Positions 1-64,000 of a stretch of DNA of 64,000 nt are shown here, piece by piece. The number at the start of each line of letters is the position of its first letter. Within the stretch, counting starts at the first letter, position 1. The notes below the pieces were generated by a model. That model saw only the letters and a list, made by a program, of their open reading frames with translations, did not search any database and was not told where the DNA came from. The stretch is from a virus: positions 6,059 to 70,058 of IMG/VR virus record IMGVR_UViG_3300033145_001324; one strand, 5' to 3'. The position numbers were made by a program, and so were the translations under genes.

Positions 1-1
1 A

Positions 2-538
2 AGTTAAATGATATAAAGGAGTTTTTCTTCCTTTTATTCTAACTTTCATTCTTCCTTGAGGATAAAAATTTAAAATATCATTTAAAAATTCTTTTGAACA
101 ACTATAAAACTCCGCTCTTAAATATTCAGAATTTTGAAGATAACGACATCCGTCTCCATCAAAGTATCCTCTAATAAAATGTTTTATTAACTTGAAATCC
201 AATACCAAAGGCATTCTGATTTTATTAAATTTTCTTTCTACAACTCCTAATTTTATTAAATCTTTACATAGTTCTGAACACGAAACTTGAATCTCATATT
301 TCTTCTTACTACTTGGAAAACCAGAGTTATCCTTTATTTCACTAATTTTATGTTCGGATTTAATAGCTTTTTTAAAAAGCGTTAAAATTTCTTTATCAAT
401 AGATTTCCATTTTAAAGAATAACAATTATGATTTTTATTTCGACTTCCATTATAAGTTACACATCCATCAGCAAATAAAAAACCTAAGAAATATGCTTTT
501 TCCTCTGTATTTATAGTTTTAAAATATTTTTTGTCCAT
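2..538 (-). CDS. LAGLIDADG homing endonuclease (truncated at window edge)
   Basis: Not in ORF track; manual translation from ATG at 538: MDKKYFKTINTEEKAYFLGFLFADG...HFIRGYFDGDG, two LAGLIDADG motifs; no stop before the edge. Confidence 0.85.
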   Translation of the reverse strand, partial: MDKKYFKTINTEEKAYFLGFLFADGCVTYNGSRNKNHNCYSLKWKSIDKEILTLFKKAIKSEHKISEIKDNSGFPSSKKKYEIQVSCSELCKDLIKLGVVERKFNKIRMPLVLDFKLIKHFIRGYFDGDGCRYLQNSEYLRAEFYSCSKEFLNDILNFYPQGRMKVRIKGRKTPLYHLT

Positions 539-540
539 AC

Positions 541-2130
541 TTATACCCCGATACCCCAGTCTTGAGACATTGGTTTAGTTTGATTAAAATCTTTTTTCAT
601 CCATTGTGCAATTGAAAATACACGAAAAGCATCGAATAAATGGTCATTCTCTGCAATACATTTATAAATTCTTCTACTTCCTGATTGCATTGATACAACT
701 TGATTAAATTGAGAATCAAATTTATAATCTTTTGGAATGCTTATTCTTGCTTCATATAATAAAGTCTTTAATCTACGAACAGAAAACTCACTCATAAATT
801 CTTCTGTATATTGAGGTTGACCTTTTTTTATAACAATGTTACCTTTTTCATCTTTTTCGAAGTCAACAGCTAATTTAAAAGTTCCTCTATATTCTACTAA
901 ATTTTCTTTTCCGTATTTTTTTTCAATTTGTCTATAAATTGCACGACCTGTGCCATCTCCGCAATCGAGACCAACAACATTTGCTTTAACTTGTCCTATA
1001 AGCCAATCAAAGATAGCAAACTGTTCATCAAATTTTAAATTAAATAAAGAAATATTATACAAATAATTATATTTCTCTCCAATTTCTGATAATATAATAA
1101 TTTCACTTGACGCAGATTCTCCAATATCAGAACAAATAAAAACTCTATCTGCATTGGGGGGTTGTTCAGCTACTATAACATCTTTAAAACGAGAAAAATT
1201 CTTTTTATTAATTTCAAAAGATTTTATTTCTTTCTTTTTATTATAACATTGTTTAACTCTTTCCATATCAAACTCTGAAATACCTGATTCTTCGACTTCG
1301 CCCAAAACATAAATTTTATATCCAACAGAATCTTTACCTGAAAAATGCTTAATTCTATCTGCATTGTCTTTTTCGTCGAATAGAGGATTAACGAACTGTG
1401 GAAGATTTATAAGTTTATTTTTATTATTATAGTCATAAAATACTTTACCTGCTGGGGAATAACGCACGAAATTTGTCATTCCGCTAAATCTTAAAACTGC
1501 TCCTAATTCTGAAAGACTATCTTGACGTTTATCTTCTACTTTCAAAGGTTCAAGAGAAGATTCTTCCATCCAAACTTTTTTTACATGTAAACCATACCAC
1601 TGATGTCCTGGATTTTTTGAAAAAATATTTTGATTCACTCCTTCAAGTCTCCAGCCATTCTTACACACTATTTTCCATTTTGGAGATTTCTTTGCTTCTT
1701 TTTTCCAATATTTTATTATAGGATGATTTTCTACAACTTCTTTTATAACATCCAAAATAGAATCTATATGGATAGCATCATAAGAAGTAAATGCACACCA
1801 CCATCCATCATCATGTAAAATTGAAATAGGAATGTCAAGCTTCTCGCTAATTAAAGATTTACCAAATTTCCTCGCTCCGAAATTGTAACTATCGCCTACA
1901 TTCTTTCTTAATTCAAATTGCTCTTTAACAGATAGTCCTGGAACTTTTTCGTCAATTATAGGTTCATGAGAAAGAAACGGTATTTGGTATAAACGAAGAT
2001 TGCCAAATTTATTTTCATCAAATTCCGAAAGGTTATCGTAATCCGAAAAAAGGCTCTCAACAAGACATCGGGGCGTATGAAATGACTCCATGAACAAAAG
2101 TTCAGACTCCGTAATCCTTTCAACGAGCAT
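541..2130 (-). CDS. terL: Terminase large subunit
   Basis: Walker A-like GARKFGKS, Walker B VWMEES, RNase H-like nuclease residues (ICSDIG, GLDCGDG, NDHLFDAFR); 529 aa. Confidence 0.8.
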   Translation of the reverse strand: MLVERITESELLFMESFHTPRCLVESLFSDYDNLSEFDENKFGNLRLYQIPFLSHEPIIDEKVPGLSVKEQFELRKNVGDSYNFGARKFGKSLISEKLDIPISILHDDGWWCAFTSYDAIHIDSILDVIKEVVENHPIIKYWKKEAKKSPKWKIVCKNGWRLEGVNQNIFSKNPGHQWYGLHVKKVWMEESSLEPLKVEDKRQDSLSELGAVLRFSGMTNFVRYSPAGKVFYDYNNKNKLINLPQFVNPLFDEKDNADRIKHFSGKDSVGYKIYVLGEVEESGISEFDMERVKQCYNKKKEIKSFEINKKNFSRFKDVIVAEQPPNADRVFICSDIGESASSEIIILSEIGEKYNYLYNISLFNLKFDEQFAIFDWLIGQVKANVVGLDCGDGTGRAIYRQIEKKYGKENLVEYRGTFKLAVDFEKDEKGNIVIKKGQPQYTEEFMSEFSVRRLKTLLYEARISIPKDYKFDSQFNQVVSMQSGSRRIYKCIAENDHLFDAFRVFSIAQWMKKDFNQTKPMSQDWGIGV

Positions 2131-2856
2131 TGTGAAACTCCTTTAATTTAATTACTAAAAGCTCTTTATTTGTAAGTTCGTGTTCCCAGATTATTAGAGT
2201 TTTATATCCATATTTCTTATAAGTGCGTAAACGATTTATATCTCTTTCTTTTGCGTCTTCCCTATTATGCCAATAATCACCGTAAAGTTCTATGATTTTC
2301 TTCTTTCCGTTTATATTTATAAAATCAGGAACAAACCCACCGATAAATCTGCCACCTGTTCCTACAAATTTATATTCTTTAGAAAATAAAGTAATAAGTA
2401 ATTTTTGTAAAAATTTTTCTGGTTTGTTAGGAGTTAAATTAAATCCTTTAAATATCATAGCCATTCTTTTTTGTTTATATTCGTCATTTTGCCATAACTT
2501 TTTCTGTGTCAACCCAAAACAAGTTTTGCATCGCTTAGATTTATAATGAGCTAATTTTTTACCACAATCTATACAATTGGGATAATTTGGTCCTTTATGA
2601 GACCTTTTTTGTTGTTTGCGGGCACAAGTAAGCACATTTTGGCTTGATAAGAAGATAAAAGCTTACCACAAAAAGGACAATAATAAATTTTATTAGTTCG
2701 CCCATCTTTATAATTAAAATTCTTCTTACCTTTAAATTTTCCCTTTAAAGCATTACTTTGGTTCATACGATGAGATTGGGATTTGGGAACACCTTTATGT
2801 ATTTTAGCTAATTTTGCTAAATGCTTTTGTTGTTTTATAGATAATGCTTTTTTCAT
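2120..2856 (-). pseudogene. NUMOD3/Zn-ribbon + Vsr-like (DUF559-type) endonuclease split by a frameshift
   Basis: ORFs 2569..2856 and 2120..2635 join into CPFC...MC-LTC if one base is added near 2630; C-terminus PNKPE..FVPDF..IIELYGDYWH parallels intact paralog 28042..28755. Confidence 0.7.
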
Positions 2857-2859
2857 TCT

Positions 2860-3036
2860 TTATTTCCCCGTTAATAATTCTTTTAAAGATTCAAAAAGTT
2901 CTTCATATTGTAATTCGTAATTTTCTTCAGGAAGAAGTTTTTTTAATTGTTTCCTGAAAGATTTTAATACTTTATTAATAAATTTATCCCGTGTAATAAG
3001 TTTTTTATTATAATAACCTATTAATTTTTTAGACAT
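2860..3036 (-). CDS. Small hypothetical protein (58 aa)
   Basis: Manual translation MSKKLIGYYNKK...ELLTGK*; fills gap in co-oriented operon. Confidence 0.55.
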   Translation of the reverse strand: MSKKLIGYYNKKLITRDKFINKVLKSFRKQLKKLLPEENYELQYEELFESLKELLTGK

Positions 3037-3086
3037 TGTTTTTTAGTCTTTCTAAAATGTTATAATTGATTTTTTGAAACAGAATC

Positions 3087-3719
3087 TTAATCGGAAGGTT
3101 TATCGGGAACAGAATGCCACTTGTCTATAAGCCATTTTACATAAAATTCAGAACAACCTAAAATTTCCGCTACATCGTCCTTAGTAATTATTCCTTCTTT
3201 AAACAACTTCGCTAAACGCTCATTATAAAGCACTTGGTCTTTAAAGTAAGGATGTTTCTGTGCTTCCCAAATATCAGTTTTTATTTTTAGTAATATCATT
3301 TTAGAACAATGAGTGCATTTTATAGTGCGTGATGCCTGATTGGATTCACGCCACTTAGCGAATTTCTTTTTTAGTGTTTGAATATATATAAAAGGGTCAT
3401 CTCCTGTTTTATCTTCTCTAATAAGACCCAATTCCTTCTTTAAAATTATTATTTGTGCCAAGTTCTCATTTAACGCTTTAAGAATAGCATTGGGGATTTT
3501 TGGTGTATCAGAAGTAGTTATACTATTTGAAAATTTTTCGATAGATTTACGATACCTTAACTGAAGTGCCTCGAAAAAAACCAGTTCTGATAAAAGCTGC
3601 GAATCACTAATATTATCAATGTGATATTTTTGGCGATAATCCTGAAAACGATTACTCGCCCAACGCTTTTCTCCTTTGGACGATAATCCAGAGTTGTCAA
3701 AATCGTTATTTTTTGGCAT
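3087..3719 (-). CDS. Hypothetical protein, candidate terminase small subunit
   Basis: Upstream of terL, 210 aa, helical core, CTHC ribbon and C-terminal HTH-like ITKDDVAEILGCSE; assignment by position only. Confidence 0.35.
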   Translation of the reverse strand: MPKNNDFDNSGLSSKGEKRWASNRFQDYRQKYHIDNISDSQLLSELVFFEALQLRYRKSIEKFSNSITTSDTPKIPNAILKALNENLAQIIILKKELGLIREDKTGDDPFIYIQTLKKKFAKWRESNQASRTIKCTHCSKMILLKIKTDIWEAQKHPYFKDQVLYNERLAKLFKEGIITKDDVAEILGCSEFYVKWLIDKWHSVPDKPSD

Positions 3720-4764
3720 TTTTGTGTTCTTTCGTTTTTACATTATGACAAGGTTTGCATAAAGTTTGTCCGTTGCTTACTTCCCAAAATGGTTTATATT
3801 TCTTAGCAAGTTTTACTAAACTTTTTTTATCGTCTATTGGCGAAAATTGGTCGTATAGTTTTAGAAAATCGTTATAAATATAAGAGAAAGATTCTTTATG
3901 ATGAGATTCTATTTTTTTACCTTTATAATTGCATTCTTGGCAGGTGAAAATATCTCGTTTAAAAACTTCAAATCTCCATTGTTTGTATTCAGGTAAATGT
4001 CTAATCACCTCATATAAAGAACTGATTCCCCCTTGCCAATTCCAATGGTTTTTTCCTTTACTAAAAACGTGCCAGCAGTTTTTGCATCGTTTAGCGAGCG
4101 ATGGCGGTATTTGTTTTCCGCAATCTATACAATTATTTTTGTTTGCGTATTTACCGTGTTTAATCTTTGCACAAACAGAACATCTTTTTGCATAGCAGTT
4201 TGTTAATTCTTTATCACAATCTATACATTTATTATTAGGTTTTCGATTACGTTGATTTGCACAAAAAACACATCTTCCTTTACCATAAAAAGCGGTTGTA
4301 TAATGTATTTCTTCCCCACAAACTTTACAATAATATTTTTTATGTCTTTTTTTAATTTCTTCTTTATGAGTTTGGTAATAAATTTTAGCGTTTTCTGCTT
4401 TATGTTGTTTATTCAACTCCGCCCATTTTTTGCTTCTTAATTTTATTTCTTCTCTGTGAAGCAAATAATAAATTCTTTGTTGTTTTGTAACTTTCTCTTT
4501 AATCTTTTCTTTATTTGTTTCTAAGTAAATTATTCGTTCTTGTTTGCGAACCTGGCTGCAAAATTTTGCTTTTTTTCTACGTTCTTGTTTGTGGGAATCT
4601 CTGTATTTTCTGCTATAAATTGAAATCTTTTCTTTATGAAGGTGGCGGTATTCTTTTTGACAGGTTGTGCACCAATGCTGTAATCTATCTTGAGAGGAAT
4701 TGTCTTTACCAAATTTCGTAATCTGCTTATTTACCTTACATTTTGTGCAAATCTTCGTTACCAT
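3706..4764 (-). CDS. HNH homing endonuclease with multiple CxxC Zn-ribbons
   Basis: KICTKC N-terminus, repeated CIDC/CxxC units, WQGG..EYKQWR..VFKRD.FTCQEC..HH...NGQTLCKPCH. Confidence 0.85.
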   Translation of the reverse strand: MVTKICTKCKVNKQITKFGKDNSSQDRLQHWCTTCQKEYRHLHKEKISIYSRKYRDSHKQERRKKAKFCSQVRKQERIIYLETNKEKIKEKVTKQQRIYYLLHREEIKLRSKKWAELNKQHKAENAKIYYQTHKEEIKKRHKKYYCKVCGEEIHYTTAFYGKGRCVFCANQRNRKPNNKCIDCDKELTNCYAKRCSVCAKIKHGKYANKNNCIDCGKQIPPSLAKRCKNCWHVFSKGKNHWNWQGGISSLYEVIRHLPEYKQWRFEVFKRDIFTCQECNYKGKKIESHHKESFSYIYNDFLKLYDQFSPIDDKKSLVKLAKKYKPFWEVSNGQTLCKPCHNVKTKEHKNAKK

Positions 4765-4826
4765 TATATACCTTTACTTTATGTTTGTTTTATACATTTT
4801 TAGGTATGAATTTTATGTTAAGAGAT

Positions 4827-4858
4827 AAAAAAATGGACAGGTTGTGGATAACCTGCCC
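4827..4858 (-). terminator. Intrinsic terminator (loop region contains TTATCCACA)
   Basis: Minus strand GGGCAGGTT-ATCCAC-AACCTGTCC followed by A and a T7 run; 9-bp stem with one G-U. Confidence 0.7.
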
Positions 4859-4868
4859 TTGGGGATGA

Positions 4869-4916
4869 CTAATAAATAGATACTCCTAAATTAATATATA
4901 AAAAGCTCATAGACAT
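4869..4916 (-). CDS. Possible 15-aa leader peptide MSMSFLYINLGVSIY
   Basis: Between promoter 4947-4995 and terminator; purine-rich GGAAAGGG upstream; very short so may be untranslated. Confidence 0.3.
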   Translation of the reverse strand: MSMSFLYINLGVSIY

Positions 4917-4946
4917 AAAAATACACCCTTTCCTATCTCTATCTAT

Positions 4947-4995
4947 ATTATACCATATATTAGGGGGGTGAGTCAAGTAAATAATCGATTTATTT
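4947..4995 (-). promoter_or_regulatory. Class A promoter
   Basis: AAATCGATTATTTAC-TTGACT-18 bp-(TGG)TATAAT. Confidence 0.8.
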
Positions 4996-5017
4996 TAAAG
5001 GTGGTCTCTATCATCAC

Positions 5018-5206
5018 TTACCTCCGTAACGGAAAAGCGTTATGATAGATACTGTGTTTTTCTATTAAATCGCTAAAGTCTTTTTTCGCATAAGCCATTG
5101 ATTGCCCTAATATCTCTCGTTGTTTATTTTCTGCTACCATTCCGTTCATTTCTATTTCTGCTTGCAACATATTCATTTGGAAATATAATAGGTCTTTATC
5201 ACTCAC
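5018..5206 (-). CDS. Small hypothetical protein bounded by junction repeats
   Basis: GTG start and RBS supplied by the upstream repeat; stop lies within the downstream repeat. Confidence 0.7.
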   Translation of the reverse strand: MSDKDLLYFQMNMLQAEIEMNGMVAENKQREILGQSMAYAKKDFSDLIEKHSIYHNAFPLRR

Positions 5207-5790
5207 TTACCTCCGTATAATTTATGGATTATTACTGAAGATAATTCTTTTGCTTTTTGTTCCAGCCATAAATCTCTTTCATCATCAAACTTTATACCCT
5301 CTAACTTCGCTACATGTCTTTCAAGTTTTTTAGTGAAGGTAATAATCTTACTACTCATAATTTCTTTTGCCAGTTCCTCAACCCCTATCCTCGTCCGAGA
5401 GAGTTCGGCTTCTGCTTTAACCCTTTTTAATCGTTCATCTTCTAACATTTTAGAATATAGGGAAAAGTTATCTTTTAACTTATCATATTCATCCTTCAAC
5501 TCATCCCTCTCTTTGATGAGTTTAGCCACTACTGGAGTGCAGAGGTCTATGGTTTTATTAAGTATATAATCTGTTTTACAAGAATTTCTATATATATCAT
5601 TGCTTGTGCATTGTTCTGGCTTGGTATATCTCTTCTCAGGCAACACTCCCTCAGCTTTCTCTACTGCCTCAAGGGTTGAGATGGCAGAACGGATAGCACT
5701 TAACTTACTCTTTCCTGGTTCTGTCTTTTGTATTATATCTTGTGCGTAGTATTTTTCTATCTCTTTTAATATCTCTATGTCTTTATTCAT
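5203..5790 (-). CDS. Mosaic coiled-coil hypothetical protein (paralog of 6499..6855)
   Basis: Likely start MNKDIEILKEIEKYYAQD at 5790; shares four sequence blocks with 6499..6855. Confidence 0.75.
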   Translation of the reverse strand: MNKDIEILKEIEKYYAQDIIQKTEPGKSKLSAIRSAISTLEAVEKAEGVLPEKRYTKPEQCTSNDIYRNSCKTDYILNKTIDLCTPVVAKLIKERDELKDEYDKLKDNFSLYSKMLEDERLKRVKAEAELSRTRIGVEELAKEIMSSKIITFTKKLERHVAKLEGIKFDDERDLWLEQKAKELSSVIIHKLYGGK

Positions 5791-5951
5791 TTGATTTCTC
5801 CCAAAGTATCTTCTATGACTCTCCTCATATTTGATTTGAACCACTCAAAGTCAAATACTCGTTCACGAATATGTGAATACTCTTCCTTTATAGACTCTTC
5901 TGCAAACCTCATAGCCTTGCTCAATAAATGTTCTTTTATTTTATTATCCAT
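5787..5951 (-). CDS. Small hypothetical protein (54 aa)
   Basis: Manual translation MDNKIKEHLLSKAMRF...TLGEIK*; GGGGGAG upstream; ATGA overlap with next gene. Confidence 0.6.
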   Translation of the reverse strand: MDNKIKEHLLSKAMRFAEESIKEEYSHIRERVFDFEWFKSNMRRVIEDTLGEIK

Positions 5952-6182
5952 CTACTCCCCCAATCTTTTTATTAATGTTGACCATATTTTTTCTATACCT
6001 TTTTGATATGCTTGTATTTGAGAATTGTTATAAGATTTTGGAAAATCATACATACACATATTAGCTATATCATTTATCTCTTTTTTAAATAGGTCTATGA
6101 GGGCGATGGTGGCTTGGTCAACTGTAACCCCTGGATGTCTTTTAAAAGCCCACTCTACTATCTCTCTAATCTCTTTTTTCAT
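5952..6182 (-). CDS. Hypothetical protein
   Basis: First gene after class A promoter 6244-6292. Confidence 0.6.
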   Translation of the reverse strand: MKKEIREIVEWAFKRHPGVTVDQATIALIDLFKKEINDIANMCMYDFPKSYNNSQIQAYQKGIEKIWSTLIKRLGE

Positions 6183-6243
6183 AATCTAATCCCTTTCTCT
6201 CTAATCTCTTATTTTATTAGTCAATAATTAACCCTTTTTATTC

Positions 6244-6292
6244 ATTATACTATAAGAGGATGGGCTCGGTCAAGTAAATAATAGATTTATTT
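6244..6292 (-). promoter_or_regulatory. Class A promoter
   Basis: AAATCTATTATTTAC-TTGACC-18 bp-TATAAT. Confidence 0.8.
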
Positions 6293-6334
6293 TTAACTAC
6301 TTTAAAAAAGATTTAATCACTTACCTCCGTATCT

Positions 6335-6499
6335 TTATGCCTTCGGGCAAAACATACCCTCATTAAAAATACACTTTACATTATGAGTTTTGCAAATAAA
6401 GGTTTCTCCTTCATCTGTTGTTACGATATTGCATTCTTCAATATAAACCTTCTCATCTGTTGAATACCAAAGATTATTTTGTAATTCTTTTATCTTCAT
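6335..6499 (-). CDS. Small Cys-containing hypothetical protein (54 aa) bounded by junction repeats
   Basis: Manual translation MKIKELQNNLWYSTDE...GMFCPKA*. Confidence 0.6.
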   Translation of the reverse strand: MKIKELQNNLWYSTDEKVYIEECNIVTTDEGETFICKTHNVKCIFNEGMFCPKA

Positions 6500-6855
6500 C
6501 ACTTACCCCCGTATAGTTTATGGATTGCTTGTCTGGCTATCTCTTTCATTTTCGGCACTAAAGTAGGCACGTCCTTAACAAAGGGGACTGTCATTTTTTC
6601 TATTTTCTCTAATGCCTCAACCCCTATCCCCTTTATCCGAGAGAGTTCGGCTCTTAATTTTACAATTTCATTTGAATCTGCTTTATGACAAGCCCTTAAT
6701 AAATCCCTCTCCTTGATTAACTTCTCCTGTGCCTCAAGGGTTGAGATGGCAGAACGGATAGCATTTAACTTACTCTTTCCTGTTTCTGTCTTTTGTATTA
6801 TATCTTGTGCGTAGTATTTTTCTATCTCCTTCAAAACCTCTATATTATTCATCAC
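6499..6855 (-). CDS. Mosaic hypothetical protein (paralog of 5203..5790)
   Basis: LKEIEKYYAQDIIQKTE.GKSKL.AIRSAISTLEA, LIKERD, AELSR, IHKLYGGK shared with paralog. Confidence 0.75.
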   Translation of the reverse strand: MMNNIEVLKEIEKYYAQDIIQKTETGKSKLNAIRSAISTLEAQEKLIKERDLLRACHKADSNEIVKLRAELSRIKGIGVEALEKIEKMTVPFVKDVPTLVPKMKEIARQAIHKLYGGK

Positions 6856-6885
6856 TCCACCTCCTTGTGTAAATTTCTTGATACC

Positions 6886-7191
6886 TCATTCTGTTTGTTT
6901 GAAATAAGAATTTTGCAACAGGCAGAGGGCTTGCTCTTTTACAAGTTCAAACTCTGCTACATAAGCCTTTAATTTTAGCTTAAAAGACTCAGTCAAATCT
7001 CTGCATTGATAGGTTATGTTTCCTTTTATTTCAATAGTATAAAGTTCTTTTATATTCTTTTTTCTTAACCATTCAACTAAATCGTTCTCTAAAATCTCCT
7101 TTTCGCATTTCAACGCATTTATTATTTTATCTTCTTTTAATTCCCCTAAATAAGTTGTGCTATTAATTGTTATTACTTTTAAGTTTTCCAT
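6886..7191 (-). CDS. Hypothetical protein
   Basis: ORF track; AGGAG RBS upstream. Confidence 0.6.
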   Translation of the reverse strand: MENLKVITINSTTYLGELKEDKIINALKCEKEILENDLVEWLRKKNIKELYTIEIKGNITYQCRDLTESFKLKLKAYVAEFELVKEQALCLLQNSYFKQTE

Positions 7192-7780
7192 TTGTTTTCT
7201 CCTTTTTTAAATAAGGGCACCATTTTGGTGCTTCTATTTGTGTATGCCACGGGAAAGAGCCGATAGTTCTTTCCCTTTTTAAACATTTTGGATGTAATTC
7301 CAGCATTCCTACCACGCAATCATAATATTGACATCCTTTACAATAATAAACTTTTTTACTGATGATAGGTTTCCTCTCAGGCAAACTATCTAAGAACAGC
7401 TTAGTTATGGCTTTGAGTTTACTTTTAACATACCTATTTGCTTGGTTCTCATTTAGAATCTTATGGTTGTAAGCCGTTTGATATATTTCTACTATCAGTT
7501 TCCTTAATTCAGCTTGTTTGGTTGTTAGTGTTTTTTGGTAATTTTTTAGTGTTATTATTGTATGTATGGTTTGTTCTTTATATGGTGCCATTCGCCATTC
7601 TTCTGCTTCTAAGGCATCTGCATAATTTTCTACCGCTTTATTTATTGTTCTACCCATACGAACATTTATATTGCAAATCTGTGCTACCCTACCAAACTCT
7701 ACTGCCACATATTCCTCAAAATCATTAAGATATATAGTTACACCTTCTGGGAGTCTTTTATCTGTAAAAGTTTTAGTCAT
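7163..7780 (-). CDS. Hypothetical protein with C-terminal Cys cluster
   Basis: Start reassigned to MTKTFTD in the junction repeat; YCKGCQY...C...PKWCPY tail. Confidence 0.6.
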   Translation of the reverse strand: MTKTFTDKRLPEGVTIYLNDFEEYVAVEFGRVAQICNINVRMGRTINKAVENYADALEAEEWRMAPYKEQTIHTIITLKNYQKTLTTKQAELRKLIVEIYQTAYNHKILNENQANRYVKSKLKAITKLFLDSLPERKPIISKKVYYCKGCQYYDCVVGMLELHPKCLKRERTIGSFPWHTQIEAPKWCPYLKKEKTNGKLKSNNN

Positions 7781-8237
7781 CACTCCACCTCTCTCCATTC
7801 CAAGTCTTTTGATATTTCTCTTTCATTACAAAAGCAAGCCAGAGTTGTTCCATTGAATGAAATTGAGTAACATAAGCTTCTTGCTTTGCTATTGCTTCAA
7901 ATTCTTTCTTGTGAGGCATAACTCCAGAACCTCTTTTTGGAAATACAAAGAGATGAAAACTATCTAATCTTTCGTGGTCCGCACAAGTTCTAACTTCTTC
8001 TCCTATTATTTTAATCATCTCCTGCAACTGGTCTTGTCGAGGGAGCCAAATTTTAGATGAACCATAACTCCTCATAAATCTGAGATGTTTTAAATATGTT
8101 GTTGTTTTTTCATCAAATCCTACTCTAACATGCAATTGAGATAGCGATACTATAAAATCACCTAATTCTTTTTTATGTTCTTTTTGGATTTCTACTGCCA
8201 TTTCACACATCTTTATGTTTTCTTTTGAAGTATCCAT
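7773..8237 (-). CDS. Conserved phage hypothetical protein
   Basis: IKMCE.A.EIQ, IWLPRQDQLQEM, SMEQLWLAFVMKEKY.K.W motifs typical of an uncharacterised phage family. Confidence 0.65.
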   Translation of the reverse strand: MDTSKENIKMCEMAVEIQKEHKKELGDFIVSLSQLHVRVGFDEKTTTYLKHLRFMRSYGSSKIWLPRQDQLQEMIKIIGEEVRTCADHERLDSFHLFVFPKRGSGVMPHKKEFEAIAKQEAYVTQFHSMEQLWLAFVMKEKYQKTWNGERWSDD

Positions 8238-8238
8238 T

Positions 8239-8385
8239 TTATTTTCCTTTTATACAATCTTCACATTTAAAAATACCATTATTAGACTTGTCGATAAAAC
8301 TTAAAACCCAAGGAAGATATTTATTAAATTTTTTACAAATAGGGTTATCCTTTTTATCATATTTTAATCATTTTATTATTTTCAT
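8239..8385 (-). pseudogene. Small Cys-rich gene with in-frame TGA at codon 6
   Basis: AAGGAG RBS then MKIIK*LKYDKKDNPICKKF...KCEDCIKGK*. Confidence 0.5.
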
Positions 8386-8406
8386 AATTCACTCCTTTTT
8401 ATTTTT

Positions 8407-8451
8407 ATTATATCATACTCCATAGAGCTCAGTCAAGTAAATAATCGATTT
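8407..8451 (-). promoter_or_regulatory. Class A promoter
   Basis: AAATCGATTATTTAC-TTGACT-18 bp-(TGA)TATAAT. Confidence 0.8.
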
Positions 8452-9830
8452 CCTTAAAATAAATAATATAGACACTCTGTCCAGATTATTGTCCAGATAC
8501 CAACATCATTTTCCGAACCACAAGCAATGGTTCGCAAATACTATATACTTTTTGCGACAAAAGAGACTGCATTTTCTACATATAATTGTATGAATTCATA
8601 CATATAGTTGTATATATTTAGCATTATAGGAATTTTATTTGATTATATAATGATAATTTTGTTATAAATGACATAACTTATTATAAATAAAGGAGTTACT
8701 ATTTGATTGTTATTTCCAAACGAAAATACACAGAAATACTAACTTGTTGAGAATAAAAGAGTTATATCAATTTTATTTACCAGCGATAATAAATATTATA
8801 TATTCTTCATAGATAATCCTAAAATCCTATATATTGAACATTAACTGCTAATAAATGTGATATTTTCACATAAATCCTTACTTAAAACTTATAATATGAT
8901 ATATCATATTTGATACTTAAAGCCTAAAAAGAGACCTAACATCTCATAAATGATAGCTTAAATAGGGACTTTTAAATTTTTCAACACCTAATCAACACTT
9001 AATCAACACCTTATTTTTGCCAAAACAGACCACCCCTATACCACCTACTTACCACTTCACAATGGTTACCGCACGACACCTATCCATCCTTGGCTACGCC
9101 ACGACGTATCCCAATATCGCTTATGTAACCCTTTTGTAACCAGGAAAAAGCGTAATACCTCCGTTTTATGTAACTTTTTACGTAACTTCTTTATAGTAAA
9201 CACTTTATAGCCAAATATATACCGATAGGGTATAAAATCGCACAAACCTCTATTTTTACGTTAATATTTACCCGAACGGTAACGAAATATACCCTTTCGG
9301 GTATGAACGAACGAAAGTCGTTGGAGCTCGATTAGAGTCTCCAGAAACGATACGTAAGCGGTTCGGAACGGTAGCCAGAGGCTCATTAGAGCCTACTGGC
9401 AATGCCTTTTAAGGCATTATTTGGGTTTTATGTGGATTTGTATGGTTCTTGGTCGTTTCGTGTTATTACGTGCGTTTTAACTTTATTTTAGGTTGTTTTT
9501 CGGTTTTTAATGCGATGAAACGGGTCGAAACGTGGGTTTAAGGCGTTTTAAATGGGTATAGTGGGGGTGTAAATCGGTCAAAATAGGTGTTTTGCTAAAA
9601 TAGACCCGCCCCAGTTATTGACGTAAAGCTATACTCTGTATAGGTTGACGTCTGCAATTACTTATAATGTAATGGCAAGGGTTGAGTTTGGGCTCTGATA
9701 TTGACATTAAATAAGATTTGTTTTTTCTGCATAACCTGATTAATCGATTATAACGTTATACGTTTCTTTTAATACTTCTTTATTGTTTCTTTTGTTTAGG
9801 CATTATTTTAATCTTTTTTTGTTTAGGGTA
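8452..9830. other. Non-coding divergence hub; candidate genome end/packaging site or origin
   Basis: No ORF >60 aa; palindromes, tandem 11-mers, hairpin cluster, C/A-to-G/T strand flip; transcription diverges from it. Confidence 0.6.
8982..9010 (+). repeat. Tandem 11-bp repeat CAACAC(C/T)TAAT (~2.6 copies)
   Basis: caacacctaat caacacttaat caacacc. Confidence 0.8.
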
Positions 9831-9858
9831 TTGACTTTATTTGTTTGTGGTGTATACT
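9831..9858 (+). promoter_or_regulatory. Class B (early) promoter
   Basis: TTGACT-16 bp-TATACT, followed by GGGAGG RBS and first rightward gene. Confidence 0.75.
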
Positions 9859-10083
9859 TATGGTAGAAAAGGGAGGGCGGAAAAATGGAAAATGCTAATA
9901 GGTGTTGGTTTTGCGGATTAGATGACAACTGTATTTATATAACCTATAAAAGATGTGGCGGAACTTGGCAGGGAGAATATGTTTGCGAAGAGTGCATAAC
10001 TTCACTTAAAAAAGACGGTGCAATTATCAATCGCAGTTTATAACATAGTGGAAACTGTTTCGAAGAAGAGGGAGTTTAAGACC

Positions 10084-10272
10084 ATGAATAGAAAAGTAGA
10101 TAAAGGATTAAGACTCGAAAAACATAATAGCAAGTGGCGGATTGTTGAATTTTCGTATGACTCGGGCAGGGTTTTGCGGATTATTAAAAAGCAAGATAAA
10201 GGCTGGGATTATAGAAGTTTAACTTTTTATTTGCAAGGTGCGGAAAAAACAAGGCAAGAGGGTATACAATGA
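10084..10272 (+). CDS. Early hypothetical protein
   Basis: Start reassigned to MNRKVDKG after GAGGGAG. Confidence 0.55.
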   Translation: MNRKVDKGLRLEKHNSKWRIVEFSYDSGRVLRIIKKQDKGWDYRSLTFYLQGAEKTRQEGIQ

Positions 10273-10409
10273 ATAATAAAGACTATAATCTGTATAAACT
10301 GGATAAATTATTCAAGCTTTACGCTTATCTATTACAAGGCAAGGCAGGGGTTTATTACTGGCATTATAGCTTGGAGTATGAAAACTTGAAAGCGGAGGTT
10401 TTAAAATGA
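10269..10409 (+). CDS. 46-aa hypothetical protein (paralog of 13076..13216)
   Basis: Manual translation MNNKDYNLYKLDKLFKLYAYLLQGKAGVYYWHYSLEYENLKAEVLK. Confidence 0.7.
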   Translation: MNNKDYNLYKLDKLFKLYAYLLQGKAGVYYWHYSLEYENLKAEVLK

Positions 10410-10599
10410 AGCGAAAAATTAGATGGATAGTCAGTGACGAAGTAGAAAACAGTATACATAAAACAAGAAAAAACGCTTTAAAAGAGTATAACAGATTATT
10501 GAGTATAAATTATAGATATAAGTCAACTCTTGAAGTATTAAGGCATAATCAAATAACAGATAATTATACTGTTATTAAATGAGGTTTTAAAATGAAGCG
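10395..10599 (+). repeat. 19-bp direct repeat GAGGTTTTAAAATGAAGCG flanking a small gene (10406..10582)
   Basis: Identical copies at 10395-10413 and 10581-10599. Confidence 0.85.
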
Positions 10600-11050
10600 T
10601 ATTATTGAAGCGGAAAATATAAAGCAAGATATAAGTTTAATTAATGCAAAGCGTAAACATCAAGAGCGTAAAGCAAAAAAGATTTGCAATTATAGATTAT
10701 ACACCATTAATAAGTCTGTTTATACTGCTAAAGGCTATTGGATAGACAAGGGCAAGCTATACAAGGATAAAATCAATTTCAAGTATTATCATGATTATAC
10801 AAAGGCAAAGGTTCAAGCGGAAAAAATTCTCAATACCACTTCGGAGTTATGCGTTTCAATTGAAGACGTTAAGAAAAATATTTTATACATAGTTTACAAG
10901 AATAAAACGCAAGTTTTAAGGGTAAAGTATACGCATAAAGCTATAACTAAGCGTAAAGCCTTAAAACGTGCCTATAAGCTTATAAATGCTAATGGTGGTT
11001 GCACTATTGAGAAGTCAAGCGGAATATATAAAATAACGTCTTATAAATAA
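10592..11050 (+). CDS. Basic early hypothetical protein
   Basis: ORF track; GAGG RBS. Confidence 0.65.
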   Translation: MKRIIEAENIKQDISLINAKRKHQERKAKKICNYRLYTINKSVYTAKGYWIDKGKLYKDKINFKYYHDYTKAKVQAEKILNTTSELCVSIEDVKKNILYIVYKNKTQVLRVKYTHKAITKRKALKRAYKLINANGGCTIEKSSGIYKITSYK

Positions 11051-11476
11051 TGGAGGTGTTAAAATGGAGAATTTAAAAAAATATTATAATAGCCTTGCGG
11101 ACTTAGAAACTGCTATAAATTCGGAAGTCAAGCCATTATATGATGGCGAATATCAGCGTGTTATTAATAATGATATAGTATATTGTATATATCGTTTAAA
11201 TTCCAAATGTTATGAATTATCAGTATATACATATAAAAGTATAAAATAACGTGTTTTAAATAAAAGAGGGGTTACAATGGAACGTATAATAGCAAGTGAT
11301 GGATATATAGGAATTACAGATATAATTTACGATATAGAAGACTCTGTTGTTTTGTCAAGCGGAGAAGATTGTATAATATATTATAATGAAACTATACCAT
11401 ATTTTATATATAATAATGTAAAATATTATTTGAATGAGTTTATTAAAACAGATATATAAAAAAATAGGTGGGTAAT

Positions 11477-11836
11477 ATGAAACTTTACCATTATACAGAT
11501 AATAAAATACAAGATAAAATAAAAACTTCTTATTTTGGCAGTAATTCCTATACAAACAATGATAAAAGCATATCCGCAATAAATAGAAGCTTCTTTTTTA
11601 CTACTGGTAAAATTCCCGAATATCGTTTCGAAAATTCCAAATATCAATATATCGCTTATATTAATGATAATAAAATATATAATCTTATATCAGACAATAA
11701 AAAACTGATTAAAAGAGGTAAAAATATACATTATATATTACAAAAAATTAAAAAACTGGGATATAGCGGAGTATTATATAATATAGGCTATAATGTAGTT
11801 ATATTATTTAATGATATATCTATATCCAAAAAATAG
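11477..11836 (+). CDS. Possible ADP-ribosyltransferase-like protein
   Basis: MKLYHYT...FFF...AYI...LGYSGVLY..VVILF pattern resembles ART domains of phage polyvalent proteins. Confidence 0.3.
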   Translation: MKLYHYTDNKIQDKIKTSYFGSNSYTNNDKSISAINRSFFFTTGKIPEYRFENSKYQYIAYINDNKIYNLISDNKKLIKRGKNIHYILQKIKKLGYSGVLYNIGYNVVILFNDISISKK

Positions 11837-11849
11837 GGAGGGCGGGAAA

Positions 11850-12155
11850 ATGAAAACTTATTTTTATGATAAAGAAGTTAAAAAAATAAGGGATAGAAAA
11901 ACGGGATTTTCAATAAATAAATATATCGTATATGGAATAGAGCATAAAGGTAATATAGATATAGCAGAACGTAAAGTTAAAACTATAACGCAAAAATTGA
12001 ATAGAGAGCTTGCAGGAGGGTATTTTTCAGATAATAGCAAGCCTTGTAATTTTAAAAAAGATTATACAGTTATATATATTCCATATAGCACCAGAATAAG
12101 AGCATATGATAAAGCGGATAAATATATAATAAATTTAATTGCAAAGGAGGTATAA
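11850..12155 (+). CDS. Early hypothetical protein
   Basis: Start reassigned to MKTYFYD after GGGAGGG. Confidence 0.6.
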   Translation: MKTYFYDKEVKKIRDRKTGFSINKYIVYGIEHKGNIDIAERKVKTITQKLNRELAGGYFSDNSKPCNFKKDYTVIYIPYSTRIRAYDKADKYIINLIAKEV

Positions 12156-12408
12156 AAATGAAAGTTAAAATTTTTCAAGATTTAAAATTAATCAATAAAA
12201 AATGGCGATATAGCCTAAAATTTAGTGATAATGTATATACTATGATATATAAAAGTTTTGATATTTGTAAATGCCTAAAAATACAAGCGATAATGGATAA
12301 TAGAATAAATAAGTTTTTTAAACGTGAAAGCAATATATTAAAAACGTCTGATATGGGTTTTCAGTATATCAGATAATAACGCAATTTAACTATATGGAGG
12401 GCTGAAAA

Positions 12409-12747
12409 ATGATGAGCTTATTATATAATCAAAATTTAGTGGATAAAGACGTTCAAGAGTCAAGGCAGGATAATATTATTGCTTCACAAAAAATATCCAA
12501 AAGAGCAAGGGTAACATTATATCAAAGCGGTAAAAAAGTTATAAAGTTATATAATACAGATATATTGATAATGGATAATAATAAAATCACTTTAAATAGC
12601 GGAGGTTATAGGTCGGTTACTACCAAAGCAAGGATTAATCAATTTTTACCTTGTAATATATCAGTATATCAAAAAGATTATAACTGGTATATAAAACATG
12701 ATGGTAATATAATAGAATTTTTTGATGGTATAGAATTATTAATTTAA
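12409..12747 (+). CDS. Conserved phage early protein
   Basis: ITLNSGGYRSVTTKARIN...VYQKDYNWY motif widespread in phage early regions. Confidence 0.65.
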   Translation: MMSLLYNQNLVDKDVQESRQDNIIASQKISKRARVTLYQSGKKVIKLYNTDILIMDNNKITLNSGGYRSVTTKARINQFLPCNISVYQKDYNWYIKHDGNIIEFFDGIELLI

Positions 12748-12758
12748 AAATGCGGGGC

Positions 12759-12787
12759 TTGATTTTTAATGCTATATGGTGTATATT
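12759..12787 (+). promoter_or_regulatory. Class B promoter
   Basis: TTGATT-17 bp-TATATT with the shared ATATGGTGTATA context. Confidence 0.6.
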
Positions 12788-13075
12788 TAAATTGGGAATA
12801 ATATAAACGTAATTAAAAAAAGGCGGATAAAATGAAGTATAAAAATATGATTTAACATTACAGAGTATAGGGCTATTGAAAAATTATCAATATAAACCTT
12901 TAATTACTATATAAAAAGCGGAGTATTTAAAAATGGATATAATCTATTGTAAAATATGCGGTAAACGTTTGACAAGCGAAGATAAATATTTTAATCAATA
13001 TGATATATGCAAAAAATGTTTAGACAAGGATAAGCTCAAGAGTTTAACAGACCAAAAAAATAAAAGAGGTTTAAA

Positions 13076-13216
13076 ATGAAAAATAATAAATATGATATAA
13101 AAATATTGGATAAACTCTTTAAACTTTACGCTTTCCTATTACAAGGCAGGGCAGGAGCTTATTATTGGCATTATAGCTTAGAATATGAGAAGTTAAAATC
13201 AAAGGTATTAAAATGA
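13076..13216 (+). CDS. 46-aa hypothetical protein (paralog of 10269..10409)
   Basis: MKNNKYDIKILDKLFKLYAFLLQGRAGAYYWHYSLEYEKLKSKVLK. Confidence 0.7.
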   Translation: MKNNKYDIKILDKLFKLYAFLLQGRAGAYYWHYSLEYEKLKSKVLK

Positions 13217-13839
13217 ATGTATATAAATATTTTGATAATATAAATACTCAATCAAAAGCATATTGGTTAGGTTATTTTTATGCAGATGGTTGTATTTGTA
13301 ACCAATATACTGTATCACTGACTTCAAAAGACAAAAAAGCGGTTTTGGAATTTAGAGAAGATTTAAAAATTAAAAATAAAATTTTTATTGATAAAAGAAA
13401 AAAACAGTATTATTATACTTTGATTATAGGCAGTAAATATATGGTAACTATATTATTCAAAAAATATAAACTTGTAACTAATAAATACAATAAATTGATA
13501 TTGCCTAAATTACAAAAACGATTATATAGACATTTTATAAGAGGGTTTTTTGATGGAGATGGGTGCGTTCTATATGGGTCTAATAGAGTATCTTTTATTT
13601 TACAAAGTGCGTCTGTTACGTTCCTATTGCAAATACAAAAGATTATTGATAAATTTTTAAATAATGATAATAAACAAGCTAAACTACATAAAGACCGCAA
13701 TAGTTACAGATTAGTATATTGCAAGAAAAAACATATTCCTAAATTATATAAATATTTATATATCAATTCATATAGATATTTGAACAGAAAAAAAATTAAA
13801 TTTAGGGAAGCGATTAAAACTTATAATAAAAGGAGATAA
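13213..13839 (+). CDS. LAGLIDADG homing endonuclease
   Basis: KAYWLGYFYADG and RHFIRGFFDGDG motifs. Confidence 0.88.
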   Translation: MNVYKYFDNINTQSKAYWLGYFYADGCICNQYTVSLTSKDKKAVLEFREDLKIKNKIFIDKRKKQYYYTLIIGSKYMVTILFKKYKLVTNKYNKLILPKLQKRLYRHFIRGFFDGDGCVLYGSNRVSFILQSASVTFLLQIQKIIDKFLNNDNKQAKLHKDRNSYRLVYCKKKHIPKLYKYLYINSYRYLNRKKIKFREAIKTYNKRR

Positions 13840-13843
13840 TCCA

Positions 13844-14209
13844 ATGAACAGATACCATTGCTCTATATATATTCCTATTGATATAAAAGAAAAATTAAAC
13901 TCTTTAACTGATAGATTAAACACCTTAAAATGGCGATATACTCCGCATAGCATAGATAATATTAAAAATAGATGTTATGATATAGGCAGTATGTTGAAGT
14001 TTATTAATGCTTTGATATTGAGCGAAAAAGATATTTTTGAAGTATATAGTCAAGATAATATTATTGATAGGGTTTGTTATAGAATAGAATATATTACTTG
14101 CGATATTATATTAGTTATTGATAATACTAAAACTATAATCACTATATATGCAAATTCTAAAAATGATAATCATATTACTTTAAAAGAAACTCTTTATGTA
14201 AGGGGTTGA
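13844..14209 (+). CDS. Conserved phage protein, possible RelE/BECR-fold RNase
   Basis: YTPHS...R, beta-rich core and IITIY.N...NH.TL tail; fold is inference. Confidence 0.3.
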   Translation: MNRYHCSIYIPIDIKEKLNSLTDRLNTLKWRYTPHSIDNIKNRCYDIGSMLKFINALILSEKDIFEVYSQDNIIDRVCYRIEYITCDIILVIDNTKTIITIYANSKNDNHITLKETLYVRG

Positions 14210-14234
14210 CTTTTGTTGTTATATGGTGTATACT
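14206..14234 (+). promoter_or_regulatory. Class B promoter
   Basis: TTGACT-17 bp-TATACT. Confidence 0.8.
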
Positions 14235-14268
14235 TTAATTGAGAGGTTAAACTAAAGGAGATGATGAT

Positions 14269-14651
14269 ATGAATAAAAACTTAAAGAGGATAAGAAGCAA
14301 GAAATAAAAGATTATGCCATAGATAGATTAGAAGATTTAAAAGACTCTACAATTTATGGTTGTGATTTACATAATGAGATATTTAATACAGATTATTATA
14401 TCATAGGAACATATAAAGCAAAACAATGGTTATCAGGAGATGTTTTTGAAGCTATAAATGATATAAAAGAATATGAAAAAGATAATTTTGGAGTAGTAAC
14501 AACAGATTTAAGCGAGCCTGAAAAAGTAGTCAATATGTATGTTTATATACTTGGAGAAGAAATTCTAAGCGAAAGCGAAACCTTGGAAAAATCTTGGGAT
14601 AAATATCTTACTGATGAAAACATTGATAATATAATTAATGAGTTAAAATAA
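14269..14651 (+). pseudogene. Acidic conserved phage protein (possible Ocr-like DNA mimic), frameshifted in an A5 run at codons 3-4
   Basis: Not in ORF track; open frame 14277..14651 encodes DLHNEIFNTDYYIIGTYKAKQWL...YEKDNFG..TDLSEPEKVVNM..YILGEE; ATG 14269 is in another frame. Confidence 0.65.
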
Positions 14652-14665
14652 GGAGGCATTTTAAA

Positions 14666-15334
14666 ATGGATAATTTAATCGAAACAATTGAATATAAAGG
14701 ATATAATATAAATATATACCCTGATACTGAACCTGATAGCCCACGCAATTGGGATAATTTAGGCATTATGGTATGCTTTCATCATAAATATGATTTAGGA
14801 GATAAAACAGATTTAACGTTTGATGAATTTGAGGGTTGGGAAGAATTAGAAAAATATTTAGTCAAAGAAAAACAGGCAATAGTTATTGCCCCTTTATATA
14901 TGTATGAACATAGCGGTATAAGCATTAAAATAGGTAGTTTTTACAATTGTGGACTTTCTCAAGGACACGCACGTTTTGATAGCGGACAGATAGGGTTTAT
15001 TTATGTAGATAAAGAAACATTAATAAAAGAATATGGAATAAAGAGAATTACTCAAAAGATAAAAAATACAGCAAGAGGGGTATTAGAGGGAGAAGTTGAA
15101 ACTTATAACAATTATGTTAGCGGTGATGGATATGGTTATCAAGTAGAAGATAAAGAGGGCAACGATATTCATAGCTGTTGGGGGTTTTATGGTGAAGATG
15201 ATTATATGATAGAACAAGCAAAAGACAATATAGATTATGATATAAAAGAAAAACTAAAACAAAAAACTAAAACCTTAAAAGCTCTTATTAAAAACGGAAC
15301 GGATTTGAAAATAAGAGAAAAAATACTAAAATAA
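14666..15334 (+). CDS. Conserved phage early protein
   Basis: SPRNWDNLG.M.C.H..Y.LGD, PLYMYEHSG, FDSGQIG, SCWGFYG motifs. Confidence 0.75.
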   Translation: MDNLIETIEYKGYNINIYPDTEPDSPRNWDNLGIMVCFHHKYDLGDKTDLTFDEFEGWEELEKYLVKEKQAIVIAPLYMYEHSGISIKIGSFYNCGLSQGHARFDSGQIGFIYVDKETLIKEYGIKRITQKIKNTARGVLEGEVETYNNYVSGDGYGYQVEDKEGNDIHSCWGFYGEDDYMIEQAKDNIDYDIKEKLKQKTKTLKALIKNGTDLKIREKILK

Positions 15335-15621
15335 TCTATATAGGAGAATAATATAATGAGGAAAATGAAAGGGTTTGGAGGAAGTTTTGTTATAAACGGA
15401 AAAAGCCAAAGAGGAATAATAGCTTCTGATACTATTAAAAAAGCTGTTGAAATATTAGCAATAGTATATATTCCTTACTATTATTTTAAAGATTATTGGT
15501 GTGAAACTGGAAATGCAAAAGAATTAAAAATAGCATTAAAACAGCCTTATAATTTATTTTGTAAAGATATAGATGATATTGATGGAGAATATAAAATTTT
15601 CAATATAAAGGATTAAATAAA

Positions 15622-16065
15622 ATGACTTATATTACTAACCCAAAAATTAAAAAATGTAAAAATTACCTTACCGATTATGAAGAAGCAAAATACTATAATA
15701 AATATTATAATACCAGTTTAAAAGTAATTCAAAAAGGTTCTAACTCTAAAGGTATGTGTTTTAATTATGCAACAAGAAATTATAATTTAAAATATTCCGA
15801 AGATTGTTTTGAATATATAAAAGAAAATTATCAAGAAATAGATTTTGTAGATATACAAAAAAAGGACATAGTAATATTTTTTGAAGATTTGTGGAATGAA
15901 GAAGAAGAAAACGCAGAGCATTTCGGAGTAATAAAAGAAAAAAGAGAAACTATCGGGAGGACTATTATCAGGAGCAAGTGGGGCACTTGTGGGATATTTG
16001 AGGGCAATATAAATGACTTGCCCGAAATTTATGGACACATGGTTAAATTTTACAGAAAAAAATAA
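15622..16065 (+). CDS. Hypothetical protein, possible papain-like (Cys/His) fold
   Basis: CFNYA ... DIVIF ... HFGV ... SKWG ... YG..KFYR pattern. Confidence 0.3.
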   Translation: MTYITNPKIKKCKNYLTDYEEAKYYNKYYNTSLKVIQKGSNSKGMCFNYATRNYNLKYSEDCFEYIKENYQEIDFVDIQKKDIVIFFEDLWNEEEENAEHFGVIKEKRETIGRTIIRSKWGTCGIFEGNINDLPEIYGHMVKFYRKK

Positions 16066-16083
16066 ATTATTTTAAAATAAAGT

Positions 16084-16111
16084 TTGACTTTTTTAAAAAA
16101 TGTGGTATACT
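16084..16111 (+). promoter_or_regulatory. Class B promoter
   Basis: TTGACT-16 bp-(TGG)TATACT. Confidence 0.7.
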
Positions 16112-16856
16112 TATATTAGAGGGAGGGAATTAATTATGGGTAGAAAAAAAGGTAAAGTCTTATCTAAGGAAGTAATAAACGAATATAAGGAGATAGAAAA
16201 AAGGAATAACAACCATATCAATATAACTTGCACAAAATGTAAAAGAATTTCTGCTATTAGAGTCAATCTTGGTAATGAAGTATTATATACGGAAAAATTG
16301 AAAAGAAGTTATATATGTTTATTATGTAGGTAAAAAAGGAGAAATACAATGTTAAAATATCCGACACAACTTAAAGGGAAAATTAAAATAGGTAATATGA
16401 CTATAAAGATTTGGGAAAGATTACATAGATATATAATAGGTGTCTATATAAATGGAATACGCATTAAAAATATCTAAAAGAAAAGGAATAATATTATGAC
16501 TAATTTATTTAAAATTGCTGAAAACCAACTAAGATGGGAAGTGCGAAGCAAGCAAAGAGTTAAATTTACCTTAATAGATATAATAGATTATGCTGTTATG
16601 GTGCGTTCTCATTTAGATTATCAAGATAGAGGGAAAGCAATATCAGAAGCTAAGAAAAGGAGAATTTAAAATGAAGTATGTTATATTAGACGAAATTGCT
16701 CTTGAAATTTTAACAGATAATAATGGAGAGAAAAAACTATTTGATACAGATGGAGAAGCAAAACAATATGCAAGACGAGAAAGCACTATTAATGCTTGGC
16801 AGGTAATAGAGATAGCTTGGCATACGGAGGATAAATAAATTATTTTGCTCAAGGGC

Positions 16857-16885
16857 TTGACTTTTATTGTTTTATCATGTATACT
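16857..16885 (+). promoter_or_regulatory. Class B promoter
   Basis: TTGACT-17 bp-TATACT. Confidence 0.75.
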
Positions 16886-16907
16886 TATATTGAGAGGGGA
16901 TAATACA

Positions 16908-17306
16908 ATGAATAATATTAAAAAAGAATTAACACAAATTGCTAACGAAACAATAAAAAATAATTCCTTAAAAGATATAACTATACAGTTTAAACAGGTA
17001 TTAAGAGGTAGAGCAAGACCGCAGACAAGAAAAATTACTGTTCCTATATGGGCGATACAACAAGTTAAAGAATATGGAATATATTATATTATTCACGAAA
17101 TAACGCATTTTATTATAGACGATAAATATAAACTTGGTTATGGACATGGAGAATTATTTAAAAAAATAGAAACTGTTATATTAAGAAAATATAATATAAA
17201 ACCAATTTATAGTAAAGCTTATGCAAAACGTTTAGAAGATTTAAAAGGTAATAAGTTATGCGGTAGATATGGAAAACTAAAGGAAGACTATAATGAAAGT
17301 ATTTAG
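16908..17306 (+). CDS. SprT-like zinc metalloprotease
   Basis: IHEITH followed by GHGELFK; start reassigned to MNNIKKEL. Confidence 0.65.
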   Translation: MNNIKKELTQIANETIKNNSLKDITIQFKQVLRGRARPQTRKITVPIWAIQQVKEYGIYYIIHEITHFIIDDKYKLGYGHGELFKKIETVILRKYNIKPIYSKAYAKRLEDLKGNKLCGRYGKLKEDYNESI

Positions 17307-17598
17307 AGTAGAAAACGAAAACGGAACAGGTTGTTATCAGGCACATTTGCCTGAATTATATGATATGTATGAAGACCATGCGGAAGATTATCATAGACCT
17401 CATGCTCTATCAGATAAAGGTATAGAAAGAATAGCTGACAAAATGGAAATCCATGCTTTTAAAGATATGGAACAGGCGAGAAAATGGTTTACTGAAAAAG
17501 ACTTGGAATTGGTAAAAGAATTTGGATTTGAATTAAAAGAAGTAGAAGCAAAAGAAATAACTGCTGTTGGGGAAAAACAAATTTTAATTATTAGATAA
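17293..17598 (+). CDS. Conserved phage hypothetical protein
   Basis: VFRVEN..G.G.Y, AF...Q.RKWF motifs. Confidence 0.6.
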   Translation: MKVFRVENENGTGCYQAHLPELYDMYEDHAEDYHRPHALSDKGIERIADKMEIHAFKDMEQARKWFTEKDLELVKEFGFELKEVEAKEITAVGEKQILIIR

Positions 17599-18641
17599 AA
17601 TAAAGGAGAAACCTTATGACTATTAGAGATTTAATAAAAGAATTAAACGAATATAAGAATAAAGATATGGAAGTTATTATTACAGTAGGTAACGAAGATA
17701 CTGATAATATTAGCACAACGGAATTTGAATTATTTAATAAAGACGAAGAACACGACTATATAGAAATATTTATAAATGAAAATACTTGTAAAAGACAATT
17801 GTAAAAAGGGGGAAGTTATGATAGAACGACTTATTTTCAGATGTTTAGAGTGCGGACATAGCAAAGAAATATTAGAGAGTTTAGAGAATATAGACAAAGA
17901 ACAATGCTTCTGCCCTATGTGTGGTTGCGATATGGAATTACAAGATACAGGAGATATGACGGATATATCCCATATTGTAAAATTAGATTGTCTTGCTCAA
18001 ATGAAAAATAATATTTCTGAACAAGGTAATGATAAAGTATGGGAGATAATAGAAGCTTTTTCTAAGGCAAAAACAAGGATAGCATATAGGACAATATTTT
18101 TTAATGCAGGTGGGTATGTGCCTGAACAGGGAGGGGATTAAAATGAAAGAGAAAAGAGTTTATGTAATAGATATGAGTCAAACAGATTTTGAGTTTAGAA
18201 AATATGAGAAATTAGAAGAATATGATAAAATAAGAGAAAAAGCAGAAGAATTAGGAACTGTTTATTCATTAGAATATTTTCAAGACCAAATTAATGATGA
18301 ACAATTATTCTTAAATAATAGTTTTATCTTAATAGACTAATATAAATTTAGTTTAATCTAATAAATATGGTATACTTTAAATGAGAGGGGAAAATAAGAT
18401 GAATAAAAGAGAACTTAAAAAATTATTATTTAACAAAACAAGTTGCGGAGCTCAGCATACTGGTTGGAGTTGTAACACCTGCTTTCACGCTTTAAAATTA
18501 AAATTAAAAGAAAATATCCACGAATATTGGTTGGCAGTATTGGCATATAGAGGTGATTATCCTGAATTAGAAAAGCGACCTGATTTAATAAAAGAGCTTT
18601 ATGATGTATTATTAAATGAGAAATAAAATAATAAATTTGTT

Positions 18642-18668
18642 TTAATGGAAAGAAATAGTGTATACTTG
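18642..18668 (+). promoter_or_regulatory. Class B-variant promoter, near-duplicated at ~19770-19800
   Basis: GAAAGAAATAGTGTATACTT shared by both sites; weak -35. Confidence 0.5.
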
Positions 18669-18911
18669 TATTGAAAGATAAAAAAGGGAGGTAGGAAATG
18701 AAAAATTTACAAGATAAAGAATTATTAGAATTAGATAATGAATATAGCGACTTATATGTTTATCTTGAACAGAAACTTGGCAAAGATGTTAATAAACTAA
18801 ATCAAATACTTGAAATCGAAGTAGAGCTAACCCTAAGAGGAAATAATTAAAAAATAACTAAGAAAAAGTTAGAAATATAAAAAACTATTTTCAAACTTAA
18901 ATAAAAAATGG

Positions 18912-19292
18912 ATGAAAGAACATCCTTGGTATCGAGCTTACGCTGGAGCATTGACAAGATGTAATAATATAAAAGCCGATAGTTATAAATATTACGGAGG
19001 AAGAGGTATATCTTTTAAGTTAACTACACAAGAATTTAAAATACTATGGTTGGAATTTACAGACAAAACTGGCGAAGATTTAAAGAAGTTTATGAGTTAT
19101 TTACCAAATCCTAAAATAACAGGACATTATGGGGAGGAAACGATTACAGAAATAGAGTGTTTTGATATTTTCGAAGCAATAGATATAAAAAGTGCTAAAT
19201 CTGTAATAAAAGAAGATTATTATGAAGGAGAAATATTTACTATGTTTAATGCAAAAACAAGAGAGAGATTGTTTACAGAGGAGGATTGTTGA
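18912..19292 (+). CDS. Chimera: HNH endonuclease N-terminal fragment fused to unrelated C-terminus
   Basis: PW...A..RCNN...SYKYYGGRGI...F..LW without the downstream DR..N..GY..N catalytic core. Confidence 0.55.
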   Translation: MKEHPWYRAYAGALTRCNNIKADSYKYYGGRGISFKLTTQEFKILWLEFTDKTGEDLKKFMSYLPNPKITGHYGEETITEIECFDIFEAIDIKSAKSVIKEDYYEGEIFTMFNAKTRERLFTEEDC

Positions 19293-19826
19293 TGAATTTC
19301 CATATTGACAATAATTATAGAACAGTAATAAGACTTATTTTTAAATTATATCCGCAAATACATCAAGAATTGGTGCAAGATTTACACGATTGGTTAGACG
19401 GAGAATATGATTTTCCTAAGACTAAAGAATTAAAATCTTTAATTTTGGATATATCAAAAGGATAATAAAATGCGATTATTAAAAAAATATAAAATTACTT
19501 ATATTAAAAAATTAAGAATTGGTGGAGCTAAAGTTTATAGGTGTGATTGCGGACAAAGATTTACTGTTCCTATTGATAAAGAAGAAGTTAAATGTCTATA
19601 TTGTGGACGAGAGGAGAGATAAAAAGATGAGAAATATATTATATTATCTTATATGTTTCATAGCAATTATATTAGGATTATTTATTATTTGGTTGATAGG
19701 GTGTGCATTTATTGAAGTATTGGAACGTATAAGTATAGGTTATATTTTGAGTGCGGAGTATAATCATTTGGTTTAGTTGAAAGAAATAGTGTATACTTAA
19801 AATGAAAGAACAAACAGGAGGATTTA

Positions 19827-20141
19827 ATGACTAAGAAAAAGTTAGGAAGATTTTTTGATGATATAGATTTAGGAAAAGAAGTTAAATTTACAGAAGAAGA
19901 ATTTGATATATTCGAAAACTTTGAATGGGCGATACTTTATGACAATGGATTAAAAAATATAAATGGAGGGTATTCAAGTCTTATTGTATATGATGAAGAA
20001 AACGATTATGATGATGAGGATAAAGAAATATCTTATCTTTTATGTGAAGCAGAATGTGGAACGCAGGATTGTGGAGGAGGTCATTCAAGTAACGATAAAT
20101 GGACTTTGAAATATGACAGAAGTAATAAAAAATTCATTTAA
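19827..20141 (+). CDS. Acidic hypothetical protein
   Basis: ORF track; AGGAGG RBS; D/E-rich. Confidence 0.65.
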   Translation: MTKKKLGRFFDDIDLGKEVKFTEEEFDIFENFEWAILYDNGLKNINGGYSSLIVYDEENDYDDEDKEISYLLCEAECGTQDCGGGHSSNDKWTLKYDRSNKKFI

Positions 20142-20301
20142 ACAAAGGAGAAATTGTTATGAACATTGAAGATATGACTAATGAACAACTTATAGATAAG
20201 GAAAAAGAAATATTTGAAAAATGGGCTTTCACAGGGAAAGTGTGTTTGGCGGAATATGCTGATGTTGTAAGAGAATTAACTCTTAGAGAGGAAGACCCAA
20301 A

Positions 20302-20643
20302 ATGAAAATCGGAGATAAAGTATGGATTAAAGATGGTAATCATAGAGTATATGAAAAAGGAAGCAATGCTCCTATATACAGAGAATATTTTGTTGAACGT
20401 TATATTATAGGAGAAACTACTCAAAGTTGGATATTGGGGTATTACGAAGACAGCTTGGTGAAACATGGAAGCAAATATAAAAAGAGAGCTGAATTAAAAT
20501 CAATTTATATATCTTTACAAGAAGTTAATGACGAATGTTGGAGAGATAAGAATTGCTATCGTATTGCGGAATTAGTAAAAAGATGTTACAATGTTAAAAT
20601 ATTAAAAGATATTGAAAATATGCTTGTTAAAAAGGATTATTAA
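20302..20643 (+). CDS. Beta-barrel hypothetical phage protein
   Basis: MKIGDKVWI.D.N.RVY...I.GET..SWI pattern. Confidence 0.6.
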   Translation: MKIGDKVWIKDGNHRVYEKGSNAPIYREYFVERYIIGETTQSWILGYYEDSLVKHGSKYKKRAELKSIYISLQEVNDECWRDKNCYRIAELVKRCYNVKILKDIENMLVKKDY

Positions 20644-20647
20644 ACTT

Positions 20648-21661
20648 ATGTATATCAAAAAGAAAAAATTAACTAAAAAATTCTTGCTCAATAATTATAT
20701 AAAAAAGAAGAAATCTACAACTGATATTGCCAAAATGACAAAAAGAGTGGCTTCTTCAATACATTATAATTTGGAAAAATTTGGTATAAAAAAGAGAACT
20801 CGGGAAGAAGGTATTAGATTGGTCGGAGGGAAAATCAGCAAAAAAATGAAAGGAAGAATATTTTCTAAACAACATCTAACAAGACATCAAAAAGCTATGG
20901 AACAATTTAGAAAAACGGAATGGCAAGCAATTAAAGATGGCTCTATATATCAATGGAAAAAATGGAAAACTTTTAAAGAAAAAATAATGAAACAGGATAA
21001 CTATAAATGTGTAGTATGTGGCAAAAAAGCTAACACCATTCATCATAAAAAGAAGAAAGAAAAGTTTCCTGAATTATGTTGGAGAAGAAGAAATGTAATA
21101 AGTGTTTGTCAATCTTGTCATACGAAAATAGATAATCCTAATTCTCCTAAAAACAATACTCAAATAAGAATGATAAGAAGCTTAAAAGCTAAAGAACTAC
21201 AACTAAAAAAACAAATAACATATTATAAATCTAAAAGTCTAATTGATGATTTAACTAAAATTTACAATTACAGAAAATTGCATAGAGATATTAAGAAATA
21301 TAAAGCAAAACAAAAAAGATATAGCATTAATTACTTGATTGTATTAATAGATATAGACCATTTTAAAAAATTTAATGATAAATTTGGTCATAAATTTGGA
21401 GATAAGATTTTAATAAAAACTGCTAAAATATTAAAAAATTCAATCAGACAAGGTGATAATGTATATAGAGAATATAGAGGAGATGAATTTGTTTTGATAT
21501 TAAGCCATTCAAAAAAAGAAGATATACATATTTTAAATAGAATTAGAAAAGAATTAAAAAAGCACGATATAAAAATAAGTATAGGATATAATGAATTATG
21601 TGAAAATGTTTTAGAAATTGCAGACAAAAAAATGTATAACGAGAAGAGGAGGAAGAAATGA
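20648..21661 (+). CDS. HTH/NUMOD-HNH endonuclease fused to GGDEF (diguanylate cyclase-like) domain
   Basis: DNYKCVVCG...HH...NVISVCQSCH; then DDLTKIYN, IDIDHFKKFNDKFGHKFGDKIL, RGDEF, ISIG, ADKKMY. Confidence 0.85.
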   Translation: MYIKKKKLTKKFLLNNYIKKKKSTTDIAKMTKRVASSIHYNLEKFGIKKRTREEGIRLVGGKISKKMKGRIFSKQHLTRHQKAMEQFRKTEWQAIKDGSIYQWKKWKTFKEKIMKQDNYKCVVCGKKANTIHHKKKKEKFPELCWRRRNVISVCQSCHTKIDNPNSPKNNTQIRMIRSLKAKELQLKKQITYYKSKSLIDDLTKIYNYRKLHRDIKKYKAKQKRYSINYLIVLIDIDHFKKFNDKFGHKFGDKILIKTAKILKNSIRQGDNVYREYRGDEFVLILSHSKKEDIHILNRIRKELKKHDIKISIGYNELCENVLEIADKKMYNEKRRKK

Positions 21662-22292
21662 GCAAGGATACTGCGAGGAATTTAAGAGTAATAGAAACAG
21701 ATGAGAATAGATTTATAATATACAATTCACAAGATGAATATGTTTGCGGTGTTAAAGATAACGAAGCCAACGCTAAACGCATAGTGCATTGTGTTAATAA
21801 TTTTGATGAGTTGGTAAACTTGTTAAAAGACATATTAGAATGGGATGGGATTTTACCTCATAGTAAAGTAAGAATAAAACAAGCCATTAAAAATGCAGAG
21901 GTGAAATGATGGATAAATATAAAAAATATCCTGTCCCTAAAAAAGCAAAGGCGGAAAATCAAATATTATATATAATTGCTGGACTTGAGAAGCAAAAACA
22001 AGAACTTTTAGAGACTTGTAAATGGGCTTTAGAATATATTAGAAATAATAGCGTTGGGTGCTTAACAAGATATAATATAGAAGATAAACTTGAACAGGCT
22101 CTTAAAAATGCGGATATAAATTATGAAAGCTTATGAAGCTAGGGAAAAGATTTTGAAAATAGATAAGTGTCCAAAGTGTAATTGTAATGTTGCTGATGAT
22201 TGGGAATATGTCGATTTTAGTAATAAAAATGTAATAGAGTGCCCGCAATGTAACGAACACTTTTTCTTAGAAAAGTAAAAAGCAGAAATTAA

Positions 22293-22451
22293 ATGATTAT
22301 ATTTTGGATAGTTATATGTTACATATCAAGCACTGTAATTTGGGCGTTTATTTTAGCTCAAATAAAATTACAGAATGGAAACTCTCCTATATGGGGAATA
22401 ATAGCTTTTAATTTATTGTGGATAGCGGGTTTGTTGTTAACAAAAATATAA
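22293..22451 (+). CDS. Small two-TM membrane protein (52 aa)
   Basis: Manual translation MIIFWIVICYISSTVIWAFILAQIKLQNGNSPIWGIIAFNLLWIAGLLLTKI. Confidence 0.55.
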   Translation: MIIFWIVICYISSTVIWAFILAQIKLQNGNSPIWGIIAFNLLWIAGLLLTKI

Positions 22452-22461
22452 AGGATAAACT

Positions 22462-23571
22462 ATGTTTTTAATTGTATGGTTATTTATATTTATAGGAATT
22501 CCTACTGCAATTGTATTGGGAATAATTAAAACTTTTAAATTCGTTACTGCTCCTTTATGTAATGAGGAAATAGATATAGAAGAACTTGAAGAAGGAGAAG
22601 AAGGTAAAGATGAGGCTTTAAAGGTTATTATTAAAGATAACAATATAGATACTTCTCGTATAGTAGAATATAATGGAGAGGAAGTAGCGAGCTTTGAGTT
22701 TCGTCCTCAAACGTGGAAACAGTTCATAGCTCAAGATGAAGCAAAGGAAAGAGTTAAAACTATAATCAAAAAAGCAGAGCGTGGAATACGTAGCCATCTT
22801 ATTTTATCAGCAATTAAAGGTCATGGCAAAACTACTTTTATAGAATTATTGGCAAAAGATATGGACGCTCATTTAATCAAGAGAATAGGAAAACAGATTG
22901 ATGAGGATAATCTTGTTGACATTATTAACGAAATTAATACAAGCGAAAGTAAGCACGTGATTTTCTTTATAGATGAAATAGATAGTATGGATTGGAAAGT
23001 TATTAAGGTATTAAATCCTATTATAGAGCAATTTGAAATTGATGGAAAAAGAATTAAACCTTTTACCTTTGCCTGTGCCACTATTAATAAACATATATTG
23101 GTAAAGCAAAATCCTGATACACTTGATAGAATTCCGCACCATATACAATTTAAAAGATATACTTCTGAAGATATTAGCAGAATAATTACACAGTATAAAA
23201 ATCAATTATATGGGGAGGAAATAATTTCAATAGATATATTAAATTCTATATCTAAAAATTGTAAATTTAACCCTCGAACAGCGATTGCGTTATTAGAAGA
23301 TTATGTAGTGGAAAAAAATATTCAAAAAGTATTAAGCAATTGTAACATTATCAAAAACGGATTAAACAGTATAGATGTAAGCATTTTGAAGGTCTTAAAC
23401 GAAAGCAAAAGAGCTATGGGAGCAAATGCACTTAGTATGAGGATTGGACTCGGTCAGAGCCAGTATATGAGCGAATACGAGCCATTTCTGGTGGAGTTTG
23501 GTTTTATAGCAAGGACTCCAAGCAGGGTGATTACAGAAAAAGGAACGAAATTTTTGGAGGAATTAAAATGA
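22462..23571 (+). CDS. ruvB: RuvB-like AAA+ ATPase with N-terminal transmembrane segment
   Basis: RPQTWKQFIAQ, GHGKTT, FFIDEID, FTFACAT, LDR, NPRTA, EPFLVEFGFIARTP; hydrophobic first ~22 aa. Confidence 0.8.
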   Translation: MFLIVWLFIFIGIPTAIVLGIIKTFKFVTAPLCNEEIDIEELEEGEEGKDEALKVIIKDNNIDTSRIVEYNGEEVASFEFRPQTWKQFIAQDEAKERVKTIIKKAERGIRSHLILSAIKGHGKTTFIELLAKDMDAHLIKRIGKQIDEDNLVDIINEINTSESKHVIFFIDEIDSMDWKVIKVLNPIIEQFEIDGKRIKPFTFACATINKHILVKQNPDTLDRIPHHIQFKRYTSEDISRIITQYKNQLYGEEIISIDILNSISKNCKFNPRTAIALLEDYVVEKNIQKVLSNCNIIKNGLNSIDVSILKVLNESKRAMGANALSMRIGLGQSQYMSEYEPFLVEFGFIARTPSRVITEKGTKFLEELK

Positions 23572-23776
23572 AAATAAAAGGAAAGATTATAAAAACACCT
23601 GTTGGGGAATATCAATCACCGCTTAATCCACATTTCAAAGAAATATTATCAAATTGTAACACCGTAGAAGACTTATTTAATATCGTAGAATATCAAGGAT
23701 TTATAGACCCTGACGCTTTTAATGAACTTATAGTAAGGGGATTATGTTCACAATATAAAGAATGGAAAAATAAAAA

Positions 23777-24250
23777 ATGAAAAAGAAAATTCCTTTAAAA
23801 TTTAATAATTACAGTAAAGCTGATAAAATAACTATTTCTAAAATAGGTAAGATAGTAAAAAAAGACTGCATACTTGACGCAAGTGTTGTCCAGTTATGCG
23901 ATTATTATTATGGTAAATATACTATTGAATTAACAAAAAAACAGAAACGAGCCATTTTACAATTAGCAGGAATTAAACATAAACAAAATAAAAAAGAGGC
24001 TGGAGAATGGGCAAAATGTGGAATATTTTATTTAGCTTATGAACAATTAACAAGAAAAAACAAAGCAAAAAAATTAGTAAAAAACAGCGAGAATTGGCAT
24101 TATGAAGGAGATATAAATAAGGTAATGGAATGTGCAGGGGAAATAGTTGCAAATGCGTTTGAGAAAGATAGAGAAGAAAATCAAATAATAAACCATTTAC
24201 GAAATTATTGTAAGGAGATATTAGATGGCTATAATAGACTTATTGATTAA
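23777..24250 (+). CDS. Hypothetical protein
   Basis: ORF track; overlapping stop/start operon structure. Confidence 0.55.
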   Translation: MKKKIPLKFNNYSKADKITISKIGKIVKKDCILDASVVQLCDYYYGKYTIELTKKQKRAILQLAGIKHKQNKKEAGEWAKCGIFYLAYEQLTRKNKAKKLVKNSENWHYEGDINKVMECAGEIVANAFEKDREENQIINHLRNYCKEILDGYNRLID

Positions 24251-25043
24251 ATTTAAAGAGAGTTTAATATTAGATGGGCTTGCGAAAAAAACAATCAGAG
24301 CCTATATATCTTGTATTAATACTCTATCAAATAATATAAATTTTGATGAGATAAATCAAGAAAAAGTTAATCAATTCTTTCTTAATTTAGAAGCTCCTGA
24401 TAATACTGTTAATCAATATAAAAAGGCTCTTATTAAATGGATAAAAGTTTTTGAATTAGATATACATGTTCCTAAGTTTAAACAAGCAGAGCATAAAATA
24501 CCTGAATATTTTAACGAAGATTATTTTCTTGATGACATTATACCTGCAATAGATATATTATTTCAGGACGAGATAAAAGTCAGATGTTTATTTTATTTAA
24601 TGTTTTATACTGGATTAAGAGTGGGAGAAATTGCCAGTTTAAAGAAAAAAGATTTTGATTTAAAAAATAAAAGAATAAACATTCAGAAAAGAAAAGCAAA
24701 AAATCCTATTGTAGTATTTTATCCTCAACAAATGTCAGACCTTATAGAATTACATTTTAACAATACTGCTGGAAATGAAGATGTATTTAATATTAAAGAG
24801 GAAGCTATTAGTTATTATTGTAAAGTATTAAGCGAGAATTTAAATACACATATTACTCCTCATACTTTCAGGCATAGTTTTAGCATTACTTATCTAAAAA
24901 AAGGCGGGAATTCTAAAAATTTACAAGGATTACTTGGACACAAATCAAGAGTTTCTACGTCTATATATGAACAGATGAGCGACGATGATAGGGAAAAGGA
25001 ATTTCGGAAAGTGATGAAAATCAAAAGAAAACCATTGGGGTGA
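24225..25043 (+). CDS. XerC/D-like tyrosine recombinase
   Basis: TGLRVGE, PHTFRHSF, LLGH and ST..Y catalytic motifs; no arm-binding N-terminal domain. Confidence 0.9.
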   Translation: MAIIDLLIKFKESLILDGLAKKTIRAYISCINTLSNNINFDEINQEKVNQFFLNLEAPDNTVNQYKKALIKWIKVFELDIHVPKFKQAEHKIPEYFNEDYFLDDIIPAIDILFQDEIKVRCLFYLMFYTGLRVGEIASLKKKDFDLKNKRINIQKRKAKNPIVVFYPQQMSDLIELHFNNTAGNEDVFNIKEEAISYYCKVLSENLNTHITPHTFRHSFSITYLKKGGNSKNLQGLLGHKSRVSTSIYEQMSDDDREKEFRKVMKIKRKPLG

Positions 25044-25957
25044 TAAACACAAAAAACGTAATACGAAAGTAGGTTTAATAAATATTATTGGTATACTTAT
25101 TTTAAATATATTTTAAACGAAAGGACATCAAATGCGTTGCCCAAAATGTAGACGTATGATGGAGAAAATAGATGACAGTTATTATCTTAGTCGGGGGGCT
25201 TATTTTTATAAATGTAAACATTGTAATTATATTACTGTTTTGATGGTGGATAATAATAAACCATTTGGACAAAATTACGAAATCCCTGCTGATGGCAATA
25301 AAGATTTAGAAGAATGGGTCTTAAAAAAGAAATATCTTATGATGGGTATATTAGAACATAAGAAAATTGTAAAAGAAATGCAAGAAAAATATGGATATGG
25401 TAAGCTTAAAAATGATGATAAATACAATTTATTAATAGATATATATTTATATAATAAAAAGATTGAAGAAAAACAGGAAAGAAAAAATAAAAGAATTGCT
25501 AAGAAAAAGAAAGGAAAAAAAGATGACAAAAGAAACTAAAAAAGAAATTACTCTCAAAGAGCAGATATTCAACCTATTAAAAACACATAAGAAAAGTGGA
25601 GAAGGATTTGGAGATTGTATAGGGTCTTTTTGGGATGATAAATCTATTATGGACTTGGCGGAAATACTTGCTGGTAAAATAGAGGAGGAATAAAATGAAT
25701 ATACAAGAATACAGACCTATGATTGTCATAAGTTTAATCTGTTTAAGTTATTATGCTTTTTGGGTAATTGTTTATAATATAACTGGTTTTTTAAAAGGGA
25801 AAATTAAGATGAAAATGAATTTAAAAAAAGCTATAAAACAAAACAATATATGGTGTAAAAAATGCGGAGTAGAAGCAAATAGTATACATCATAAAAAAAT
25901 GGCAAGATTTGTAAAGTATGTCCATTCAGAGTTAGAAATTGAAAAGGAGGAAATAAA

Positions 25958-26437
25958 ATGAATAAAATAGATAAAGCTCTTAATATAGTATATAATAATT
26001 TACCTTATAAGTATCATATTCCTTTTAAAATTTATAAAACTCCGAAAAAACTTTTACAAGCAGAAGCAAAGGAGGAAGGAAAAAGTTATCAAACGATATA
26101 TAAATTTTATACTCAATATTTTAATAACCCACCTATTAGCAAGTATATAAAAACTAAATATTATGAGCCTTCTGAAATAATAAAAACATCTATCAAAGAA
26201 AATAAATTAACTGCTTTAGATATATCAGGACTTGGGAGTTTTCCTATAAAATTAGTTGAGTCGCATTTATTAGAATTAAAAAAAATTGGTGATATTATTT
26301 TTATGTTGCTACATGAAATAGGTCATCAAGTTTTGGTAAGTGGATATAATTATGATGAAAGAGCTTGCGATTTATTTGCTATAAGATGGATAAAGAAATT
26401 CGTAAATAAAGGTGTAATTAAAAAATATTGGGAGTAA
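25958..26437 (+). CDS. HExxH metallopeptidase-like (IrrE/ImmA-like) protein
   Basis: LLHEIGH ... ERACDLFA. Confidence 0.55.
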   Translation: MNKIDKALNIVYNNLPYKYHIPFKIYKTPKKLLQAEAKEEGKSYQTIYKFYTQYFNNPPISKYIKTKYYEPSEIIKTSIKENKLTALDISGLGSFPIKLVESHLLELKKIGDIIFMLLHEIGHQVLVSGYNYDERACDLFAIRWIKKFVNKGVIKKYWE

Positions 26438-26442
26438 AAATA

Positions 26443-26817
26443 ATGTTGCTTTTAAACTATATAATTCCTAAGAAAAAAACTTTATCCAAAACTATTAGAA
26501 ATAGAGGATTTAATAATTGGAAATTTAAAGTTAAGAGAAAAGATAATTTTACTTGTCAATCATGTGGGAAAAGAAAAAGGATTGAAGCTCATCATATAAA
26601 AGGATTCGGAATAATATTTAAAGAATTTTTAAAGAAATATAAGCAATTTTCACCTAAAAAAGATAGAAACATTTTACTTTATTTAGCAAGAGAATATAAA
26701 CCTTTTTCAGACGTAAATAATGGTAAAACTTTATGCACGGATTGTCATGAAATAATAGAAGAACATAAAGAAGAAATGCTTCTGCCACGACAATTTAAAA
26801 AGGAGATGATGATATGA
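26443..26817 (+). CDS. HNH endonuclease (paralog of C-terminus of 3706..4764)
   Basis: DNFTCQSC..HH..QFSP..YKPF..NNGKTLCTDCH. Confidence 0.8.
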   Translation: MLLLNYIIPKKKTLSKTIRNRGFNNWKFKVKRKDNFTCQSCGKRKRIEAHHIKGFGIIFKEFLKKYKQFSPKKDRNILLYLAREYKPFSDVNNGKTLCTDCHEIIEEHKEEMLLPRQFKKEMMI

Positions 26818-27050
26818 AAAAAAACTTAAACAAAAATGTAGCGGATTTTAGATATATGGGAAGAAAATACGAAGTAGATTTATTACTTGATAGTATAAAA
26901 AATGGTTATGCTACTTATGATATATTTGATGTAACTTATGATAAGAGAGGTGAGTTAAGTGGAAATTTTACATTATATCAACAAGAAGAAAGCGGTTATA
27001 CTGCAAGTGAGATAATAAGAGAAGCTATAAAGGAGTTAAAACATAATTAA

Positions 27051-27300
27051 TAATAATATATAAAGAATATATATTAACATTATTTAGTTATTTTATTAAA
27101 GACATAATAAAGTTACTAAGTATCTTTATATATATAAATAAAGAGTATACTTTACTTTACTATTAATTATTACGTAACGTTATAAGTTATTACTAACGTA
27201 ATAACCAATAACATTACGTAGAAAAGAAAACCATCTTTTCCAAAACTGTTGCAGAATTAACGTTGAGCCTCTGGCTGTATCCACAAAGGGGCGGAAATTG
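27051..27300. other. AT-rich non-coding region, candidate replication origin
   Basis: Low-complexity A/T tract, repeated ACGTA cores, DnaA-box-like GTATCCACA at 27277-27285. Confidence 0.35.
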
Positions 27301-27307
27301 TTTATTA

Positions 27308-27356
27308 AAATAAATCGATTATTTACTTGACTGAGCTATATGAAGTGTGATATAAT
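27308..27356 (+). promoter_or_regulatory. Class A promoter
   Basis: AAATCGATTATTTAC-TTGACT-18 bp-(TGA)TATAAT. Confidence 0.82.
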
Positions 27357-28041
27357 TACAATAGAAGATAAATAACATTTAACTTTGGGGGATTTATGAA
27401 TAGAAGATGTGGAGGAAGTTCACCAGTAAAGGAACAGAAATATAAAAGCCATTTATTAATAGAGCGTCAGAATAAATTAAAAAAATTAGAACGTATATAT
27501 AAACGATTATACAAAGCGAGTTCGAAGGCTGAGAAAGCTGGGAAGGCTCGCTCTTCTTATTTCCATAAGAAGTTTCCGAAACTTGAGAACTATATGAAAA
27601 CAATTGAGCTTAAAAAAATTGTAGGGGCTGAATAAAATGATTAAAATAAAAGAAGATTTATATATTAATCCTGATTTGATAAAATTTGTTTATATTAAAG
27701 CCCCTACCCTAAACAGTTTACGATATACTGTAATGATAGATGATATGGAGATTTATTATTTTACTACCGATAAAGGACAACCTTATACAGAATCACATAA
27801 AAAAGTTAAAGAAATAATTAAATTAATAAACGACTCAAAAACAGAAAAACTTTTTATCCATGCAAAAAATAAAGCTATAGCAATGGGATTAGAAACTGAA
27901 GATTTTTATGTATAAAGGAGATAAACAAAATGACTTGTCCTTTTTGTGGTGAACAAGAATTCGATTTGATAGGATTAAAATATCATTTGTTATATTGTTG
28001 CGAACTTTTTAAAAAAACAGAAAATATAAAGTAGGGTTAAA

Positions 28042-28755
28042 ATGAAACCAAGATGTATCACTTGTGGGAAGAAAATATGGCAGGGGTCAAAACGATGCAA
28101 GTCTTGTGAAAATATAAGAAGACATAGACTTGGAATTGCAAGCAAAGGGAAATATATAGATGGGAGAACTTTAAAAGATTATCATTGTAAAGACTGTGGA
28201 AATCGAATCAGTGATTATAGACATAAGAGATGTAAAAAATGCTCTGCTATGTTTATTAACAAAGATATAATAAGAAAAGATAAATTAATCTATTACTGTA
28301 AAAATTGTAATGGTATTATTGATTATCAATCTGCTTTATATGGACAGGGTAGATGTAAATCTTGCGAAATGAAACATAGATGGCAAGATACAGGATATGC
28401 TATGAGATGTATTAAAAAAAGAAACGAAACCATGAAAATAAAACCAAATTATCCAGAAAAAATATTAGAAAGTTTATTGAACTTATCTTTAAAAAAAGAA
28501 TATAAATATGTAGGAAATGGGAAATTATTTATAAACAGATTCAATCCAGATTTTGTGAATAAAAAAAATAATAAAATAATTGAAATGTATGGTGATTATT
28601 GGCATAATAAACCGAGCTGGAAGAAGAGAGACAAACGTAGGTTGAAAGTTTATAAAGAACATAATTATGAAACTTTAATAATTTGGCAACATGAACTTGA
28701 ATATCCTGAGAAAGTAATTGCTAAAATAATGGAATTTAATTATAATAGGAGATAA
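28042..28755 (+). CDS. Zn-ribbon repeat + Vsr-like (DUF559-type) endonuclease
   Basis: Three CxxC..CxxC units; PNYPE, FNPDF, IIEMYGDYWH, IIWQHE. Confidence 0.8.
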   Translation: MKPRCITCGKKIWQGSKRCKSCENIRRHRLGIASKGKYIDGRTLKDYHCKDCGNRISDYRHKRCKKCSAMFINKDIIRKDKLIYYCKNCNGIIDYQSALYGQGRCKSCEMKHRWQDTGYAMRCIKKRNETMKIKPNYPEKILESLLNLSLKKEYKYVGNGKLFINRFNPDFVNKKNNKIIEMYGDYWHNKPSWKKRDKRRLKVYKEHNYETLIIWQHELEYPEKVIAKIMEFNYNRR

Positions 28756-28758
28756 CCA

Positions 28759-29433
28759 ATGGATAATCTTAATTGTAAAATAGGGAAGAAATATAAGCTT
28801 ACTGAAATTAAGGAGAAAGAGAGTTTTTTGTGGGATAAATTTTTTACAGGTTTTTTTGCGTTTAATGCTGTGAATTTTTCTAAAGACATTGTTTCTTTAT
28901 TTAGTATTAGAAAACTTATAATATACGCTTTAATAGCACTGACGCTTGTAGGATATGGATGGTATCGAGGGCGTTCAGAACAACCTCTTATGATTGATAT
29001 TGGAGATTATAAAGAATCTTTTATAAAACTTCATGATGACACCTTGCTTCATATTGATGAGAATGGAAATGTTACAATAGAAACTGCTGATGGAAAAATT
29101 ATAAAGAGATTAAAGGCAAAAGATTTGGATGCCCTAAGAAAACAACTCAAACCTTTTGGGTTTATACTGGAACCAATCGCTGTAGTAGGAGGTAGCATAG
29201 GCACAGATGGGTCTATGTCAGGAGAAGCAGGTGTAGGTGTGAGCTGGTTTAAAGCTTGGAAGATAAGATTAGATTCCTTCATAACAACTGCTGGTGTTTA
29301 TCCTATAGGAGTTTCTTACAAGCTTGATGGTATAGGATTAGATAACTCTGCTGTTGGTATAGCAATTGGGACTGGATATAATAATTTCCTTGAAGACAAA
29401 AGGATTATGGCATATTTCTCAATAAGATTTTAA
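28759..29433 (+). CDS. Membrane protein with C-terminal amphipathic beta-strands
   Basis: TM LIIYALIALTLVGYGWY; Gly-rich alternating strands; ends YFSIRF. Confidence 0.55.
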   Translation: MDNLNCKIGKKYKLTEIKEKESFLWDKFFTGFFAFNAVNFSKDIVSLFSIRKLIIYALIALTLVGYGWYRGRSEQPLMIDIGDYKESFIKLHDDTLLHIDENGNVTIETADGKIIKRLKAKDLDALRKQLKPFGFILEPIAVVGGSIGTDGSMSGEAGVGVSWFKAWKIRLDSFITTAGVYPIGVSYKLDGIGLDNSAVGIAIGTGYNNFLEDKRIMAYFSIRF

Positions 29434-30140
29434 ATAAGGAGGTTATTATGTTTTCATGGAATCAATTAATTGTGCTTTTAATTGCTATAATCGGAATTAT
29501 GACTTGTGATATTATTATTATAAAGGCGATAAAAGATTTAACTACAACTTTGGAATATATTTTAACTGAACTGGAAGATTATAGGAGAATAAAATAATGA
29601 GCATACATAAAACATTTAAGAAAAGGCGGGGGATTTTTAAATCTGTAAAAAGTCGTTTAGAAAGATATTTAAAATTAATTAAAGATGGAAAAGAAGTTAA
29701 TTCTGTTTTTGGATTTCCTAAAGAAAAGATTTTACGTCGAAAAAAAATTAAGAAGAAAGAAGAAGTTGTAGAAACTACTACAGAGGAGAATGAAAATGAG
29801 TAATATACAACAATGCCATAAATGTAAATTATGTCTACCCCGCCAATATTTGACAATTGTTTCGGCAAGAAGTGGTTCGGGTAAAATTATGCAGGTTTTA
29901 GTTTGTAATAATTGTCGTAACGTTATTATAGCTCAACAAGCAGGAGGCAACTAATGTTATCAGGTAAAGATTATAATAGAATGTTGCATGATTTAAAACG
30001 AGTTTCCCGTTGTATTAAATTAGTTAGAGAAGAAGAAAAACGGGAAAAAAGGAATCTTATTCTTGAACTGCTATTAAATGAAGTAGACCGTTTATTTGAA
30101 GACCTTGAAGACGCAAAAATTTCAACAAACAATTAATTTT

Positions 30141-30188
30141 AAAAAATAGATTATTTACTTGACTGATACCTTTAAAATATGATATAAT
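30141..30188 (+). promoter_or_regulatory. Class A promoter
   Basis: AAATAGATTATTTAC-TTGACT-18 bp-(TGA)TATAAT. Confidence 0.8.
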
Positions 30189-30778
30189 AAATTAAAGAGG
30201 AGAATTGAAAAATGGAAATAAAAACTAAAAAGCAGATAGAAAGTTGTATTAAAAAAGTTACTAAAACCTATTTAAAATTACCAGAATATTCTGGTTTCGG
30301 AGACCCCAATTGGAAAATAGGAAATAAAATAGTAGAGACTCTGAAAAAATGTATTGGCAAAGATAAATACCAACTTCAAGAAAACTCTGAAACTTTACTT
30401 GATGTTCTTGGTGAAGATTATATGGACGAACCTTTAGGTAAAGCAGTTATAGATGTTTATGATTGGATTCTTGGTATTGTAGACGATTTATGCTAAAAGA
30501 ATATATTTTACAATATAAGAAGGGGGAATTAAAATGAATAGAGATATTTATTCAGAAAAAGAATTAAAACTATACGATTATATTGTCATGAGCGTAAAAG
30601 ATATTACTGTCGAATTAATAAAGACTGAATTAGGAGAAGAATATCTTGGAGCATTGGGTAAATTACTGAGAGACGAATTAATAGATGGCAACAAAAAAAA
30701 TGTGGGGACTATTTCCAATCTTAATCCGTATGGTAGGAAATGGACAAAATGTTATACGATAAAAGAGGAGAAAGAATA

Positions 30779-31033
30779 ATGCCTTATATTAAAAAAGAAT
30801 TTAGAGGAAAATATGATTTAATTATTGATAATCTTCCTGAAATAGAAGGTAAGGGAGATTTAGAATATATTGTTTTTAAAATAATGAAAAAATTCATGTC
30901 AACAAGAGAATTTAGATATTCCACTTTACACGAAGTGGTTTATGCTATAATGCATTGTAGCGATGAGTATAGAAGAAGGTATTTGGATAAAAGAGAAGAC
31001 TCAGCATTAAAAGACAACGGAGATGTAAAATGA
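30779..31033 (+). CDS. DUF6899-like phage protein
   Basis: MPYIK...GDLEY...EYRRR....ED.....NGDV; start reassigned. Confidence 0.6.
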   Translation: MPYIKKEFRGKYDLIIDNLPEIEGKGDLEYIVFKIMKKFMSTREFRYSTLHEVVYAIMHCSDEYRRRYLDKREDSALKDNGDVK

Positions 31034-31674
31034 AGGATTATAAACGATATAGACTAACAACTTACACCGCAGGAGCTATTGAGCACGTATCAAATAAGGA
31101 GATGAAATCTTGGAGAGATGAAATAAGTGATAAATTAAATTCTCCTGATTTATTGATTTATGACCCAGTTGCTCAAGAATCTATGAAAGTAGGTAAAAAA
31201 TCTTCTCAACAAGTAGAATATATTAAAGGGCTGAAGAAGAGTGGTAATTATGATTTATTTTATGATGAAATGTGGAAGATTTGGTTTGGTTCTATTTCAC
31301 AAAATACTGATATAATGCAATTACTTAGTAACTTACGTATGAGAAAGCATATAGATGGTAATCATAGAGAAGAAATAAGATATTGGGGAGATGCGGAAGC
31401 TGTTATCAGAAGTGATTTTATTATTTGCTACATGCCATCCAAAGTAAAAACTGTAGGAACTATATATGAAGTTATGTTGGCATTTTTGTTTCGTATTCCT
31501 ATATATTTAATTTTACCTGATTCTTCCAAAACAGATGCCAACAGTTCACTAATTTTTGGAGTTCAAATTACAAAAGGTAAAATATTTTATAGCGTAAATG
31601 AATGTGTTAAATTTATCAAAGAAGATTATAAGTTATCTGAAGAATTAGAATCGAAAGAAGAAAACAAGGAGTAA
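31030..31674 (+). CDS. Nucleoside 2-deoxyribosyltransferase / nucleotide N-hydrolase-like protein
   Basis: YTAGAIE..WR, DP, D...IRSDFII, GTIYE motifs. Confidence 0.7.
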   Translation: MKDYKRYRLTTYTAGAIEHVSNKEMKSWRDEISDKLNSPDLLIYDPVAQESMKVGKKSSQQVEYIKGLKKSGNYDLFYDEMWKIWFGSISQNTDIMQLLSNLRMRKHIDGNHREEIRYWGDAEAVIRSDFIICYMPSKVKTVGTIYEVMLAFLFRIPIYLILPDSSKTDANSSLIFGVQITKGKIFYSVNECVKFIKEDYKLSEELESKEENKE

Positions 31675-32001
31675 ATATGTATTTATGTTATTGCGACAAA
31701 TGCACTCTACCTATTAAAGAGGGGGATAAAAAATTTATCTTTATGATTAATGAATCGGAACATCCAAAACTTAAAGAAGAGAAAGATTATAATAGTGGAA
31801 TGGAATCTCCACAAGAATTATTAAATATGATATTAGCTCAAAAAGAGCACATAAAAACCTATGAAATTTGTGCAACATGTAAACGTGTGCTTGACCATTT
31901 TATTAATTTACGTGCGTCTAAAGTTCAAAAAATTGCAAAAATTCTTGATAAATTAGATAAAAAAGAAGAAACTATAATTTTACCAGAAGGAGAAAACGGA
32001 A

Positions 32002-32394
32002 ATGTCTAAGAAAAATAAAACCACTGATACAGGAGTAATAAGAAAATTTTCAACAGGAGCATCCAGGGACACTGCCAAAGATAAATTAGATTTTGAAGCG
32101 TTTTTATCTCCAGAAGTTCTTTTAAAATATGCTGAATACATGCATAAGAATAGGAAACAAAGTGATGGCAGTTTACGAGAAGGAGATAACTGGCAGAAAG
32201 GTTTTGGAGACAATCATTTTGCTGTATGTATGAAAAGTTTATATAGACATTTTATGGATTTATGGATGGAACATAGAAATTTAGGCAGTAGAGAAGGTAT
32301 TGATAATGCAATTTGTGGCATTATGTTTAATGTTATGGCATATTATCATAAAGTTTTAATGGATAGATTAAAGAAGGAAGGGAAAAAGAAATGA
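32002..32394 (+). CDS. dATP/dGTP diphosphohydrolase-like (DUF5664) protein
   Basis: RKFSTGASRD..K.DF...LSP, DNWQKG, SLYRH, IMFN. Confidence 0.7.
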   Translation: MSKKNKTTDTGVIRKFSTGASRDTAKDKLDFEAFLSPEVLLKYAEYMHKNRKQSDGSLREGDNWQKGFGDNHFAVCMKSLYRHFMDLWMEHRNLGSREGIDNAICGIMFNVMAYYHKVLMDRLKKEGKKK

Positions 32395-32580
32395 CTCCGA
32401 ACGAGAGGAATATAATTGGTTGGTGTGCTTATTGTAAATCAGAAATATATGAAAACGATTCTTATGTTATTCAGTGTGATAATAAATATCATATTGATTG
32501 CTTTGATTTAATAAAAACTGATACTTTTGGTAGAGATACTGATGATTTTACAGAAACTAATTTTTAATGAAAGGATTGAA

Positions 32581-32790
32581 ATGAAAATTATTGGTAAGAA
32601 AATTCTTTTATCAGAAAAAGATAATCAAAATATTGAAAATTTCGATAAAGCTTTACGCAAATTTAAAAAGGCTATTCGTAATTTGGGTATATTGAAAGAA
32701 TTAAAAGACAGAAGAAGTTTCGAGAAGCCAAGTGTAAAGAAACGAAAGAAAAGATTAGAGAGTCAACGTAATAATAAGAGGAAGAAATGA
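32581..32790 (+). CDS. rpsU: Ribosomal protein bS21
   Basis: FDKALRKFKK...GILKELKDRRSFEKPSVKKRKK. Confidence 0.85.
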   Translation: MKIIGKKILLSEKDNQNIENFDKALRKFKKAIRNLGILKELKDRRSFEKPSVKKRKKRLESQRNNKRKK

Positions 32791-34637
32791 TAAACGAATC
32801 CGAAGGAAAAATAGTTGTTCTTGATTGGGCTGTATTTATGTATATGGCTATTTTCGGCACAAGACGACCTGGAAGCATGTCTTCAACTTATGTTGGGCTA
32901 AGTATGATTCTTTCTTGCCTACGAAAAATAGGTATCGAGCCACAGGATACGGTTTATCTTGCAGTGGATTTTCTTAAAAGTTGGAGAAAACAATATGCTG
33001 AAGAATATAAAGCCGATAGAAAGGCAAAGTTGGACGCTCATACAGATATTAATTGGGATAAAGAATATAAAGCTTTTAATGAACTGTTAAATAACTTGAA
33101 CCGAGGCACGGATTGGATTGTCGTGAAAGGTGAGCATTGTTTGGCTGGTAATACTTTTATTAAAGTAAAAAACAGAGATAAATATATAAATCAACTTAAA
33201 ATTAATGATAAAGTGCTTACTTATAATTTTAAAAAGAAAATATTCGAATATAATAAAATTTTAAAAATTTATAGACATAAAACAAATGAATACTTGGAAT
33301 TGGAGTTTTTTCAAAACAAAACAAAATTAATTATAACTCCTGAACATAAAGTTTATACAAATAATGGTTGGCGTAAAGCAAAGAATTTAAAAATTAAAGA
33401 TGTTATATACACTTATCAAGATTATCAATTACTTTTAAACCAAAAAAATCAATTTATGTTAGGATATTTAACTGGATTAGTAGAAGGAGATGGCTGGATA
33501 CATAGACAAAAGCGAGCGTGTGCCATTTCTATGTGCGATTTAGAACCTGTTAAATATGCACAATTTATAATAAAAAAATTAACGGGTAAAGAATATAAAA
33601 TTGATGATAGAGAAGCTCGAAAAGTTCACTGGAAAAGAACAAAAACTATAACAATTTACAATAAAAGTTTTCTACAGCTACTTTCAGATTGTATGAAAAA
33701 CCATGGTTCAAATAAAGAGTTTATGAAAGGATTTTTGAGTGCATTTTATGATGCGGAAGGAGCATTAGGGAAAACAAAAGAATATGCTTACGGATTAATT
33801 CGTATATCTAATACAGACAAAAAGTTAATATTATATTGTCAAAAGATTTTAGATGTTTTTAAAATAGAGTATAAAGTTTATAAATTCAAAAATTACAATG
33901 GAAATAAAAGACATAAAGACATATATAGAATAGATATAAATAAACAAAAATATGTTAGGGAATTTTTTGAGAAATTTTATCCTCAAATAAAGAGGAAAAC
34001 CCCAGAAACTTTGAAAAATGGAATTCAAATCAGAAAAATCAATTTTATTAAAAATAATAATGAAATAAAAACTTATAATATAGAAACAAAAAATGAAAAT
34101 TATTTTGCTAATGGTATGCTGGTGCATAACTGCGAAGCAGACGACTTGGCATCACATATAGTCCGTCATAACAGAAATAAAGAGGTTGTTCTTGTCACTA
34201 TCGACGGAGATTGGCAACAAATGTGGCAATTCGGAGATAATGTAAAAATATTTTCTCCTAAAACAAAGCCCCGTCGATACAAAGTCAAGCCTAAAAATTA
34301 TAACTTCGCCCTTGAGCTTGCGAAGAAAATAAAATGTGAGAGGTCTGATAATTTAATTTCTGAGATTAAAACTGAGGAAGATTATGAAATTAGAAAGATG
34401 CTTGTTGACCTTACTACGCTTCCAATATTTATTGAAAAGCAAATAGATGATATTTTTGCTAATTTAAAAGAGAAAGAAAATATAGATATAAATTGTATTC
34501 CTTATGACAGTTTAAGAGAAAAGATAGAAACTTTATATAATGATAAAGAATATATTGTTACGTATAAATGGTCAGAGGCATTTGAAGAACGCAAAACTAA
34601 ACGAGTAGCAAATAAAAGAAAGAAGGTAAAAAAATGA
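32787..34637 (+). CDS. 5'-3' exonuclease (T5 D15/T4 RNase H-like) with intein
   Basis: VVLD, SWRK...YKADR, EADD, TIDGDWQQ. Confidence 0.85.
   Translation: MINESEGKIVVLDWAVFMYMAIFGTRRPGSMSSTYVGLSMILSCLRKIGIEPQDTVYLAVDFLKSWRKQYAEEYKADRKAKLDAHTDINWDKEYKAFNELLNNLNRGTDWIVVKGEHCLAGNTFIKVKNRDKYINQLKINDKVLTYNFKKKIFEYNKILKIYRHKTNEYLELEFFQNKTKLIITPEHKVYTNNGWRKAKNLKIKDVIYTYQDYQLLLNQKNQFMLGYLTGLVEGDGWIHRQKRACAISMCDLEPVKYAQFIIKKLTGKEYKIDDREARKVHWKRTKTITIYNKSFLQLLSDCMKNHGSNKEFMKGFLSAFYDAEGALGKTKEYAYGLIRISNTDKKLILYCQKILDVFKIEYKVYKFKNYNGNKRHKDIYRIDINKQKYVREFFEKFYPQIKRKTPETLKNGIQIRKINFIKNNNEIKTYNIETKNENYFANGMLVHNCEADDLASHIVRHNRNKEVVLVTIDGDWQQMWQFGDNVKIFSPKTKPRRYKVKPKNYNFALELAKKIKCERSDNLISEIKTEEDYEIRKMLVDLTTLPIFIEKQIDDIFANLKEKENIDINCIPYDSLREKIETLYNDKEYIVTYKWSEAFEERKTKRVANKRKKVKK
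33138..34130 (+). mobile_element. Intein with LAGLIDADG endonuclease (331 aa)
   Basis: CLAGNT start, TPEH block B, LVEGDG and FYDAEG, NYFANGMLVHN|C end. Confidence 0.9.
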
Positions 34638-34743
34638 AGAATACTTGTTTTTGTTGTAAAAAAGAAAAAGAAATTATGATTATTATCGATGGACGATATG
34701 TATGTGATAAATGTAATCATATAAAAAATAAGGAGAAAAAATA

Positions 34744-35274
34744 ATGTCTTATATTTTTAAAGTAGCTTATAAGAAAGGTCAGAAGATATTGTTAAAGATA
34801 GATACTCAAGATGGAAGCGATACTCCAGTTCAATGGATGAATACAACAGAAGCAGTTTATAATTATGTTAAAGAATCTTTTGAAGATGGAGATGAGATTG
34901 GTATCGAGTATACTAAAAAAGGTAAACTTTATCATGTTACAAGGGTAAATAAAGAAGGTAAATGTAAAGAATTATCAGGAGATGACCAGAAGGAATCTAT
35001 TCCGCAAGAATCTTCTTCTAATAACCTTGTTTGTGAAGATTGTGGCAAAGAATTAAAAAGCGATAAATATAAAAAATGTTATACTTGTAATCAAAAGAAT
35101 CCATCTGGGGGATTTACTCAGAGAAGTCCAGAAACTGTAGCATCTATTAAGACTCAATGTGCCTATAAAGCAGCAGCAACAGCTCTTTTAGTATTTACAG
35201 GACAAATTGCAGATATAAAAACTCTTAAAGAACAATTAGACGATTTAGCTGAACATATTTTATCAAAATTCTAA
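34744..35274 (+). CDS. OB-fold-like/Zn-finger protein, possible ssDNA-binding protein
   Basis: GDEIGIEY..KG...VT beta pattern, CEDC..CYTC; position after exonuclease. Confidence 0.3.
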   Translation: MSYIFKVAYKKGQKILLKIDTQDGSDTPVQWMNTTEAVYNYVKESFEDGDEIGIEYTKKGKLYHVTRVNKEGKCKELSGDDQKESIPQESSSNNLVCEDCGKELKSDKYKKCYTCNQKNPSGGFTQRSPETVASIKTQCAYKAAATALLVFTGQIADIKTLKEQLDDLAEHILSKF

Positions 35275-35287
35275 AACAGGAGGTATC

Positions 35288-35908
35288 ATGGCTAAGAAAG
35301 CGAAAAAAGTTATTAAGGTAAAGAAAAATGTTAAATCTAATAAGAAAAGACTAAAAAAGAAATCACGTAAATTTATTTATAAACATGAGATAAAAATAGA
35401 CCAATTATTGCTTCATCATAGGCAAGTGTTTCTTTCTGGAACAATCGATACCGAATCTGCTCATAAAATAACTACAAGTTTAATAGGTTTGGATATGTAT
35501 GCAAGAGGTGAGCCCATTGTTCTTTGGATAAACTCACGGGGAGGCAGTGTGTATGACGGGTTTGCTATTATAGATTGTATCAACGGATTAATTTCTCCTG
35601 TAATGACTATTATAAACGGAGAAGCTTGTTCAATGGGAGGTATAATTTCTATTTTTGGCAAAGAACGGTATATGACAAAAAATGCTGTGTGGATGGCTCA
35701 TGATTTAACATCAGGAGCTTATGATTATATTTCCAAAGCCAAATACAGAATACAAAATGGCTTAAAATTACAATCAAAAGTAATGCAAATGTTTAGAGAT
35801 AAAACTAAATTAACGGAAGATGATTTGGAGCAAGTTCGTCATGGAGAATTATGGTTGGATGCCACTGAGTGTAAGAAGAAAGGTATTGTTGACCATATAT
35901 TAACCTAA
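35288..35908 (+). CDS. clpP: ClpP-family protease with basic N-terminal extension
   Basis: INSRGGSV.DG, GEACSMG (Ser), MAH (His), LWLDATECKKKGIVD. Confidence 0.85.
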   Translation: MAKKAKKVIKVKKNVKSNKKRLKKKSRKFIYKHEIKIDQLLLHHRQVFLSGTIDTESAHKITTSLIGLDMYARGEPIVLWINSRGGSVYDGFAIIDCINGLISPVMTIINGEACSMGGIISIFGKERYMTKNAVWMAHDLTSGAYDYISKAKYRIQNGLKLQSKVMQMFRDKTKLTEDDLEQVRHGELWLDATECKKKGIVDHILT

Positions 35909-35935
35909 TGGTTTACAACTGAGAGGAGTAGAAGT

Positions 35936-36835
35936 ATGAGGAAATATAAGATTGGAAGAATTTTATTAGCCTGTTTATTGATATGTAATATGATAGCGTT
36001 AGGTGGGATGTCTTATGTTGGATATTCTCAATCAGGGTTTATAGCTATGTTAGAAAATAAAATAGACATTCTTGCTCAACGCAATGAGGAGTTAATTTAT
36101 TCGTTGGAAAAAACTCTTTTAATAGTGATGGAAAGTGTAGTAGGTTTAGGCGATAAAGCATTTGACATAGAAAAAACAATTAATAAAATGCTTGAATATA
36201 GAAAATTATTAGAAAAATCTATAGAATCAAAAAAAGATATTGATTTGGATAATGTAAAGGGAATAAAGGAAGCCAATGTATTAATAAAAAATCTTACAAA
36301 AGGTTGTTTGGGTTCAGGAACGCATATAAAAATAAATGACGAAAGTTATGTGCTTACTTGTGCTCATTTGGTAGAAGGTGACCTAAAAGACAATCTTTTG
36401 GTTATAGTATCTGATAGAGGAACATGGTCTAAAGCTGAAATTGTTAAATACAATAAAACAAAAGATTTAATGCTGCTGAAAGTTCCTCAATTAAAAAATA
36501 ATTATTATCTTAAAATTTCAGATAAGGCTCCAAAAGTGGGAAGCGAAGTAATTGTTATAGGCAACCCTGCTGGAATAATTGATATGATTACTAATGGTAT
36601 AATTACACAAGTAAATTCTAAAGGATATTATCTTATTACAAATAAAATTTGGTTTGGTAATAGTGGATGTTCATTATTATATAAAGGCGAATTAGTAGGA
36701 GTTATAAGTCAAATTCTTGCCTTTTCTTCAGTAAATCCTTTCGGCAGAGTAGTTGCTCAAAATTATGGTAAAGTAGTTGGATTAGGAGAAATTAAAACTT
36801 TTTTAAAGGAGTCTAATTATGAGTCGACCGAATAG
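35936..36835 (+). CDS. Membrane-anchored trypsin-like serine protease
   Basis: N-terminal hydrophobic helix, coiled coil, LTCAH, DLMLL, GNSG triad motifs. Confidence 0.85.
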   Translation: MRKYKIGRILLACLLICNMIALGGMSYVGYSQSGFIAMLENKIDILAQRNEELIYSLEKTLLIVMESVVGLGDKAFDIEKTINKMLEYRKLLEKSIESKKDIDLDNVKGIKEANVLIKNLTKGCLGSGTHIKINDESYVLTCAHLVEGDLKDNLLVIVSDRGTWSKAEIVKYNKTKDLMLLKVPQLKNNYYLKISDKAPKVGSEVIVIGNPAGIIDMITNGIITQVNSKGYYLITNKIWFGNSGCSLLYKGELVGVISQILAFSSVNPFGRVVAQNYGKVVGLGEIKTFLKESNYESTE

Positions 36836-37535
36836 AGTAAATAATCAATTTTATCGCAAATTACGATTAAACAAAAGTTTGATGGAAGTAATAAGTCATT
36901 TTAGATATATTAAAAAATGTTTAATGGCGGAAAATGAAATAATGAAACATCAACAAAACAAGGATAGTAAAAATGATTAAACTGCCTAAATCAAAACATA
37001 AATATGGATATACCCGAAAAGAAATTCTTGATATTATTAGACCTTTAAAAATACATCATCAGACTTTTTGGAAGAAATTTGGAGTAAATACTTGTGCAAT
37101 ACATCCTGAAACAAAAGAATCTCTTATGTATGGTTGCGATATTGAATTAGCAATTAGATGTTGTTTACAAAAAAGAGATAAAACTGTATGGGAATGGGAT
37201 TAAAAATGAAGAAAAAAATAAAGCAAAAAAGAAAGAAAAAAAATAAGTCTAAACCATTTTCTGTTCCTATTAAAGAAGTATGGAGAACTTGAGATATACA
37301 TTAAATGAGGCAATAAAATGGGCGAAAAGACAAGAACCAATTATAGAATAAATATCTGTTTAAAAGAAGATTGTATTTCACGTCCTTTAAAATGCGACAA
37401 GTGCTTTGCTTATAATGAATATAAGAGTAAAAAGTATTGCACTTGTAAAGGATTAATAACTCATTCAGGTGGATTTGTTTTAGCGACTCAAAAAGAATTG
37501 ATAATATGTAATAACTGTGGAAAAGAGATGAAGAT

Positions 37536-37973
37536 ATGAAAAGAAAAATTATAACTAACCTCAAAGAACTTAGAAAACCCAGTGAAATTGTAACTGATTT
37601 CTCAGAAGTTCCTTCTATAATTGAAGACCTGGAGGATAGTCTGGACAGAACCAAAGGAATAGGACTTAGTGCTGTCCAAATAGGAATTTATAAGCAGGTA
37701 GGAATTATCAGAATCCCTAATAAAAAAATCGATTTAATTAATCCTGTCCTGATAGAAAAATATGATAAATTTCGAATGGAAAAAGAGGGTTGTTTGTCTC
37801 TTCCAGGGATAAGAATAAATACTTTACGTTATAAAGAAATTACTATAGAAAATAATGGTAAACAATATACGTTTGATATACAGCTTGATGGGATTCTCTG
37901 TATCGCAGTCCAGCATGAGATTCAGCATATGAGTGGAAGAGTTATATTAGATTCTAAGTGGAGGAAGAAATGA
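37536..37973 (+). CDS. def: Peptide deformylase
   Basis: GIGLSAVQIG, EGCLS, QHEIQH. Confidence 0.92.
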   Translation: MKRKIITNLKELRKPSEIVTDFSEVPSIIEDLEDSLDRTKGIGLSAVQIGIYKQVGIIRIPNKKIDLINPVLIEKYDKFRMEKEGCLSLPGIRINTLRYKEITIENNGKQYTFDIQLDGILCIAVQHEIQHMSGRVILDSKWRKK

Positions 37974-38656
37974 ATAATTTTATATGGATAATGATTTTAG
38001 AGTATTTATATTTTTGGTTTGTTATTATGCTATCAATTCTTATTCATGAATTAGGACATCTTCTTGTAGCTTTGTGGTGTAAAGTGCCAGTAGAAACTTT
38101 CTGTATAGGCTTTGGAAAACCTATTATATGGAAAAAGAAATGGAAAGGTATTACTTGGCAGATAACCCCCTGGTTGATTGGAGGATACACTTCTCTTTAC
38201 GGAGAAACTAATATAAAGAAGAAAAAAGGTTTCCTTGCTCAAAGATGGTCTAAAAAAGTTGCTATTCTTTTAGCTGGTGTAACAATGAATTTTATTTTAG
38301 CCTGTATATGTTATCTTATAATGTATCAAAATATTTGGACAGGGTTAAAAATAGATTTTGCTATAATGAGTGTATTTTTTACAAGAGATTTAACTATAAT
38401 ATACACTTTATTATTATCTAACAATTTTCATCCTTTCTTGATTCAAATAAGTTTAATAAATATTTTCTGTGTAATAACAAATATATTTCCCTTCCCTGCA
38501 TTGGATGGAGGACTTATTTGGTTAGCATGGTGTGAAAAATTATTTAAACGTAAAAAGGATTTCGAAAATTTTAGTAATAGAATAAATAAATGGGGTTTCT
38601 GGACTTTAATGTGGGGACAAATTGTTTTAATCGGTTATATAATGATAAGGAGATAA
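37970..38656 (+). CDS. Site-2 (M50, RseP-like, PDZ-less) intramembrane protease
   Basis: IHELGH, F.IGFG, GGY, AGV.MN, NIFPFPALDGG. Confidence 0.88.
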   Translation: MNNFIWIMILEYLYFWFVIMLSILIHELGHLLVALWCKVPVETFCIGFGKPIIWKKKWKGITWQITPWLIGGYTSLYGETNIKKKKGFLAQRWSKKVAILLAGVTMNFILACICYLIMYQNIWTGLKIDFAIMSVFFTRDLTIIYTLLLSNNFHPFLIQISLINIFCVITNIFPFPALDGGLIWLAWCEKLFKRKKDFENFSNRINKWGFWTLMWGQIVLIGYIMIRR

Positions 38657-38822
38657 ACAAAATGCGAAAAGATGCTAAGAATGCTCGTAGGACGAAATGT
38701 GCATATTCTAAATGCAATAAAGACCCTTTCCTTAAAAATATTGCGTATTATTATAAAGGAATATATTATTGCAATAAGAACCACAGAATAAAAGCTTGTA
38801 AAGAGGAAGGTAAATCTGTTTC

Positions 38823-39305
38823 ATGAAAAAAACATCTTTAGAATATTCATTAGAATATGAAAAATTGTTTATATATATGGTGGAAGTTCTTGAAAAAAAA
38901 CTTCATTTCAAGAAAGATACTTTTACTATAAAAAAGGATAACAGAATACGTGGTTTATGTATTGAGTTATATAATTATATAGATGGAAACAACGAAGATT
39001 GTTATATGATAACTTATAACAGTAAAAAGTTACTTAATAAGGTAGAAATGTTGATGGGAATACTTCATGAACTTGGTCATTGTCGAAAAAAACATTTAAC
39101 CATTAATCATGGATTATCCCTTGAAGAAATGGAATATCAAGCAGAAGAGTTCGCTTTAGATGCTATAAAAAAATATTATAGCAAATATTATAAGAAAGCT
39201 CTTAATTTATTAAATCGTTATATAGACGGACCTGATAATTTATATTCAAGAGCTTTTGGTAAATTATATAGAGAAAGAATAGAGGAATTAAATGCGAAAA
39301 AGTGA
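38823..39305 (+). CDS. HExxH metallopeptidase-like (IrrE/ImmA-like) protein
   Basis: LHELGH ... EYQAEEFA. Confidence 0.6.
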   Translation: MKKTSLEYSLEYEKLFIYMVEVLEKKLHFKKDTFTIKKDNRIRGLCIELYNYIDGNNEDCYMITYNSKKLLNKVEMLMGILHELGHCRKKHLTINHGLSLEEMEYQAEEFALDAIKKYYSKYYKKALNLLNRYIDGPDNLYSRAFGKLYRERIEELNAKK

Positions 39306-39933
39306 TAGGAAGAGATTGAACAGGATTAGGGATGAATTTGGTAGAGGGTTTGAATATCTTAGTCAAATAAAAAGAGGAGTTGTTATTTTTGGCTCTGCAA
39401 GAACTAAGAAAGACAGCCCACAATACAAATCTGCTTACGACTTATCTTATCAATTAGCCAAAAAGAAATTTTCTATTATTACTGGAGCAGGTAAAGGGCT
39501 TATGGAAGCTGCTAATAAAGGTGCGTATGATGCCAATGGAATTTCGGTTGGGTTAAATATTGAATTACCTAAATTTCAAGATAAGAATGATTATATTAAT
39601 CGTTATATTTGTTTCAAACATTTTTATACAAGAAAAGTTATGTTCGCTAAATATTCTTTTGCTTCTATTTCTTGTCCTGGTGGATATGGCACAGCAGATG
39701 AAATATTTGACCAATTAGCGATTTTACAAAACGGAAAAATTCCTCCAAGACCTTTTATATTATTTGGAACGAAATTTTATAAAGGATTGATAGACTGGCT
39801 TAAATATTTAAAAGAGGATAAAAAATTAAGCCAAAGAGATTTTGATTTGTTTAAAGTAACCGATAGTATTGATGAAGTTGTTAGTATTATAGAACGTGAA
39901 TATAATGGCAGGAAAAAGAGGTTTATGATATAA
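39292..39933 (+). CDS. LOG-family nucleotide monophosphate phosphoribohydrolase
   Basis: FGSAR, TGAG.GLMEAANKGA, FYTRKVMF, PGGYGTADE. Confidence 0.9.
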   Translation: MRKSDRKRLNRIRDEFGRGFEYLSQIKRGVVIFGSARTKKDSPQYKSAYDLSYQLAKKKFSIITGAGKGLMEAANKGAYDANGISVGLNIELPKFQDKNDYINRYICFKHFYTRKVMFAKYSFASISCPGGYGTADEIFDQLAILQNGKIPPRPFILFGTKFYKGLIDWLKYLKEDKKLSQRDFDLFKVTDSIDEVVSIIEREYNGRKKRFMI

Positions 39934-41144
39934 TGAAGAAAAAAATTCCTATTATAATAGCTTTAATCTGTATGGGGCAATATAGTGTGCAAGGTATCTC
40001 TTCTTTGCCAGGTCAGTGTATATATTATTTAACCCGTGAAGCTTGGGGATTATCGGCTACTATGTTAGGGTTGATAAGTTGGGTGGTCGGAATTGCTTGG
40101 AGTATTAAAATTATTTGGGGATTTTTTGTAGATAACGTTTCTATTAAAGGCAAAAGAACTACTTATTATTTAATAGGAAGTTATTTATTATTGCTATTAA
40201 GTTACGCATATATTGTTATCTTTGGTTTAAATTTAATAACTTTGATTATAACAGGAGTAATAATTAATACTTGTATAGCATTTGCAGATGTAACAGTAGA
40301 CCGAGAAATGGTTATTACTGAACAAAAATTGAAGTTAAAAGGTCGTTTACAGTCTCTACAATGGTCCAGTTTAGGCATAGCAGGGCTTGTAGTAGCACTA
40401 TTAGGAGCATATATAGCCAAATACCTACCAGAACACCTAAATTATAGAGTAGCTTATGCTTTGGCAGGGGTGATTCCTTTTGCTATGTTAATTTATATAT
40501 CTACTAAATTTAAAGAACGTAAATTAAGAATGACAAAAAAACATAACTTTTTAAAAATTTTTAAGACGAATATTATAAAAATAAAGAATAAACGTCTATT
40601 AATAGGGTTATTATTTGTAGCGTGTTTACAGTTTTGTCCTTCTTTTGGCACAGCATTAATGATTCGCTGTAGAGAAACCTTGGGCGTAGACAAATTATTC
40701 TTAGGTTATTTAGGTGCAATGGGAACTGTTTTAGGAGTAATAGGATATTTTATTTATTATAAATGGGCTTATAAATTTCCTATGAAAAAATTATTATATT
40801 TTATGGTATTGTTTTCGGCTATCACTAATTTATTTTATCTTTACTTACCTAATCAGTGGATATTGCTTCTTTATAATTTAGCGTTTGGAGCGTTTGGAGG
40901 TATTACATTTATGACCTTGTTAGCGTTCTTTGTTCGGATTATACCTAAAGGTAGCGAGGCTTTCTTTTATGCATTGGTTACATCAGTATCAAATTTTTGT
41001 GCAAGAGGTGGAAATTTTTTCGGAGGATTAATATTTGATAATTTTGGTTATTATGTTACTGTAATAGTTTCCACAGTAGCTACATTGTTTTGTTTATTAT
41101 TGATACCTTATTTGAAAATAGGAGACAATTTATGCAATTCGTAG
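39933..41144 (+). CDS. MFS transporter, BT1 (folate/biopterin)-like
   Basis: ~12 TM; W.IK..WG..VD...I.G.R..YY, A.ADV.VD...V, G.LQS..W, P.G.EA..YA...S..N. Confidence 0.75.
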   Translation: MKKKIPIIIALICMGQYSVQGISSLPGQCIYYLTREAWGLSATMLGLISWVVGIAWSIKIIWGFFVDNVSIKGKRTTYYLIGSYLLLLLSYAYIVIFGLNLITLIITGVIINTCIAFADVTVDREMVITEQKLKLKGRLQSLQWSSLGIAGLVVALLGAYIAKYLPEHLNYRVAYALAGVIPFAMLIYISTKFKERKLRMTKKHNFLKIFKTNIIKIKNKRLLIGLLFVACLQFCPSFGTALMIRCRETLGVDKLFLGYLGAMGTVLGVIGYFIYYKWAYKFPMKKLLYFMVLFSAITNLFYLYLPNQWILLLYNLAFGAFGGITFMTLLAFFVRIIPKGSEAFFYALVTSVSNFCARGGNFFGGLIFDNFGYYVTVIVSTVATLFCLLLIPYLKIGDNLCNS

Positions 41145-41359
41145 ATATACTTGGTTGGATAGGCAATATAGGTTTTATTCTTGGGTCTTTTCTTATAGCA
41201 AGAAAGAAAATATCTGGTTTTTACTATTTTGGATTGGCTAATGCTATATATGTTGTAATAGGTATATTATTAAAAACTTCGAGTCTATCAGTTATATCTG
41301 CTTATTTATTCGCAATGAACGTTTATGGAATTATTAACTGGAGGAGGAAAATAAAATGA
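41132..41359 (+). CDS. Three-TM PnuC-like (nicotinamide riboside transporter half) protein
   Basis: LIARKK..GF...AN..Y...NVYGIINW pattern; start reassigned to MQFVD. Confidence 0.55.
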   Translation: MQFVDILGWIGNIGFILGSFLIARKKISGFYYFGLANAIYVVIGILLKTSSLSVISAYLFAMNVYGIINWRRKIK

Positions 41360-41874
41360 AAACAAGAAAAGTTGAATCAGTAGAAACAATGATGAAAAAA
41401 TTAAATAAGGAAAGAGCTAAAGACAAGAAAGAGCATCCTATAAAATATTATAGCGAAAGATTGTATTATAAAACTGTTAATTTTTTAGAGCTAATTCCTT
41501 TAAACGTTAAAACTTTTATCCAGCGAGGAAAACGAGGATATGGAATTTCAGATGTTTGGAGTTTGAATTATTATTTACCTGATGTAATAGAACATTCTGT
41601 TAGAGATTTAAAGAAAAACTTCAACGGGCATCCTTGCGATTTAACAGAAGGACAATGGGTAGATATTCTTAATGCTATTTCTTATACTTTTTCTCTGGTT
41701 AAAGAATGTTCAGAAGGAGATTTATGTTTAATTAGAGATAAAAAGGATAGAGGAAAATTTGATAAAACTTTTAAAGATAAAGTTGATTATAGATATATGA
41801 CTCCAAAAGAAATAAAAGAATATGACCTTGGCTGGAAATACTTTAAAGAATATATTTTCGGATTATGGGATTGA
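41356..41874 (+). CDS. Conserved phage hypothetical protein
   Basis: FIQRG.RGY..SD.W, G.P, W..IL..I, F.EY...LWD. Confidence 0.65.
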   Translation: MKTRKVESVETMMKKLNKERAKDKKEHPIKYYSERLYYKTVNFLELIPLNVKTFIQRGKRGYGISDVWSLNYYLPDVIEHSVRDLKKNFNGHPCDLTEGQWVDILNAISYTFSLVKECSEGDLCLIRDKKDRGKFDKTFKDKVDYRYMTPKEIKEYDLGWKYFKEYIFGLWD

Positions 41875-42017
41875 TATGAGATATTTAATTTTTTGTGGAA
41901 TAATTATAGGAATTATAATAGAAGTTAAATTATTTTTGACGATTTTACCTTATGTTAGAAATAAAGGTATTGGCAACTTGTTTATGTATAACGAGTTATA
42001 ACAATAGAATTTATTTA

Positions 42018-42066
42018 AAATAAATCTATTATTTACTTGACTTAACACTTTACAGTATGATATAAT
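42018..42066 (+). promoter_or_regulatory. Class A promoter
   Basis: AAATCTATTATTTAC-TTGACT-18 bp-(TGA)TATAAT. Confidence 0.82.
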
Positions 42067-42086
42067 AAAAATAAAAGGATGATTTT

Positions 42087-43157
42087 ATGAATAAAGATAA
42101 ACAGTTATTAAAAAGTTTAGTTATGATGCCTTCTCCCTCTGGATATGAGCGAGAATTAGCAGAGCATGTAAAAAATATACTACTTGCTTCTGTTCCTAAA
42201 TCAAGAATAGATATTGATTTTCATAATAATGTAATTGTTACTATTCCTGGACAAACGGATAAGTTAATAATGTTGGACGCTCACAGTGACCAATTGGGTT
42301 TTCTTATAAATAATATTGATAAAGGAGGGTATATAAGTTTAGTTCCTATAGGAGGACATGATTTATCTTTGCTAAGAGGAAGAAAAGTTTTGATTTTAAA
42401 TAATAAAAAAGAACCTATAACTGGTGTAATCGGATGTAAACCTATACATTTAATGGAAGATGAAACAGATGAAGTTCCTGACAGAGTTAGTGATGTTACT
42501 TTAGATATAGGTATAAGAGGATATAAAAATGTGTCTAAAATTGTTTCGATAGGAGACCCTGTTGTATTACAGCCTGAGTTTTCTGAATTAAGAGACAACT
42601 ATTATATGGGTAGTGGGTTTGATGATAAAGCAGGGTGTTATATGCTGATTAAAATAATAAAAGCTATTACACGTCAAAAGAATAAGCCTTATGCAACTTT
42701 AAAAGTAGTTTTCTCTGTTCAAGAAGAAGTGGGTTGTATAGGAGCTAAAGAAGTTGCTTTTAGATACCAACCAGATTTGTTTATAGGATGTGATGTTACT
42801 TTTGCTACAGACCAACCTGATGTTGACGAAAGAAGAGTAGGTAGATGTGTTCTTGGGAAAGGTATAGCAATTTATAAAGGAATAAATATACATCAACCAT
42901 CTGTAAATTTATTAGGTTCTATAGCAAATAAAAAGAAATTAAAAGTTCAATATTTAGCTACATCTAATGCAGGAGGAACCAATGCAAAATCAGTAGCAAA
43001 TATATGTGGAGGAATTAAAGTAGTTGATATAGGTATACCTCTCCGCAACATGCATTCTCCTGTAGAAATAATTAATCTACAAGATATAAATAATGCTGAA
43101 AAATTAATTGTAAACTTTTTAATGAATAAAAAATTAAAGAACGTAATAGAGAAATAA
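42087..43157 (+). CDS. M42 family aminopeptidase
   Basis: SPSGYE, DAHSDQLG, DDKAG, QEEVG, DVT, RNMHSP. Confidence 0.9.
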   Translation: MNKDKQLLKSLVMMPSPSGYERELAEHVKNILLASVPKSRIDIDFHNNVIVTIPGQTDKLIMLDAHSDQLGFLINNIDKGGYISLVPIGGHDLSLLRGRKVLILNNKKEPITGVIGCKPIHLMEDETDEVPDRVSDVTLDIGIRGYKNVSKIVSIGDPVVLQPEFSELRDNYYMGSGFDDKAGCYMLIKIIKAITRQKNKPYATLKVVFSVQEEVGCIGAKEVAFRYQPDLFIGCDVTFATDQPDVDERRVGRCVLGKGIAIYKGINIHQPSVNLLGSIANKKKLKVQYLATSNAGGTNAKSVANICGGIKVVDIGIPLRNMHSPVEIINLQDINNAEKLIVNFLMNKKLKNVIEK

Positions 43158-43163
43158 AGGATA

Positions 43164-43625
43164 ATGGAAATGATGTATTTAGACTATTTAATGAAAATTG
43201 GACTTTCTTTGATTTTAGGGGGTTTAATTGGTTTCGAGCGAGACCAACAAAATAAACCTATGGGATTAAGAGATGTTATTTTTGTATCATTAGGAGCTAC
43301 TTTATTAACTATTTTATCGTTTGAATTACCTAAAATAATACCCACAACTGTTAATTATGATATAGGTAGAATTATGGCATATTTGGTTGGTGGGTGTGGT
43401 TGGCTCGGAGCAGGGGTTATTATAAATAACAAGAATAAATTTGAAGGAATAACAACAGCAAGTTTACTTTTTTCCATTTTAGCCATTGGATTTTTCTGCG
43501 GATTAGGATTATATGCTTTGGCTATTATTTCTACAGTAGCAATTTATATTACATTAAAGTTAAAACATGTAAAGATTGAGTTGGAGAAAGGAGTGAAGAA
43601 ATGTCGAAAGAAAAGAAGAAAGTAG
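43164..43625 (+). CDS. MgtC/SapB family membrane protein
   Basis: LGGLIGFER...KP.GLR, D.GRI.A...G.G.LGAG.I, GITTA. Confidence 0.85.
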   Translation: MEMMYLDYLMKIGLSLILGGLIGFERDQQNKPMGLRDVIFVSLGATLLTILSFELPKIIPTTVNYDIGRIMAYLVGGCGWLGAGVIINNKNKFEGITTASLLFSILAIGFFCGLGLYALAIISTVAIYITLKLKHVKIELEKGVKKCRKKRRK

Positions 43626-44097
43626 AAATAATTAAAATAGACGATAGTAGAGAATGCTATATATGCAAAGGCAATGATACTTCTTGTCGAGCTTGTAAAG
43701 GAACAGGGATATTTAAAGAATATCATTATCAATTCATTTTTGATGGTATGTGTTTCCAATCTGATAATTTAGCATAAAGGATGTGATGATTTTTGAGAAT
43801 ATTAAAATGGGTAAAAAATTTATTTATAAATCTGAGTATAACTTTAATATTTGCTTTTTTAATATTTAAGGATATGATGAATAAATCAAATAAGGGAGAT
43901 TTTGAATGAGTTATTTACAAAGATATATTCTAATTTTATTGTTTATGACAGCGATACCTCATATTATATATGAATCAGTAAAATATTATAATCCCTCAGA
44001 AAAAAGTTCACTTTGGGATTGGTTTTTAGTTAATGTAGAATATGAATGGCATACCTTGAGATATGACATCACCAGTTAAATTAAAGGAATCATAAAA

Positions 44098-45972
44098 ATG
44101 CAAAAGAATATAATAGAAAGTAAAATATTAGATTATTTAAAAATAAAAAGAATCAAAGTAACAAAAAAAGGACCTACTCTTATCATAGATTGTCCTGTTT
44201 GCAAAGGCGAACAAGTATGTATTAAAATACCCAATGTTCATAAATTTTACTGTCATACCTGCCAAAAAGGTTATACTATCTTTGATTTTGCTATCGAACT
44301 TGAAAAGAAATATCCAGATAATGAAAAAGAGCAGATACATTTTTTAAAGGAATTACTGAATATAGATATAATTACATCTATTGATGAAGAAAATATTGAG
44401 AAGATATTAAAATTTTATGAACAAAACAGTTTCGATTTAGTTGCAATAGCCAAAAATCAAAAAATTCCGATAGAATCAGGATGGACTACTAAGAATCATA
44501 AAGATATTGTAGAATGGAAAAGATGGCTTGGGGATGGATTAAATATCGGGGTTAAAACTGGTAAAATGAGTGGAATAACTATTTTAGATGTTGACCAAAA
44601 GCCTATACCAGAAGAAATAAAGAAAATAATGGGGAATACTTTAATACAAGAAAGCACTCATGGTTATCATTTATTTTATAAATATGAAGAAGATTTACCT
44701 AAAACTCGTATAGATGAATATAAGATTGATTTAGAGAATGATGGCGGTCAAGTGGTAATATCTCCTTCTAAAATAGATAACATTAAACGTAAAATCTCAC
44801 TTACTCCAATTATTAAAATGCCTGACGAATTAAAGAAACTGATAGTAAGTAAAATCACAGTTCCTCGTAAGACTGCAAGCGAAAGTATAAGAGAAGCTAT
44901 TGATAGCGAATCATTTAAAATAGACCCAAAAGATTTGCAATTAATTAATAATGGATTAGAAGGTTGTTGCAATTCTTCCTTTACTAAATTGGGAGGAATT
45001 TTTCGTAAACAGTTGAATATTAAACAAACAGGATATGTCTTACATACTTTAAATAAACATCTTTTAGAAAAACCAATGCCTCCTAAAACTATAAACGATA
45101 TGTTAAGACAATTAGATAAATATTGTCATTTTGATGAAACTGAATTGGCTCATGAGATTGTAGATTATCTGAAACATGTAGAAGAATCGAATAGAACAGA
45201 AATTGCTATGGCTATAGTTGGAACCAATAGAGGAGAAGATAAGAAACGAGTTGATACGGTTTTAGCGTATTTGGTTAAAGAAGGGATTATTATAAAAGTA
45301 GGTAAAAACAATTATTCCATTATTAACAGTTTGGAATGGTCTGGTAAATTGTTAAATGTTGGAGTCCCTGTAGATTTCAAAATGCCATTTTTTCATGAAT
45401 GGGTTAATTTGAATTGGGAAGATTTAATTATAATAGGTTCTCGTAACAAATATGGAAAAACAACCCTTGCAATGAATATTGTAAAAAGATTTTTAGACCA
45501 AGGAATAGCAATAGATTATATATTTAATGAGAGTGGTGGTAAATATGCCAAAACAGCTTTGCATCTTGGTATGAAAGATGATGATTTTGATAGTGCTTGG
45601 GTCAAAGACCCAAATAAAGTTATTTTAAGAAAAAATAAAGTGACAATTTTTGACTGGGTTAAACCAACGGATTTTGCAAGAACTGATAATGTATTTGCTA
45701 ATTTAGTAGAAGCAGTTAAAAAGACACATGGGTTTCTTATATGTTTTGTTCAGTTAAGAGAAGAAGATACTTTCTTTGCAAAAGACCAAATAGCACAATT
45801 CCCTGCTATGGTTGCAAGATACTTATATGAAGATGAAATCGGAGAAAATACTAAATTTATAATTGACCAAGCCAGAGATGCAAAGGTCAGAGGAAAAAAA
45901 TGGGAAATTGTATGCAAATATGACTGGGATACTAAATTGGTTAAAACAATAGAAGAAATAGAAAATGAATAA
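44098..45972 (+). CDS. Zn-finger / bifunctional primase-polymerase / P-loop helicase-like fusion
   Basis: CPVC..CHTC; NIGVKTG..ILDVD..GYHLFY; C-terminal GKTT and IFDWV. Confidence 0.8.
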   Translation: MQKNIIESKILDYLKIKRIKVTKKGPTLIIDCPVCKGEQVCIKIPNVHKFYCHTCQKGYTIFDFAIELEKKYPDNEKEQIHFLKELLNIDIITSIDEENIEKILKFYEQNSFDLVAIAKNQKIPIESGWTTKNHKDIVEWKRWLGDGLNIGVKTGKMSGITILDVDQKPIPEEIKKIMGNTLIQESTHGYHLFYKYEEDLPKTRIDEYKIDLENDGGQVVISPSKIDNIKRKISLTPIIKMPDELKKLIVSKITVPRKTASESIREAIDSESFKIDPKDLQLINNGLEGCCNSSFTKLGGIFRKQLNIKQTGYVLHTLNKHLLEKPMPPKTINDMLRQLDKYCHFDETELAHEIVDYLKHVEESNRTEIAMAIVGTNRGEDKKRVDTVLAYLVKEGIIIKVGKNNYSIINSLEWSGKLLNVGVPVDFKMPFFHEWVNLNWEDLIIIGSRNKYGKTTLAMNIVKRFLDQGIAIDYIFNESGGKYAKTALHLGMKDDDFDSAWVKDPNKVILRKNKVTIFDWVKPTDFARTDNVFANLVEAVKKTHGFLICFVQLREEDTFFAKDQIAQFPAMVARYLYEDEIGENTKFIIDQARDAKVRGKKWEIVCKYDWDTKLVKTIEEIENE

Positions 45973-46639
45973 GGATGTAATTAAAATGTCAATAAAAATT
46001 TATAAAAATAAATGTAAATACCTCAATACTTTAACTGAAGAATTTTTAAGAAATTCTTATATATATAATAAAAACTCCACTAGAACTATAGCATTGAGTC
46101 TTAATTGTGATAAAAATATTATCCTTTATTGGTTGAAAAAATATAATATTAAAAGAAGAACTATAAGTGAAGCAAATAAAGGGAGAGTCTCTTTTCGTAA
46201 AGGCAAACATTTATCTAAATCACATGGAAATAACATACGACTCGCTTTAATAGGAAGAAAATTAACTAGAATTCATAGAATGAAAATTAGTGAAAACCAT
46301 GCAAATGTATCAGGTGTAAATAATGGATTTTATGGTAAAGAACACACACAAGCCCAAAGAAAAAAGTGGTCTTTGATTCATGGTGGTAATGGCAAGCCTT
46401 ATGATTATGATGAATATAATATAACGTTTTATAGAGCTCGTAAACAAATTTTATTAAGAGATAAAGATACCTGTCAAAAATGTTTTTCTAATGGGCTATG
46501 TGTTCATCATATAGATTATAATAAAAATAACAACAAATTAACTAATTTAATTGCCTTGTGTTCCAAATGTCATGGATTAACCAATTTTGATAGAGATTAT
46601 TGGTATGCTTATTTTACTTATATAAGGGAGAACAAATAA
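45965..46639 (+). CDS. NUMOD3-HNH homing endonuclease
   Basis: RD..CQKC..VHHIDYNK.NN...NLIALC.KCH..N..RDYWYAY. Confidence 0.85.
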   Translation: MNKDVIKMSIKIYKNKCKYLNTLTEEFLRNSYIYNKNSTRTIALSLNCDKNIILYWLKKYNIKRRTISEANKGRVSFRKGKHLSKSHGNNIRLALIGRKLTRIHRMKISENHANVSGVNNGFYGKEHTQAQRKKWSLIHGGNGKPYDYDEYNITFYRARKQILLRDKDTCQKCFSNGLCVHHIDYNKNNNKLTNLIALCSKCHGLTNFDRDYWYAYFTYIRENK

Positions 46640-47211
46640 TGAAACCAATTAAAAAAATAAAAAAATCTACTGTAGAGACTTTTTTGGAAGCAGAATTGAT
46701 TCCTAATAAAACTGTATTGGGTGTAGATGTTTCTATGCATAGCACTGGGTTGGCGTTAATTAGAACAACAGATTCTTATTTAATAGTAGAGAAATTAGAC
46801 GTTATTAAAGTTCCTAAAAATAATAAATCTTTTTTATCAAGTGCGGATTCTTTTTTAGAACAATTAGACCAAATTAAAAGAGAAATTATATCTTATATAA
46901 ATTTAAATAAAGTTGTTATTGAGGACTGTTTTTTCGGACAAAATGTTAAAACACTTAAATCTTTAGCTCGATTTGGTATACTTGTCTATGAACGTTTTAG
47001 AGGCTGTTCTGAAGAATGTCATTTTGAATTACCTACTACCGCAAGAAGAAAAATAAAATTTAAAAAATCTGGTAAAACAATAAAAGGACCCAAACTTAAA
47101 AAAGAAATTATAGAATATATTAATGCTGCGTTAGATATTAACTTAAAATCAACAGAAAACGATAAAGCAGATGCAGTTGTTCTTGCATTAGCTGGATTAA
47201 CTAAGGAGTAA
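46639..47211 (+). CDS. ruvC: RuvC-like Holliday junction resolvase
   Basis: LGVDVS..STG, VIEDCFF..N, NDKADAV. Confidence 0.75.
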   Translation: MKPIKKIKKSTVETFLEAELIPNKTVLGVDVSMHSTGLALIRTTDSYLIVEKLDVIKVPKNNKSFLSSADSFLEQLDQIKREIISYINLNKVVIEDCFFGQNVKTLKSLARFGILVYERFRGCSEECHFELPTTARRKIKFKKSGKTIKGPKLKKEIIEYINAALDINLKSTENDKADAVVLALAGLTKE

Positions 47212-47217
47212 ATTATT

Positions 47218-48192
47218 ATGACTAAAAAACCAAAAAATGAAAAATTAGATAAGCTTCTTAAAAAAATGGAAGCCAAATATACTGTTAATAAAGCTTCTGA
47301 TATTGTTGTTGAGCCTAAGATAAGAACTGGTGTTTATGCTCTTGACTATGTGCTTGACGGAGGAATTTCTCAGTATAATGGTGGGCATATAATGGAATTT
47401 TATGGTGGAGAAAGTTCAGGCAAAACTACTTTTTGTTTACATGTAATAAAGAAGTATCAATCTTTAGATAAAATTTGTGTGTTTATAAATGCTGAAGGAG
47501 GATATGACCCAATGTGGGCTAATATATGTGGAGTAGATAACGATAATCTTCTAATTGTCCATCCAAAAAGCTTAGAAGAAGCAGGGGGAGCCTTGTTAGA
47601 TTCTATTCCAAACGTTGATTTAATAATTGTAGACAGTGTGGCTGCTTTGATTCCTGAAGAAGAAATAAATAAAACTTTAAGTGATAAAAATATGGCAAGT
47701 CAATCTAAAGTATTTTCACCAATGTGTAGAAAAATAAATAAAATAAGACAAAAACATAAAACTTCTATTATTTTTATAAATCAAATGAGAGAAAAAGTAG
47801 GTGTAATGTATGGAAATCCTGAACACACTCCAGGTGGTAGAGCATTAAGACATCTTTATGACAGTAGGGTTCAATTTAGAGCTGGTAAACCTATTGATAT
47901 AGGTAGCGGAGATAAAAAAGAACGGATAGGTATGGAGATAAATCTATTTGGAAAGAAAAACAAAAAAGGTATTGCCTTTAGAAGAGCTGTATTGGATTTT
48001 TACACGAATGGAGACGTAGATAATACTAAAAGTTTATTCTTCGCTGCTTTAAAGTTTAATATTATAAATTTGAGTGGAAAAACCTATACTTGGAATGAGA
48101 AAAAAGTGGTAGGCAAAGATGCTTTTATGAAAGAAATGACAGATAAAGAATGGAATAAGTTAGAGAAAGAGGTTTTTAAGGTAAGCAAATGA
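47218..48192 (+). CDS. recA: RecA/UvsX recombinase
   Basis: YGGESSGKTT, IVDSVAAL.P, IFINQ.REK.G.MYG.PE.TPGG.AL. Confidence 0.92.
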   Translation: MTKKPKNEKLDKLLKKMEAKYTVNKASDIVVEPKIRTGVYALDYVLDGGISQYNGGHIMEFYGGESSGKTTFCLHVIKKYQSLDKICVFINAEGGYDPMWANICGVDNDNLLIVHPKSLEEAGGALLDSIPNVDLIIVDSVAALIPEEEINKTLSDKNMASQSKVFSPMCRKINKIRQKHKTSIIFINQMREKVGVMYGNPEHTPGGRALRHLYDSRVQFRAGKPIDIGSGDKKERIGMEINLFGKKNKKGIAFRRAVLDFYTNGDVDNTKSLFFAALKFNIINLSGKTYTWNEKKVVGKDAFMKEMTDKEWNKLEKEVFKVSK

Positions 48193-48938
48193 AAAAAGAT
48201 AACTTAAAATTTTATTGGGGAGACGAAGAAGTAACAGAAGAAGAGTATAACGATTTGTGGGCTTTGGTTGAATTGAAGGAGGAATATCGTGGCGAAGAAA
48301 AATAAAATAGAAATATTAAATAGAGCTTATCAATTATTTGGCGAAGCGTTAAAGATAGTAAAAGATGCCTATCCGAAAGATAATGATGTAGAATATTATT
48401 ATTGGAAAATGAATAAAATTAACCAGAAGATGCATCAATATTTGGTGAAGAAATTCCAACAACAGCATGTGGATGAAGAGTTTGAAAAGATGATAAAGAA
48501 ATTAAGGAGAAAGTAATGGATAAACCTAAAGATAAATATGAATTTGGTAGATGTAAGAAGTGTTTTAAAAACGAGATTCCGTTAAAGAATGGATATTGTA
48601 TAGATTGTGTTCATAGTGCTGATTTACCTGATTGCTTTAAGGATTTATTTGATGGGTTTAAAAATAAGAGTTTTGGAATTTAAAAAATGAAAGGGAAGAA
48701 AAATGGGAATAAGAGATGAAATTGAAGTTATTATAGGAGGGATATTGATAAATGGAAAGAGATATTTTATAGTAGTTACTCCTGTTCCAAAAAAAGGGAA
48801 ACATACTGTAATAGCCTATGATAAAGAAACTGGTAACAGTGTAGCTACTGCTGATATTAAAGTAAAAGATATAAAAAATATAGAAGCAATAATAAAAACA
48901 CAACAAGAATTAATCAGAAAAATAAAAGGAGAAAACAA

Positions 48939-49385
48939 ATGAGAATAAGAGAGATTGAAAAGTTGTTTCAAGACGAAAATACTGTAGATTTGGTGTTAGA
49001 AGATTTAGTAAAAGATATGGAGATGGTGGATACTTGGATAGATACTTCTTTATCAGATTTAAATGATAACGCTGAAGAAATCAAAAAGGCGTTAAACCAA
49101 CTTTCTATTGCTTATGGAAATTTAAGAATAGTTTTAGGCGTAGCCGAGACTGAATATAGGAATAGAGAAGTAAGATATTATAATCAGATGAAGATGACAG
49201 CAGAAGCAGAAGGTAAAAAATTCGTATCTGGACAAGCTGATAGAGAATCATCGCTACACGTTGCAGAATATAGACGTATCAGGAACATTGTTCAGGCTTA
49301 TAAAGAATCTGCTGATAAAAGAATAATTACCTTACAGAGTATACTTAAAGATATAAATAAAGATTATAACCATCCAAAGGAATAA
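48939..49385 (+). CDS. Helical protein, possible UvsY-like recombination mediator
   Basis: All-helical 148 aa near recA; inference from size and context. Confidence 0.35.
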   Translation: MRIREIEKLFQDENTVDLVLEDLVKDMEMVDTWIDTSLSDLNDNAEEIKKALNQLSIAYGNLRIVLGVAETEYRNREVRYYNQMKMTAEAEGKKFVSGQADRESSLHVAEYRRIRNIVQAYKESADKRIITLQSILKDINKDYNHPKE

Positions 49386-49388
49386 ATT

Positions 49389-49790
49389 ATGGATACTAAT
49401 AATGTATTCAAGGTGTGGGGGACACGAAGACGATTACTTTTAACAGAGACTTCAGAAATAGATTTGGTTCATGTTAAAAAAGATTCTTTTTGTTCTCGGC
49501 ATTATCATAATAAAAAAATTAATAGATTTGTAGTGATTTCTGGTAAAATACAGATACAGTCAGCATATGGTAATGTTATTTTAAAAGCCAATGAAAGTTT
49601 CGAAGTTCGTCCTACATTAGAACACAGATTTTTTGCTATAGAAGATTCTATAATGGTGGAATTGGCTTTTGTAGAAGAAGGAGTTATTAATGCTGATGAT
49701 ATTGTGCGGATTAAACAAGGTGGCAGAGTAGTTGACAATAAAGCTTATACTTTGAAAGAGCTGAAAGAGAAAGGAATGCTTGAGTTATGA
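49389..49790 (+). CDS. Cupin-domain protein
   Basis: KVWG, CSRHYH..K...F.V.SG, HRF, DIVR. Confidence 0.75.
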   Translation: MDTNNVFKVWGTRRRLLLTETSEIDLVHVKKDSFCSRHYHNKKINRFVVISGKIQIQSAYGNVILKANESFEVRPTLEHRFFAIEDSIMVELAFVEEGVINADDIVRIKQGGRVVDNKAYTLKELKEKGMLEL

Positions 49791-50131
49791 GAACTATTAT
49801 AGCAGGGAGTAGGGGAGTTAGTGATTATAATATTATAGTTAATGCAATAAAGAACTCTAATTTCAATATAGAAGAAGTTATATCAGGAAATGCAAGAGGA
49901 GTTGATAAATTAGGAGAGAAGTGGGCAATAGAAAATAACATAAAACTAAAAATATTTCCAGCTAATTGGAATAAATTTGGAAAATCAGCAGGTTATATAA
50001 GAAATGTTGAGATGGCGGATTATGCAAATAGTTTGATAGCAATTTGGGATGGTAAATCTAAAGGAACTAAAATGATGATAGCACAGGGGAAAGTGAAAGG
50101 ATTAAAGGTATTTGTTTATGAGACATCTTAA
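49787..50131 (+). CDS. DUF2493/YspA-like SLOG family protein
   Basis: IIAGSR, SGNARGVD, ANW..GKSAG.IRN.EM, WDGKSKGT..M. Confidence 0.85.
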   Translation: MRTIIAGSRGVSDYNIIVNAIKNSNFNIEEVISGNARGVDKLGEKWAIENNIKLKIFPANWNKFGKSAGYIRNVEMADYANSLIAIWDGKSKGTKMMIAQGKVKGLKVFVYETS

Positions 50132-50228
50132 AAAAATGAGAACACTACGTAGAGAAAGAAAAAAAGAGATTACATCGTAAAGATGCAAGAAAAGGTAATG
50201 GTAAATATAAAAGAAGTGGAGTTAAATA

Positions 50229-51356
50229 ATGAAAAAATTATTTAAAAGAACATCAAAAGGCGAAATCCAAGAGTGGGAAATTTTTGTAAAAGGAAACGTT
50301 ATACATAAGGTATACGGTTTGCAAAAAGGTAAGAAACAACATATAACAGAAGAAATAACAGAAGGAAAGAATATAGGAAGAAGTAACGAAACCTTACCAG
50401 CAGAACAAGCAGAATTAGAAGCTTTTGCTATATGGACAAGAAAGAAAGAGAAAGATTATAGAGAATCAATTGATGATTTATCTTCTAAGGAAAAAACAAG
50501 CAGTTTTGGGGGCTATCTCCCAATGCTTGCTCACTCTTATAAAAAACATGGTCATAAAATTAAATGGGCTTGTTATTGTCAAGCGAAGTTTGACGGTTTG
50601 CGATGCATTAGTCGAAAAGATAATAATAAAGTTACTTTGTGGTTCAGGTCTGGTAAAAGAATACAGTCTATGCAACATATAGAAAAAGATTTAAATATTA
50701 TTATGAAAAATGGAGAGATTTTCGATGGGGAATTATATATCCACAATGCAGATTTTAATAAATTAGGAGGAAGTATCAGAAGAGAAAAGAATATGGACAA
50801 AACGATTGCTGAAAAAATACAATATTATATTTATGATTTCCCTCGTATTAAGACAGGTGAGAATTTGTTATTAGAAAATATACCTTATAAATATAGAATG
50901 GATGAATTTAATAGTAGAAAATTACCCTCTTCTTTAGTAAGAGTAAAAACAGAAACAATTTATAATGAAGACGAAATGAAAAAACTATTTTCCTATTACA
51001 TTGGACAAGGATATGAAGGTGTTATTGTTCGAAATGTTGGTTCTCCTTACGAACAAAAAAGAAGTTACAATTTATTAAAATACAAAGAGTTTGACGAAGC
51101 AGAATTTAAAATTGTAGGGTATGAAGAAGGCAGAGGAAAATTATCAGGAGCTGTTGGAGCTTTTGTATGCGTGCTTTCGAATGGAGAAACGTTTAAAGCA
51201 AAATTAAAAGGCAAAGACGTAACTGATTTGCTAATACATTATTTTAAAAATCCAAAAGAATTTATGGGTAAAGAGCTTACTGTGCAATTCCAAGGGTTAT
51301 CTAAAGACAACGTGCCGAGATTTCCAATCGGAAAAGCTATTCGTTTTGATAAATAA
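50229..51356 (+). CDS. ATP-dependent DNA ligase
   Basis: PMLA, KFDGLR, DGELY, EGVIVR, LLKYK, RFP. Confidence 0.92.
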   Translation: MKKLFKRTSKGEIQEWEIFVKGNVIHKVYGLQKGKKQHITEEITEGKNIGRSNETLPAEQAELEAFAIWTRKKEKDYRESIDDLSSKEKTSSFGGYLPMLAHSYKKHGHKIKWACYCQAKFDGLRCISRKDNNKVTLWFRSGKRIQSMQHIEKDLNIIMKNGEIFDGELYIHNADFNKLGGSIRREKNMDKTIAEKIQYYIYDFPRIKTGENLLLENIPYKYRMDEFNSRKLPSSLVRVKTETIYNEDEMKKLFSYYIGQGYEGVIVRNVGSPYEQKRSYNLLKYKEFDEAEFKIVGYEEGRGKLSGAVGAFVCVLSNGETFKAKLKGKDVTDLLIHYFKNPKEFMGKELTVQFQGLSKDNVPRFPIGKAIRFDK

Positions 51357-51367
51357 AGGAAATAAAA

Positions 51368-51967
51368 ATGAATAAAAAAGAATATGATAAAAGATATTAT
51401 CAAATTCATAAAAAACGATTATTAGCAAGTTCCAAAAAATATAAATCTTCTCATAAAGAAGAATCTAAAGTATATTTTAAAACCTATAGTCAAAAAAACA
51501 AACAAAGAATTTCTAAATATCAAAAGGATTATTATAAAAAATATAAAACTCAAATCCTCGCAAGAAATTTAAAATATGCTAAAGCTCACCCTGAAATAAT
51601 GAAAAAAGTGAGAAGAAAATTTTATTTAGAACGTCCTGATTTGATTTTATGGTATAGCATCAAAAGTAGATGTAAAATAAAAATTTTATCCAAATTGAAT
51701 ATTAGCAGGGGGTCTTTTATAAATTGGTATAATTCTCAAAAGAAAATATGTATATATTGTAATATTACAGAAGCAAATTGGCAGAAGGGTAAAGACTCTC
51801 TTAGAAAGTTATATTATAGACTTCAAGTAGATAGAAAGAATAATAATATAGGTTATTCTTTACGAAATATAGTTTTAGCTTGCCCAAGATGTAATTTAAT
51901 CAAATCTGATTTTTTTGATTATAAACAAATGTTAAAAATTGGGAGGATTGTAAATGCGATTAATTAA
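51368..51967 (+). CDS. HNH-like homing endonuclease
   Basis: Basic repeats then CIYC...VDRKNNNIGY...NIVLACPRCN..K. Confidence 0.75.
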   Translation: MNKKEYDKRYYQIHKKRLLASSKKYKSSHKEESKVYFKTYSQKNKQRISKYQKDYYKKYKTQILARNLKYAKAHPEIMKKVRRKFYLERPDLILWYSIKSRCKIKILSKLNISRGSFINWYNSQKKICIYCNITEANWQKGKDSLRKLYYRLQVDRKNNNIGYSLRNIVLACPRCNLIKSDFFDYKQMLKIGRIVNAIN

Positions 51968-54900
51968 CATATATAATAAAGGCAGAATCATATATTTATT
52001 TACACGTGATTTAGAAGGGCGACAATTTATACAAAAAGTTACAGATTTTTATCCGTATTTTTATGAGTCTTCTGCTGAAGAATTGGGAAAAACTCGTAGT
52101 GTTACAGGAATACCTGTTAAAAAGATGATAGTATCTGACCCTAAAGATATACGAAAAATGCGAACAGATAAAGCCTGGGATGCTGATATATTCCATTGCC
52201 AAAGATATATGAGAGATAAGGTTACTACTCTTGAAAAATGTCCTATAAAGTGGGCTATGCTTGATATTGAAACTCTATCCTCCGAAATGCCTGATGCAAC
52301 AGAAGCCAAAGACCCTATTTCCTATATAACAATTTATAATAATTTTAGTAAAGAATATAAACAATATTCTTTAAAAGATTATGATACGGAATATAAAATG
52401 ATGGACGATTTTATTAATTATATTTATCAGTCAAAATTTGATTTATTAACTGCGTGGAATATGACAGAATTCGATATGAAATATTTATGCAATCGCTTTC
52501 CAGATTTTGCAGAACGAATTAGCCCTATACATGAAACTCGCTATGGCGGAGAGGTTGCTTATCCAGCAGGTATTTCTATTGTTGACTATTATACATGGTT
52601 TAAGTCTATAACTTTGAACAGAGAAGTATCTTATAAGTTAGATGATATAGCTCAAAAATATTTAGGAGATATATCAAAAGGAGAATTCGAGTTTGGAGAA
52701 TTATCAGGGAAAATAAAAGCAAAAAACAAACTTGATGTAGAACAGCTTGTAAGATTAGAAGAACAAAAACAGATTATACCTTATTTTGATGAAATAAGAA
52801 GACTTAGTAAAGTTGAATGGGAGGATATGATTTGGACTTCTCGTATTATAGATATGCTAATTCTTCAAGAAGCTAAAAACAGAGATGTTGTTCTTCCTAT
52901 GAAACCGTCGGAGGAAAGAGGAACTTTGGCAGAGAAAGAAGATTATTTAGGAGCTTATAGAGAAGCTATACAGACAGGATTATTTAAAGATATAGGAGTT
53001 TATGATTTAGGATGCTATTCAGAAGATACTGAGATTTTAACAGAAGAAGGTTGGATGACATATGATAAATTATATGGAAATAACAAATTAGCCACTTTTA
53101 ATATTGACAAAAACCTGATAGAATTTCAACCAATGTTACATTTAAATATTCAAACAGTTAAAGATATAGAAATGATAAATATTAATGGACAACACACTAA
53201 TCAATTATTAACAACAACACACAAAGTTTTATTTAAACAAACAACTAAAAAATATAGAACCCACGAAAATGACCCCAATAGTTGGCATATACAATTTGCC
53301 AAAGACGTTCCTATTCATCATAGCATTTTTCCTTTAAGTGCTGAAATTGGATTTAAACAAGACTATCCTATTTCAGATGAATTATTAAAACTCCATGCTT
53401 GGATTATTACAGAAGGAACTAATCGAAAAGGATATAGTAGACAGAAAAATAATAAATATTGTATTTATCAAAGCGAATCTAAACATAAGCAATATTGTAA
53501 AGAAATAGACGATATTTTTAATAAATTGCAATGGAGGGTTCATAGATATAGCAGATTAAAAAGAACAAAAACAGAAATAGAATGGTCTTTAAGCACAGAA
53601 TTATCAAAAAATATTGATTTAGAAGATAATTATAAAGCAATTCCTTTATGGATGTTGAAAAAATTCTCGTTAAGACAATTAAAAATGCTTTTTCTTGAAT
53701 TAATGAAAGGAGATGGGGATAGTAAGCACGATTGCTATTATGCTATTGACAAGTTAGCACGGGAACGATTTACATATTTGTGCTGCTTAATAGGAAGATG
53801 TGGTTATGACAATGGAAAAAAAGAAGTATATTGTAAATCTATAAATTATACTTCAGTTCAAACTTCTAAAAAAGGTAAAAAGAAAATTAACTATTCTGGT
53901 ATTGTTTGGTGTCCGTCAGTTGCGAATGGATTTGTAGTAGTTAAAAGAAAAGGAAAATGTTTTATTTCTGGCAATTCGGCTTATCCGTTTGCTATAAAAG
54001 ATTTTTGTCTTGACCCTGTAAATATAAAACTTCAAAAAGAAAAAGACTGTATAGAAATTAATAATACTTATTTCCATCAAAAAGAAGATGCTATATTGCC
54101 AACGGTTGTTAGTAAGTTGATGACTTTAAAAAATGATATTAAGAAAAAGTTGTCGACAATACAAGAGAGTAATCCAGATTATAAAAATGTTGAACAGATG
54201 TATAATGCTATCAAATCAATAGTTAATAGTAGTTATGGAGTATTTGGTAATCGTTATTTTAGAATGTATGATAATAAAGTGGCTTCTGCTACAACGTTTA
54301 TAGTGCGTTCTCTTTTACATTATGTGAAAGATAAAATAGAAGAACTTGGGCATGAAGTTATATATGTAGATACTGATGGTGTATTTATTAAAGGGTCAAT
54401 AGACTTAACAGATACTATGAATGACTTAGTTCAGCAATGGGGTAAAGAAACTTTTGGTAAAGATAAAGTAAGCATTGAATTTGAATATCAAGGTAAATTT
54501 AAAAAACTATTACTTCTTACTCTATGTCGTTATGTAGGAGAATTAGAAAAGCCTAATGGAGATATTAAAGAAGAAATGAAAGGTATAGAGGCTAAGAGGA
54601 AAGATAGCACTGTGTTTATGAAAGAGTTTCAGAAGGAGTTAATTAAACAGATAATGAACGAAATTGATAAAGACGATACATTTTCTTGGATAAAAAATCA
54701 AATAGAAGAAATAAAGAATGTGCCTTTAGAAAATATATCTTTTCCTGTGAAATTGGCACGACCAATTGAAAGTTATAAGAATGTTCCTATATTTGTTAGA
54801 GCTATGAATAATACTGAGAATTTTAAGAAAAAAATAGGAGAAAATTTTTATTATATTTATGTAGAGCCAACAGGATATGAAACAAAAAAACAAGTTATAG

Positions 54901-55217
54901 AATTACTTGATGGTAAAAAATTAACCCCAAGCAAATTAAAAGACGATTGGAAACTATATTACGGAAAAGAAACATTAGTTAAGCATATGGCTCAAGATAA
55001 AAAAGAAGAGTTGATTAACCACTTAGAAAAAGAAGGAAGAGTTACAAAACAGATTGTAGAAGTCAAAGGTAAGGCAAAAGATGTAATGGCATTTGACCCT
55101 AAAAATAAAGAGCATATTAAAAACGTTGACTGGAAACGTATGATTGAGAGAAATATATTGATGAAATTAGAAGTTATCTTTGCTGCTATGAATTGGGATT
55201 TAGGAGCTATATTATGA
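51954..55217 (+). CDS. polB: Family B DNA polymerase with intein
   Basis: Exo DIET, WN..FD, YKLD; motif A YDLG|SAYP; motif B KSIVNSSYG; motif C YVDTDG; KGIE.KR.D. Confidence 0.93.
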   Translation: MRLINIYNKGRIIYLFTRDLEGRQFIQKVTDFYPYFYESSAEELGKTRSVTGIPVKKMIVSDPKDIRKMRTDKAWDADIFHCQRYMRDKVTTLEKCPIKWAMLDIETLSSEMPDATEAKDPISYITIYNNFSKEYKQYSLKDYDTEYKMMDDFINYIYQSKFDLLTAWNMTEFDMKYLCNRFPDFAERISPIHETRYGGEVAYPAGISIVDYYTWFKSITLNREVSYKLDDIAQKYLGDISKGEFEFGELSGKIKAKNKLDVEQLVRLEEQKQIIPYFDEIRRLSKVEWEDMIWTSRIIDMLILQEAKNRDVVLPMKPSEERGTLAEKEDYLGAYREAIQTGLFKDIGVYDLGCYSEDTEILTEEGWMTYDKLYGNNKLATFNIDKNLIEFQPMLHLNIQTVKDIEMININGQHTNQLLTTTHKVLFKQTTKKYRTHENDPNSWHIQFAKDVPIHHSIFPLSAEIGFKQDYPISDELLKLHAWIITEGTNRKGYSRQKNNKYCIYQSESKHKQYCKEIDDIFNKLQWRVHRYSRLKRTKTEIEWSLSTELSKNIDLEDNYKAIPLWMLKKFSLRQLKMLFLELMKGDGDSKHDCYYAIDKLARERFTYLCCLIGRCGYDNGKKEVYCKSINYTSVQTSKKGKKKINYSGIVWCPSVANGFVVVKRKGKCFISGNSAYPFAIKDFCLDPVNIKLQKEKDCIEINNTYFHQKEDAILPTVVSKLMTLKNDIKKKLSTIQESNPDYKNVEQMYNAIKSIVNSSYGVFGNRYFRMYDNKVASATTFIVRSLLHYVKDKIEELGHEVIYVDTDGVFIKGSIDLTDTMNDLVQQWGKETFGKDKVSIEFEYQGKFKKLLLLTLCRYVGELEKPNGDIKEEMKGIEAKRKDSTVFMKEFQKELIKQIMNEIDKDDTFSWIKNQIEEIKNVPLENISFPVKLARPIESYKNVPIFVRAMNNTENFKKKIGENFYYIYVEPTGYETKKQVIELLDGKKLTPSKLKDDWKLYYGKETLVKHMAQDKKEELINHLEKEGRVTKQIVEVKGKAKDVMAFDPKNKEHIKNVDWKRMIERNILMKLEVIFAAMNWDLGAIL
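53013..53975 (+). mobile_element. Intein (321 aa) in PolB motif A
   Basis: CYSEDTEILT..GW, TTTH, degenerate LAGLIDADG (WIITEG, LMKGDG), YSG.VWCPSV.NG...ISGN|S. Confidence 0.9.
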
Positions 55218-55391
55218 AACCTTGTAAATGTAAAAATCCTAAACCTCGTATAATTGGCAATTGTGAGATTTGTCAAGTATGCAGAGGTTTAATTTATAAA
55301 GTTAGAAGCATCTTTCACAAAAAAACATCAGTAAAACCTAACAAAAGAAAATATAATAGAAGTGCTATTAAACGAAAATTAAAGGAGGAGA

Positions 55392-55709
55392 TTGAAGATG
55401 TATAATGCTTTTAATAGTTATTGTCCAGAATGTGGGGATTATATACCTGCTGGAACTTATCACTCTTGTTCTACTCATTTTTCAGAAGGGTCTTATTGTA
55501 AAAAGTGTGGGTTATGGATAGAACCAGAGGTAGCTCATATGTGTTCAGAGCTTCTTGATGAAATAGAAATTTTAAAATATAATTATAAATGTCCTGATTG
55601 CGGAGGTGAATTTAACGAACCATCTACAGAATCATCAAATGGAACGAGCTTCTATTTCAATTACAAATGTCCTTTTTGCGGACGAGAAATGAAAGGATTA
55701 AACCAATGA
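55392..55709 (+). CDS. Zn-ribbon protein
   Basis: CPEC, CKKC, CPDC, CPFC. Confidence 0.6.
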   Translation: MKMYNAFNSYCPECGDYIPAGTYHSCSTHFSEGSYCKKCGLWIEPEVAHMCSELLDEIEILKYNYKCPDCGGEFNEPSTESSNGTSFYFNYKCPFCGREMKGLNQ

Positions 55710-56023
55710 AAATTAAAACTTGTCCTTTTTGCGGGGGAAAAGCAAGGTTGTGGATTAGGAAATGTGATAAAACCAAATATACTATTGGATGCGATAATGT
55801 AACATGTTTTTTATGGATTCCAGAAGATGTAAGATTAAGAGAATTACACAACTATGCTCCTTGTTATGTTGAGAAAAAACAATTAATTGAAGATTGGAAT
55901 AAAAGACCTCCAACAAACAAAGTAAAAATACAACCATCAGTAAGAGCAAATCCAGATGTTATAGAATTGGGTGGAGGGAAATTTTGGAAAAAAATAATAA
56001 AATTATTTAAAAAGAAAGGATAA
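55706..56023 (+). CDS. Lar-like (restriction alleviation) Zn-finger protein
   Basis: KTCPFCGGKA...C...C...WNKR. Confidence 0.6.
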   Translation: MKIKTCPFCGGKARLWIRKCDKTKYTIGCDNVTCFLWIPEDVRLRELHNYAPCYVEKKQLIEDWNKRPPTNKVKIQPSVRANPDVIELGGGKFWKKIIKLFKKKG

Positions 56024-56410
56024 AACGATGATAGCTGCATTTATATTAGGCGTAATAGTAGGAATAGTTTTAATGGCATTAGCGATAAAGAATAATTATA
56101 TTAAATTGAAGGTTAAAAGAAGGAAATACAAACTTCCTAAAGATTTGGAAATAGGAAGAAAGAAAGGAGGAAGATTATGATAAGAGCAGAGCATGTAAAG
56201 GACGAACTAAAGATTCTTGATGAATCTATTGCTAAAGATACAGCTACACTCGGCAATGTAGTTAAGGCTATAACTTTAGTTATTAAGATTCTGTTGGACA
56301 TCAGGAGTAATCAGGTAATTATTATTAAGGGAACTCCAGGTATAAGTTTAAGAACGAAGCCTGAAGTTAAGCCTGAAGTTGACTCCTCAGAAAAGAAGTA
56401 AATGTAATTT

Positions 56411-56454
56411 AAAAGGGTTGTCGGCTGGGGATTCCTGGTCGATAGCTCTTTTTT
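56411..56454 (+). terminator. Intrinsic terminator
   Basis: 19-bp stem (six G-U pairs), GATT loop, T run; just before class A promoter. Confidence 0.75.
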
Positions 56455-56476
56455 CGCACTCATAAATTATTTTAAG

Positions 56477-56522
56477 AAAATCGATTATTTACTTGCGTCA
56501 GATACTCTTTTTGTGCTATAAT
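56477..56522 (+). promoter_or_regulatory. Class A promoter
   Basis: AAATCGATTATTTAC-TTGCGT-18 bp-(TGC)TATAAT. Confidence 0.75.
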
Positions 56523-56552
56523 AAAGTTAAGATAAAAGAGGATATAAAATTT

Positions 56553-56822
56553 ATGAAGAATAAAGGAAGAAAAGCTGAAGAAAAATTTATTAAAACTATT
56601 AATAGTGGAGCATTTTATCAGAAGGGAGATGCTATTTCTGATACTCATTGTCTTGAAATTAAATATACTGAGAAAAAATCTTTTAGATTGTCAACAGACT
56701 TACTTGAAAAAATAAGAAACGAAGCATTTGACCAAAATAAATTACCTCTTTTCGGTGTAATAATAGAACAACCTAATGAAAGATGGTTATTAAAGATAGA
56801 TATAATAAAGGAGATAAAATGA
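56553..56822 (+). CDS. Hjc-like PD-(D/E)xK Holliday junction resolvase
   Basis: G..AE, SGA...KGD, LEIKYT.K.S. Confidence 0.65.
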   Translation: MKNKGRKAEEKFIKTINSGAFYQKGDAISDTHCLEIKYTEKKSFRLSTDLLEKIRNEAFDQNKLPLFGVIIEQPNERWLLKIDIIKEIK

Positions 56823-56993
56823 CAGTTAAAGAATTAATAGAAAAATTAAAAACCTTTCCTCAAGATATGGAGGTTTGTTATGAAAGTTATAGCGAAATGA
56901 TTGACATGGGGATACAAGATGTAAGTATGGGAATTGACTATTATTCTAAAGAAAAACTCATAAAAATTATGGAAGCAAAAAAGGAGCAATAAA

Positions 56994-58142
56994 ATGATAA
57001 AATGGAACAGTGATAAATTAAATTTAATAAAAGCTTATTTAAGAAGTGGGATGTCTATTCCTGAAATATCTATTACTACCAAATTTTCACCTGATTCAAT
57101 CAAACATGCTATTAGTAGATATAATTTGAGAAAAGGATTACCTTCTTCAAAAACTGTAATAGAAGATACTACAGATGATGTTATACAGAAGGGTAGGAAA
57201 AAGATAAAGAGACAGGATATTGTAACTTTAGCAAAGGCTATTGGCGAAGAAGTATATAATCATTATAAAGTAATTCCATTAGAAGAGCCAAAGGCATTAA
57301 AATCCAGAGCAAAAAGAGAAGAAACTTCTATATTAGATATTTCAGATATTCACCTTGGAATGATTAATGAAGTATTTGATAGCGGAACTGGTAAAAAAGA
57401 AATTACTTATAATATGCAGATATTCGAACGAGAGCTTTCGGTATTACAGAATTCAATTTTCGAGATACATCAGATACTTGCAAACGCTTACAAACTACCT
57501 AATTTGGTAATTAATATTTTAGGTGATATTGTAACTAATGATAGAATATTCCCAGAACAAACTTTCGAGATAGAGAAATGTGTAGGACTACAAGTATGGG
57601 ATGCAATTTCTTATCTTACAAAATTTACTAATAACTTGCTTAGAGTATATGAACATATTAAGATAGTTGCTGTAGTAGGAAATCATGGCAGAAGTAACCC
57701 TACTCATTATAACGAACCTGTAGAGAATAATTTCGAATATTTTATTTACAAAACTTTGGAAAAACAGTTTCAAGATAGTAAAAGAGTTACTGTTATTGTT
57801 CCTGAGACAAGAAGATATATTCATGATATTTGTGGATGGAAACATCTTATTGAACACGGAGATAACATGAGAGGGTCAACTGATACCGCAATAGAAAAGC
57901 AGATAAAAGATTTAAAACTTAATGTAGGTGGGTTTGATGTTTTACATTTTGGACATTTTCATTCAATTAAAGAAAGAGAAATTTCCGATAGCGTTATAGT
58001 TAAGCAGAATGGTTGCTGGATTCCGAAAGATAATTATGGCTTTGTTAAATTTAAAAATTACAGTATCCCTAAACAACATTTCTTTGGTTGTGATACTAAA
58101 AGAGTGGAAACCTGGGGTTATAAAATTGATTTAAGGGGATAA
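56994..58142 (+). CDS. HTH + calcineurin-like metallophosphoesterase
   Basis: SDIHLG, LGD, GNHGR, EHGD, GHFH. Confidence 0.85.
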   Translation: MIKWNSDKLNLIKAYLRSGMSIPEISITTKFSPDSIKHAISRYNLRKGLPSSKTVIEDTTDDVIQKGRKKIKRQDIVTLAKAIGEEVYNHYKVIPLEEPKALKSRAKREETSILDISDIHLGMINEVFDSGTGKKEITYNMQIFERELSVLQNSIFEIHQILANAYKLPNLVINILGDIVTNDRIFPEQTFEIEKCVGLQVWDAISYLTKFTNNLLRVYEHIKIVAVVGNHGRSNPTHYNEPVENNFEYFIYKTLEKQFQDSKRVTVIVPETRRYIHDICGWKHLIEHGDNMRGSTDTAIEKQIKDLKLNVGGFDVLHFGHFHSIKEREISDSVIVKQNGCWIPKDNYGFVKFKNYSIPKQHFFGCDTKRVETWGYKIDLRG

Positions 58143-58467
58143 AATAATGAAAGAAAAACAAATAACGTTTCCTTTTGTTTATAGAGAATTTATTATAGAA
58201 ATAGGACAACCGAAACCTATCGCTTACTCCTATGATTATACAGTTTATTATACTTCTATTCATAAATTAGGAGACGAAAAATGTATGATATATTGTGGCA
58301 AAATAATGGAGACAACTGCTCATGTCTAAGAAAAAAATAAAATTAAATCTTTATGGCTCAGATTGTTGCCACATGCCTATGAGAGTTGAAGGAAGAACTA
58401 CCCAATATTACGTATGTGATAAATGCGATAAACCTTGTGATAGAGTTAAAATTGGAGAAAAATTATT

Positions 58468-58719
58468 ATGATAGCTACGATAACGAAAATTCAGAAGAAA
58501 CGAAGTCGGTATGGAGGGTTTTTTTTCTATGTCTTTTTCTCAAGTGCAGACGGAAAGAAGTCTTATTACTCCTGCATGTATCCAAAAATGCGAAATTTCG
58601 CTCGATGGAAAAAGGTATTGGGTATTGGAGTAAGTCTTTCCAATCTCAAACTTGTAAAAGGAAAAGCTAAATTAATTGATGCTGATAGCAAATTTATTTT
58701 AATTGAAGAAAGAGAGTAA
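58468..58719 (+). CDS. Small hypothetical protein
   Basis: GGAG RBS; ends LIDADSKFILIEERE. Confidence 0.65.
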   Translation: MIATITKIQKKRSRYGGFFFYVFFSSADGKKSYYSCMYPKMRNFARWKKVLGIGVSLSNLKLVKGKAKLIDADSKFILIEERE

Positions 58720-58726
58720 TAAAGAT

Positions 58727-59377
58727 ATGAAAATGAATTATTATATAACTAAAAAATTTATAAAAGAAAGTTTACCAAAATATACTCTTTTAGAAATGTC
58801 TAATAAAATAGGATGTAGTATAAATACTATATATAGAAGAATGAGACAATATAATATAAAAAAATTTAAAGTATCAGATATTCTAACAAACACTTTTTTG
58901 ATAAAAGAATATCTAAATAACAAAAAATCTCAAGAAAATATTGCTGATGAGATAGGATGCACTCAAGCATTTATAACTAAAAAGTTACAAGAATATAATA
59001 TTAAAGCTCGTTCTCAAACTGAAGCTATATCAGGGGACAAAAATCCTCATAGAATACATCCTGAGCTTTCTATTGGGAAGAACAACCCTGCTTGGATAGA
59101 TGGACGAAGTTATCTTCCTTATACTTCTGAATTTACTAATAAATTAAAATATCGTATTAGAGAAAGGGATACTTTTACTTGCCAAAATTGTGGTATTATA
59201 GAAAAAACACATTTAAAAACATATAAGAGAGTTTTAGATATTCATCATATAGATTATAATAAAGAAAATTGTAAAGAAACTAATCTAATTACGTTATGCC
59301 AAAAATGTAATCTTTATGCAAATATTAATAGAGATTACTGGTATGCATACTATAGTTATATAATAAAGGAGAAGTAA
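58727..59377 (+). CDS. HTH-HNH homing endonuclease
   Basis: NPAWIDG, RD.FTCQNC, HHIDYNK.NC...NLITLC..C..N..RDYWYAY. Confidence 0.85.
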   Translation: MKMNYYITKKFIKESLPKYTLLEMSNKIGCSINTIYRRMRQYNIKKFKVSDILTNTFLIKEYLNNKKSQENIADEIGCTQAFITKKLQEYNIKARSQTEAISGDKNPHRIHPELSIGKNNPAWIDGRSYLPYTSEFTNKLKYRIRERDTFTCQNCGIIEKTHLKTYKRVLDIHHIDYNKENCKETNLITLCQKCNLYANINRDYWYAYYSYIIKEK

Positions 59378-59584
59378 AATGGGTTTATATGATAGATTAT
59401 ATGTAAATTGTCCTGAATGCGGAGAGAGTGTTGAGTTTCAAAGTAAAGCAGGATTGTGTGGATTAATAGATTATAATGTTAATGATGTTCCTGCTGTTAT
59501 TTTAGCAGGTTTAAATATGTCTTATGAAAAATGTATATGTGGTCATAATGTAACTATTATAAGCCAAACTAAAGGATATATAAG

Positions 59585-59716
59585 GTGAGAACGCTTTTAT
59601 TAGGAGATATACATATAACTGATGATAGTATAAAAGAGATAATGTCTATTTTTGATAATGATATTTATAAAATTAAAGCTGATAGCAAATTTATTGTATG
59701 TGAGGAGGATAAATAA
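59585..59716 (+). pseudogene. Chimeric fragment: SbcD N-terminus joined to C-terminus of the 58468..58719 protein
   Basis: MRTLLLGDIHITDDSIKEIMSIFDNDIYKIKAD|SKFIVCEEDK*. Confidence 0.75.
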
Positions 59717-60082
59717 GATGAATAGATATTTTGAAGAACAAGAAAAACGTAGCAAAATGACAATGCATAAACTAAGAGGTAAAAGTTTAAAAACTATTAC
59801 AACAGGAATGTCGAACGAAATTATTTTGGAATTTATGGATTCTACAAAAGCAAGTATAGAATTTACAACTTATCCTGATGGGACTATACGTGACCTTATA
59901 ATAGAGGAGGAAAAATAAAATGAGAAACATGAGGAAATTTTGCCCTGAATGGGGAGTAGAAATTGGTGAAAATGATGAAATATTTTGTGAAGGGTGCGAA
60001 TATTTATGTGCTAATTATACTTATAAAGAAACAGTAGATATATATGAAGCTAATGAAAGATTAAAAATAGGATTATAAAACT

Positions 60083-60952
60083 ATGAGGACTCTTTTAATT
60101 GCTGATATACATATAGAAGATAATGCTATTAAAGAAATAGATTCTATTTTTAAGAATGATATTTATAAAACTAATGCTGATAGAGTTATACAACTTGGAG
60201 ATTTTTATGACAAAAATCGACCTACTCCAAATGAAATAAAATTTGGAACTAATTTAATAAAGAGATTAACAACTTTATACAAAGAAGTTATATTATTAGC
60301 AGGAAATGGTTCTCATGAATTTTTAAATAACGTAGCTATTATAGAATATTTAAAAGAATTAAGCGGAAAAATTAAAATAATAACGAAAGACCATTTTATA
60401 GAGAATAATATTTATTATGGACACCACATGTTATATGAGTCAAAGTTGGAATATGGTAGCGGAAAATGTGGTCTCAAAGATTTGGCTGATTATGATTACG
60501 CTATCCTTGCTCATCAACATAATTTTCAGAAATTTAATGAGAAAGTTTACCACTTAGGCAATATACGTTATCAAAATTTTAACGAAGTAACTGATAAAAA
60601 TAAATATGTTGCTATTTTAGAAGATGGTAAATTGGAACTTATTCCTTTAAAATCTCCTATTAAAATGATAGACGTTCATTCTATTGAAGAATTAAAAGAT
60701 GTAGATTCTGATAGTAAGGTTAGGTTGGTGATAAGCAGTTTTGATAAATTTAAGAAAAATATAAGCGAACTGTATAAATGGAAAAATAAATTTACTCAGT
60801 TTAAAATAAAACTCGATTTCGAAAAAGAAGTTGAATCAGTAGAAAAAGCAGCTACTTCTAATAAGAAACTTGAAGAAATAATAGAAGAAGGGATTGCCAA
60901 AATTAAAGATGCAGATGTTAGAGATATGGTAAAGGAGGCTTTAAATGGATAA
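60083..60952 (+). CDS. sbcD: SbcD/Mre11-like (T4 gp47-like) nuclease
   Basis: ADIH, LGDFYD, GNGSH, AHQH, LG..RYQNF.E. Confidence 0.8.
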   Translation: MRTLLIADIHIEDNAIKEIDSIFKNDIYKTNADRVIQLGDFYDKNRPTPNEIKFGTNLIKRLTTLYKEVILLAGNGSHEFLNNVAIIEYLKELSGKIKIITKDHFIENNIYYGHHMLYESKLEYGSGKCGLKDLADYDYAILAHQHNFQKFNEKVYHLGNIRYQNFNEVTDKNKYVAILEDGKLELIPLKSPIKMIDVHSIEELKDVDSDSKVRLVISSFDKFKKNISELYKWKNKFTQFKIKLDFEKEVESVEKAATSNKKLEEIIEEGIAKIKDADVRDMVKEALNG

Positions 60953-61207
60953 GACTTGGGAATTAATAGATTTTCTATTGGATTGTGTAGAATATCCACA
61001 CCCAGGCGAATTTAAAGAATTACCTAAAATTGAAGGTAAGAATTTAAGAGATTATGCCAAAGAAGAATATAACAAATTAAAATGAGGGTTTAAAATGTTA
61101 TGAGACAATGGGAGAAGAACTTAAATTTTATTATAATACTTGGCACATTTGTATTAATTTGTTTATATATAATTTGTAAGAGTATTTTTTAAAGGAGACT
61201 GAATAAA

Positions 61208-61861
61208 ATGTGGGATAAAGACTATTCAAAAAATAAAAAATGTATTAATTGTGGTGCGTTAATAATTAATAGAGCAATCAGATGTCAAAAGTGTGCATAT
61301 AAAGGAGAATTACACTATTTATTTGGTAAACATCCTTCTAAAACTACCAAATTAAAAATGAGTAAAGCAGGTAGGGGGAAAGTATTTACAGAAGAGCATA
61401 AGGAGAATATGAAAAAAGCTTTTAAAAATAGAATTATATCTATAGAAACTCGACAGAAGATTAGTAATACTTTAAAAGGAAGAAGTTTAGTAGATGTAAA
61501 TCATAAACCAAAATGCCCTTGTTCCTTTTGCAGGGCTCATAGAAAAGAATTAACAAAAGAATCCAATCCAAATTGGCGAGGCGGATTATCTTTCGAACCT
61601 TATTCTTTAGAATGGACCAAAGAGCTTAAATATTTAATCCGAAAGCGAGATGATTTCACCTGTCAAAATCCAAAATGTAATTACACACAACAAAAAAATA
61701 GTAAGGTTTTAGATGTTCATCACATAGATTATATTAAAAAAAATATAAAAGAAGAAAATTTAATAAGTCTTTGTCATTTCTGTCATATGAAAACCAATTG
61801 GAACAGAGATTATTGGTATGCTTATTATACTTATATAATGGAGGGAAAATGTCTAAGTTAA
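61208..61861 (+). CDS. NUMOD3-HNH homing endonuclease
   Basis: NPNWRGG, RDDFTCQ, HHIDY.K.N...NLISLC..CH..TN..RDYWYAY. Confidence 0.85.
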   Translation: MWDKDYSKNKKCINCGALIINRAIRCQKCAYKGELHYLFGKHPSKTTKLKMSKAGRGKVFTEEHKENMKKAFKNRIISIETRQKISNTLKGRSLVDVNHKPKCPCSFCRAHRKELTKESNPNWRGGLSFEPYSLEWTKELKYLIRKRDDFTCQNPKCNYTQQKNSKVLDVHHIDYIKKNIKEENLISLCHFCHMKTNWNRDYWYAYYTYIMEGKCLS

Positions 61862-62937
61862 TTGTTAAAGTCGTTAGAATAAATAAAATTTATAATCACC
61901 CAAATGCTGATAGACTTTCTATAATTGAAATGGATGGAAATTCATGGAGTTGCATTGTTGGTAGAAATCAATATAAATTGGGTAGCCTCGTAGTTTTTAC
62001 CCCCCCAGATTCTGTTATACCTGAAAATCTTATAGAAGAATATAAGTTAGAATTTTTAAAGAAATGTGGTAGAGTTGGAACAGTTAAATTAAGAAAATGT
62101 ATTTCTCAAGGTTTAATTTTAAATATTCCTGAAGGTAAGAAGTGGAAAGAAGGTAAGGAAGTTTCCAAAGAATTAGGTATAACAAAATATGAACCTCCTG
62201 TAAAACGAACCAGTTTAAATAGTGGAAAACAACCCACTAAGAAAAAAAGAAATCCTTTATTTGATAAATATACAGATATAGAAAATATAAAGAATTATAA
62301 TACTGTTTTTAAGGATGGAGAATCTGTTGTAATTACTGAAAAAATACACGGAACAAATTTTAGGGCTGGCAACCTACCAAGATATAGAGATAATCTATGG
62401 GGTAAACTTTTAGCATTTTTATTTGGAAAATATGAATTTGTATATGGAAGTCATCGAGTTCAAAAAACTCCTATGAATAGAAAGATGGGTTTTTATGGAG
62501 AAGATGTTTATGGTCGTATCGCTAAAAAATATAAATTAAAAGAAATTATACCTCCTAATTATATTTTATATGGAGAGATTTATGGTGCAGGGATTCAAGA
62601 ATTAGAATATGGAATGAATGATATAGATGTAGCTTTCTTTGATGTTAAATACAAAGATAAATATTTAGATTCTATAGACTATGCTAAATTTTGTGGTGAA
62701 AGAAATTTGCCGATGGTTCCTTTATTATATATAGGAGAATATAGAGAAGAAGATTTAATTAAATATACACAAAGAAGTTCCATTCTGGCTTTTAGACTAT
62801 GTAAAGAAGACAATATCGCAGAGGGTTGTGTAGTTAAGTCTGAAAAAGAAGAATATACTCATACTGTAGGTAGAAAGATACTGAAAAGTATTAATCCCGA
62901 ATATTTAGCTCGTAAGAATAGAACGGAGTATCACTAA
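61849..62937 (+). CDS. RNA ligase (Rnl2/DRB0094-like, N-terminal OB domain)
   Basis: HPNADRL, SQGL, TEKIHGTN, YGEIYG, FD, EGCVV, KSINPEYL; start reassigned to MSKLIV. Confidence 0.88.
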   Translation: MSKLIVKVVRINKIYNHPNADRLSIIEMDGNSWSCIVGRNQYKLGSLVVFTPPDSVIPENLIEEYKLEFLKKCGRVGTVKLRKCISQGLILNIPEGKKWKEGKEVSKELGITKYEPPVKRTSLNSGKQPTKKKRNPLFDKYTDIENIKNYNTVFKDGESVVITEKIHGTNFRAGNLPRYRDNLWGKLLAFLFGKYEFVYGSHRVQKTPMNRKMGFYGEDVYGRIAKKYKLKEIIPPNYILYGEIYGAGIQELEYGMNDIDVAFFDVKYKDKYLDSIDYAKFCGERNLPMVPLLYIGEYREEDLIKYTQRSSILAFRLCKEDNIAEGCVVKSEKEEYTHTVGRKILKSINPEYLARKNRTEYH

Positions 62938-63356
62938 TGAAATTCAAAGTATTAAGTAGGAGAGAAATAAAGGATTTTATAACAGATGAGAAACATATTG
63001 TTATTTCTGTTAGAGACCCTAATTCAGAAATAGCAAAATTCCCAAGATTACAATCTCGTCTGGAGGTTTTAGATTTAGAATTTTCTGATTTAGATGGTAT
63101 ACATTTACCAAGTGATGCTTTTTATATATTATTTGATACATCTATGGCAGAAGATATATTGGATATGGTTTATGCATATAAGAATAAAGTTGAGTTAATT
63201 ATTTGTCAATGCGAAGCTGGTATAAGCAGAAGTGCTGGAATTGCAGGAGCATTAAGTAAAATTATTAATAATGACGATACAATTTATTTTAAGAATTTTA
63301 TACCAAATAGATTAGTTTATAGAACTATTCTGGAGAAATATTATGAGAATAAATAA
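62937..63356 (+). CDS. CX5R (tyrosine/dual-specificity-like) phosphatase
   Basis: F.D loop, CEAGISRSA, PN..V. Confidence 0.8.
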   Translation: MKFKVLSRREIKDFITDEKHIVISVRDPNSEIAKFPRLQSRLEVLDLEFSDLDGIHLPSDAFYILFDTSMAEDILDMVYAYKNKVELIICQCEAGISRSAGIAGALSKIINNDDTIYFKNFIPNRLVYRTILEKYYENK

Positions 63357-64000
63357 GATAATTCTTAAACACTTTAAAAATTTTGATTCCAAGACTCAGG
63401 AGTTTTCTAAGCTGAATTTTATACAGGGTTCTAATGGTTCAGGTAAAACTACACTTATTCTTGATTCTATTCTTTTTGGATTTTGGGGATATTCTTATAC
63501 TAATCTTTCTTCTTTACCTACAAGAGAGCAGTCGAAATCTTGTTCAGTAGTAATTGATTTTGTTAATGGAAAAGATTCTTACACTATAAAAAGAAATTAC
63601 CCTACTCATGTAGAACTTATAAAGAATGATAAAGAGGTTAAGTTTGCTACTTCAATAGAGGCGAATAAATATATAGAAAATATTGTAGGCACACGTGAGC
63701 ATTTTGTAAAATTCCAGCTAATTAATGCATATGATAAAGAGACAGATATACTTTCTTCTGGACAGACTACAATTAAAAAGACTCTTTTTTCTTTAACACA
63801 AGATTTATTTAATAATGCAAAAATTAAATTACAAGCTATTAAATCAGAAAGAGAAAGACTTAACAAAGATGGTATGACAGTTTATACTCATTATCCTTCT
63901 GAGAAGAGATTAACTGTTTTGAAAAAAGGGTTTACATCAGTTTCAGAGCAATATAAAAGTATGGCTAAAGAAGTAAGTGAATTCGAAAGAGATTATAATA
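63343..64000 (+). CDS. sbcC: SbcC/Rad50-like (T4 gp46-like) ATPase, truncated at window edge
   Basis: Not in ORF track; MRINKIILKHFKNF...IQGSNGSGKTT..DSILF. Confidence 0.82.
   Translation, partial: MRINKIILKHFKNFDSKTQEFSKLNFIQGSNGSGKTTLILDSILFGFWGYSYTNLSSLPTREQSKSCSVVIDFVNGKDSYTIKRNYPTHVELIKNDKEVKFATSIEANKYIENIVGTREHFVKFQLINAYDKETDILSSGQTTIKKTLFSLTQDLFNNAKIKLQAIKSERERLNKDGMTVYTHYPSEKRLTVLKKGFTSVSEQYKSMAKEVSEFERDYN

Follow-up and report, generated by a model that had tools for sequence, protein, structure and literature searches.

Translation junctions duplicated around accessory genes in an early region of an uncultured large phage

Among the early genes of a large uncultured phage, represented by a metagenomic assembly, six copies of a short sequence that combines stop codon, ribosome site and start codon lie in three pairs around genes that are absent from relatives. 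We favor a model, at a probability of about 0.5, in which genes were inserted at translationally coupled junctions and left these repeats as traces, together with the duplication of a ~1.3-kb module, all by ordinary phage recombination within a hyperplastic region delimited by promoters. Positions refer to the window, the whole stretch of 64,000 nucleotides that was analyzed.

The first 15-mer, TACGGRGGTAAGTGA, occurs four times, always on the minus strand (5014-5028, 5203-5217, 6317-6331 and 6499-6513), against a mean of 0.11 in shuffled sequences; four copies were reached in 0 of 100 shuffles, and allowing up to two mismatches revealed no additional copy. The second, GAGGTGGAGTGATGA, lies at 6849-6863 and 7777-7791, also on the minus strand (0.06 expected; two copies in 0 of 100 shuffles). 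An earlier note on this DNA had reported exactly these four and two copies, and the counts bear it out. Its picture of two distinct 15-bp repeats stands in that both exist as exact 15-nt copies, and is amended in that both are variants of a single junction motif, GGAGGT(A/GG)AGTGATGA, with exact repetition reaching 15-17 nt and a 20-nt family of 85-100% identity. The strict pattern of the motif matched four sites against 0.01 in shuffles; a looser pattern recovered all six sites inside 5014-7791 and three unrelated loose matches elsewhere. Outside this 2.8-kb stretch, the 70-kb phage record holds no copy of either 15-mer.

Chance, or the convergent evolution of strong ribosome sites without common descent, is hardly credible as the source of the copies. 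The motif is a near-consensus Shine-Dalgarno (SD) sequence with spacer and start, the 15-mer recurs at gene junctions in 42 IMG/VR loci, nearly all unrelated and mostly with an ATG within a few bases, and shared RBS-plus-start strings before unrelated genes are a genome-wide trait of this phage, with six pairs among 142 gene starts sharing runs of at least 15 nt (0.4 in column shuffles). Nevertheless, the excess over shuffles, the clustering of six copies within 2.8 kb, and a G-rich spacer that is atypical next to the A-rich junction usual in this genome (AAAGGAG..AAAATG) argue against independent origins.

The six junctions, all on the minus strand, are as follows.
J1, 7777..7791, minus: GAGGTGGAGTGATGA; native 3' coding end of the 154-aa gene (..ERWSDD-stop) and RBS/start of the 205-aa gene
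J2, 6849..6863, minus: intergenic, identical to J1 over 15 nt; provides RBS/start for the short paralog
J3, 6499..6513, minus: TACGGGGGTAAGTGA; encodes YGGK-stop of the short paralog and supplies RBS/start of X1
J4, 6317..6331, minus: orphan copy past X1; 44 nt to the P2 -35 (repeat start to hexamer start)
J5, 5203..5217, minus: TACGGAGGTAAGTGA; encodes YGGK-stop of the long paralog and supplies RBS and GTG start of X2
J6, 5014..5028, minus: orphan copy; 38 nt to the P3 -35 (repeat start to hexamer start)

The genes and promoters among which they are placed are listed below.
P1, 8400..8459, minus: class A promoter; other edge of the segment replaced in the relative G004
154-aa gene, 7773..8237, minus: first gene behind P1; matches no family
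Segment between J1 and J2, 6864..7776, minus: 913 nt, holding the 205-aa and 101-aa genes
205-aa gene, 7163-7780, minus: ATG inside J1
101-aa gene, 6886-7191, minus: within the 913-nt segment
Short paralog, 6499..6852, minus: 117 aa, C-terminal HKLYGGK-stop
X1, 6335..6499, minus: 54-aa Cys-containing ORF from J3 to J4; matches no family
P2, 6237..6296, minus: class A promoter; TTGACC, 18-nt spacer, TATAAT, conserved upstream AAATCTATTATTTAC
Two small genes behind P2, 5787..6182, minus: 76 aa at 5952-6182 and 54 aa at 5787-5951; no family match
Long paralog, 5203..5790, minus: 195 aa, C-terminal HKLYGGK-stop
X2, 5018..5206, minus: 62-aa ORF from J5 to J6; predicted helical by eye
P3, 4940..4999, minus: class A promoter; G004 homology begins exactly at its upstream edge, window 4999

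Every copy packs stop codon(s), a GGAGG-type ribosome site and a start, as had been claimed, and the copies at 6499 and 5203 indeed encode the ...HKLYGGK-stop of the two paralogs before giving way to the ATG or GTG of the next small gene; J3 and J5 sit within a 28-nt block of 93% identity. The upstream member of each pair is native, forming the 3' coding end of a gene with homologs elsewhere. The 154-aa protein has a homolog in the distant relative L019 that aligns as far as W151 of 154 (39% identity, E 3e-19), and the HKLYGGK-stop tail is also found in P0003 and in a 56-aa protein of an otherwise unrelated phage fragment, G005. Their downstream counterparts, J2, J4 and J6, either do not code or stand out of frame; they come after one or more genes absent from relatives and are succeeded by a paralog start or by promoters; the short paralog's start and promoters P2 and P3 are plausibly what originally came after the respective upstream gene. 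The second 15-mer had been described as bracketing two genes, and does so with unequal copies, the one at 7777 lying in the coding end of the 154-aa gene and the one at 6849 being intergenic. The orphans J4 and J6, described as standing ahead of a class A promoter with no ORF next, stand immediately past X1 and X2 or overlap their ends; the open frames that follow amount to only 7 codons (6317) and 13 codons (5014). X2 itself ends inside the latter copy, in another frame (LRR-stop). Stop codons occur in two frames of the motif, as TAA and TGA, and X2 terminates at the TAA.

The genes between the repeats are accessory, as only the two paralogs among the region's nine proteins have a homolog in G004, and this homolog is located in another module. 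For the segment holding the 205-aa and 101-aa genes (6864..7776), no homolog was found in G004 or the other loci compared, and the proteins flanked by repeats matched no family. X1 and X2 showed no detectable relatedness to each other (DNA P=0.48, protein P=0.995) or to the paralogs. To this extent the earlier note's reading is supported, in that the copies do bracket genes missing from relatives and that the small genes at equivalent repeats are unrelated. A transposon or insertion sequence leaving a target-site duplication was rejected: terminal inverted repeats of the three inserts scored at chance level (P=0.45, 0.25 and 0.90), and the flanked proteins match no family.

Taken together, a model for the locus emerges in which the six copies would be duplicated stop/GGAGG site/start junctions left by the insertion of accessory genes into a tightly packed early operon. 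The upstream copy would represent the resident gene's original 3' end, and the downstream duplicate would restore the context of what came next. After an insertion, all three genes could be expressed only with the ~15-nt junction on both sides, and because of this, only junction-duplicating events would be preserved by selection. The events themselves may be ordinary illegitimate or short-homology recombination in a replicating lytic phage, and a dedicated enzyme would not be needed. One unit, consisting of paralog tail, small gene, orphan junction and promoter, would then have been tandem-duplicated with a period of ~1.3 kb, and the small gene of the duplicated unit replaced or re-inserted, within a wider mosaic of conserved blocks and unrelated segments. 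Also in favor of the model are the genome-wide recurrence of identical RBS-plus-start strings ahead of unrelated genes, the junction pair of the relative G004, and the lack of hairpins, dyad symmetry and terminal inverted repeats. The repeats may still be capable of mediating precise loss or exchange: recombination within a pair would delete the flanked genes and leave working junctions, as can be read from the sequence.

Several points count against this insertion model, among them the comparison with G004 given below and the metagenomic nature of the assembly. The J3/J4 and J5/J6 pairs may derive from one event copied by tandem duplication, and therefore only two independent events would be represented here, plus one in G004. 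The common core AGTGATGA of all pairs is also unexplained by independent insertions; it suggests that the pairs share an origin in the leader of the paralog family, or that selection favors this type of junction.

The regular spacing of the landmarks raises the competing idea that the locus is an old tandem duplication of a paralog array, with X1 and X2 as degenerate paralogs, the orphan 15-mers as relic tails, the repeat kept for its double role as conserved C-terminal peptide and ribosome site, and no insertion or cassette dynamics; we consider this somewhat unlikely. Landmarks recur in the same order in two units, with periods of 1296 nt for paralog ends, 1297 nt for promoters and 1303 nt for orphans, and tail and orphan are 182 versus 189 nt apart. 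The paralogs are themselves mosaics, sharing a 133-nt N-terminal block of 89% identity and then short conserved blocks between unalignable stretches, and a CATAAA upstream of J4 resembles the paralog His-Lys codons with a one-base offset. The short paralog's start, ATGAATAATAT, also comes after the tail junction of G005, which hints at an ancestral head-to-tail array. However, homology does not extend across the units, the aligned blocks measuring only 133, 33, 26, 28, 20 and 60 nt, while X1 versus X2 and the remaining segments cannot be aligned; sequence upstream of the orphans shows no significant homology (local alignment P=0.07 to 0.75, anchored extension P=0.15 to 1.0); and X1 and X2 resemble neither each other nor the paralogs. 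Moreover, a paralog array cannot give the J1/J2 pair, because J2 repeats codons of a different gene.

Alternatively, the orphan copies might be functional RNA or translation signals in read-through transcripts, for instance a multi-frame stop with a decoy ribosome site before a promoter, conserved for ending translation and releasing or reloading ribosomes. Sharp conservation over 15-17 nt between unrelated flanks, the two-frame stops with the TAA in use by X2, and the recurrence of the 15-mer at junctions of many unrelated phages (the 42 loci) are consistent with such a role. Read-through is plausible, as no terminator-like site was detected at or beside the 15-mers, just upstream of P1-P3 or between operons; a hairpin occurs after P3 only (4858-4835). 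Yet we judge a signal function very unlikely: a copy stands upstream of only two of the seven class A promoters, the orthologous promoters in G004 carry none, and the four repeat contexts share no common fold (z-scores -0.67, -2.44, 0.15 and -0.64).

The earlier note had gone further, proposing a plug-in system of integron-like logic, without attC hairpins, driven by short-homology recombination or possibly by the Xer-like recombinase at 24225. In integrons, cassettes move by attC x attI recombination catalyzed by IntI, and promoterless genes are expressed from upstream signals. The likeness lies in promoterless genes of one orientation bounded by repeats, where a gene placed at the site would be expressed from upstream; this phage does encode a tyrosine recombinase (24225-25043; PF00589, E 7e-23), direct repeats flank gene-sized units, and unrelated genes lie between equivalent repeats. 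The differences are the missing attC hairpin, adjacent IntI/attI/Pc platform and array-wide site. No inverted repeat or dyad symmetry was found at any 15-mer copy or its flanks; TACGGAGGTAAGTGA with its flanks does not form the two inverted arms around a spacer of an Xer/dif core site. In place of an IntI-type enzyme beside the array with attI and promoter, the sole tyrosine recombinase is encoded 17 kb away on the opposite strand, and the copies are confined to a single 2.8-kb stretch. G004 keeps an ortholog of it (73-76% amino acid identity, interrupted by a ~967-nt insert) and has no 15-mer at up to two mismatches. The two repeat types are unlike in sequence, the upstream copies are ordinary coding ends, and only two of the seven class A promoters have a copy. 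A dedicated site-specific cassette system with the 15-mer as the recombinase's site is thus extremely unlikely, and an integron-like or recombinase-driven mechanism finds no support here.

Comparison with G004, the only colinear and the single informative relative, places the junctions in a hyperplastic setting. The two genomes (G000, this phage, and G004) align in 57 colinear blocks covering 31,863 of 70,058 nt. The P3-to-P1 segment is wholly replaced in G004: its 3,393 nt give way to 1,073 nt carrying three unrelated genes. The breaks in homology coincide with the promoter repeats (window 4999/5000 and 8393) rather than with the 15-mers, and block ends fall within 60 nt of four of the seven class A promoters (1.16 expected, P=0.016). 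Breakpoints away from the repeats, pointing to an old tandem duplication, had been named in advance as evidence against cassettes, and this applies in part, given the G004 breakpoints at promoter repeats and the landmark periods of 1296-1303 nt. G004 possesses a junction pair of its own, the 20-nt GATAAGGAGTAAGTGATGAA with the same core, GTAAGTGATGA, in two copies 398 nt apart around a 133-aa gene. At 24 clean gene-sized indels between the two genomes, the longest direct repeats near the ends measure 6-11 nt, about chance; extended duplications of junctions are therefore not typical of the lineage. Among the loci compared, we saw no relative in which the 15-mers enclose other genes, nor an empty site closed exactly at a repeat; beyond a single tail copy in G005, no relative with the 15-mers was found.

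That copy in G005 raises a different option: the junction GGAGGT(A/GG)AGTGATGA with ~30 nt of HKLYGGK tail could be a portable linker between unrelated phages and a preferred recombination joint, with small genes plugged in, swapped and lost precisely at translation-coupling sites. The G005 tail stretch is 91% identical over 45 nt in a fragment of 43% versus 29% GC that shows no other protein similarity; the gene behind the tail junction differs in each of three cases (X1, X2 and a G005 membrane protein); and the 20-nt pair in G004 has the same core. These hints notwithstanding, we regard a portable linker as distinctly unlikely.

Phages acquire and shed small early genes while their packed operons stay intact, and it is only partly clear how; the vehicles on record are promoter/terminator cassettes, the promoter-early stem-loops (PeSLs), and homing endonucleases. 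The present locus provides three clean cases of a minimal translation junction duplicated around accessory genes, an arrangement that would allow immediate expression of a promoterless gene and its later precise removal. If general, the arrangement would be a simple mark by which recent gene gain could be read from a phage genome, and a pointer to gene-insertion sites for engineered phages. With one local example and one partial parallel in G004, its weight is modest.

The modular theory of phage mosaicism, said to go back to Susskind and Botstein and to the Hendrix group, is one frame of reference. Conserved boundary 'linker' sequences, and illegitimate recombination with selection, are discussed in the cited portion of one account (PMC3974807). 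The likeness to what that portion describes lies in new joints at gene boundaries, boundary sequences that may target recombination and selection of functional joints; the present locus differs in that its boundary sequence visibly stands twice, once on either side of the insert, and is itself a stop/RBS/start unit.

Among known systems, the PeSL cassettes of T4-type phages come closest to the junction repeats (Arbiol et al. 2010, PMC2839356; Comeau et al. 2014, PMC4122927). As described in the passages cited, PeSLs begin at the stop codon that closes one gene and extend to the SD and start of the next, and recombination between copies deletes a gene, or inserts one via a circle, with expression signals supplied (PMC2839356). 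Set against the PeSLs of those passages, the 15-mers carry translation signals only, with no promoter or stem-loop, and are 15-20 nt long where PeSLs have about 100 nt; their distribution is local, with six copies in 2.8 kb, one copy per pair is coding, and neither mini-circles nor alternative alleles were observed. The 15-mers contain no sigma-70-like early promoter with an AT-rich upstream part; this feature resides in the separate class A promoter repeats (seven copies), of which P2 and P3 are sigma-70-like and match 11 of 12 consensus positions. Neither a stem-loop within the repeat nor a terminator-like site at or beside the 15-mers was detected. The region is hyperplastic, its genes are ORFans, and the G004 breakpoints lie at promoter repeats; it is the class A repeats that act similarly to PeSLs, the window and G004 differing by whole modules bounded by them. 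Should the portable linker prove true, it would be a translation-level counterpart of the PeSL promoter cassettes. In the same published passages, PeSLs appear, as do the junction repeats, as short regulatory repeats at gene boundaries, flanking ORFans in hyperplastic early regions of large lytic phages and spanning upstream stop to downstream SD and start.

Both repeats described in the earlier note were recovered at its coordinates, all on the minus strand, with four copies of TACGGRGGTAAGTGA and two of GAGGTGGAGTGATGA in the window against shuffle expectations of 0.11 and 0.06. The two 15-mers are forms of one stop/RBS/start junction motif, GGAGGT followed by A or GG and then AGTGATGA; its six sites (J1–J6, paired as J1/J2, J3/J4 and J5/J6) all fall inside 5014–7791, and AGTGATGA occurs just once more in the genome. 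The ordinary start context of this phage is A-rich (AAAGGAG..AAAATG), and the G-rich junction is therefore atypical. Read along the minus strand, with P1–P3 denoting class-A (sigma-70-like) early promoters, the region is organized as follows.

8459–8400, minus: promoter P1, first in minus-strand order
Between P1 and J1, minus: 154-aa gene
7791–7777, minus: J1, coding, at the end of the 154-aa gene
Between J1 and J2, minus: 205-aa and 101-aa genes
6863–6849, minus: J2, intergenic, before the short paralog
6513–6499, minus: J3, at the HKLYGGK* end of the short paralog (117 aa)
Between J3 and J4, minus: X1, a small ORF of 54 aa
6331–6317, minus: J4, after X1
6296–6237, minus: promoter P2
Between P2 and the long paralog, minus: 76-aa and 54-aa genes
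5217–5203, minus: J5, at the HKLYGGK* end of the long paralog (195 aa)
5028–5014, minus: J6, containing the end of X2, a small ORF of 62 aa
4999–4940, minus: promoter P3, with an HNH endonuclease gene next

None of the region's nine small proteins reached the Pfam threshold, and the sole PHROG match among them was a weak one of the long paralog to phrog_774, a family of unknown function. An atlas look-alike search returned a weak resemblance of X2 to small viral hypothetical proteins (0.92) and no usable match for X1; the region yielded no Rfam or tRNA match.

We asked which copy of each pair is the original. J3 and J5 are coding sequence, as they form the paralog tails; the tail AIHKLYGGK* recurs in P0003, which is encoded on a 2,363-nt contig and is the only family member besides the window's own two proteins in a search of 5.8 billion proteins, and it is shared by a 56-aa protein encoded on G005, an IMG/VR fragment. 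J1 is likewise coding, with the 154-aa protein aligning to a 119-aa homolog from a distant relative (L019) up to W151, a residue inside J1. J2, J4 and J6 either lie outside coding sequence or are read in another frame: J2 duplicates 15 nt from the end of the 154-aa gene in the intergenic spacer ahead of the short paralog, and J4 and J6, the orphans, are followed by frames of just 7 and 13 codons and then by class-A promoters. Each pair thus reads as a gene end, the inserted gene or genes, a copy of the gene end, and the original downstream context. In extension tests, homology upstream of the orphans was not significant past 15–17 nt, and a CATAAA immediately upstream of J4 is suggestive only.

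The two paralog-containing units are themselves related. Spacing between equivalent landmarks is near constant, at 1296 nt for the paralog ends, 1297 nt for the promoters and 1303 nt for the orphans, which points to an old tandem duplication. The alignable parts comprise 133 nt at 89% identity, then 33, 26, 28, 20 and 60 nt, with unalignable stretches between them; X1 and X2 are unrelated. With only short blocks alignable, the 15-mers count as two among roughly six conserved blocks, and the mosaic they belong to extends through the paralog coding sequence. Such a mosaic fits general recombination between diverged copies more readily than a process specific to cassettes.

A promoter-core search identified a single colinear relative, G004 (69,856 nt), which aligns with the window's phage in 57 blocks of 66–88% identity covering 31,863 nt. 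This comparison bears on the earlier note's proposal of integron-like cassettes, possibly moved by a recombinase. At the level of sequence, a junction carrying stop, RBS and start is indeed duplicated around extra genes, but the integron-like or recombinase-driven system found no support: G004 keeps the tyrosine recombinase yet has zero copies of either 15-mer, allowing up to 2 mismatches, which argues against the recombinase idea. The 15-mer was rejected as a recombinase site on this ground and for its want of dyad symmetry or a shared hairpin among the copies. A transposon-type insertion was dismissed because terminal inverted repeats are missing from the inserts, and membership of the 15-mer in a promoter cassette because it is present at only two of the seven class-A promoters. 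The Xer-like recombinase gene is intact in the window (24225–25043, plus); that of G004 (reverse-complement coordinates 23138–24916) is split between residues ~220 and ~217–270 by a ~967-nt insert, perhaps an intron, an intein or an inserted mobile gene.

G004 has a 20-nt junction repeat of its own, GATAAGGAGTAAGTGATGAA, in two copies 398 nt apart that flank a 133-aa gene, the last codons of which (IRSK*) lie inside the second copy. Its paralog-family member (230 aa) has a different tail and sits in another module; a 131-aa G004 protein was rejected as a further member (hhalign probability 1.5%). Across 24 clean indels of gene size that distinguish the two genomes, direct repeats near the ends reached no more than 6–11 nt, which speaks against junction duplication being general.

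The window belongs to a single 70,058-nt virus record (bases 6059–70058). The phage encodes a family-B DNA polymerase, a clamp-loader-like ATPase, DNA and RNA ligases, a primase and an SbcD-like exonuclease, together with an intein-containing protein and several HNH-type or other endonuclease paralogs; this gene set is that of a large lytic-type phage. An MFS/BT1-family transporter (39933–41144, plus; 403 aa; PF03092, E 8e-20) is unusual as phage auxiliary genes go. Compared with G004, which has 5 nt at this point, a DUF559-type endonuclease gene (2120–2635) stands as a clean insertion of 731 nt (window 2121–2853, minus), as might be expected of a homing endonuclease of the free-standing kind. 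Several further groups of endonuclease paralogs are dispersed through the genome (3706–4764; 26428–26817; 28042–28755; and 45986–46639 with 58703–59377 and 61208–61861). Within the polymerase gene (51954–55217, plus), 966 nt at 53009–53976 are absent from G004 (gap of 966 versus 3 nt); the reading frame stays open across them, making them a likely intein or inserted domain. A 616-aa protein encoded at 32787–34637 contains a separate intein, which has LAGLIDADG and Hint domains.

Genes below about window position 9,600 are on the minus strand and the rest on the plus strand. A ~1.4-kb stretch without a convincing ORF (8460–9880) separates the two blocks and may serve as a divergent control region or origin; part of it is kept in G004 (9302–9674, 70%), and it yielded neither a tRNA nor an Rfam match. 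An exact 20-nt repeat, GAAAGAAATAGTGTATACTT, at 18648–18667 and 19779–19798 (plus), with ACTAAGAAAAAGTTAG repeated ~30–200 nt beyond each copy, may belong to a second promoter or regulatory repeat class of the plus-strand early region. Some 90 nt past P3 and before the HNH gene is a terminator-like hairpin (GGGCAGG..CCTGTCC plus a T run; 4835–4858, minus). The P3 promoter, leader and hairpin are present in G004 too (L013, ~7258–7440), and leader and hairpin may yield a short early RNA or act as an attenuator.

Searches for further relatives returned little. Neither blastn of 4900–8500 against GenBank phages nor the paralog and 205-aa proteins in viral_contigs gave a match; the paralog alignment produced 413 pattern matches in metagenome_contigs, none confirmed, and the 15-mer was found in none of three relatives chosen by polymerase (61–70% amino acid identity). 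Relatives of the 210-aa protein numbered nine metagenome and three viral loci, all too distant or too short except G004. In IMG/VR, the 15-mer occurs at 42 loci, one copy each, and the only related one is G005 (L060), also the only viral_contigs match to the IHKLYGGK* tail pattern; a single genome_contigs match was set aside as chance, being out of frame in an 11-codon frame. G005 is a 6,220-nt fragment with a GC content of 43.4% (28.8% for the window's phage) and no protein similarity to the window apart from the paralog tail. It matches the short paralog's tail and junction over 45 nt at 91% identity, and its junction is followed by ATGAATAATAT, identical to the short paralog's own start; starts with ATGAATAAT account for only 3 of 155 gene calls in the window genome, the short paralog included. 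This single case hints at an ancestral array of paralogs arranged head to tail, or else at a tail-junction segment that spread horizontally, and is only a lead.

Taken together, the repeats would be best explained by gene insertion and module duplication through ordinary recombination, a reading to which we give roughly even odds (about 0.5). The junction copies would then be the footprint of these events, selected for expression. Identical RBS strings ahead of unrelated genes are over-represented genome-wide: column shuffling predicts 0.4 pairs with a run of 15 nt or longer, and 6 were counted. Frequent joints at start sites could produce such an excess, as could selection on start contexts. 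Other exact 17–20-nt RBS-plus-start strings are common to unrelated genes, for example at 10395/10581, 14254/26799, 27930/38662 and 6886/48939.

Breakpoints between the two phages fall elsewhere, at the promoters. The whole P3–P1 interval of 3,393 nt is replaced in G004 by 1,073 nt carrying three unrelated genes, and homology restarts precisely where the promoter repeats lie, at window positions 4999, 15 nt from J6, and 8393. For four of the seven class-A promoters a block end is no more than 60 nt away, where 1.16 would be expected (P = 0.016). The known system closest to the junction repeats is that of the promoter-early stem-loop (PeSL) cassettes of T4-type phages, and with block ends falling at them the promoter repeats behave like those cassettes (PMC2839356).

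What the first reader, a model, noticed from the sequence alone, without database searches (positions are those of the whole stretch)
20648..21661. Homing-endonuclease-type HNH nuclease fused to a diguanylate-cyclase (GGDEF) domain in a phage early region
Seen: one frame holds an HTH like those at the N-termini of the window's own HNH genes (45965, 58727), a NUMOD-like segment, an intact-looking HNH core, a coiled-coil linker and a GGDEF domain from ~21245 (D.LT..YN, IDIDHFK..ND..GH..GD, RGDEF, ISIG, ADKKMY). The signature is REYRGDEF rather than RxGGDEF, but the metal-binding Asp residues and guanine-binding N/D residues are kept. Known: GGDEF domains make or bind c-di-GMP and need dimerisation through upstream coiled coils. 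Inference: either a nucleotide-regulated phage nuclease, or a phage cyclase dimerised on DNA that reprogrammes host c-di-GMP signalling (motility, biofilm, receptor display). I know of no described protein with this architecture.
Basis: partly seen in the sequence, partly recalled or inferred. Interest (0 to 1): 0.85.

Follow-up and report, generated by a model that had tools for sequence, protein, structure and literature searches.

The report
Phage HNH nuclease fused to cyclase
An uncultured phage carries one intact gene that joins a DNA-cutting HNH enzyme to a small enzyme of the kind that makes the bacterial signal c-di-GMP; the join is real and recurs in four other metagenomic proteins, but the nuclease part looks like a mobile add-on that comes and goes, not an obligate partner.

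Summary
Window 20648-21661 (+) is one open 337-codon gene: HTH (res ~9-58), zinc-finger HNH core (117-165), stalk helix (170-196) and a shortened GGDEF domain (199-337). Scores: Pfam GGDEF 98 bits; PHROG HNH families down to 7e-15; Pfam HNH below its cut-off. It is not an assembly artefact, because four other metagenomic proteins have the same architecture (P0002, P0121, P0355, P0356; 38-53% identical).

The cyclase half belongs to a lineage of sensor-less GGDEF proteins of about 155-175 aa. One of them sits stand-alone at the syntenic spot of a related phage (L005). On the GGDEF tree the five fused proteins lie beside stand-alone sisters. One clade for the five is rejected (p-AU 3.5e-5), while their HNH halves may be one lineage (p 0.49). 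So the HNH module is gained or lost repeatedly at one junction, as a homing endonuclease would be.

Functional coupling is neither shown nor excluded. Catalytic residues of both halves are conserved. This copy reads RGDEF with a hairpin one residue longer, so its cyclase activity is uncertain.

I found no described HNH-GGDEF protein. This scan had noted sensor-less phage GGDEF cyclases on other DNA, but not this fusion. Verdict: a new variant of known kinds, of moderate interest.

The parts
20648..21661 (+). Whole fused gene, 337 codons plus stop (protein P0001)
   Evidence: ORF list, sequence and translation. Full-length relatives are P0002, P0121, P0355 and P0356.
20672..20821 (+). N-terminal helix-turn-helix-like DNA-binding module (residues ~9-58)
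   Evidence: Four helices at 10-58 with pLDDT 93-95. Shared with the window's HNH genes at 45965 and 58727. No Pfam family matched, so the HTH label rests on the model and on PHROG 'HNH endonuclease/DNA binding' neighbours.
20867..20995 (+). Helical region leading into the HNH core (residues 74-116; W-x-K-W-x-x-F motif)
   Evidence: Helices 74-97 and 100-116. Conserved with HNH-only proteins P0190, P0206, P0259 and P0003.
20996..21142 (+). HNH beta-beta-alpha zinc-finger nuclease core (residues 117-165): C121, C124, H132, H133, N149, C154, C157, H158
   Evidence: PHROG HNH families. These residues except H158 are invariant in the five fused proteins and in seven HNH proteins. Strands 130-133 and 150-153 plus helix 155-162. 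Foldseek top hit is phage GVE2 HNH endonuclease 5h0m, E 1.4e-3, prob 1.00.
21143..21172 (+). Fusion junction (residues ~166-175). HNH-only relatives end here and stand-alone cyclases begin here.
   Evidence: P0190 aligns to residue 172 and ends 4 residues later. Stand-alone GGDEF proteins start opposite residues ~170-185.
21155..21235 (+). Stalk helix / putative coiled coil (residues 170-196)
   Evidence: Single long helix in the model. Foldseek hits to coiled-coil cyclases 3i5c, 6ttr, 7e6g and 5llx. Dimer prediction gave no verdict.
21242..21658 (+). Shortened GGDEF domain (residues 199-337)
   Evidence: Pfam and TIGRFAM matches. Best PDB sequence match is the DosC GGDEF domain 4zve, 1.4e-16. 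pLDDT >95. About 18 profile positions shorter than Pfam's model.
21446..21457 (+). R267-Q-G-D270, an RxxD motif at the position of the product-inhibition (I) site
   Evidence: Read from the sequence. In 26 family rows R267 is invariant and position 270 is D in 21 and E in 5. The I-site role is recalled knowledge of PleD/WspR. The spacing to the signature is 6 residues here, against 5 in members without the extra hairpin residue.
21473..21490 (+). Signature hairpin Y276-R277-G278-D279-E280-F281 (RGDEF in place of GGDEF, hairpin one residue longer)
   Evidence: Sequence. HMMER alignment to DosC. In 26 family rows position 277 is G 14, S 2, A 2, T 2, N 2, Q 1, Y 1, E 1, R 1, while D279, E280 and F281 are in all 26 and G278 in 25.
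45965..46639 (+). Stand-alone HTH-HNH gene of the same phage (paralogous HTH, different HNH subtype)
   Evidence: phrog_8446 5.2e-16. BLASTP to P0001 4e-7. Alignment A4.
58727..59377 (+). Second stand-alone HTH-HNH gene of the same phage
   Evidence: phrog_8446 5.3e-30. BLASTP to P0001 1e-7. Alignment A4.

Best explanation
The gene encodes two complete proteins joined end to end. Residues 1-172 are an HTH-HNH endonuclease. Residues 173-337 are a full 'minimal' phage diguanylate cyclase, made of a stalk helix and a shortened GGDEF domain with no sensor.

Shown here:
- The cyclase module belongs to a lineage of stand-alone proteins of about 155-175 aa.
- A related phage has the stand-alone form at the same genomic position.
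- Five fused proteins lie on at least three branches of the cyclase tree next to stand-alone sisters.
- Their HNH halves are compatible with one lineage.

Inferred:
- The HNH module is a selfish, homing-endonuclease-like element that sits in frame at the 5' end of the cyclase gene. Either it invaded that site repeatedly, or it is an old fusion that was lost repeatedly.
- The two activities mostly work independently.
- The cyclase half would dimerise through the stalk and condense 2 GTP to c-di-GMP during infection, with feedback through the RxxD site. This would reset host behaviours controlled by c-di-GMP.
- The HNH half would bind DNA through the HTH and cut HNH-less alleles or competitor DNA.
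- The fusion gives the nuclease the cyclase gene's expression signals and perhaps a dimerising stalk.

In this copy the signature is RGDEF with a hairpin one residue longer. I put retained cyclase activity at roughly 50-60%.
For: Domain calls.

End-to-end join: HNH-only P0190 aligns to residue 172 and ends four residues later, and stand-alone cyclases start opposite residues 170-185.

Five proteins share the architecture: 5 of the 120 best listed hits, out of 289 at E<=1e-10, cover at least 72% of the query. All five hit both PHROG HNH and Pfam GGDEF.

Synteny: the window, L005 and L040 share collinear genes. L005 has a 172-aa stand-alone GGDEF gene with a stop 7 codons upstream of its ATG, about 1 kb before a 61%-identical AAA+ gene. 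The window and L040 have the fused form.

GGDEF tree of 32 rows: P0355+P0123 supported 100/96 and P0356+P0167 supported 97/92. Starred branches force at least 3 changes of state. One clade for the five fused is rejected, p-AU 3.5e-5.

HNH tree of 9 rows: one clade for the five fused is not rejected, p-AU 0.49.

Identities of the two halves are incongruent. For example P0001/P0002 are 70% in HNH and 53% in GGDEF, while P0001/P0355 are 44% and 62%.

Active-site conservation in 26 family rows: D235, N243, R274, D279, E280, F281 and K333 in 26 of 26; D252 in 24 of 26; G278 in 25 of 26.

HNH conservation: C121, C124, H132, H133, N149, C154 and C157 are invariant in the five fused proteins.

Fold: GGDEF with stalk, like 3i5c, 6ttr and 7e6g. 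HNH like phage GVE2 HNH.

The same phage carries two further HTH-HNH genes.

First-position variants can be active: natural AGDEF and SGDEF enzymes, and G, H or M variants of VCA0965 (PMC3974145, abstract and passages).
Against: No cleavage site or empty-versus-occupied allele pair could be aligned at the DNA level, so 'homing' is inference from distribution only.

The HNH core is closest in fold to GVE2-type phage HNH proteins. From memory these are terminase-associated, not classic homing enzymes.

Both halves keep catalytic residues across 38-53% identity. The HNH core of P0001/P0002 is more conserved (70%) than the cyclase (53%). That is not what a decaying selfish gene shows, and it would fit a selected joint function.

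In VCA0965 most of the 19 substitutions at the first signature position, by implication Arg too, lost activity. The extra hairpin residue has no tested precedent that I found.

The host is unknown, so whether it uses c-di-GMP is unknown. The phage has no EAL or PilZ gene.

The dimer prediction gave no verdict and is reported under Tried and rejected.
Confidence: 0.55

Rival explanations
1. Integrated machine. The two halves regulate each other in one of two ways. Either GTP or c-di-GMP binding at the GGDEF A-site or the RxxD I-site switches the HNH nuclease, making a one-chain analogue of cyclic-dinucleotide-activated HNH effectors such as CBASS Cap5. Or DNA binding by HTH-HNH brings two stalks together and turns on the cyclase, making a DNA-sensing cyclase.
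For: Both catalytic sets are invariant in five fused proteins that are only 38-53% identical. The architecture persisted on several branches. The RxxD motif is kept, R267 in 26 of 26 rows and D or E at 270 in 26 of 26. The stalk helix is directly continuous with the HNH tail. Foldseek lists Cap5 HNH domains among structural neighbours of the N-terminal half, at weak E 0.56-1.7.
Against: Most relatives listed are stand-alone: 23 of 26 rows. One is stand-alone at the syntenic site. Fused proteins have stand-alone sisters. The histories of the halves are incongruent. No sensor domain specific to such coupling is present. No other c-di-GMP gene is in the phage.
Confidence: 0.2
2. Dead or retooled cyclase. 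In this protein, and in the other members with the longer hairpin, the GGDEF half no longer makes c-di-GMP. It serves as a dimerising scaffold, as a GTP or c-di-GMP receptor, or it makes another nucleotide product.
For: RGDEF plus a one-residue insertion in the catalytic hairpin. In VCA0965 only A, G, H and M of 20 residues at that position kept activity. 12 of 26 family rows are non-Gly at this position and two have further insertions, so the hairpin is unusually plastic. The domain is about 18 profile positions shorter than Pfam's model and ends right after the Lys-bearing helix.
Against: Receptor-type GGDEF domains (PelD, PopA and FimX; recalled, and named in PMC3974145) have lost the acidic and base-binding residues. 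Here D235, N243, D279, E280 and K333 are in 26 of 26 rows and D252 in 24 of 26, a pattern expected for a working active site. Natural AGDEF and SGDEF enzymes are active. A fused member has a canonical GGDEF (P0355).
Confidence: 0.2
3. Artefact. A sequencing or assembly error removed a stop between two adjacent genes, or two contigs were joined chimerically.
For: Reads could not be examined, as no run was listed. The contig is a single metagenomic assembly. GC content drops to 19-20% in the GGDEF half.
Against: The same junction and reading frame occur in four other proteins. One lies on another contig of a syntenic phage that I read (L040); the other three are separate clusters in the protein collection, on short contigs I could not read. 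The junction region is conserved in length with no in-frame stops.
Confidence: 0.02

Closest known systems
Stalk/coiled-coil diguanylate cyclases: DgcB coiled coil + GGDEF (PDB 6ttr), GCN4-zipper-WspR GGDEF (3i5c), SiaD (7e6g), DosC GGDEF domain (4zve)
   Same: GGDEF fold preceded by one long helix. Same metal-binding, guanine-binding and phosphate-binding residues and an RxxD motif. Probably works like them: stalk dimerisation brings two GTP-loaded domains together.
   Different: No sensor or receiver. The domain is shortened by about 18 profile positions and ends at the Lys-bearing helix. The signature is RGDEF with a longer hairpin. It carries an N-terminal HTH-HNH nuclease.
Sensor-less small GGDEF proteins of phages and metagenomes (P0123-P0238 here). 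Annotated phage cyclases include Bacillus phage G gp350 and SP-15 'diguanylate cyclase'. See also earlier notes of this scan, e1-3795894 and e1-6051396.
   Same: The C-terminal 165 residues are 43-59% identical to these proteins of 155-215 aa. One sits at the same genomic position in a related phage. Relatives in 185,579 species genomes reach only 26-44% identity.
   Different: Those are stand-alone. This one and four others carry the HNH module. Phage G and SP-15 match only at 34-35% over the GGDEF half.
Phage HNH endonucleases: PHROG 8446/144 'HNH endonuclease', GVE2 HNH endonuclease (PDB 5h0m), free-standing homing endonucleases of phages
   Same: CxxC...HH...N...CxxCH zinc-finger core. An HTH ahead of it, as in the two stand-alone HNH genes of this phage. 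Patchy presence among related genomes.
   Different: It is not free-standing: it has no stop of its own and is translated as one chain with a cyclase. Pfam HNH is below its cut-off for this copy. No target site is known.
GGDEF-bearing polyvalent proteins of phages and conjugative elements (Iyer et al. 2017, PMC5512222; passages read)
   Same: A mobile element joins a GGDEF domain to an unrelated enzymatic domain in one polypeptide. The authors suggest that invasive elements use cyclic nucleotide signals.
   Different: Those are giant proteins of 2-15 domains predicted to be delivered on invasion. This is a 337-aa two-module protein in a block of small genes next to replication genes. HNH+GGDEF is not mentioned in the passages I saw, and supplements were closed.
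CBASS Cap5 (SAVED-HNH effector activated by cyclic dinucleotides)
   Same: An HNH nuclease in one chain with a nucleotide-binding domain. It appears among weak structural neighbours of the N-terminal half.
   Different: The sensor there is SAVED, not GGDEF. It is a host defence effector, not a phage gene. No evidence here for activation by a nucleotide.

Membership tests
GGDEF domain / diguanylate cyclase (Pfam PF00990, TIGR00254) | Profile match above the curated cut-off | tested here: met
   PF00990 98.3 bits against 23.8. TIGR00254 103.1 bits against 37.4.
GGDEF domain / diguanylate cyclase (Pfam PF00990, TIGR00254) | GG[D/E]EF signature in the beta-hairpin | tested here: not met
   The signature reads R277-G-D-E-F, and the hairpin is one residue longer than in DosC. 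The published working definition is (G/S/A)G(D/E)EF (PMC3974145).
GGDEF domain / diguanylate cyclase (Pfam PF00990, TIGR00254) | Metal-binding acidic residues, guanine-specifying Asn and Asp, and phosphate-binding Lys (roles recalled from PleD) | tested here: met
   D235, N243, D279, E280 and K333 are present and invariant in 26 of 26 family rows. D252 is present and in 24 of 26.
GGDEF domain / diguanylate cyclase (Pfam PF00990, TIGR00254) | A means of dimerisation that brings two GTP-loaded domains together | tested here: inconclusive
   A long helix at 170-196 is modelled, and structural neighbours are coiled-coil cyclases. Self-association itself was not established by any result.
GGDEF domain / diguanylate cyclase (Pfam PF00990, TIGR00254) | Synthesis of c-di-GMP from GTP | not testable with these tools
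   Needs an enzyme assay or in-cell measurement.
HNH endonuclease (beta-beta-alpha-metal fold) | Profile match | tested here: inconclusive
   Pfam PF01844 18.0 bits, below the 21.4 cut-off. PHROG HNH families give 6.8e-15 and 4.7e-13. The relative P0002 passes Pfam at 23.1 bits.
HNH endonuclease (beta-beta-alpha-metal fold) | Catalytic His, Asn and metal His, plus the CxxC...CxxC zinc site | tested here: met
   C121, C124, H132, H133, N149, C154, C157 and H158 are present. All but H158 are invariant in the five fused proteins; P0121 has Tyr at 158.
HNH endonuclease (beta-beta-alpha-metal fold) | Beta-beta-alpha fold | tested here: met
   Strands 130-133 and 150-153 and helix 155-162. Foldseek top hit is GVE2 HNH 5h0m, E 1.4e-3, prob 1.00, followed by other HNH domains. 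The model's mean pLDDT is only 73.
Free-standing phage homing endonuclease | Patchy presence and absence at one site among related genomes or alleles | tested here: met
   Occupied in the window and L040, empty in syntenic L005. At least 3 changes of state on the GGDEF tree, with monophyly of the fused proteins rejected.
Free-standing phage homing endonuclease | Own ORF with its own start and stop | tested here: not met
   It is translated in frame with the cyclase, with no stop between them.
Free-standing phage homing endonuclease | Cleavage of the endonuclease-less allele and copying into it | not testable with these tools
   No target site was identified. DNA of most relatives was unavailable.
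Polyvalent proteins of phages (Iyer et al. 2017) | Large multidomain (2-15 domains) protein of a mobile element, predicted to be delivered into the host on invasion | tested here: not met
   Two enzymatic modules in one chain, but only 337 aa. It lies among small genes upstream of AAA+, primase, ligase and polymerase genes, not in a virion module. Definition taken from passages of PMC5512222.
CBASS Cap5-type nucleotide-activated HNH effector | SAVED sensor domain fused to HNH | tested here: not met
   No SAVED or other PADLOC effector model matched. The only PADLOC hits are HNH-type (PDC-M01B, PtuB) at 3.9e-7 or weaker.

The most novel reading that the evidence does not exclude
The fused proteins are single-chain signal-and-effector devices of phages. 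Either DNA recognition by the HTH-HNH half switches on synthesis of c-di-GMP or another nucleotide made possible by the unusually plastic signature hairpin. Or GTP or c-di-GMP bound to the GGDEF half gates DNA cutting. The second case would let the phage tie nuclease attack, on host DNA, rival phages or HNH-less alleles, to the host's second-messenger state.
Probability: 0.15. Interest if true: 0.85.

Novelty: new variant of a known kind. Interest (0 to 1): 0.5.

Why it matters
Phage-encoded c-di-GMP enzymes are barely studied. This work defines a compact, sensor-less cyclase lineage that looks phage-borne. It sits next to the replication genes in the two phages whose neighbourhood I could read. 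It has closely related stand-alone and nuclease-fused forms, and natural variation at the first signature position (G, S, A, T, N, Q, Y, E, R) with every other catalytic residue fixed. That makes it a ready-made natural series for testing how strict the GGDEF motif really is.

The in-frame, repeatedly gained or lost HNH module is also an unusual way for an endonuclease gene to live inside a phage gene. If the halves turn out to be coupled, it would be a new kind of nucleotide-linked nuclease. If not, the finding is a tidy example of a selfish-gene fusion and of modest importance.

Tried and rejected
Near-identical DNA in 50,697 phage records: no match.

tblastn of the protein against the same records: 81 records match, all through the GGDEF half, and 0 of 81 cover 80% or more.

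A single-protein scan of IMG/VR gave 2 distant loci. Scans with P0121 and P0123 gave 1 weak HNH locus and none.

Genome scan of 185,579 species: 88 relatives, 80 kept, best-segment identity 26-44%, none reaching the HNH half.

Separate HNH gene next to a GGDEF gene: 0 of 45 GGDEF ORFs in the 87 loci then held had one within 3 kb. A 'two adjacent genes' precursor was therefore not found.

phrog_11823 matched residues 14-299 of P0001 and looked like a possible fused family. In the other four fused proteins the match covers only the stalk and GGDEF, or in P0121 starts inside the HNH part, so I dropped the idea.

Proteins with 64-76% coverage in the junction-centred search (P0271, P0276, P0299, P0312, P0325) were read and have no HNH.

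ESM Atlas: only GGDEF clusters, none with HNH. Only clusters of 50 or more members are searched.

Promoter and terminator scan: 53 promoter-like sites against 48.3 expected and 2 terminator-like against 1.3. Uninformative.

tRNA scan: none.

First GGDEF tree with three fused proteins: unresolved, monophyly not rejected (p-AU 0.18). It was superseded by the five-protein tree. From that tree I left out P0217 (a 107-aa fragment), P0222 (long branch) and P0164.

Homodimer prediction of residues 166-337: score 0.33, below the mark of 0.42, with controls at 0.00. The verdict was 'no answer', so it counts neither way.

Sequencing runs: none was listed, and no RNA holder was listed. Read laying was not used, and the junction could not be checked on reads.

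Literature. Of the 19 papers holding HNH+GGDEF+phage I saw the listing and read passages of three (PMC7824862, PMC5512222, PMC7159879); none describes this fusion. I also read passages of PMC12657218 (Panoptes/mCpol), which is not relevant to membership. No paper uses RGDEF, TGDEF or NGDEF as a cyclase motif. Searches for phage-encoded cyclases gave nothing on this lineage. Supplementary tables, for example the architecture lists of Iyer et al. 2017, were closed and might list it.

The host could not be inferred.
Full report
WHAT IS THERE. Window 20648-21661 (+) is a single open frame of 337 codons. Its ATG lies 4 nt after the stop of the upstream gene (20302-20643). Its stop is overlapped by the ATG of the next gene (ATGA at 21658-21661). 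The window is bases 6059-70058 of a 70,058-bp IMG/VR virus record estimated 75% complete. Around the gene lie many small + strand ORFs followed by replication genes: an AAA+ clamp-loader/RuvB-like gene at 22462, a primase at 44098, a ligase at 50229 and a DNA polymerase at 51954.

DOMAINS.
- The C-terminal half is a GGDEF domain. Pfam PF00990 gives 5.1e-28 and 98.3 bits (cut-off 23.8) over residues 198-333, and TIGR00254 gives 1.3e-29.
- The best solved-structure sequence match is the DosC GGDEF domain 4zve, 1.4e-16.
- The N-terminal half matches PHROG 'HNH endonuclease' families: phrog_8446 6.8e-15 over residues 6-165 and phrog_144 4.7e-13. Pfam HNH reaches only 18.0 bits against a cut-off of 21.4.
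- The zinc-finger HNH motif is complete: C121, C124, H132, H133, N149, C154, C157 and H158.
- No NUMOD family was found.
- An AlphaFold2 model (mean pLDDT 85.5) shows four helices at 10-58, a beta-beta-alpha unit at 130-162, one long helix at 170-196 and a GGDEF domain with pLDDT above 95.
- Foldseek puts the whole model next to coiled-coil cyclases (5llx, SiaD 7e6g, GCN4-WspR 3i5c, DgcB 6ttr; E about 1e-11).
- A separate model of residues 1-172 (pLDDT 73) lands next to phage GVE2 HNH endonuclease (5h0m, E 1.4e-3, prob 1.00) and then other HNH domains.
- The N-terminal HTH is shared with the phage's two stand-alone HNH genes at 45965 and 58727. The HNH core itself is closer to small HNH-only proteins such as P0190, at 51% identity over 83 residues.

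THE JOIN IS REAL AND CLEAN. HNH-only P0190 aligns up to residue 172 and ends four residues later. The stand-alone cyclases begin opposite residues 170-185. So two complete proteins are joined end to end.

The same architecture occurs in four other metagenomic proteins:
- P0002: 336 aa, 53% identity.
- P0121: 324 aa.
- P0355: 340 aa.
- P0356: 349 aa.

They were found by a sequence search and a profile search. All have PHROG HNH and Pfam GGDEF matches. In the five-protein alignment the HNH residues C121, C124, H132, H133, N149, C154 and C157 are invariant. So are the GGDEF residues D235, D237, N243, D252, R267, R274, G278, D279, E280, F281 and K333. Reads could not be examined, but the same junction in four other proteins, one read here on its DNA (L040), makes an artefact very unlikely.

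THE CYCLASE HALF BELONGS TO A SMALL SENSOR-LESS LINEAGE. The exhaustive representative search lists many proteins of 155-215 aa that are 43-59% identical to residues ~184-337. One of them, P0126, is encoded in a 100-kb IMG/VR contig (L005). There it stands alone, with a stop 7 codons before its ATG, about 1 kb upstream of an AAA+ gene 61% identical to the window's. The two contigs share further collinear genes. A second contig, L040 with P0002, is also collinear with the window and carries the fused form. A scan of one genome per 185,579 prokaryotic species found only 26-44% identical relatives. Earlier notes of this scan on other DNA also describe sensor-less minimal GGDEF lineages in phages (e1-3795894 and e1-6051396).

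THE HNH MODULE COMES AND GOES.
- On a maximum-likelihood tree of the GGDEF part (32 rows), fused P0355 is sister to stand-alone P0123 (100/96) and fused P0356 is sister to stand-alone P0167 (97/92).
- Well-supported branches force at least three changes between fused and stand-alone.
- A tree with the five fused proteins held together is rejected (p-AU 3.5e-5).
- On the HNH part (9 rows), the five fused proteins as one clade are not rejected (p-AU 0.49).
- Pairwise identities of the two halves disagree. P0001/P0002 are 70% in HNH and 53% in GGDEF. P0001/P0355 are 44% and 62%.

One HNH lineage is thus associated with several cyclase branches at one and the same junction. The cause is either repeated invasion of the 5' end of the cyclase gene or an old fusion that was repeatedly lost. 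Either way the cyclase does not need the nuclease. The patchy distribution at a fixed site is what homing endonuclease genes show.

One caveat applies. L005 is the only stand-alone case checked on DNA.

IS THE CYCLASE ACTIVE? HMMER aligns 'NVYREYRGDEF' with DosC 'YVFR-YGGDEF'. The first Gly is therefore Arg, and the hairpin has one extra residue.

In 26 family rows the first signature position is G in 14, S in 2, A in 2, T in 2, N in 2, and Q, Y, E and R in 1 each. D235, N243, R274, D279, E280, F281 and K333 are in all 26, G278 in 25 and D252 in 24. Residue roles are recalled from PleD.

This is the pattern of a working active site with a tolerant first position, not of a decayed receptor domain. 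Experimentally, AGDEF (VCA0965) and SGDEF (ECA3270) enzymes are active. In VCA0965 only A, G, H and M of 20 residues at that position kept activity (PMC3974145, abstract and passages). I found no paper on RGDEF, TGDEF or NGDEF motifs. I put retained activity of this copy at roughly 50-60%. D252 being Asp argues for guanine specificity (recalled).

An RxxD motif (R267-D270) is present. It lies 6 residues before the signature, against 5 in members without the extra residue. The phage has no second GGDEF, no EAL and no PilZ gene.

MECHANISM I COMMIT TO (about 0.55). The protein has two modules that mostly act independently.
- The stalk+GGDEF module dimerises and makes c-di-GMP when expressed with the neighbouring replication genes, perturbing host c-di-GMP-controlled behaviour. 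Fold, residues and lineage are shown. Activity, timing and effect on the host are inferred.
- The HTH-HNH module is a selfish, homing-type nuclease that rides in frame on the cyclase gene. Intact motif, gain and loss, and paralogues in the same phage are shown. Cleavage and homing are inferred.

RIVALS.
- A truly coupled machine, either a nucleotide-gated nuclease or a DNA-activated cyclase (0.2). It is favoured by conservation of both active sites over 38-53% identity. It is disfavoured by the stand-alone sisters.
- A dead or retooled GGDEF in this copy (0.2).
- An artefact (0.02).

COMPARISON WITH WHAT IS KNOWN. Each module is a member of a known superfamily. The cyclase half works like stalk-activated cyclases (3i5c, 6ttr, 7e6g) but fails the strict GG[D/E]EF test. 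The nuclease half is an HNH enzyme but is not free-standing. GGDEF domains in phage polyvalent proteins were catalogued in 2017 (PMC5512222, passages). Those are giant delivered proteins, and HNH+GGDEF is not mentioned in what I could read.

I found no described HNH-GGDEF protein by any of these routes:
- Papers.
- 50,697 phage records.
- Atlas clusters of 50 or more members.
- Earlier notes of this scan.

VERDICT. This is a new variant of known kinds, of moderate interest (0.5). Its main value is as a natural test series for signature-motif tolerance and as an unusual in-frame lifestyle for an endonuclease gene.

Noticed in passing
Proteins P0123, P0129, P0131 (relatives, no window coordinates): Three stand-alone small cyclases carry a CxxC motif, and P0131 a CxxC-x6-CxxC, immediately before the stalk helix. 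This is where the fused proteins have the last CxxC of the HNH core. It could be a remnant of a lost HNH module or an unrelated zinc knuckle.
   Followed up: partly
Family alignment A1; window 21473-21490: The signature hairpin of this small cyclase lineage is unusually plastic. 12 of 26 rows are non-Gly at the first position. Six of the 26 carry one extra residue, and P0126 and P0217 read G-A-D-E-F with two extra residues. All other catalytic residues are fixed.
   Followed up: partly
L005 6497-6769 and L040 8124-8384: A small zinc-ribbon plus transmembrane protein (41% identical between the two contigs) overlaps the 3' end of the cyclase gene in both relatives. In the window that position is taken by an unrelated 83-aa ORF at 21658-21909.
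   Followed up: partly
P0121 (relative): In this fused protein the His after the second CxxC of the HNH core is Tyr (CQSCY), with a His four residues on. This may be a decaying or variant nuclease.
   Followed up: no
window 21362-21448 (residues 239-267) versus P0006/P0011: A 29-residue stretch (FKKFND...NSIR) is 24 of 29 identical to small canonical GGEEF proteins P0006 and P0011. These proteins are otherwise only about 44% identical over the domain, and one lies on a 158-kb contig. This could be a recombination patch or strong local constraint.
   Followed up: partly
window 24225-25043: A 272-aa ORF is 32% identical to an L005 ORF (9008-9799) whose sequence looks, by my own reading of its C-terminal motifs, like a tyrosine recombinase. 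This hints at a temperate lifestyle or a dimer-resolution function.
   Followed up: no
window 21150-21600: GC content falls to 19-20% across the stalk and first half of the GGDEF domain, against 25-31% in neighbouring genes.
   Followed up: no
window 22462-23571: The AAA+ gene downstream has an N-terminal hydrophobic segment. PHROG calls it a clamp loader (6.5e-21), while a first-reader note of this scan reads it as a membrane-anchored RuvB-like motor. It is 61% identical in L005.
   Followed up: no

Follow-up and report, generated by a model that had tools for sequence, protein, structure and literature searches.

A RuvB-type motor gene and its surroundings

The window analysed here is a stretch of 64,000 nucleotides from an uncultured phage of about 100 kb (positions 6,059 to 70,058 of the IMG/VR record IMGVR_UViG_3300033145_001324). 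At 22462..23571, on the plus strand, it carries the gene of a 369-aa RuvB-like AAA+ motor with a short presensor-1 loop, a putative N-terminal anchor and a C-terminal winged-helix head domain. An ORF of 52 aa with two hydrophobic segments lies upstream on the same strand (22293..22451), and the motor gene is followed, also on the plus strand, by a 70-aa ORF (23568..23780), by the gene of a helical protein, hereafter ORF157 (23777..24250), and by that of a 272-aa Xer-like tyrosine recombinase (24225..25043), whose start is overlapped by the 3' end of the ORF157 gene. Further upstream on this strand is a gene for a protein with HNH and GGDEF domains, the latter as an RGDEF variant (20612..21661). 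All known members of the large family to which the motor belongs come from viruses that are uncultured and measure about 90-104 kb, and a full-text search of the literature found no paper on this family or on the pairing of a RuvB-like protein with a recombinase.

The motor is homologous to RuvB over all three domains and has every ATPase motif. Its Pfam domains are RuvB_N (2.3e-14), AAA (1.9e-9) and RuvB_C (2.8e-12, over positions 1-72 of the 72-position profile), and in a PDB sequence search its residues 80-365 were covered by a match to the solved T. maritima RuvB (E 8.3e-21). When the AF2 model (pLDDT 82.9) was submitted to Foldseek, RuvB structures came first (7pbl_A, E 1.7e-22, target-normalised TM 0.75-0.81) and occupied the ranks through 45. 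The relationship is nevertheless a distant one, with 26-29% identity to bacterial RuvB over about 300 aligned positions and scores below the cut-offs of the NCBIfam RuvB equivalogs (NF000868, 122.1 bits for a cut-off of 282; TIGR00635, 105.2 for a cut-off of 299). The first-pass annotation had recognised RuvB motifs along the whole length of the protein, and every motif that it named is present, FRPQTWKQFIAQ among them. Invariant in the 42 sequences are G120, G122 and K123 of Walker A (GHGKTT, residues 120-125, 22819..22836), D171 and E172 of Walker B (FFIDEID, residues 168-174, 22963..22983), sensor 1 (T207) and the arginine finger (LDR, R223; both within 23071..23136), R272 of sensor 2 (NPR within FNPRT, 23266..23280), and R351 and R355 of the head-domain ARTPSR (residues 350-355, 23509..23526). 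This last motif aligns with RTPRGR in T. maritima RuvB. In the solved RuvAB complex, the DNA backbone is bound by head-domain arginines of RuvB, four of which are named (PMC9477746), and those of ARTPSR may correspond to some of them.

In the records and family libraries consulted, the family is labelled either 'Holliday junction helicase RuvB' or 'clamp loader', labels that assume RuvA dependence or clamp loading, and our analysis argues against either. The second would make the motor the clamp loader of a phage family-B DNA polymerase, after the best PHROG matches, phrog_168 (6.5e-21) and phrog_5846 (1.6e-20), both labelled 'clamp loader of DNA polymerase'. The C-terminal domain, however, is a full RuvB_C winged helix and not a clamp-loader collar, and RFC trails RuvB by every measure, be it the sequence search (E 8.5e-5 versus 8.3e-21), the NCBIfam profiles (22.8 bits versus 122 bits) or structure, where a clamp loader is the first non-RuvB match, at rank 46 (E 6e-11 versus 1.7e-22; query-normalised TM about 0.5). 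Nor was any sliding-clamp family seen among the 68 ORFs scanned. With such a C-terminus and RFC matches so much weaker than those to RuvB, we rejected clamp loading as extremely improbable.

The presensor-1 hairpin and the N-terminal region

The presensor-1 hairpin of the motor, EQFEIDGKRIKP (E189-P200, 23026..23061), is truncated to 12 residues. T. maritima RuvB has 24 at this place, canonical-type RuvBs have 20-24, and the length of the short loop is constant throughout the family alignment (42 sequences). In the AF2 model a stub of 2+2 residues is kept, so the hairpin is shortened and not lost altogether; the first-pass annotation, which had the RuvA-binding hairpin lacking, was thus right about the shortening and overstated the loss. 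RuvB is generally taken to depend on RuvA. A search with the RuvA_N profile gave no match at E <= 1 in the entire source record (70,058 bp; 75% complete according to CheckV), which extends the earlier statement that the window holds no ruvA, and the same search was equally empty in the records of 15 related viruses, of which 6 have a rated completeness of 98% or more. In the RuvAB complex, domain III of RuvA docks on RuvB helix alpha-3 and on the presensor-1 hairpin (Wald et al. 2022, PMC9477746). Because the hairpin is truncated family-wide and RuvA_N is without a match in 16 of 16 viral records, the motor reads as RuvA-independent. Sequence comparison thus supports a family of RuvB-type motors that would work without RuvA, this being one part of a reading that we hold, as a whole, at slightly less than an even chance.

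The N-terminus also differs from that of a canonical RuvB. Hydropathy and AF2, on which the membrane prediction is based, point to a single anchor, in which a hydrophobic helix (aa 2-22) leads into KTFKF (aa 23-27; 22465..22542). The modelled helix spans residues 2-29 (pLDDT 83-92), and the position of K23 and K26 after the hydrophobic stretch would, by the positive-inside rule, orient the anchor N-out/C-in. It is followed by an acidic, predicted disordered linker (aa 33-52, 22558..22617), with pLDDT below 50 over residues 33-60 and 12 D/E versus 3 K/R over residues 30-60. The TM helix and acidic linker of the first-pass annotation were therefore found again, and the start codon is consistent with them: an AAGGA (Shine-Dalgarno) lies 7 nt 5' of the motor ATG, and up to codon 90 there is just one other in-frame start, the TTG of codon 19, which falls within the helix, so that translation from downstream of the TM segment finds no start codon there. 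Next comes a family-specific extension, LKVxIKDxxxDxSRIxEYxGE...FEFRP (22618..22707), which is common to both viral subfamilies (A1 and A5 consensus) and does not occur in canonical RuvB.

The anchor is present in 87 of the 120 closest homologues, as called from an N-terminal 17-mer with a mean Kyte-Doolittle score of at least 1.9, and it recurs in representatives that are 35-45% identical (P0125, P0127, P0128, P0132-P0134, P0143, P0145, P0150 and P0156). Hydrophobicity is thus kept without sequence conservation, a pattern that supports the anchor as a probably real, selected feature. Homologues without the TM, which the first-pass annotation had named as evidence against its reading, nonetheless make up about a quarter, including 24 of the 26 members of one large clade, and loci L007 and L009 are anchorless and still have the recombinase. 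Membrane tethering is therefore not needed for the function that the family shares, and the anchor is best seen as an accessory rather than as the functional core.

The combination of a membrane anchor and a dsDNA-motor fold in one protein, encoded amid small upstream ORFs, might suggest a dsDNA pump, anchored in the membrane, that either draws the remainder of an injected genome into the cell or drives superinfecting DNA out, perhaps assisted by the 52-aa two-TM protein. The first-pass annotation had proposed genome import, superinfection exclusion or replication tethering, and had drawn attention to the 52-aa ORF. The ORF is indeed there, just upstream, but it is an orphan that is not conserved in the module: neither 89 related loci nor a set of 5.8 billion proteins of 28-91 aa yielded a homologue, and in a relative with 86% identity the position is taken by an ORF for a soluble protein of 92 aa. 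It was rejected as a partner of the motor on these grounds. Of the three features that the first-pass annotation had set side by side, the TM helix and the lack of a RuvA_N match thus recur among the relatives, and the two-TM neighbour does not. The pump would further have to account for the mostly anchorless clade, which keeps the gene, and for L007 and L009, which keep the recombinase; it leaves the recombinase linkage and a predicted fusion (below) unexplained, and no link of the gene to entry or exclusion functions was seen. As nothing was found in support of any of the three proposed roles, we consider import or exclusion very improbable. In loci L015, L016 and L017, an unrelated micro-ORF of 30-31 aa with one helix stands upstream.

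Linkage to a tyrosine recombinase

The strongest contextual signal at the locus, a conserved Xer-like recombinase that begins 0.65 kb downstream of the motor, does not figure in the first-pass annotation. Its Pfam domains are Phage_integrase (7.1e-23) and Phage_int_SAM_4 (3e-6, a SAM-like N-terminal domain), and its catalytic residues are R132, K157, H213-x-x-R216, H239 and Y248. In 35 sequences K157 and Y248 are invariant, and conservation reaches 90% or more at R132, R216, H217 and H239. Among the NCBIfam Xer equivalogs, the best score is for XerA_Arch (126.5 bits, below its cut-off of 220), with XerD at 75.7 (cut-off 329.6).

In 26 of 26 distinct loci with at least 2.5 kb of downstream sequence (the window included), the motor is followed on its own strand, after 2-1944 nt, by a tyrosine recombinase. 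This count describes gene order among viruses of shared ancestry, so part of it may be inherited collinearity. The recombinase is found in 21 of 23 long-flank loci, the other two having less than 0.5 kb of downstream sequence, and it is the sole near-universal neighbour of the motor: the second most frequent, GGDEF, occurs in 10 of these 23 loci, and every other real gene family in at most 6. The linkage follows the architecture of the motor. In a second subfamily (38% identical) that has the short loop and the N-terminal extension, a recombinase lies 466-2330 nt downstream in 8 of 9 loci, whereas one is nearby for only 4 of 62 viral RuvB-likes with loops of 17-29 residues and for none of the 4 with a short loop and no extension. 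In two complete genomes the motor-linked enzyme is the one and only tyrosine recombinase. Moreover, a 9,080-nt contig encodes a predicted motor-recombinase fusion of 627 aa (P0135), in which residues 8-294 align to the motor at 37% identity with a single gap and share its 12-residue loop, and residues 336-610 form a complete SAM-like and catalytic tyrosine-recombinase domain.

Between motor and recombinase, a homologue of ORF157 was found in 19 loci, and the 70-aa ORF is variable, with a homologue in one other locus only. The AF2 model of ORF157 (pLDDT 79.4) matched nothing in the PDB at E <= 0.001 with Foldseek, the best being MarR-type regulators (E 0.2-1), and a wide VIA-align search found generic helical segments only (best Z 5.9). 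A predicted complex of the recombinase, ORF157 and motor residues 61-369, run without controls, obtained a score of 0.00 and a mark of 0.32, values that weigh on binding in neither direction. As for a recombination site, the inverted repeats in 20000-27000 were only short AT-rich palindromes, and no shared element was seen in the 140 nt 3' of the recombinase stop in 31 loci, where the sequence mostly runs into the next gene. No integrated copy of the motor was found in 185,579 species genomes scanned with short peptide patterns, which can miss members; there was one spurious match of 33 residues.

The phage also encodes a RecA (47218-48192), a RuvC (46600-47211, at the 23 kb from the motor that the first-pass annotation had given), an endonuclease VII-like protein (51368-51967) and a resolvase-type protein (56493-56822), and for this reason a general branch-migration role is plausible. 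The motor would then move RecA-made junctions or forks in recombination-dependent replication, RuvC or the endonuclease VII-like protein would cut them, and the recombinase would be a neighbour by descent only. Such a role would fit the retention in the motor of every RuvB catalytic motif and of part of the head-domain arginine motif, and the presence of RecA in all five complete relatives and of RuvC in three; a Mre11/SbcC-like pair is also encoded in the window. The map nevertheless speaks for a link of the motor to the recombinase and not to the homologous-recombination genes, since RecA is 18-23 kb away in the five complete relatives, and for the window and these relatives together RecA and RuvC keep that distance while the recombinase is always within 2 kb. 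RuvC, furthermore, was not found at E <= 0.01 in two of the five complete relatives, all of which have the motor, and a general recombination motor would explain neither the predicted fusion nor the way in which the linkage tracks with the short loop and the N-terminal extension. We therefore regard this role as unlikely.

The gene lies within a run of small genes that look early, and the replication genes Prim-Pol (44098-45972) and PolB (51954-55217) are downstream of it; such a position could also designate a replication initiator, an origin remodeller or a membrane tether. In this case the protein would bind the origin and melt it or load the primase-helicase, the anchor would fix replication to the membrane, and the recombinase would be an adjacent function for multimer resolution, like that found in the basic replicons of plasmids. 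The window showed no further candidate for an initiator, and a 2,644-bp circularising mini-element of Asgard archaea is described as carrying, apart from a ParG-like and a hypothetical gene, nothing but a 'RuvB' (PMC11529989). Yet the matches in sequence and structure point to RuvB. Orc1/Cdc6, the only initiator matched by the motor, scores 19 bits (E 4e-4) where RuvB scores 122, the structure matches listed include no initiator, and a quarter of the members do without the anchor. ParB, searched as ParB_N, was not found in any of the five complete relatives, which thus give no sign of a plasmid-like lifestyle. Altogether, an initiator or tether seems improbable to us.

A possible motor of site-specific recombination

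With the RuvA loop cut to a stub, no RuvA_N match and a genetic coupling to the recombinase, the motor can be read as the recombinase's private motor. The interpretation that we prefer, and to which we give a chance approaching but not reaching one in two, is that a RuvA-independent, membrane-tethered RuvB-type dsDNA motor serves the recombinase, either as FtsK serves Xer or with the recombinase in RuvA's stead. By homology, the motor would form a hexameric AAA+ ring around double-stranded DNA and pump it by ATP hydrolysis, the C-terminal winged-helix head gripping the DNA backbone. Each subunit, in the source phage as in roughly three of four relatives, would be tied to the cytoplasmic face of the membrane by one N-terminal helix and a linker, acidic and flexible, of some 30 residues, in the topology suggested by the positive-inside rule. 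The RuvA-docking loop would have been lost to a stub and a conserved N-terminal extension of about 25 residues gained instead, in a motor coupled genetically to the Xer-like recombinase, usually with an ORF157-family protein ahead of the latter.

One might then imagine two mechanisms. The tethered ring could reel DNA up to a recombinase-bound site and then activate or direct strand exchange, much as FtsK does with XerCD. Alternatively, a recombinase tetramer could hold the Holliday junction as RuvA would, with RuvB-like rings on the arms driving the intermediate forward, the outcome being a directional exchange. We also put forward, as a tentative proposal more doubtful than likely, a self-contained, motor-driven site-specific recombination machine in which the recombinase would make and hold the Holliday junction, thereby filling the roles of both RuvA and RuvC, and RuvB-type rings, often tethered and with a new N-terminal docking motif swapped for the RuvA-docking hairpin, would pump the arms or reel in the partner site. 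Such a machine would be a convergent AAA+-based counterpart of FtsK-XerCD that viruses carry. In a cryo-EM study of RuvAB, the RuvB motors are reportedly proposed to rotate with their DNA; a ring fixed by six tethers could hardly do so, and this counts against our preferred interpretation.

Tyrosine recombinases, FtsK with XerCD excepted, are not known to use an energy source. If our preferred interpretation is true, the family shows a second, independently evolved way of powering or steering site-specific recombination, together with a naturally occurring RuvB whose loader is not RuvA. FtsK/SpoIIIE with XerCD-dif is a system of motor-activated tyrosine recombination, and the viral motor follows a predicted order analogous to that generally given for FtsK: an N-terminal anchor, a flexible linker, a ring-type dsDNA translocase and a C-terminal winged helix. 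Coupling to an Xer-type recombinase is a further likeness, seen in the viral motor through gene linkage and the one predicted fusion, and the frequent anchor makes the parallel testable. The differences are that the viral motor is an AAA+ protein of the RuvB clade rather than of the RecA-fold FtsK/HerA type (there is no Pfam match to FtsK_SpoIIIE in it at E <= 0.1), that it would have one TM helix instead of four, and that it is encoded by a virus. The likeness would thus be one of working, not of membership.

With bacterial RuvB (TIGR00635/NF000868; 1in4, 7pbl, 8efv) the viral motor shares the large and small ATPase domains and the winged-helix head, as well as Walker A and B, sensor 1, the arginine finger, sensor 2 and part of the head-domain arginine motif. 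It differs in having a hairpin of 12 residues instead of about 24, no RuvA found, about 60 extra N-terminal residues (predicted anchor, acidic linker and conserved motif), and a tyrosine recombinase gene, not ruvA or ruvC, as its linked neighbour. Mycoplasma RuvB homologues, for which the available text describes helicase activity and no junction branch-migration activity (PMC3364216), offer another case of a RuvB uncoupled from classical RuvA-dependent branch migration. They are cellular, however, and encoded alongside RuvA homologues, and in that text an anchor, a truncated hairpin or a recombinase partner is not reported.

Other viral RuvB-like ATPases (IMG/VR loci L101-L169) have the same Pfam domain set, and RuvA_N had no match in the records of L103, L105 and L106. 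They differ from the motor in that most have a loop of 17-29 residues, without the N-terminal extension and without a recombinase nearby. These other viral RuvB-likes fall in many ESM-Atlas clusters, of which 67-100% of the members are viral.

A RuvB homologue with a shortened hairpin

The RuvB-like protein of 369 aa encoded at 22462-23571 (+), hereafter the motor, was called as an ORF in a viral record of 70,058 bp, of which the window covers bases 6059-70058, and carries RuvB motifs throughout, as the first-pass annotation had read from the sequence. It matches the Pfam models RuvB_N (2.3e-14), AAA (1.9e-9) and the entire RuvB_C winged helix (2.8e-12), and Walker A K123, Walker B D171/E172, sensor 1 T207, arginine finger R223, sensor 2 R272 and the head-domain arginines R351 and R355 are invariant in the motor-family alignment. 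In a PDB sequence search, T. maritima RuvB, whose structure is solved, aligns to residues 80-365 (E 8.3e-21), and when an AF2 model (alignment of 42 homologues, mean pLDDT 82.9) was submitted to Foldseek, the ranks to 45 were RuvB chains only (7pbl_A, E 1.7e-22; target-normalised TM 0.75-0.81). That the motor is a clamp loader is hardly credible: replication factor C is found in the same PDB search (E 8.5e-5) and a clamp loader first appears at Foldseek rank 46 (E 6e-11), but RuvB is far stronger in both. The RuvB equivalog models of NCBIfam score 122 and 105 bits, under their cut-offs of 282 and 299, and the protein is thus, judged by its sequence, a RuvB homologue rather than an orthologous RuvB.

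RuvA domain III has been described to bind helix alpha-3 as well as the presensor-1 hairpin of RuvB and, via the hairpin, to serve as a nucleotide-exchange factor that also activates the ATPase (Wald et al. 2022, PMC9477746). Aligned with T. maritima RuvB, the motor has 12 residues fewer between Walker B and sensor 1. Its presensor-1 segment, E189-P200, is 12 residues long, with equal length in all four aligned close-family members; it measures 9-14 residues in the loci L093-L100 of a second viral subfamily, against 20-24 in canonical-type sequences. The hairpin, first described as lacking, is therefore shortened and not wholly gone, as a 2+2-residue stub remains in the AF2 model. The claim that no ruvA is present holds beyond the window: the RuvA_N profile has no match at E <= 1 in the whole source record (75% complete by CheckV) or in 15 related viral records, 6 of them rated at least 98% complete. 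Together, the short loop and the lack of RuvA_N matches in these 16 viral records indicate that the motor is RuvA-independent.

The predicted membrane anchor and the ORFs upstream

Residues 2-22 of the motor are hydrophobic and are followed by K23 and K26; residues 2-29 form a helix in the AF2 model (pLDDT 83-92), and residues 33-60 are acidic and disordered. By the positive-inside rule, the topology would be N-out/C-in. A start downstream of the transmembrane segment is not indicated, as AAGGA stands 7 nt ahead of the ATG and the sole alternative in-frame start in the first 90 codons is a TTG within the helix itself. A predicted anchor, defined as an N-terminal 17-mer of mean hydropathy >= 1.9, is present in 87 of the 120 closest homologues (54-100% identity); P0049 is a short gene call, the helix being present at its locus, L006. 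On a tree of 128 cores (the motor without its N-terminal region; the 120 closest homologues and 8 distant representatives), midpoint-rooted for drawing only, the trait changes at least 9 times, 5 of the changes being forced by well-supported branches, and one clade has 24 of 26 members anchorless. Anchors reappear in representatives of 35-45% identity. The anchor is therefore under selection and yet dispensable; the helix first noted in the window is common among homologues without being general.

In several anchorless sequences (among P0031, P0047, P0048, P0053, P0058, P0081, P0094, L009 and L060) the N-terminus opens with a brief segment of hydrophobic or amphipathic character, in some cases with a Cys (e.g. 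...NWLCG..., ...FLSCIW...), which might still bind membranes.

The 52-aa two-TM ORF at 22293-22451 (+), which ends 10 nt ahead of the motor ORF, had been noted just upstream of the motor. It has no tblastn match in 89 related loci, nothing but the ORF itself was matched among 5.8 billion proteins of 28-91 aa, and its place in L012, an 86%-identical relative, is taken by a soluble 92-aa ORF. The ORF could be a genuine gene, but it does not belong to a conserved system, and we reject it as a partner of the motor. The membrane-bound pump for DNA import or exclusion suggested in the first-pass annotation is very improbable. In L015-L017 (65-68% identical), a conserved micro-ORF of 30-31 aa with one helix, unrelated in sequence to the 52-aa ORF, lies directly upstream of the motor (L015:188-283, L016:109-204, L017:3859-3951).

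A tyrosine recombinase as conserved neighbour

In 26 of 26 distinct loci with 2.5 kb or more of sequence after the motor (the window among them, identical motor genes taken once), an Xer-like tyrosine recombinase, at 24225-25043 (+) in the window, is encoded 2-1944 nt downstream of the motor on the same strand. When every ORF of 60 aa or longer was clustered in 23 long-flank loci, the motor was found in all 23 and the recombinase at 21 of them, the remaining two having less than 0.5 kb downstream; an antisense shadow ORF within the motor gene followed (18/23), then a GGDEF protein (10/23), and the remaining families reached at most 6. With the other families far lower, the linkage exceeds general collinearity. 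The pattern is repeated in the second subfamily (P0132), which is only 38% identical. Among 77 viral RuvB-like loci fetched, 75 with a called ORF, the recombinase is found 466-2330 nt downstream in 8 of the 9 that combine a loop of at most 14 residues with an N-terminal extension of 40 residues or more (L096 and L097 being identical, L094 and L100 nearly so), in none of 4 with a short loop and no extension, and in 4 of 62 with a 17-29-residue loop. Two complete genomes each encode exactly one tyrosine recombinase, the neighbour of the motor. The catalytic residues of this recombinase are kept across 35 sequences, and its nearest model is archaeal XerA (126.5 bits, below the cut-off of 220). 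P0135 (627 aa; one sequence, on one 9,080-nt contig) is a predicted motor-recombinase fusion. It shares 37% identity with the motor over residues 8-294, with a single gap and an equally short loop, and residues 336-610 comprise a full SAM-like and catalytic recombinase.

From the fold, motifs, loop, RuvA absence, anchor conservation, linkage and predicted fusion observed or computed here, the best-supported, though tentative, reading is that the protein is a dsDNA motor of RuvB type that works independently of RuvA, is often tethered to the membrane and serves the adjoining recombinase. It would form a ring, pump DNA and contact the recombinase. Either of two mechanisms would be consistent with this: the motor may act on the recombinase as FtsK does on XerCD, or a recombinase tetramer may replace RuvA as junction holder. 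In its succession of domains (anchor, linker, ring translocase, winged helix) the motor appears strikingly parallel to FtsK, although the ATPase fold is another one. A general role in branch migration within the RecA pathway of the phage is an unlikely alternative: the phage has its own recombination set (RecA, RuvC, an endonuclease VII-like protein, a resolvase-type protein and an Mre11/SbcC-like pair), and RecA is found in 5 and RuvC in 3 of 5 complete relatives, but in the window and all five relatives the RecA/RuvC-type genes are 18-23 kb away from the motor, which always has the recombinase beside it. A role as replication initiator or tether is quite unlikely. ParB is absent from all five complete relatives.

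Between motor and recombinase, ORF157 (23777-24250, +) belongs to a helical, weakly conserved family found in 19 loci, mostly overlapping the recombinase start; its predicted structure matched nothing in structure searches. Upstream, the 349-aa protein encoded at 20612-21661 (+) has an N-terminal half that is HNH-endonuclease-like, linked to a GGDEF domain (signature RGDEF); stand-alone GGDEF proteins of ~160 aa upstream of the motor, in 10 of 23 related loci, are the second most conserved neighbour.

The motor family, its hosts and other genes of the window

A word-indexed protein search with the motor returned 311 proteins at E <= 1e-3, and an exhaustive search of representatives 1,731 at this threshold and 63 at E <= 1e-30. 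Its ESM-Atlas neighbours fall in clusters with 67-100% viral members. Cultured phages have no close relative (best tblastn identity < 30%), no family member turned up when 185,579 species genomes were scanned by a pattern-based method, and full-text literature searches found no description of the family or of the motor-recombinase pairing. All members share a motif in the N-terminal extension that canonical RuvB is without (consensus KVxIKxxxxDxSxIxEYxGEExKKFEFRP in the close family, IIIKxPxFNxxxIxxY...KKFIYRP in the second subfamily). The complete related genomes measure 90-104 kb. Direct terminal repeats are present in two of them, and one, G004 (L008; a complete record of 100,617 bp), is labelled provirus in IMG/VR, its recombinase lying ~33 kb from the record end and not at a prophage border.

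The only members with an NCBI organism label, P0105 and P0291, come from MAGs labelled Asgard archaea (Thorarchaeota, Promethearchaeota). Host signals differ: the recombinase is nearest an archaeal model, yet the phage RecA, RuvC, ClpP and peptide deformylase are bacterial-type. Five RuvB-like relatives of 626-706 aa, none in the window, contain inteins with a LAGLIDADG or HNH endonuclease, inserted at the Walker-A P-loop in P0121, P0122, P0176 and P0186 and farther downstream, near Walker B, in P0194.

The window itself encodes three junction-resolvase-type genes, namely RuvC (46600-47211), the endonuclease VII-like protein (phrog_1035, 51368-51967) and phrog_2002, labelled 'Holliday junction resolvase' (56493-56822). 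In a 616-aa ORF at 32787-34637 (+), an intein (splicing domain and LAGLIDADG) accompanies a 5'-3' exonuclease N-terminal domain. Homing-endonuclease-type genes (LAGLIDADG, HNH, NUMOD3) are unusually many and spread over the replication and early regions, at 2-538 (-), 3706-4764 (-), 13213-13839, 26428-26817, 45965-46639, 58703-59377 and 61208-61861. A run of host-like genes at 35288-43625 (+) comprises ClpP, a trypsin-like protease, peptide deformylase, an M50 site-2 protease, a LOG/lysine-decarboxylase-like protein, a BT1/MFS transporter, an M42 aminopeptidase and MgtC.
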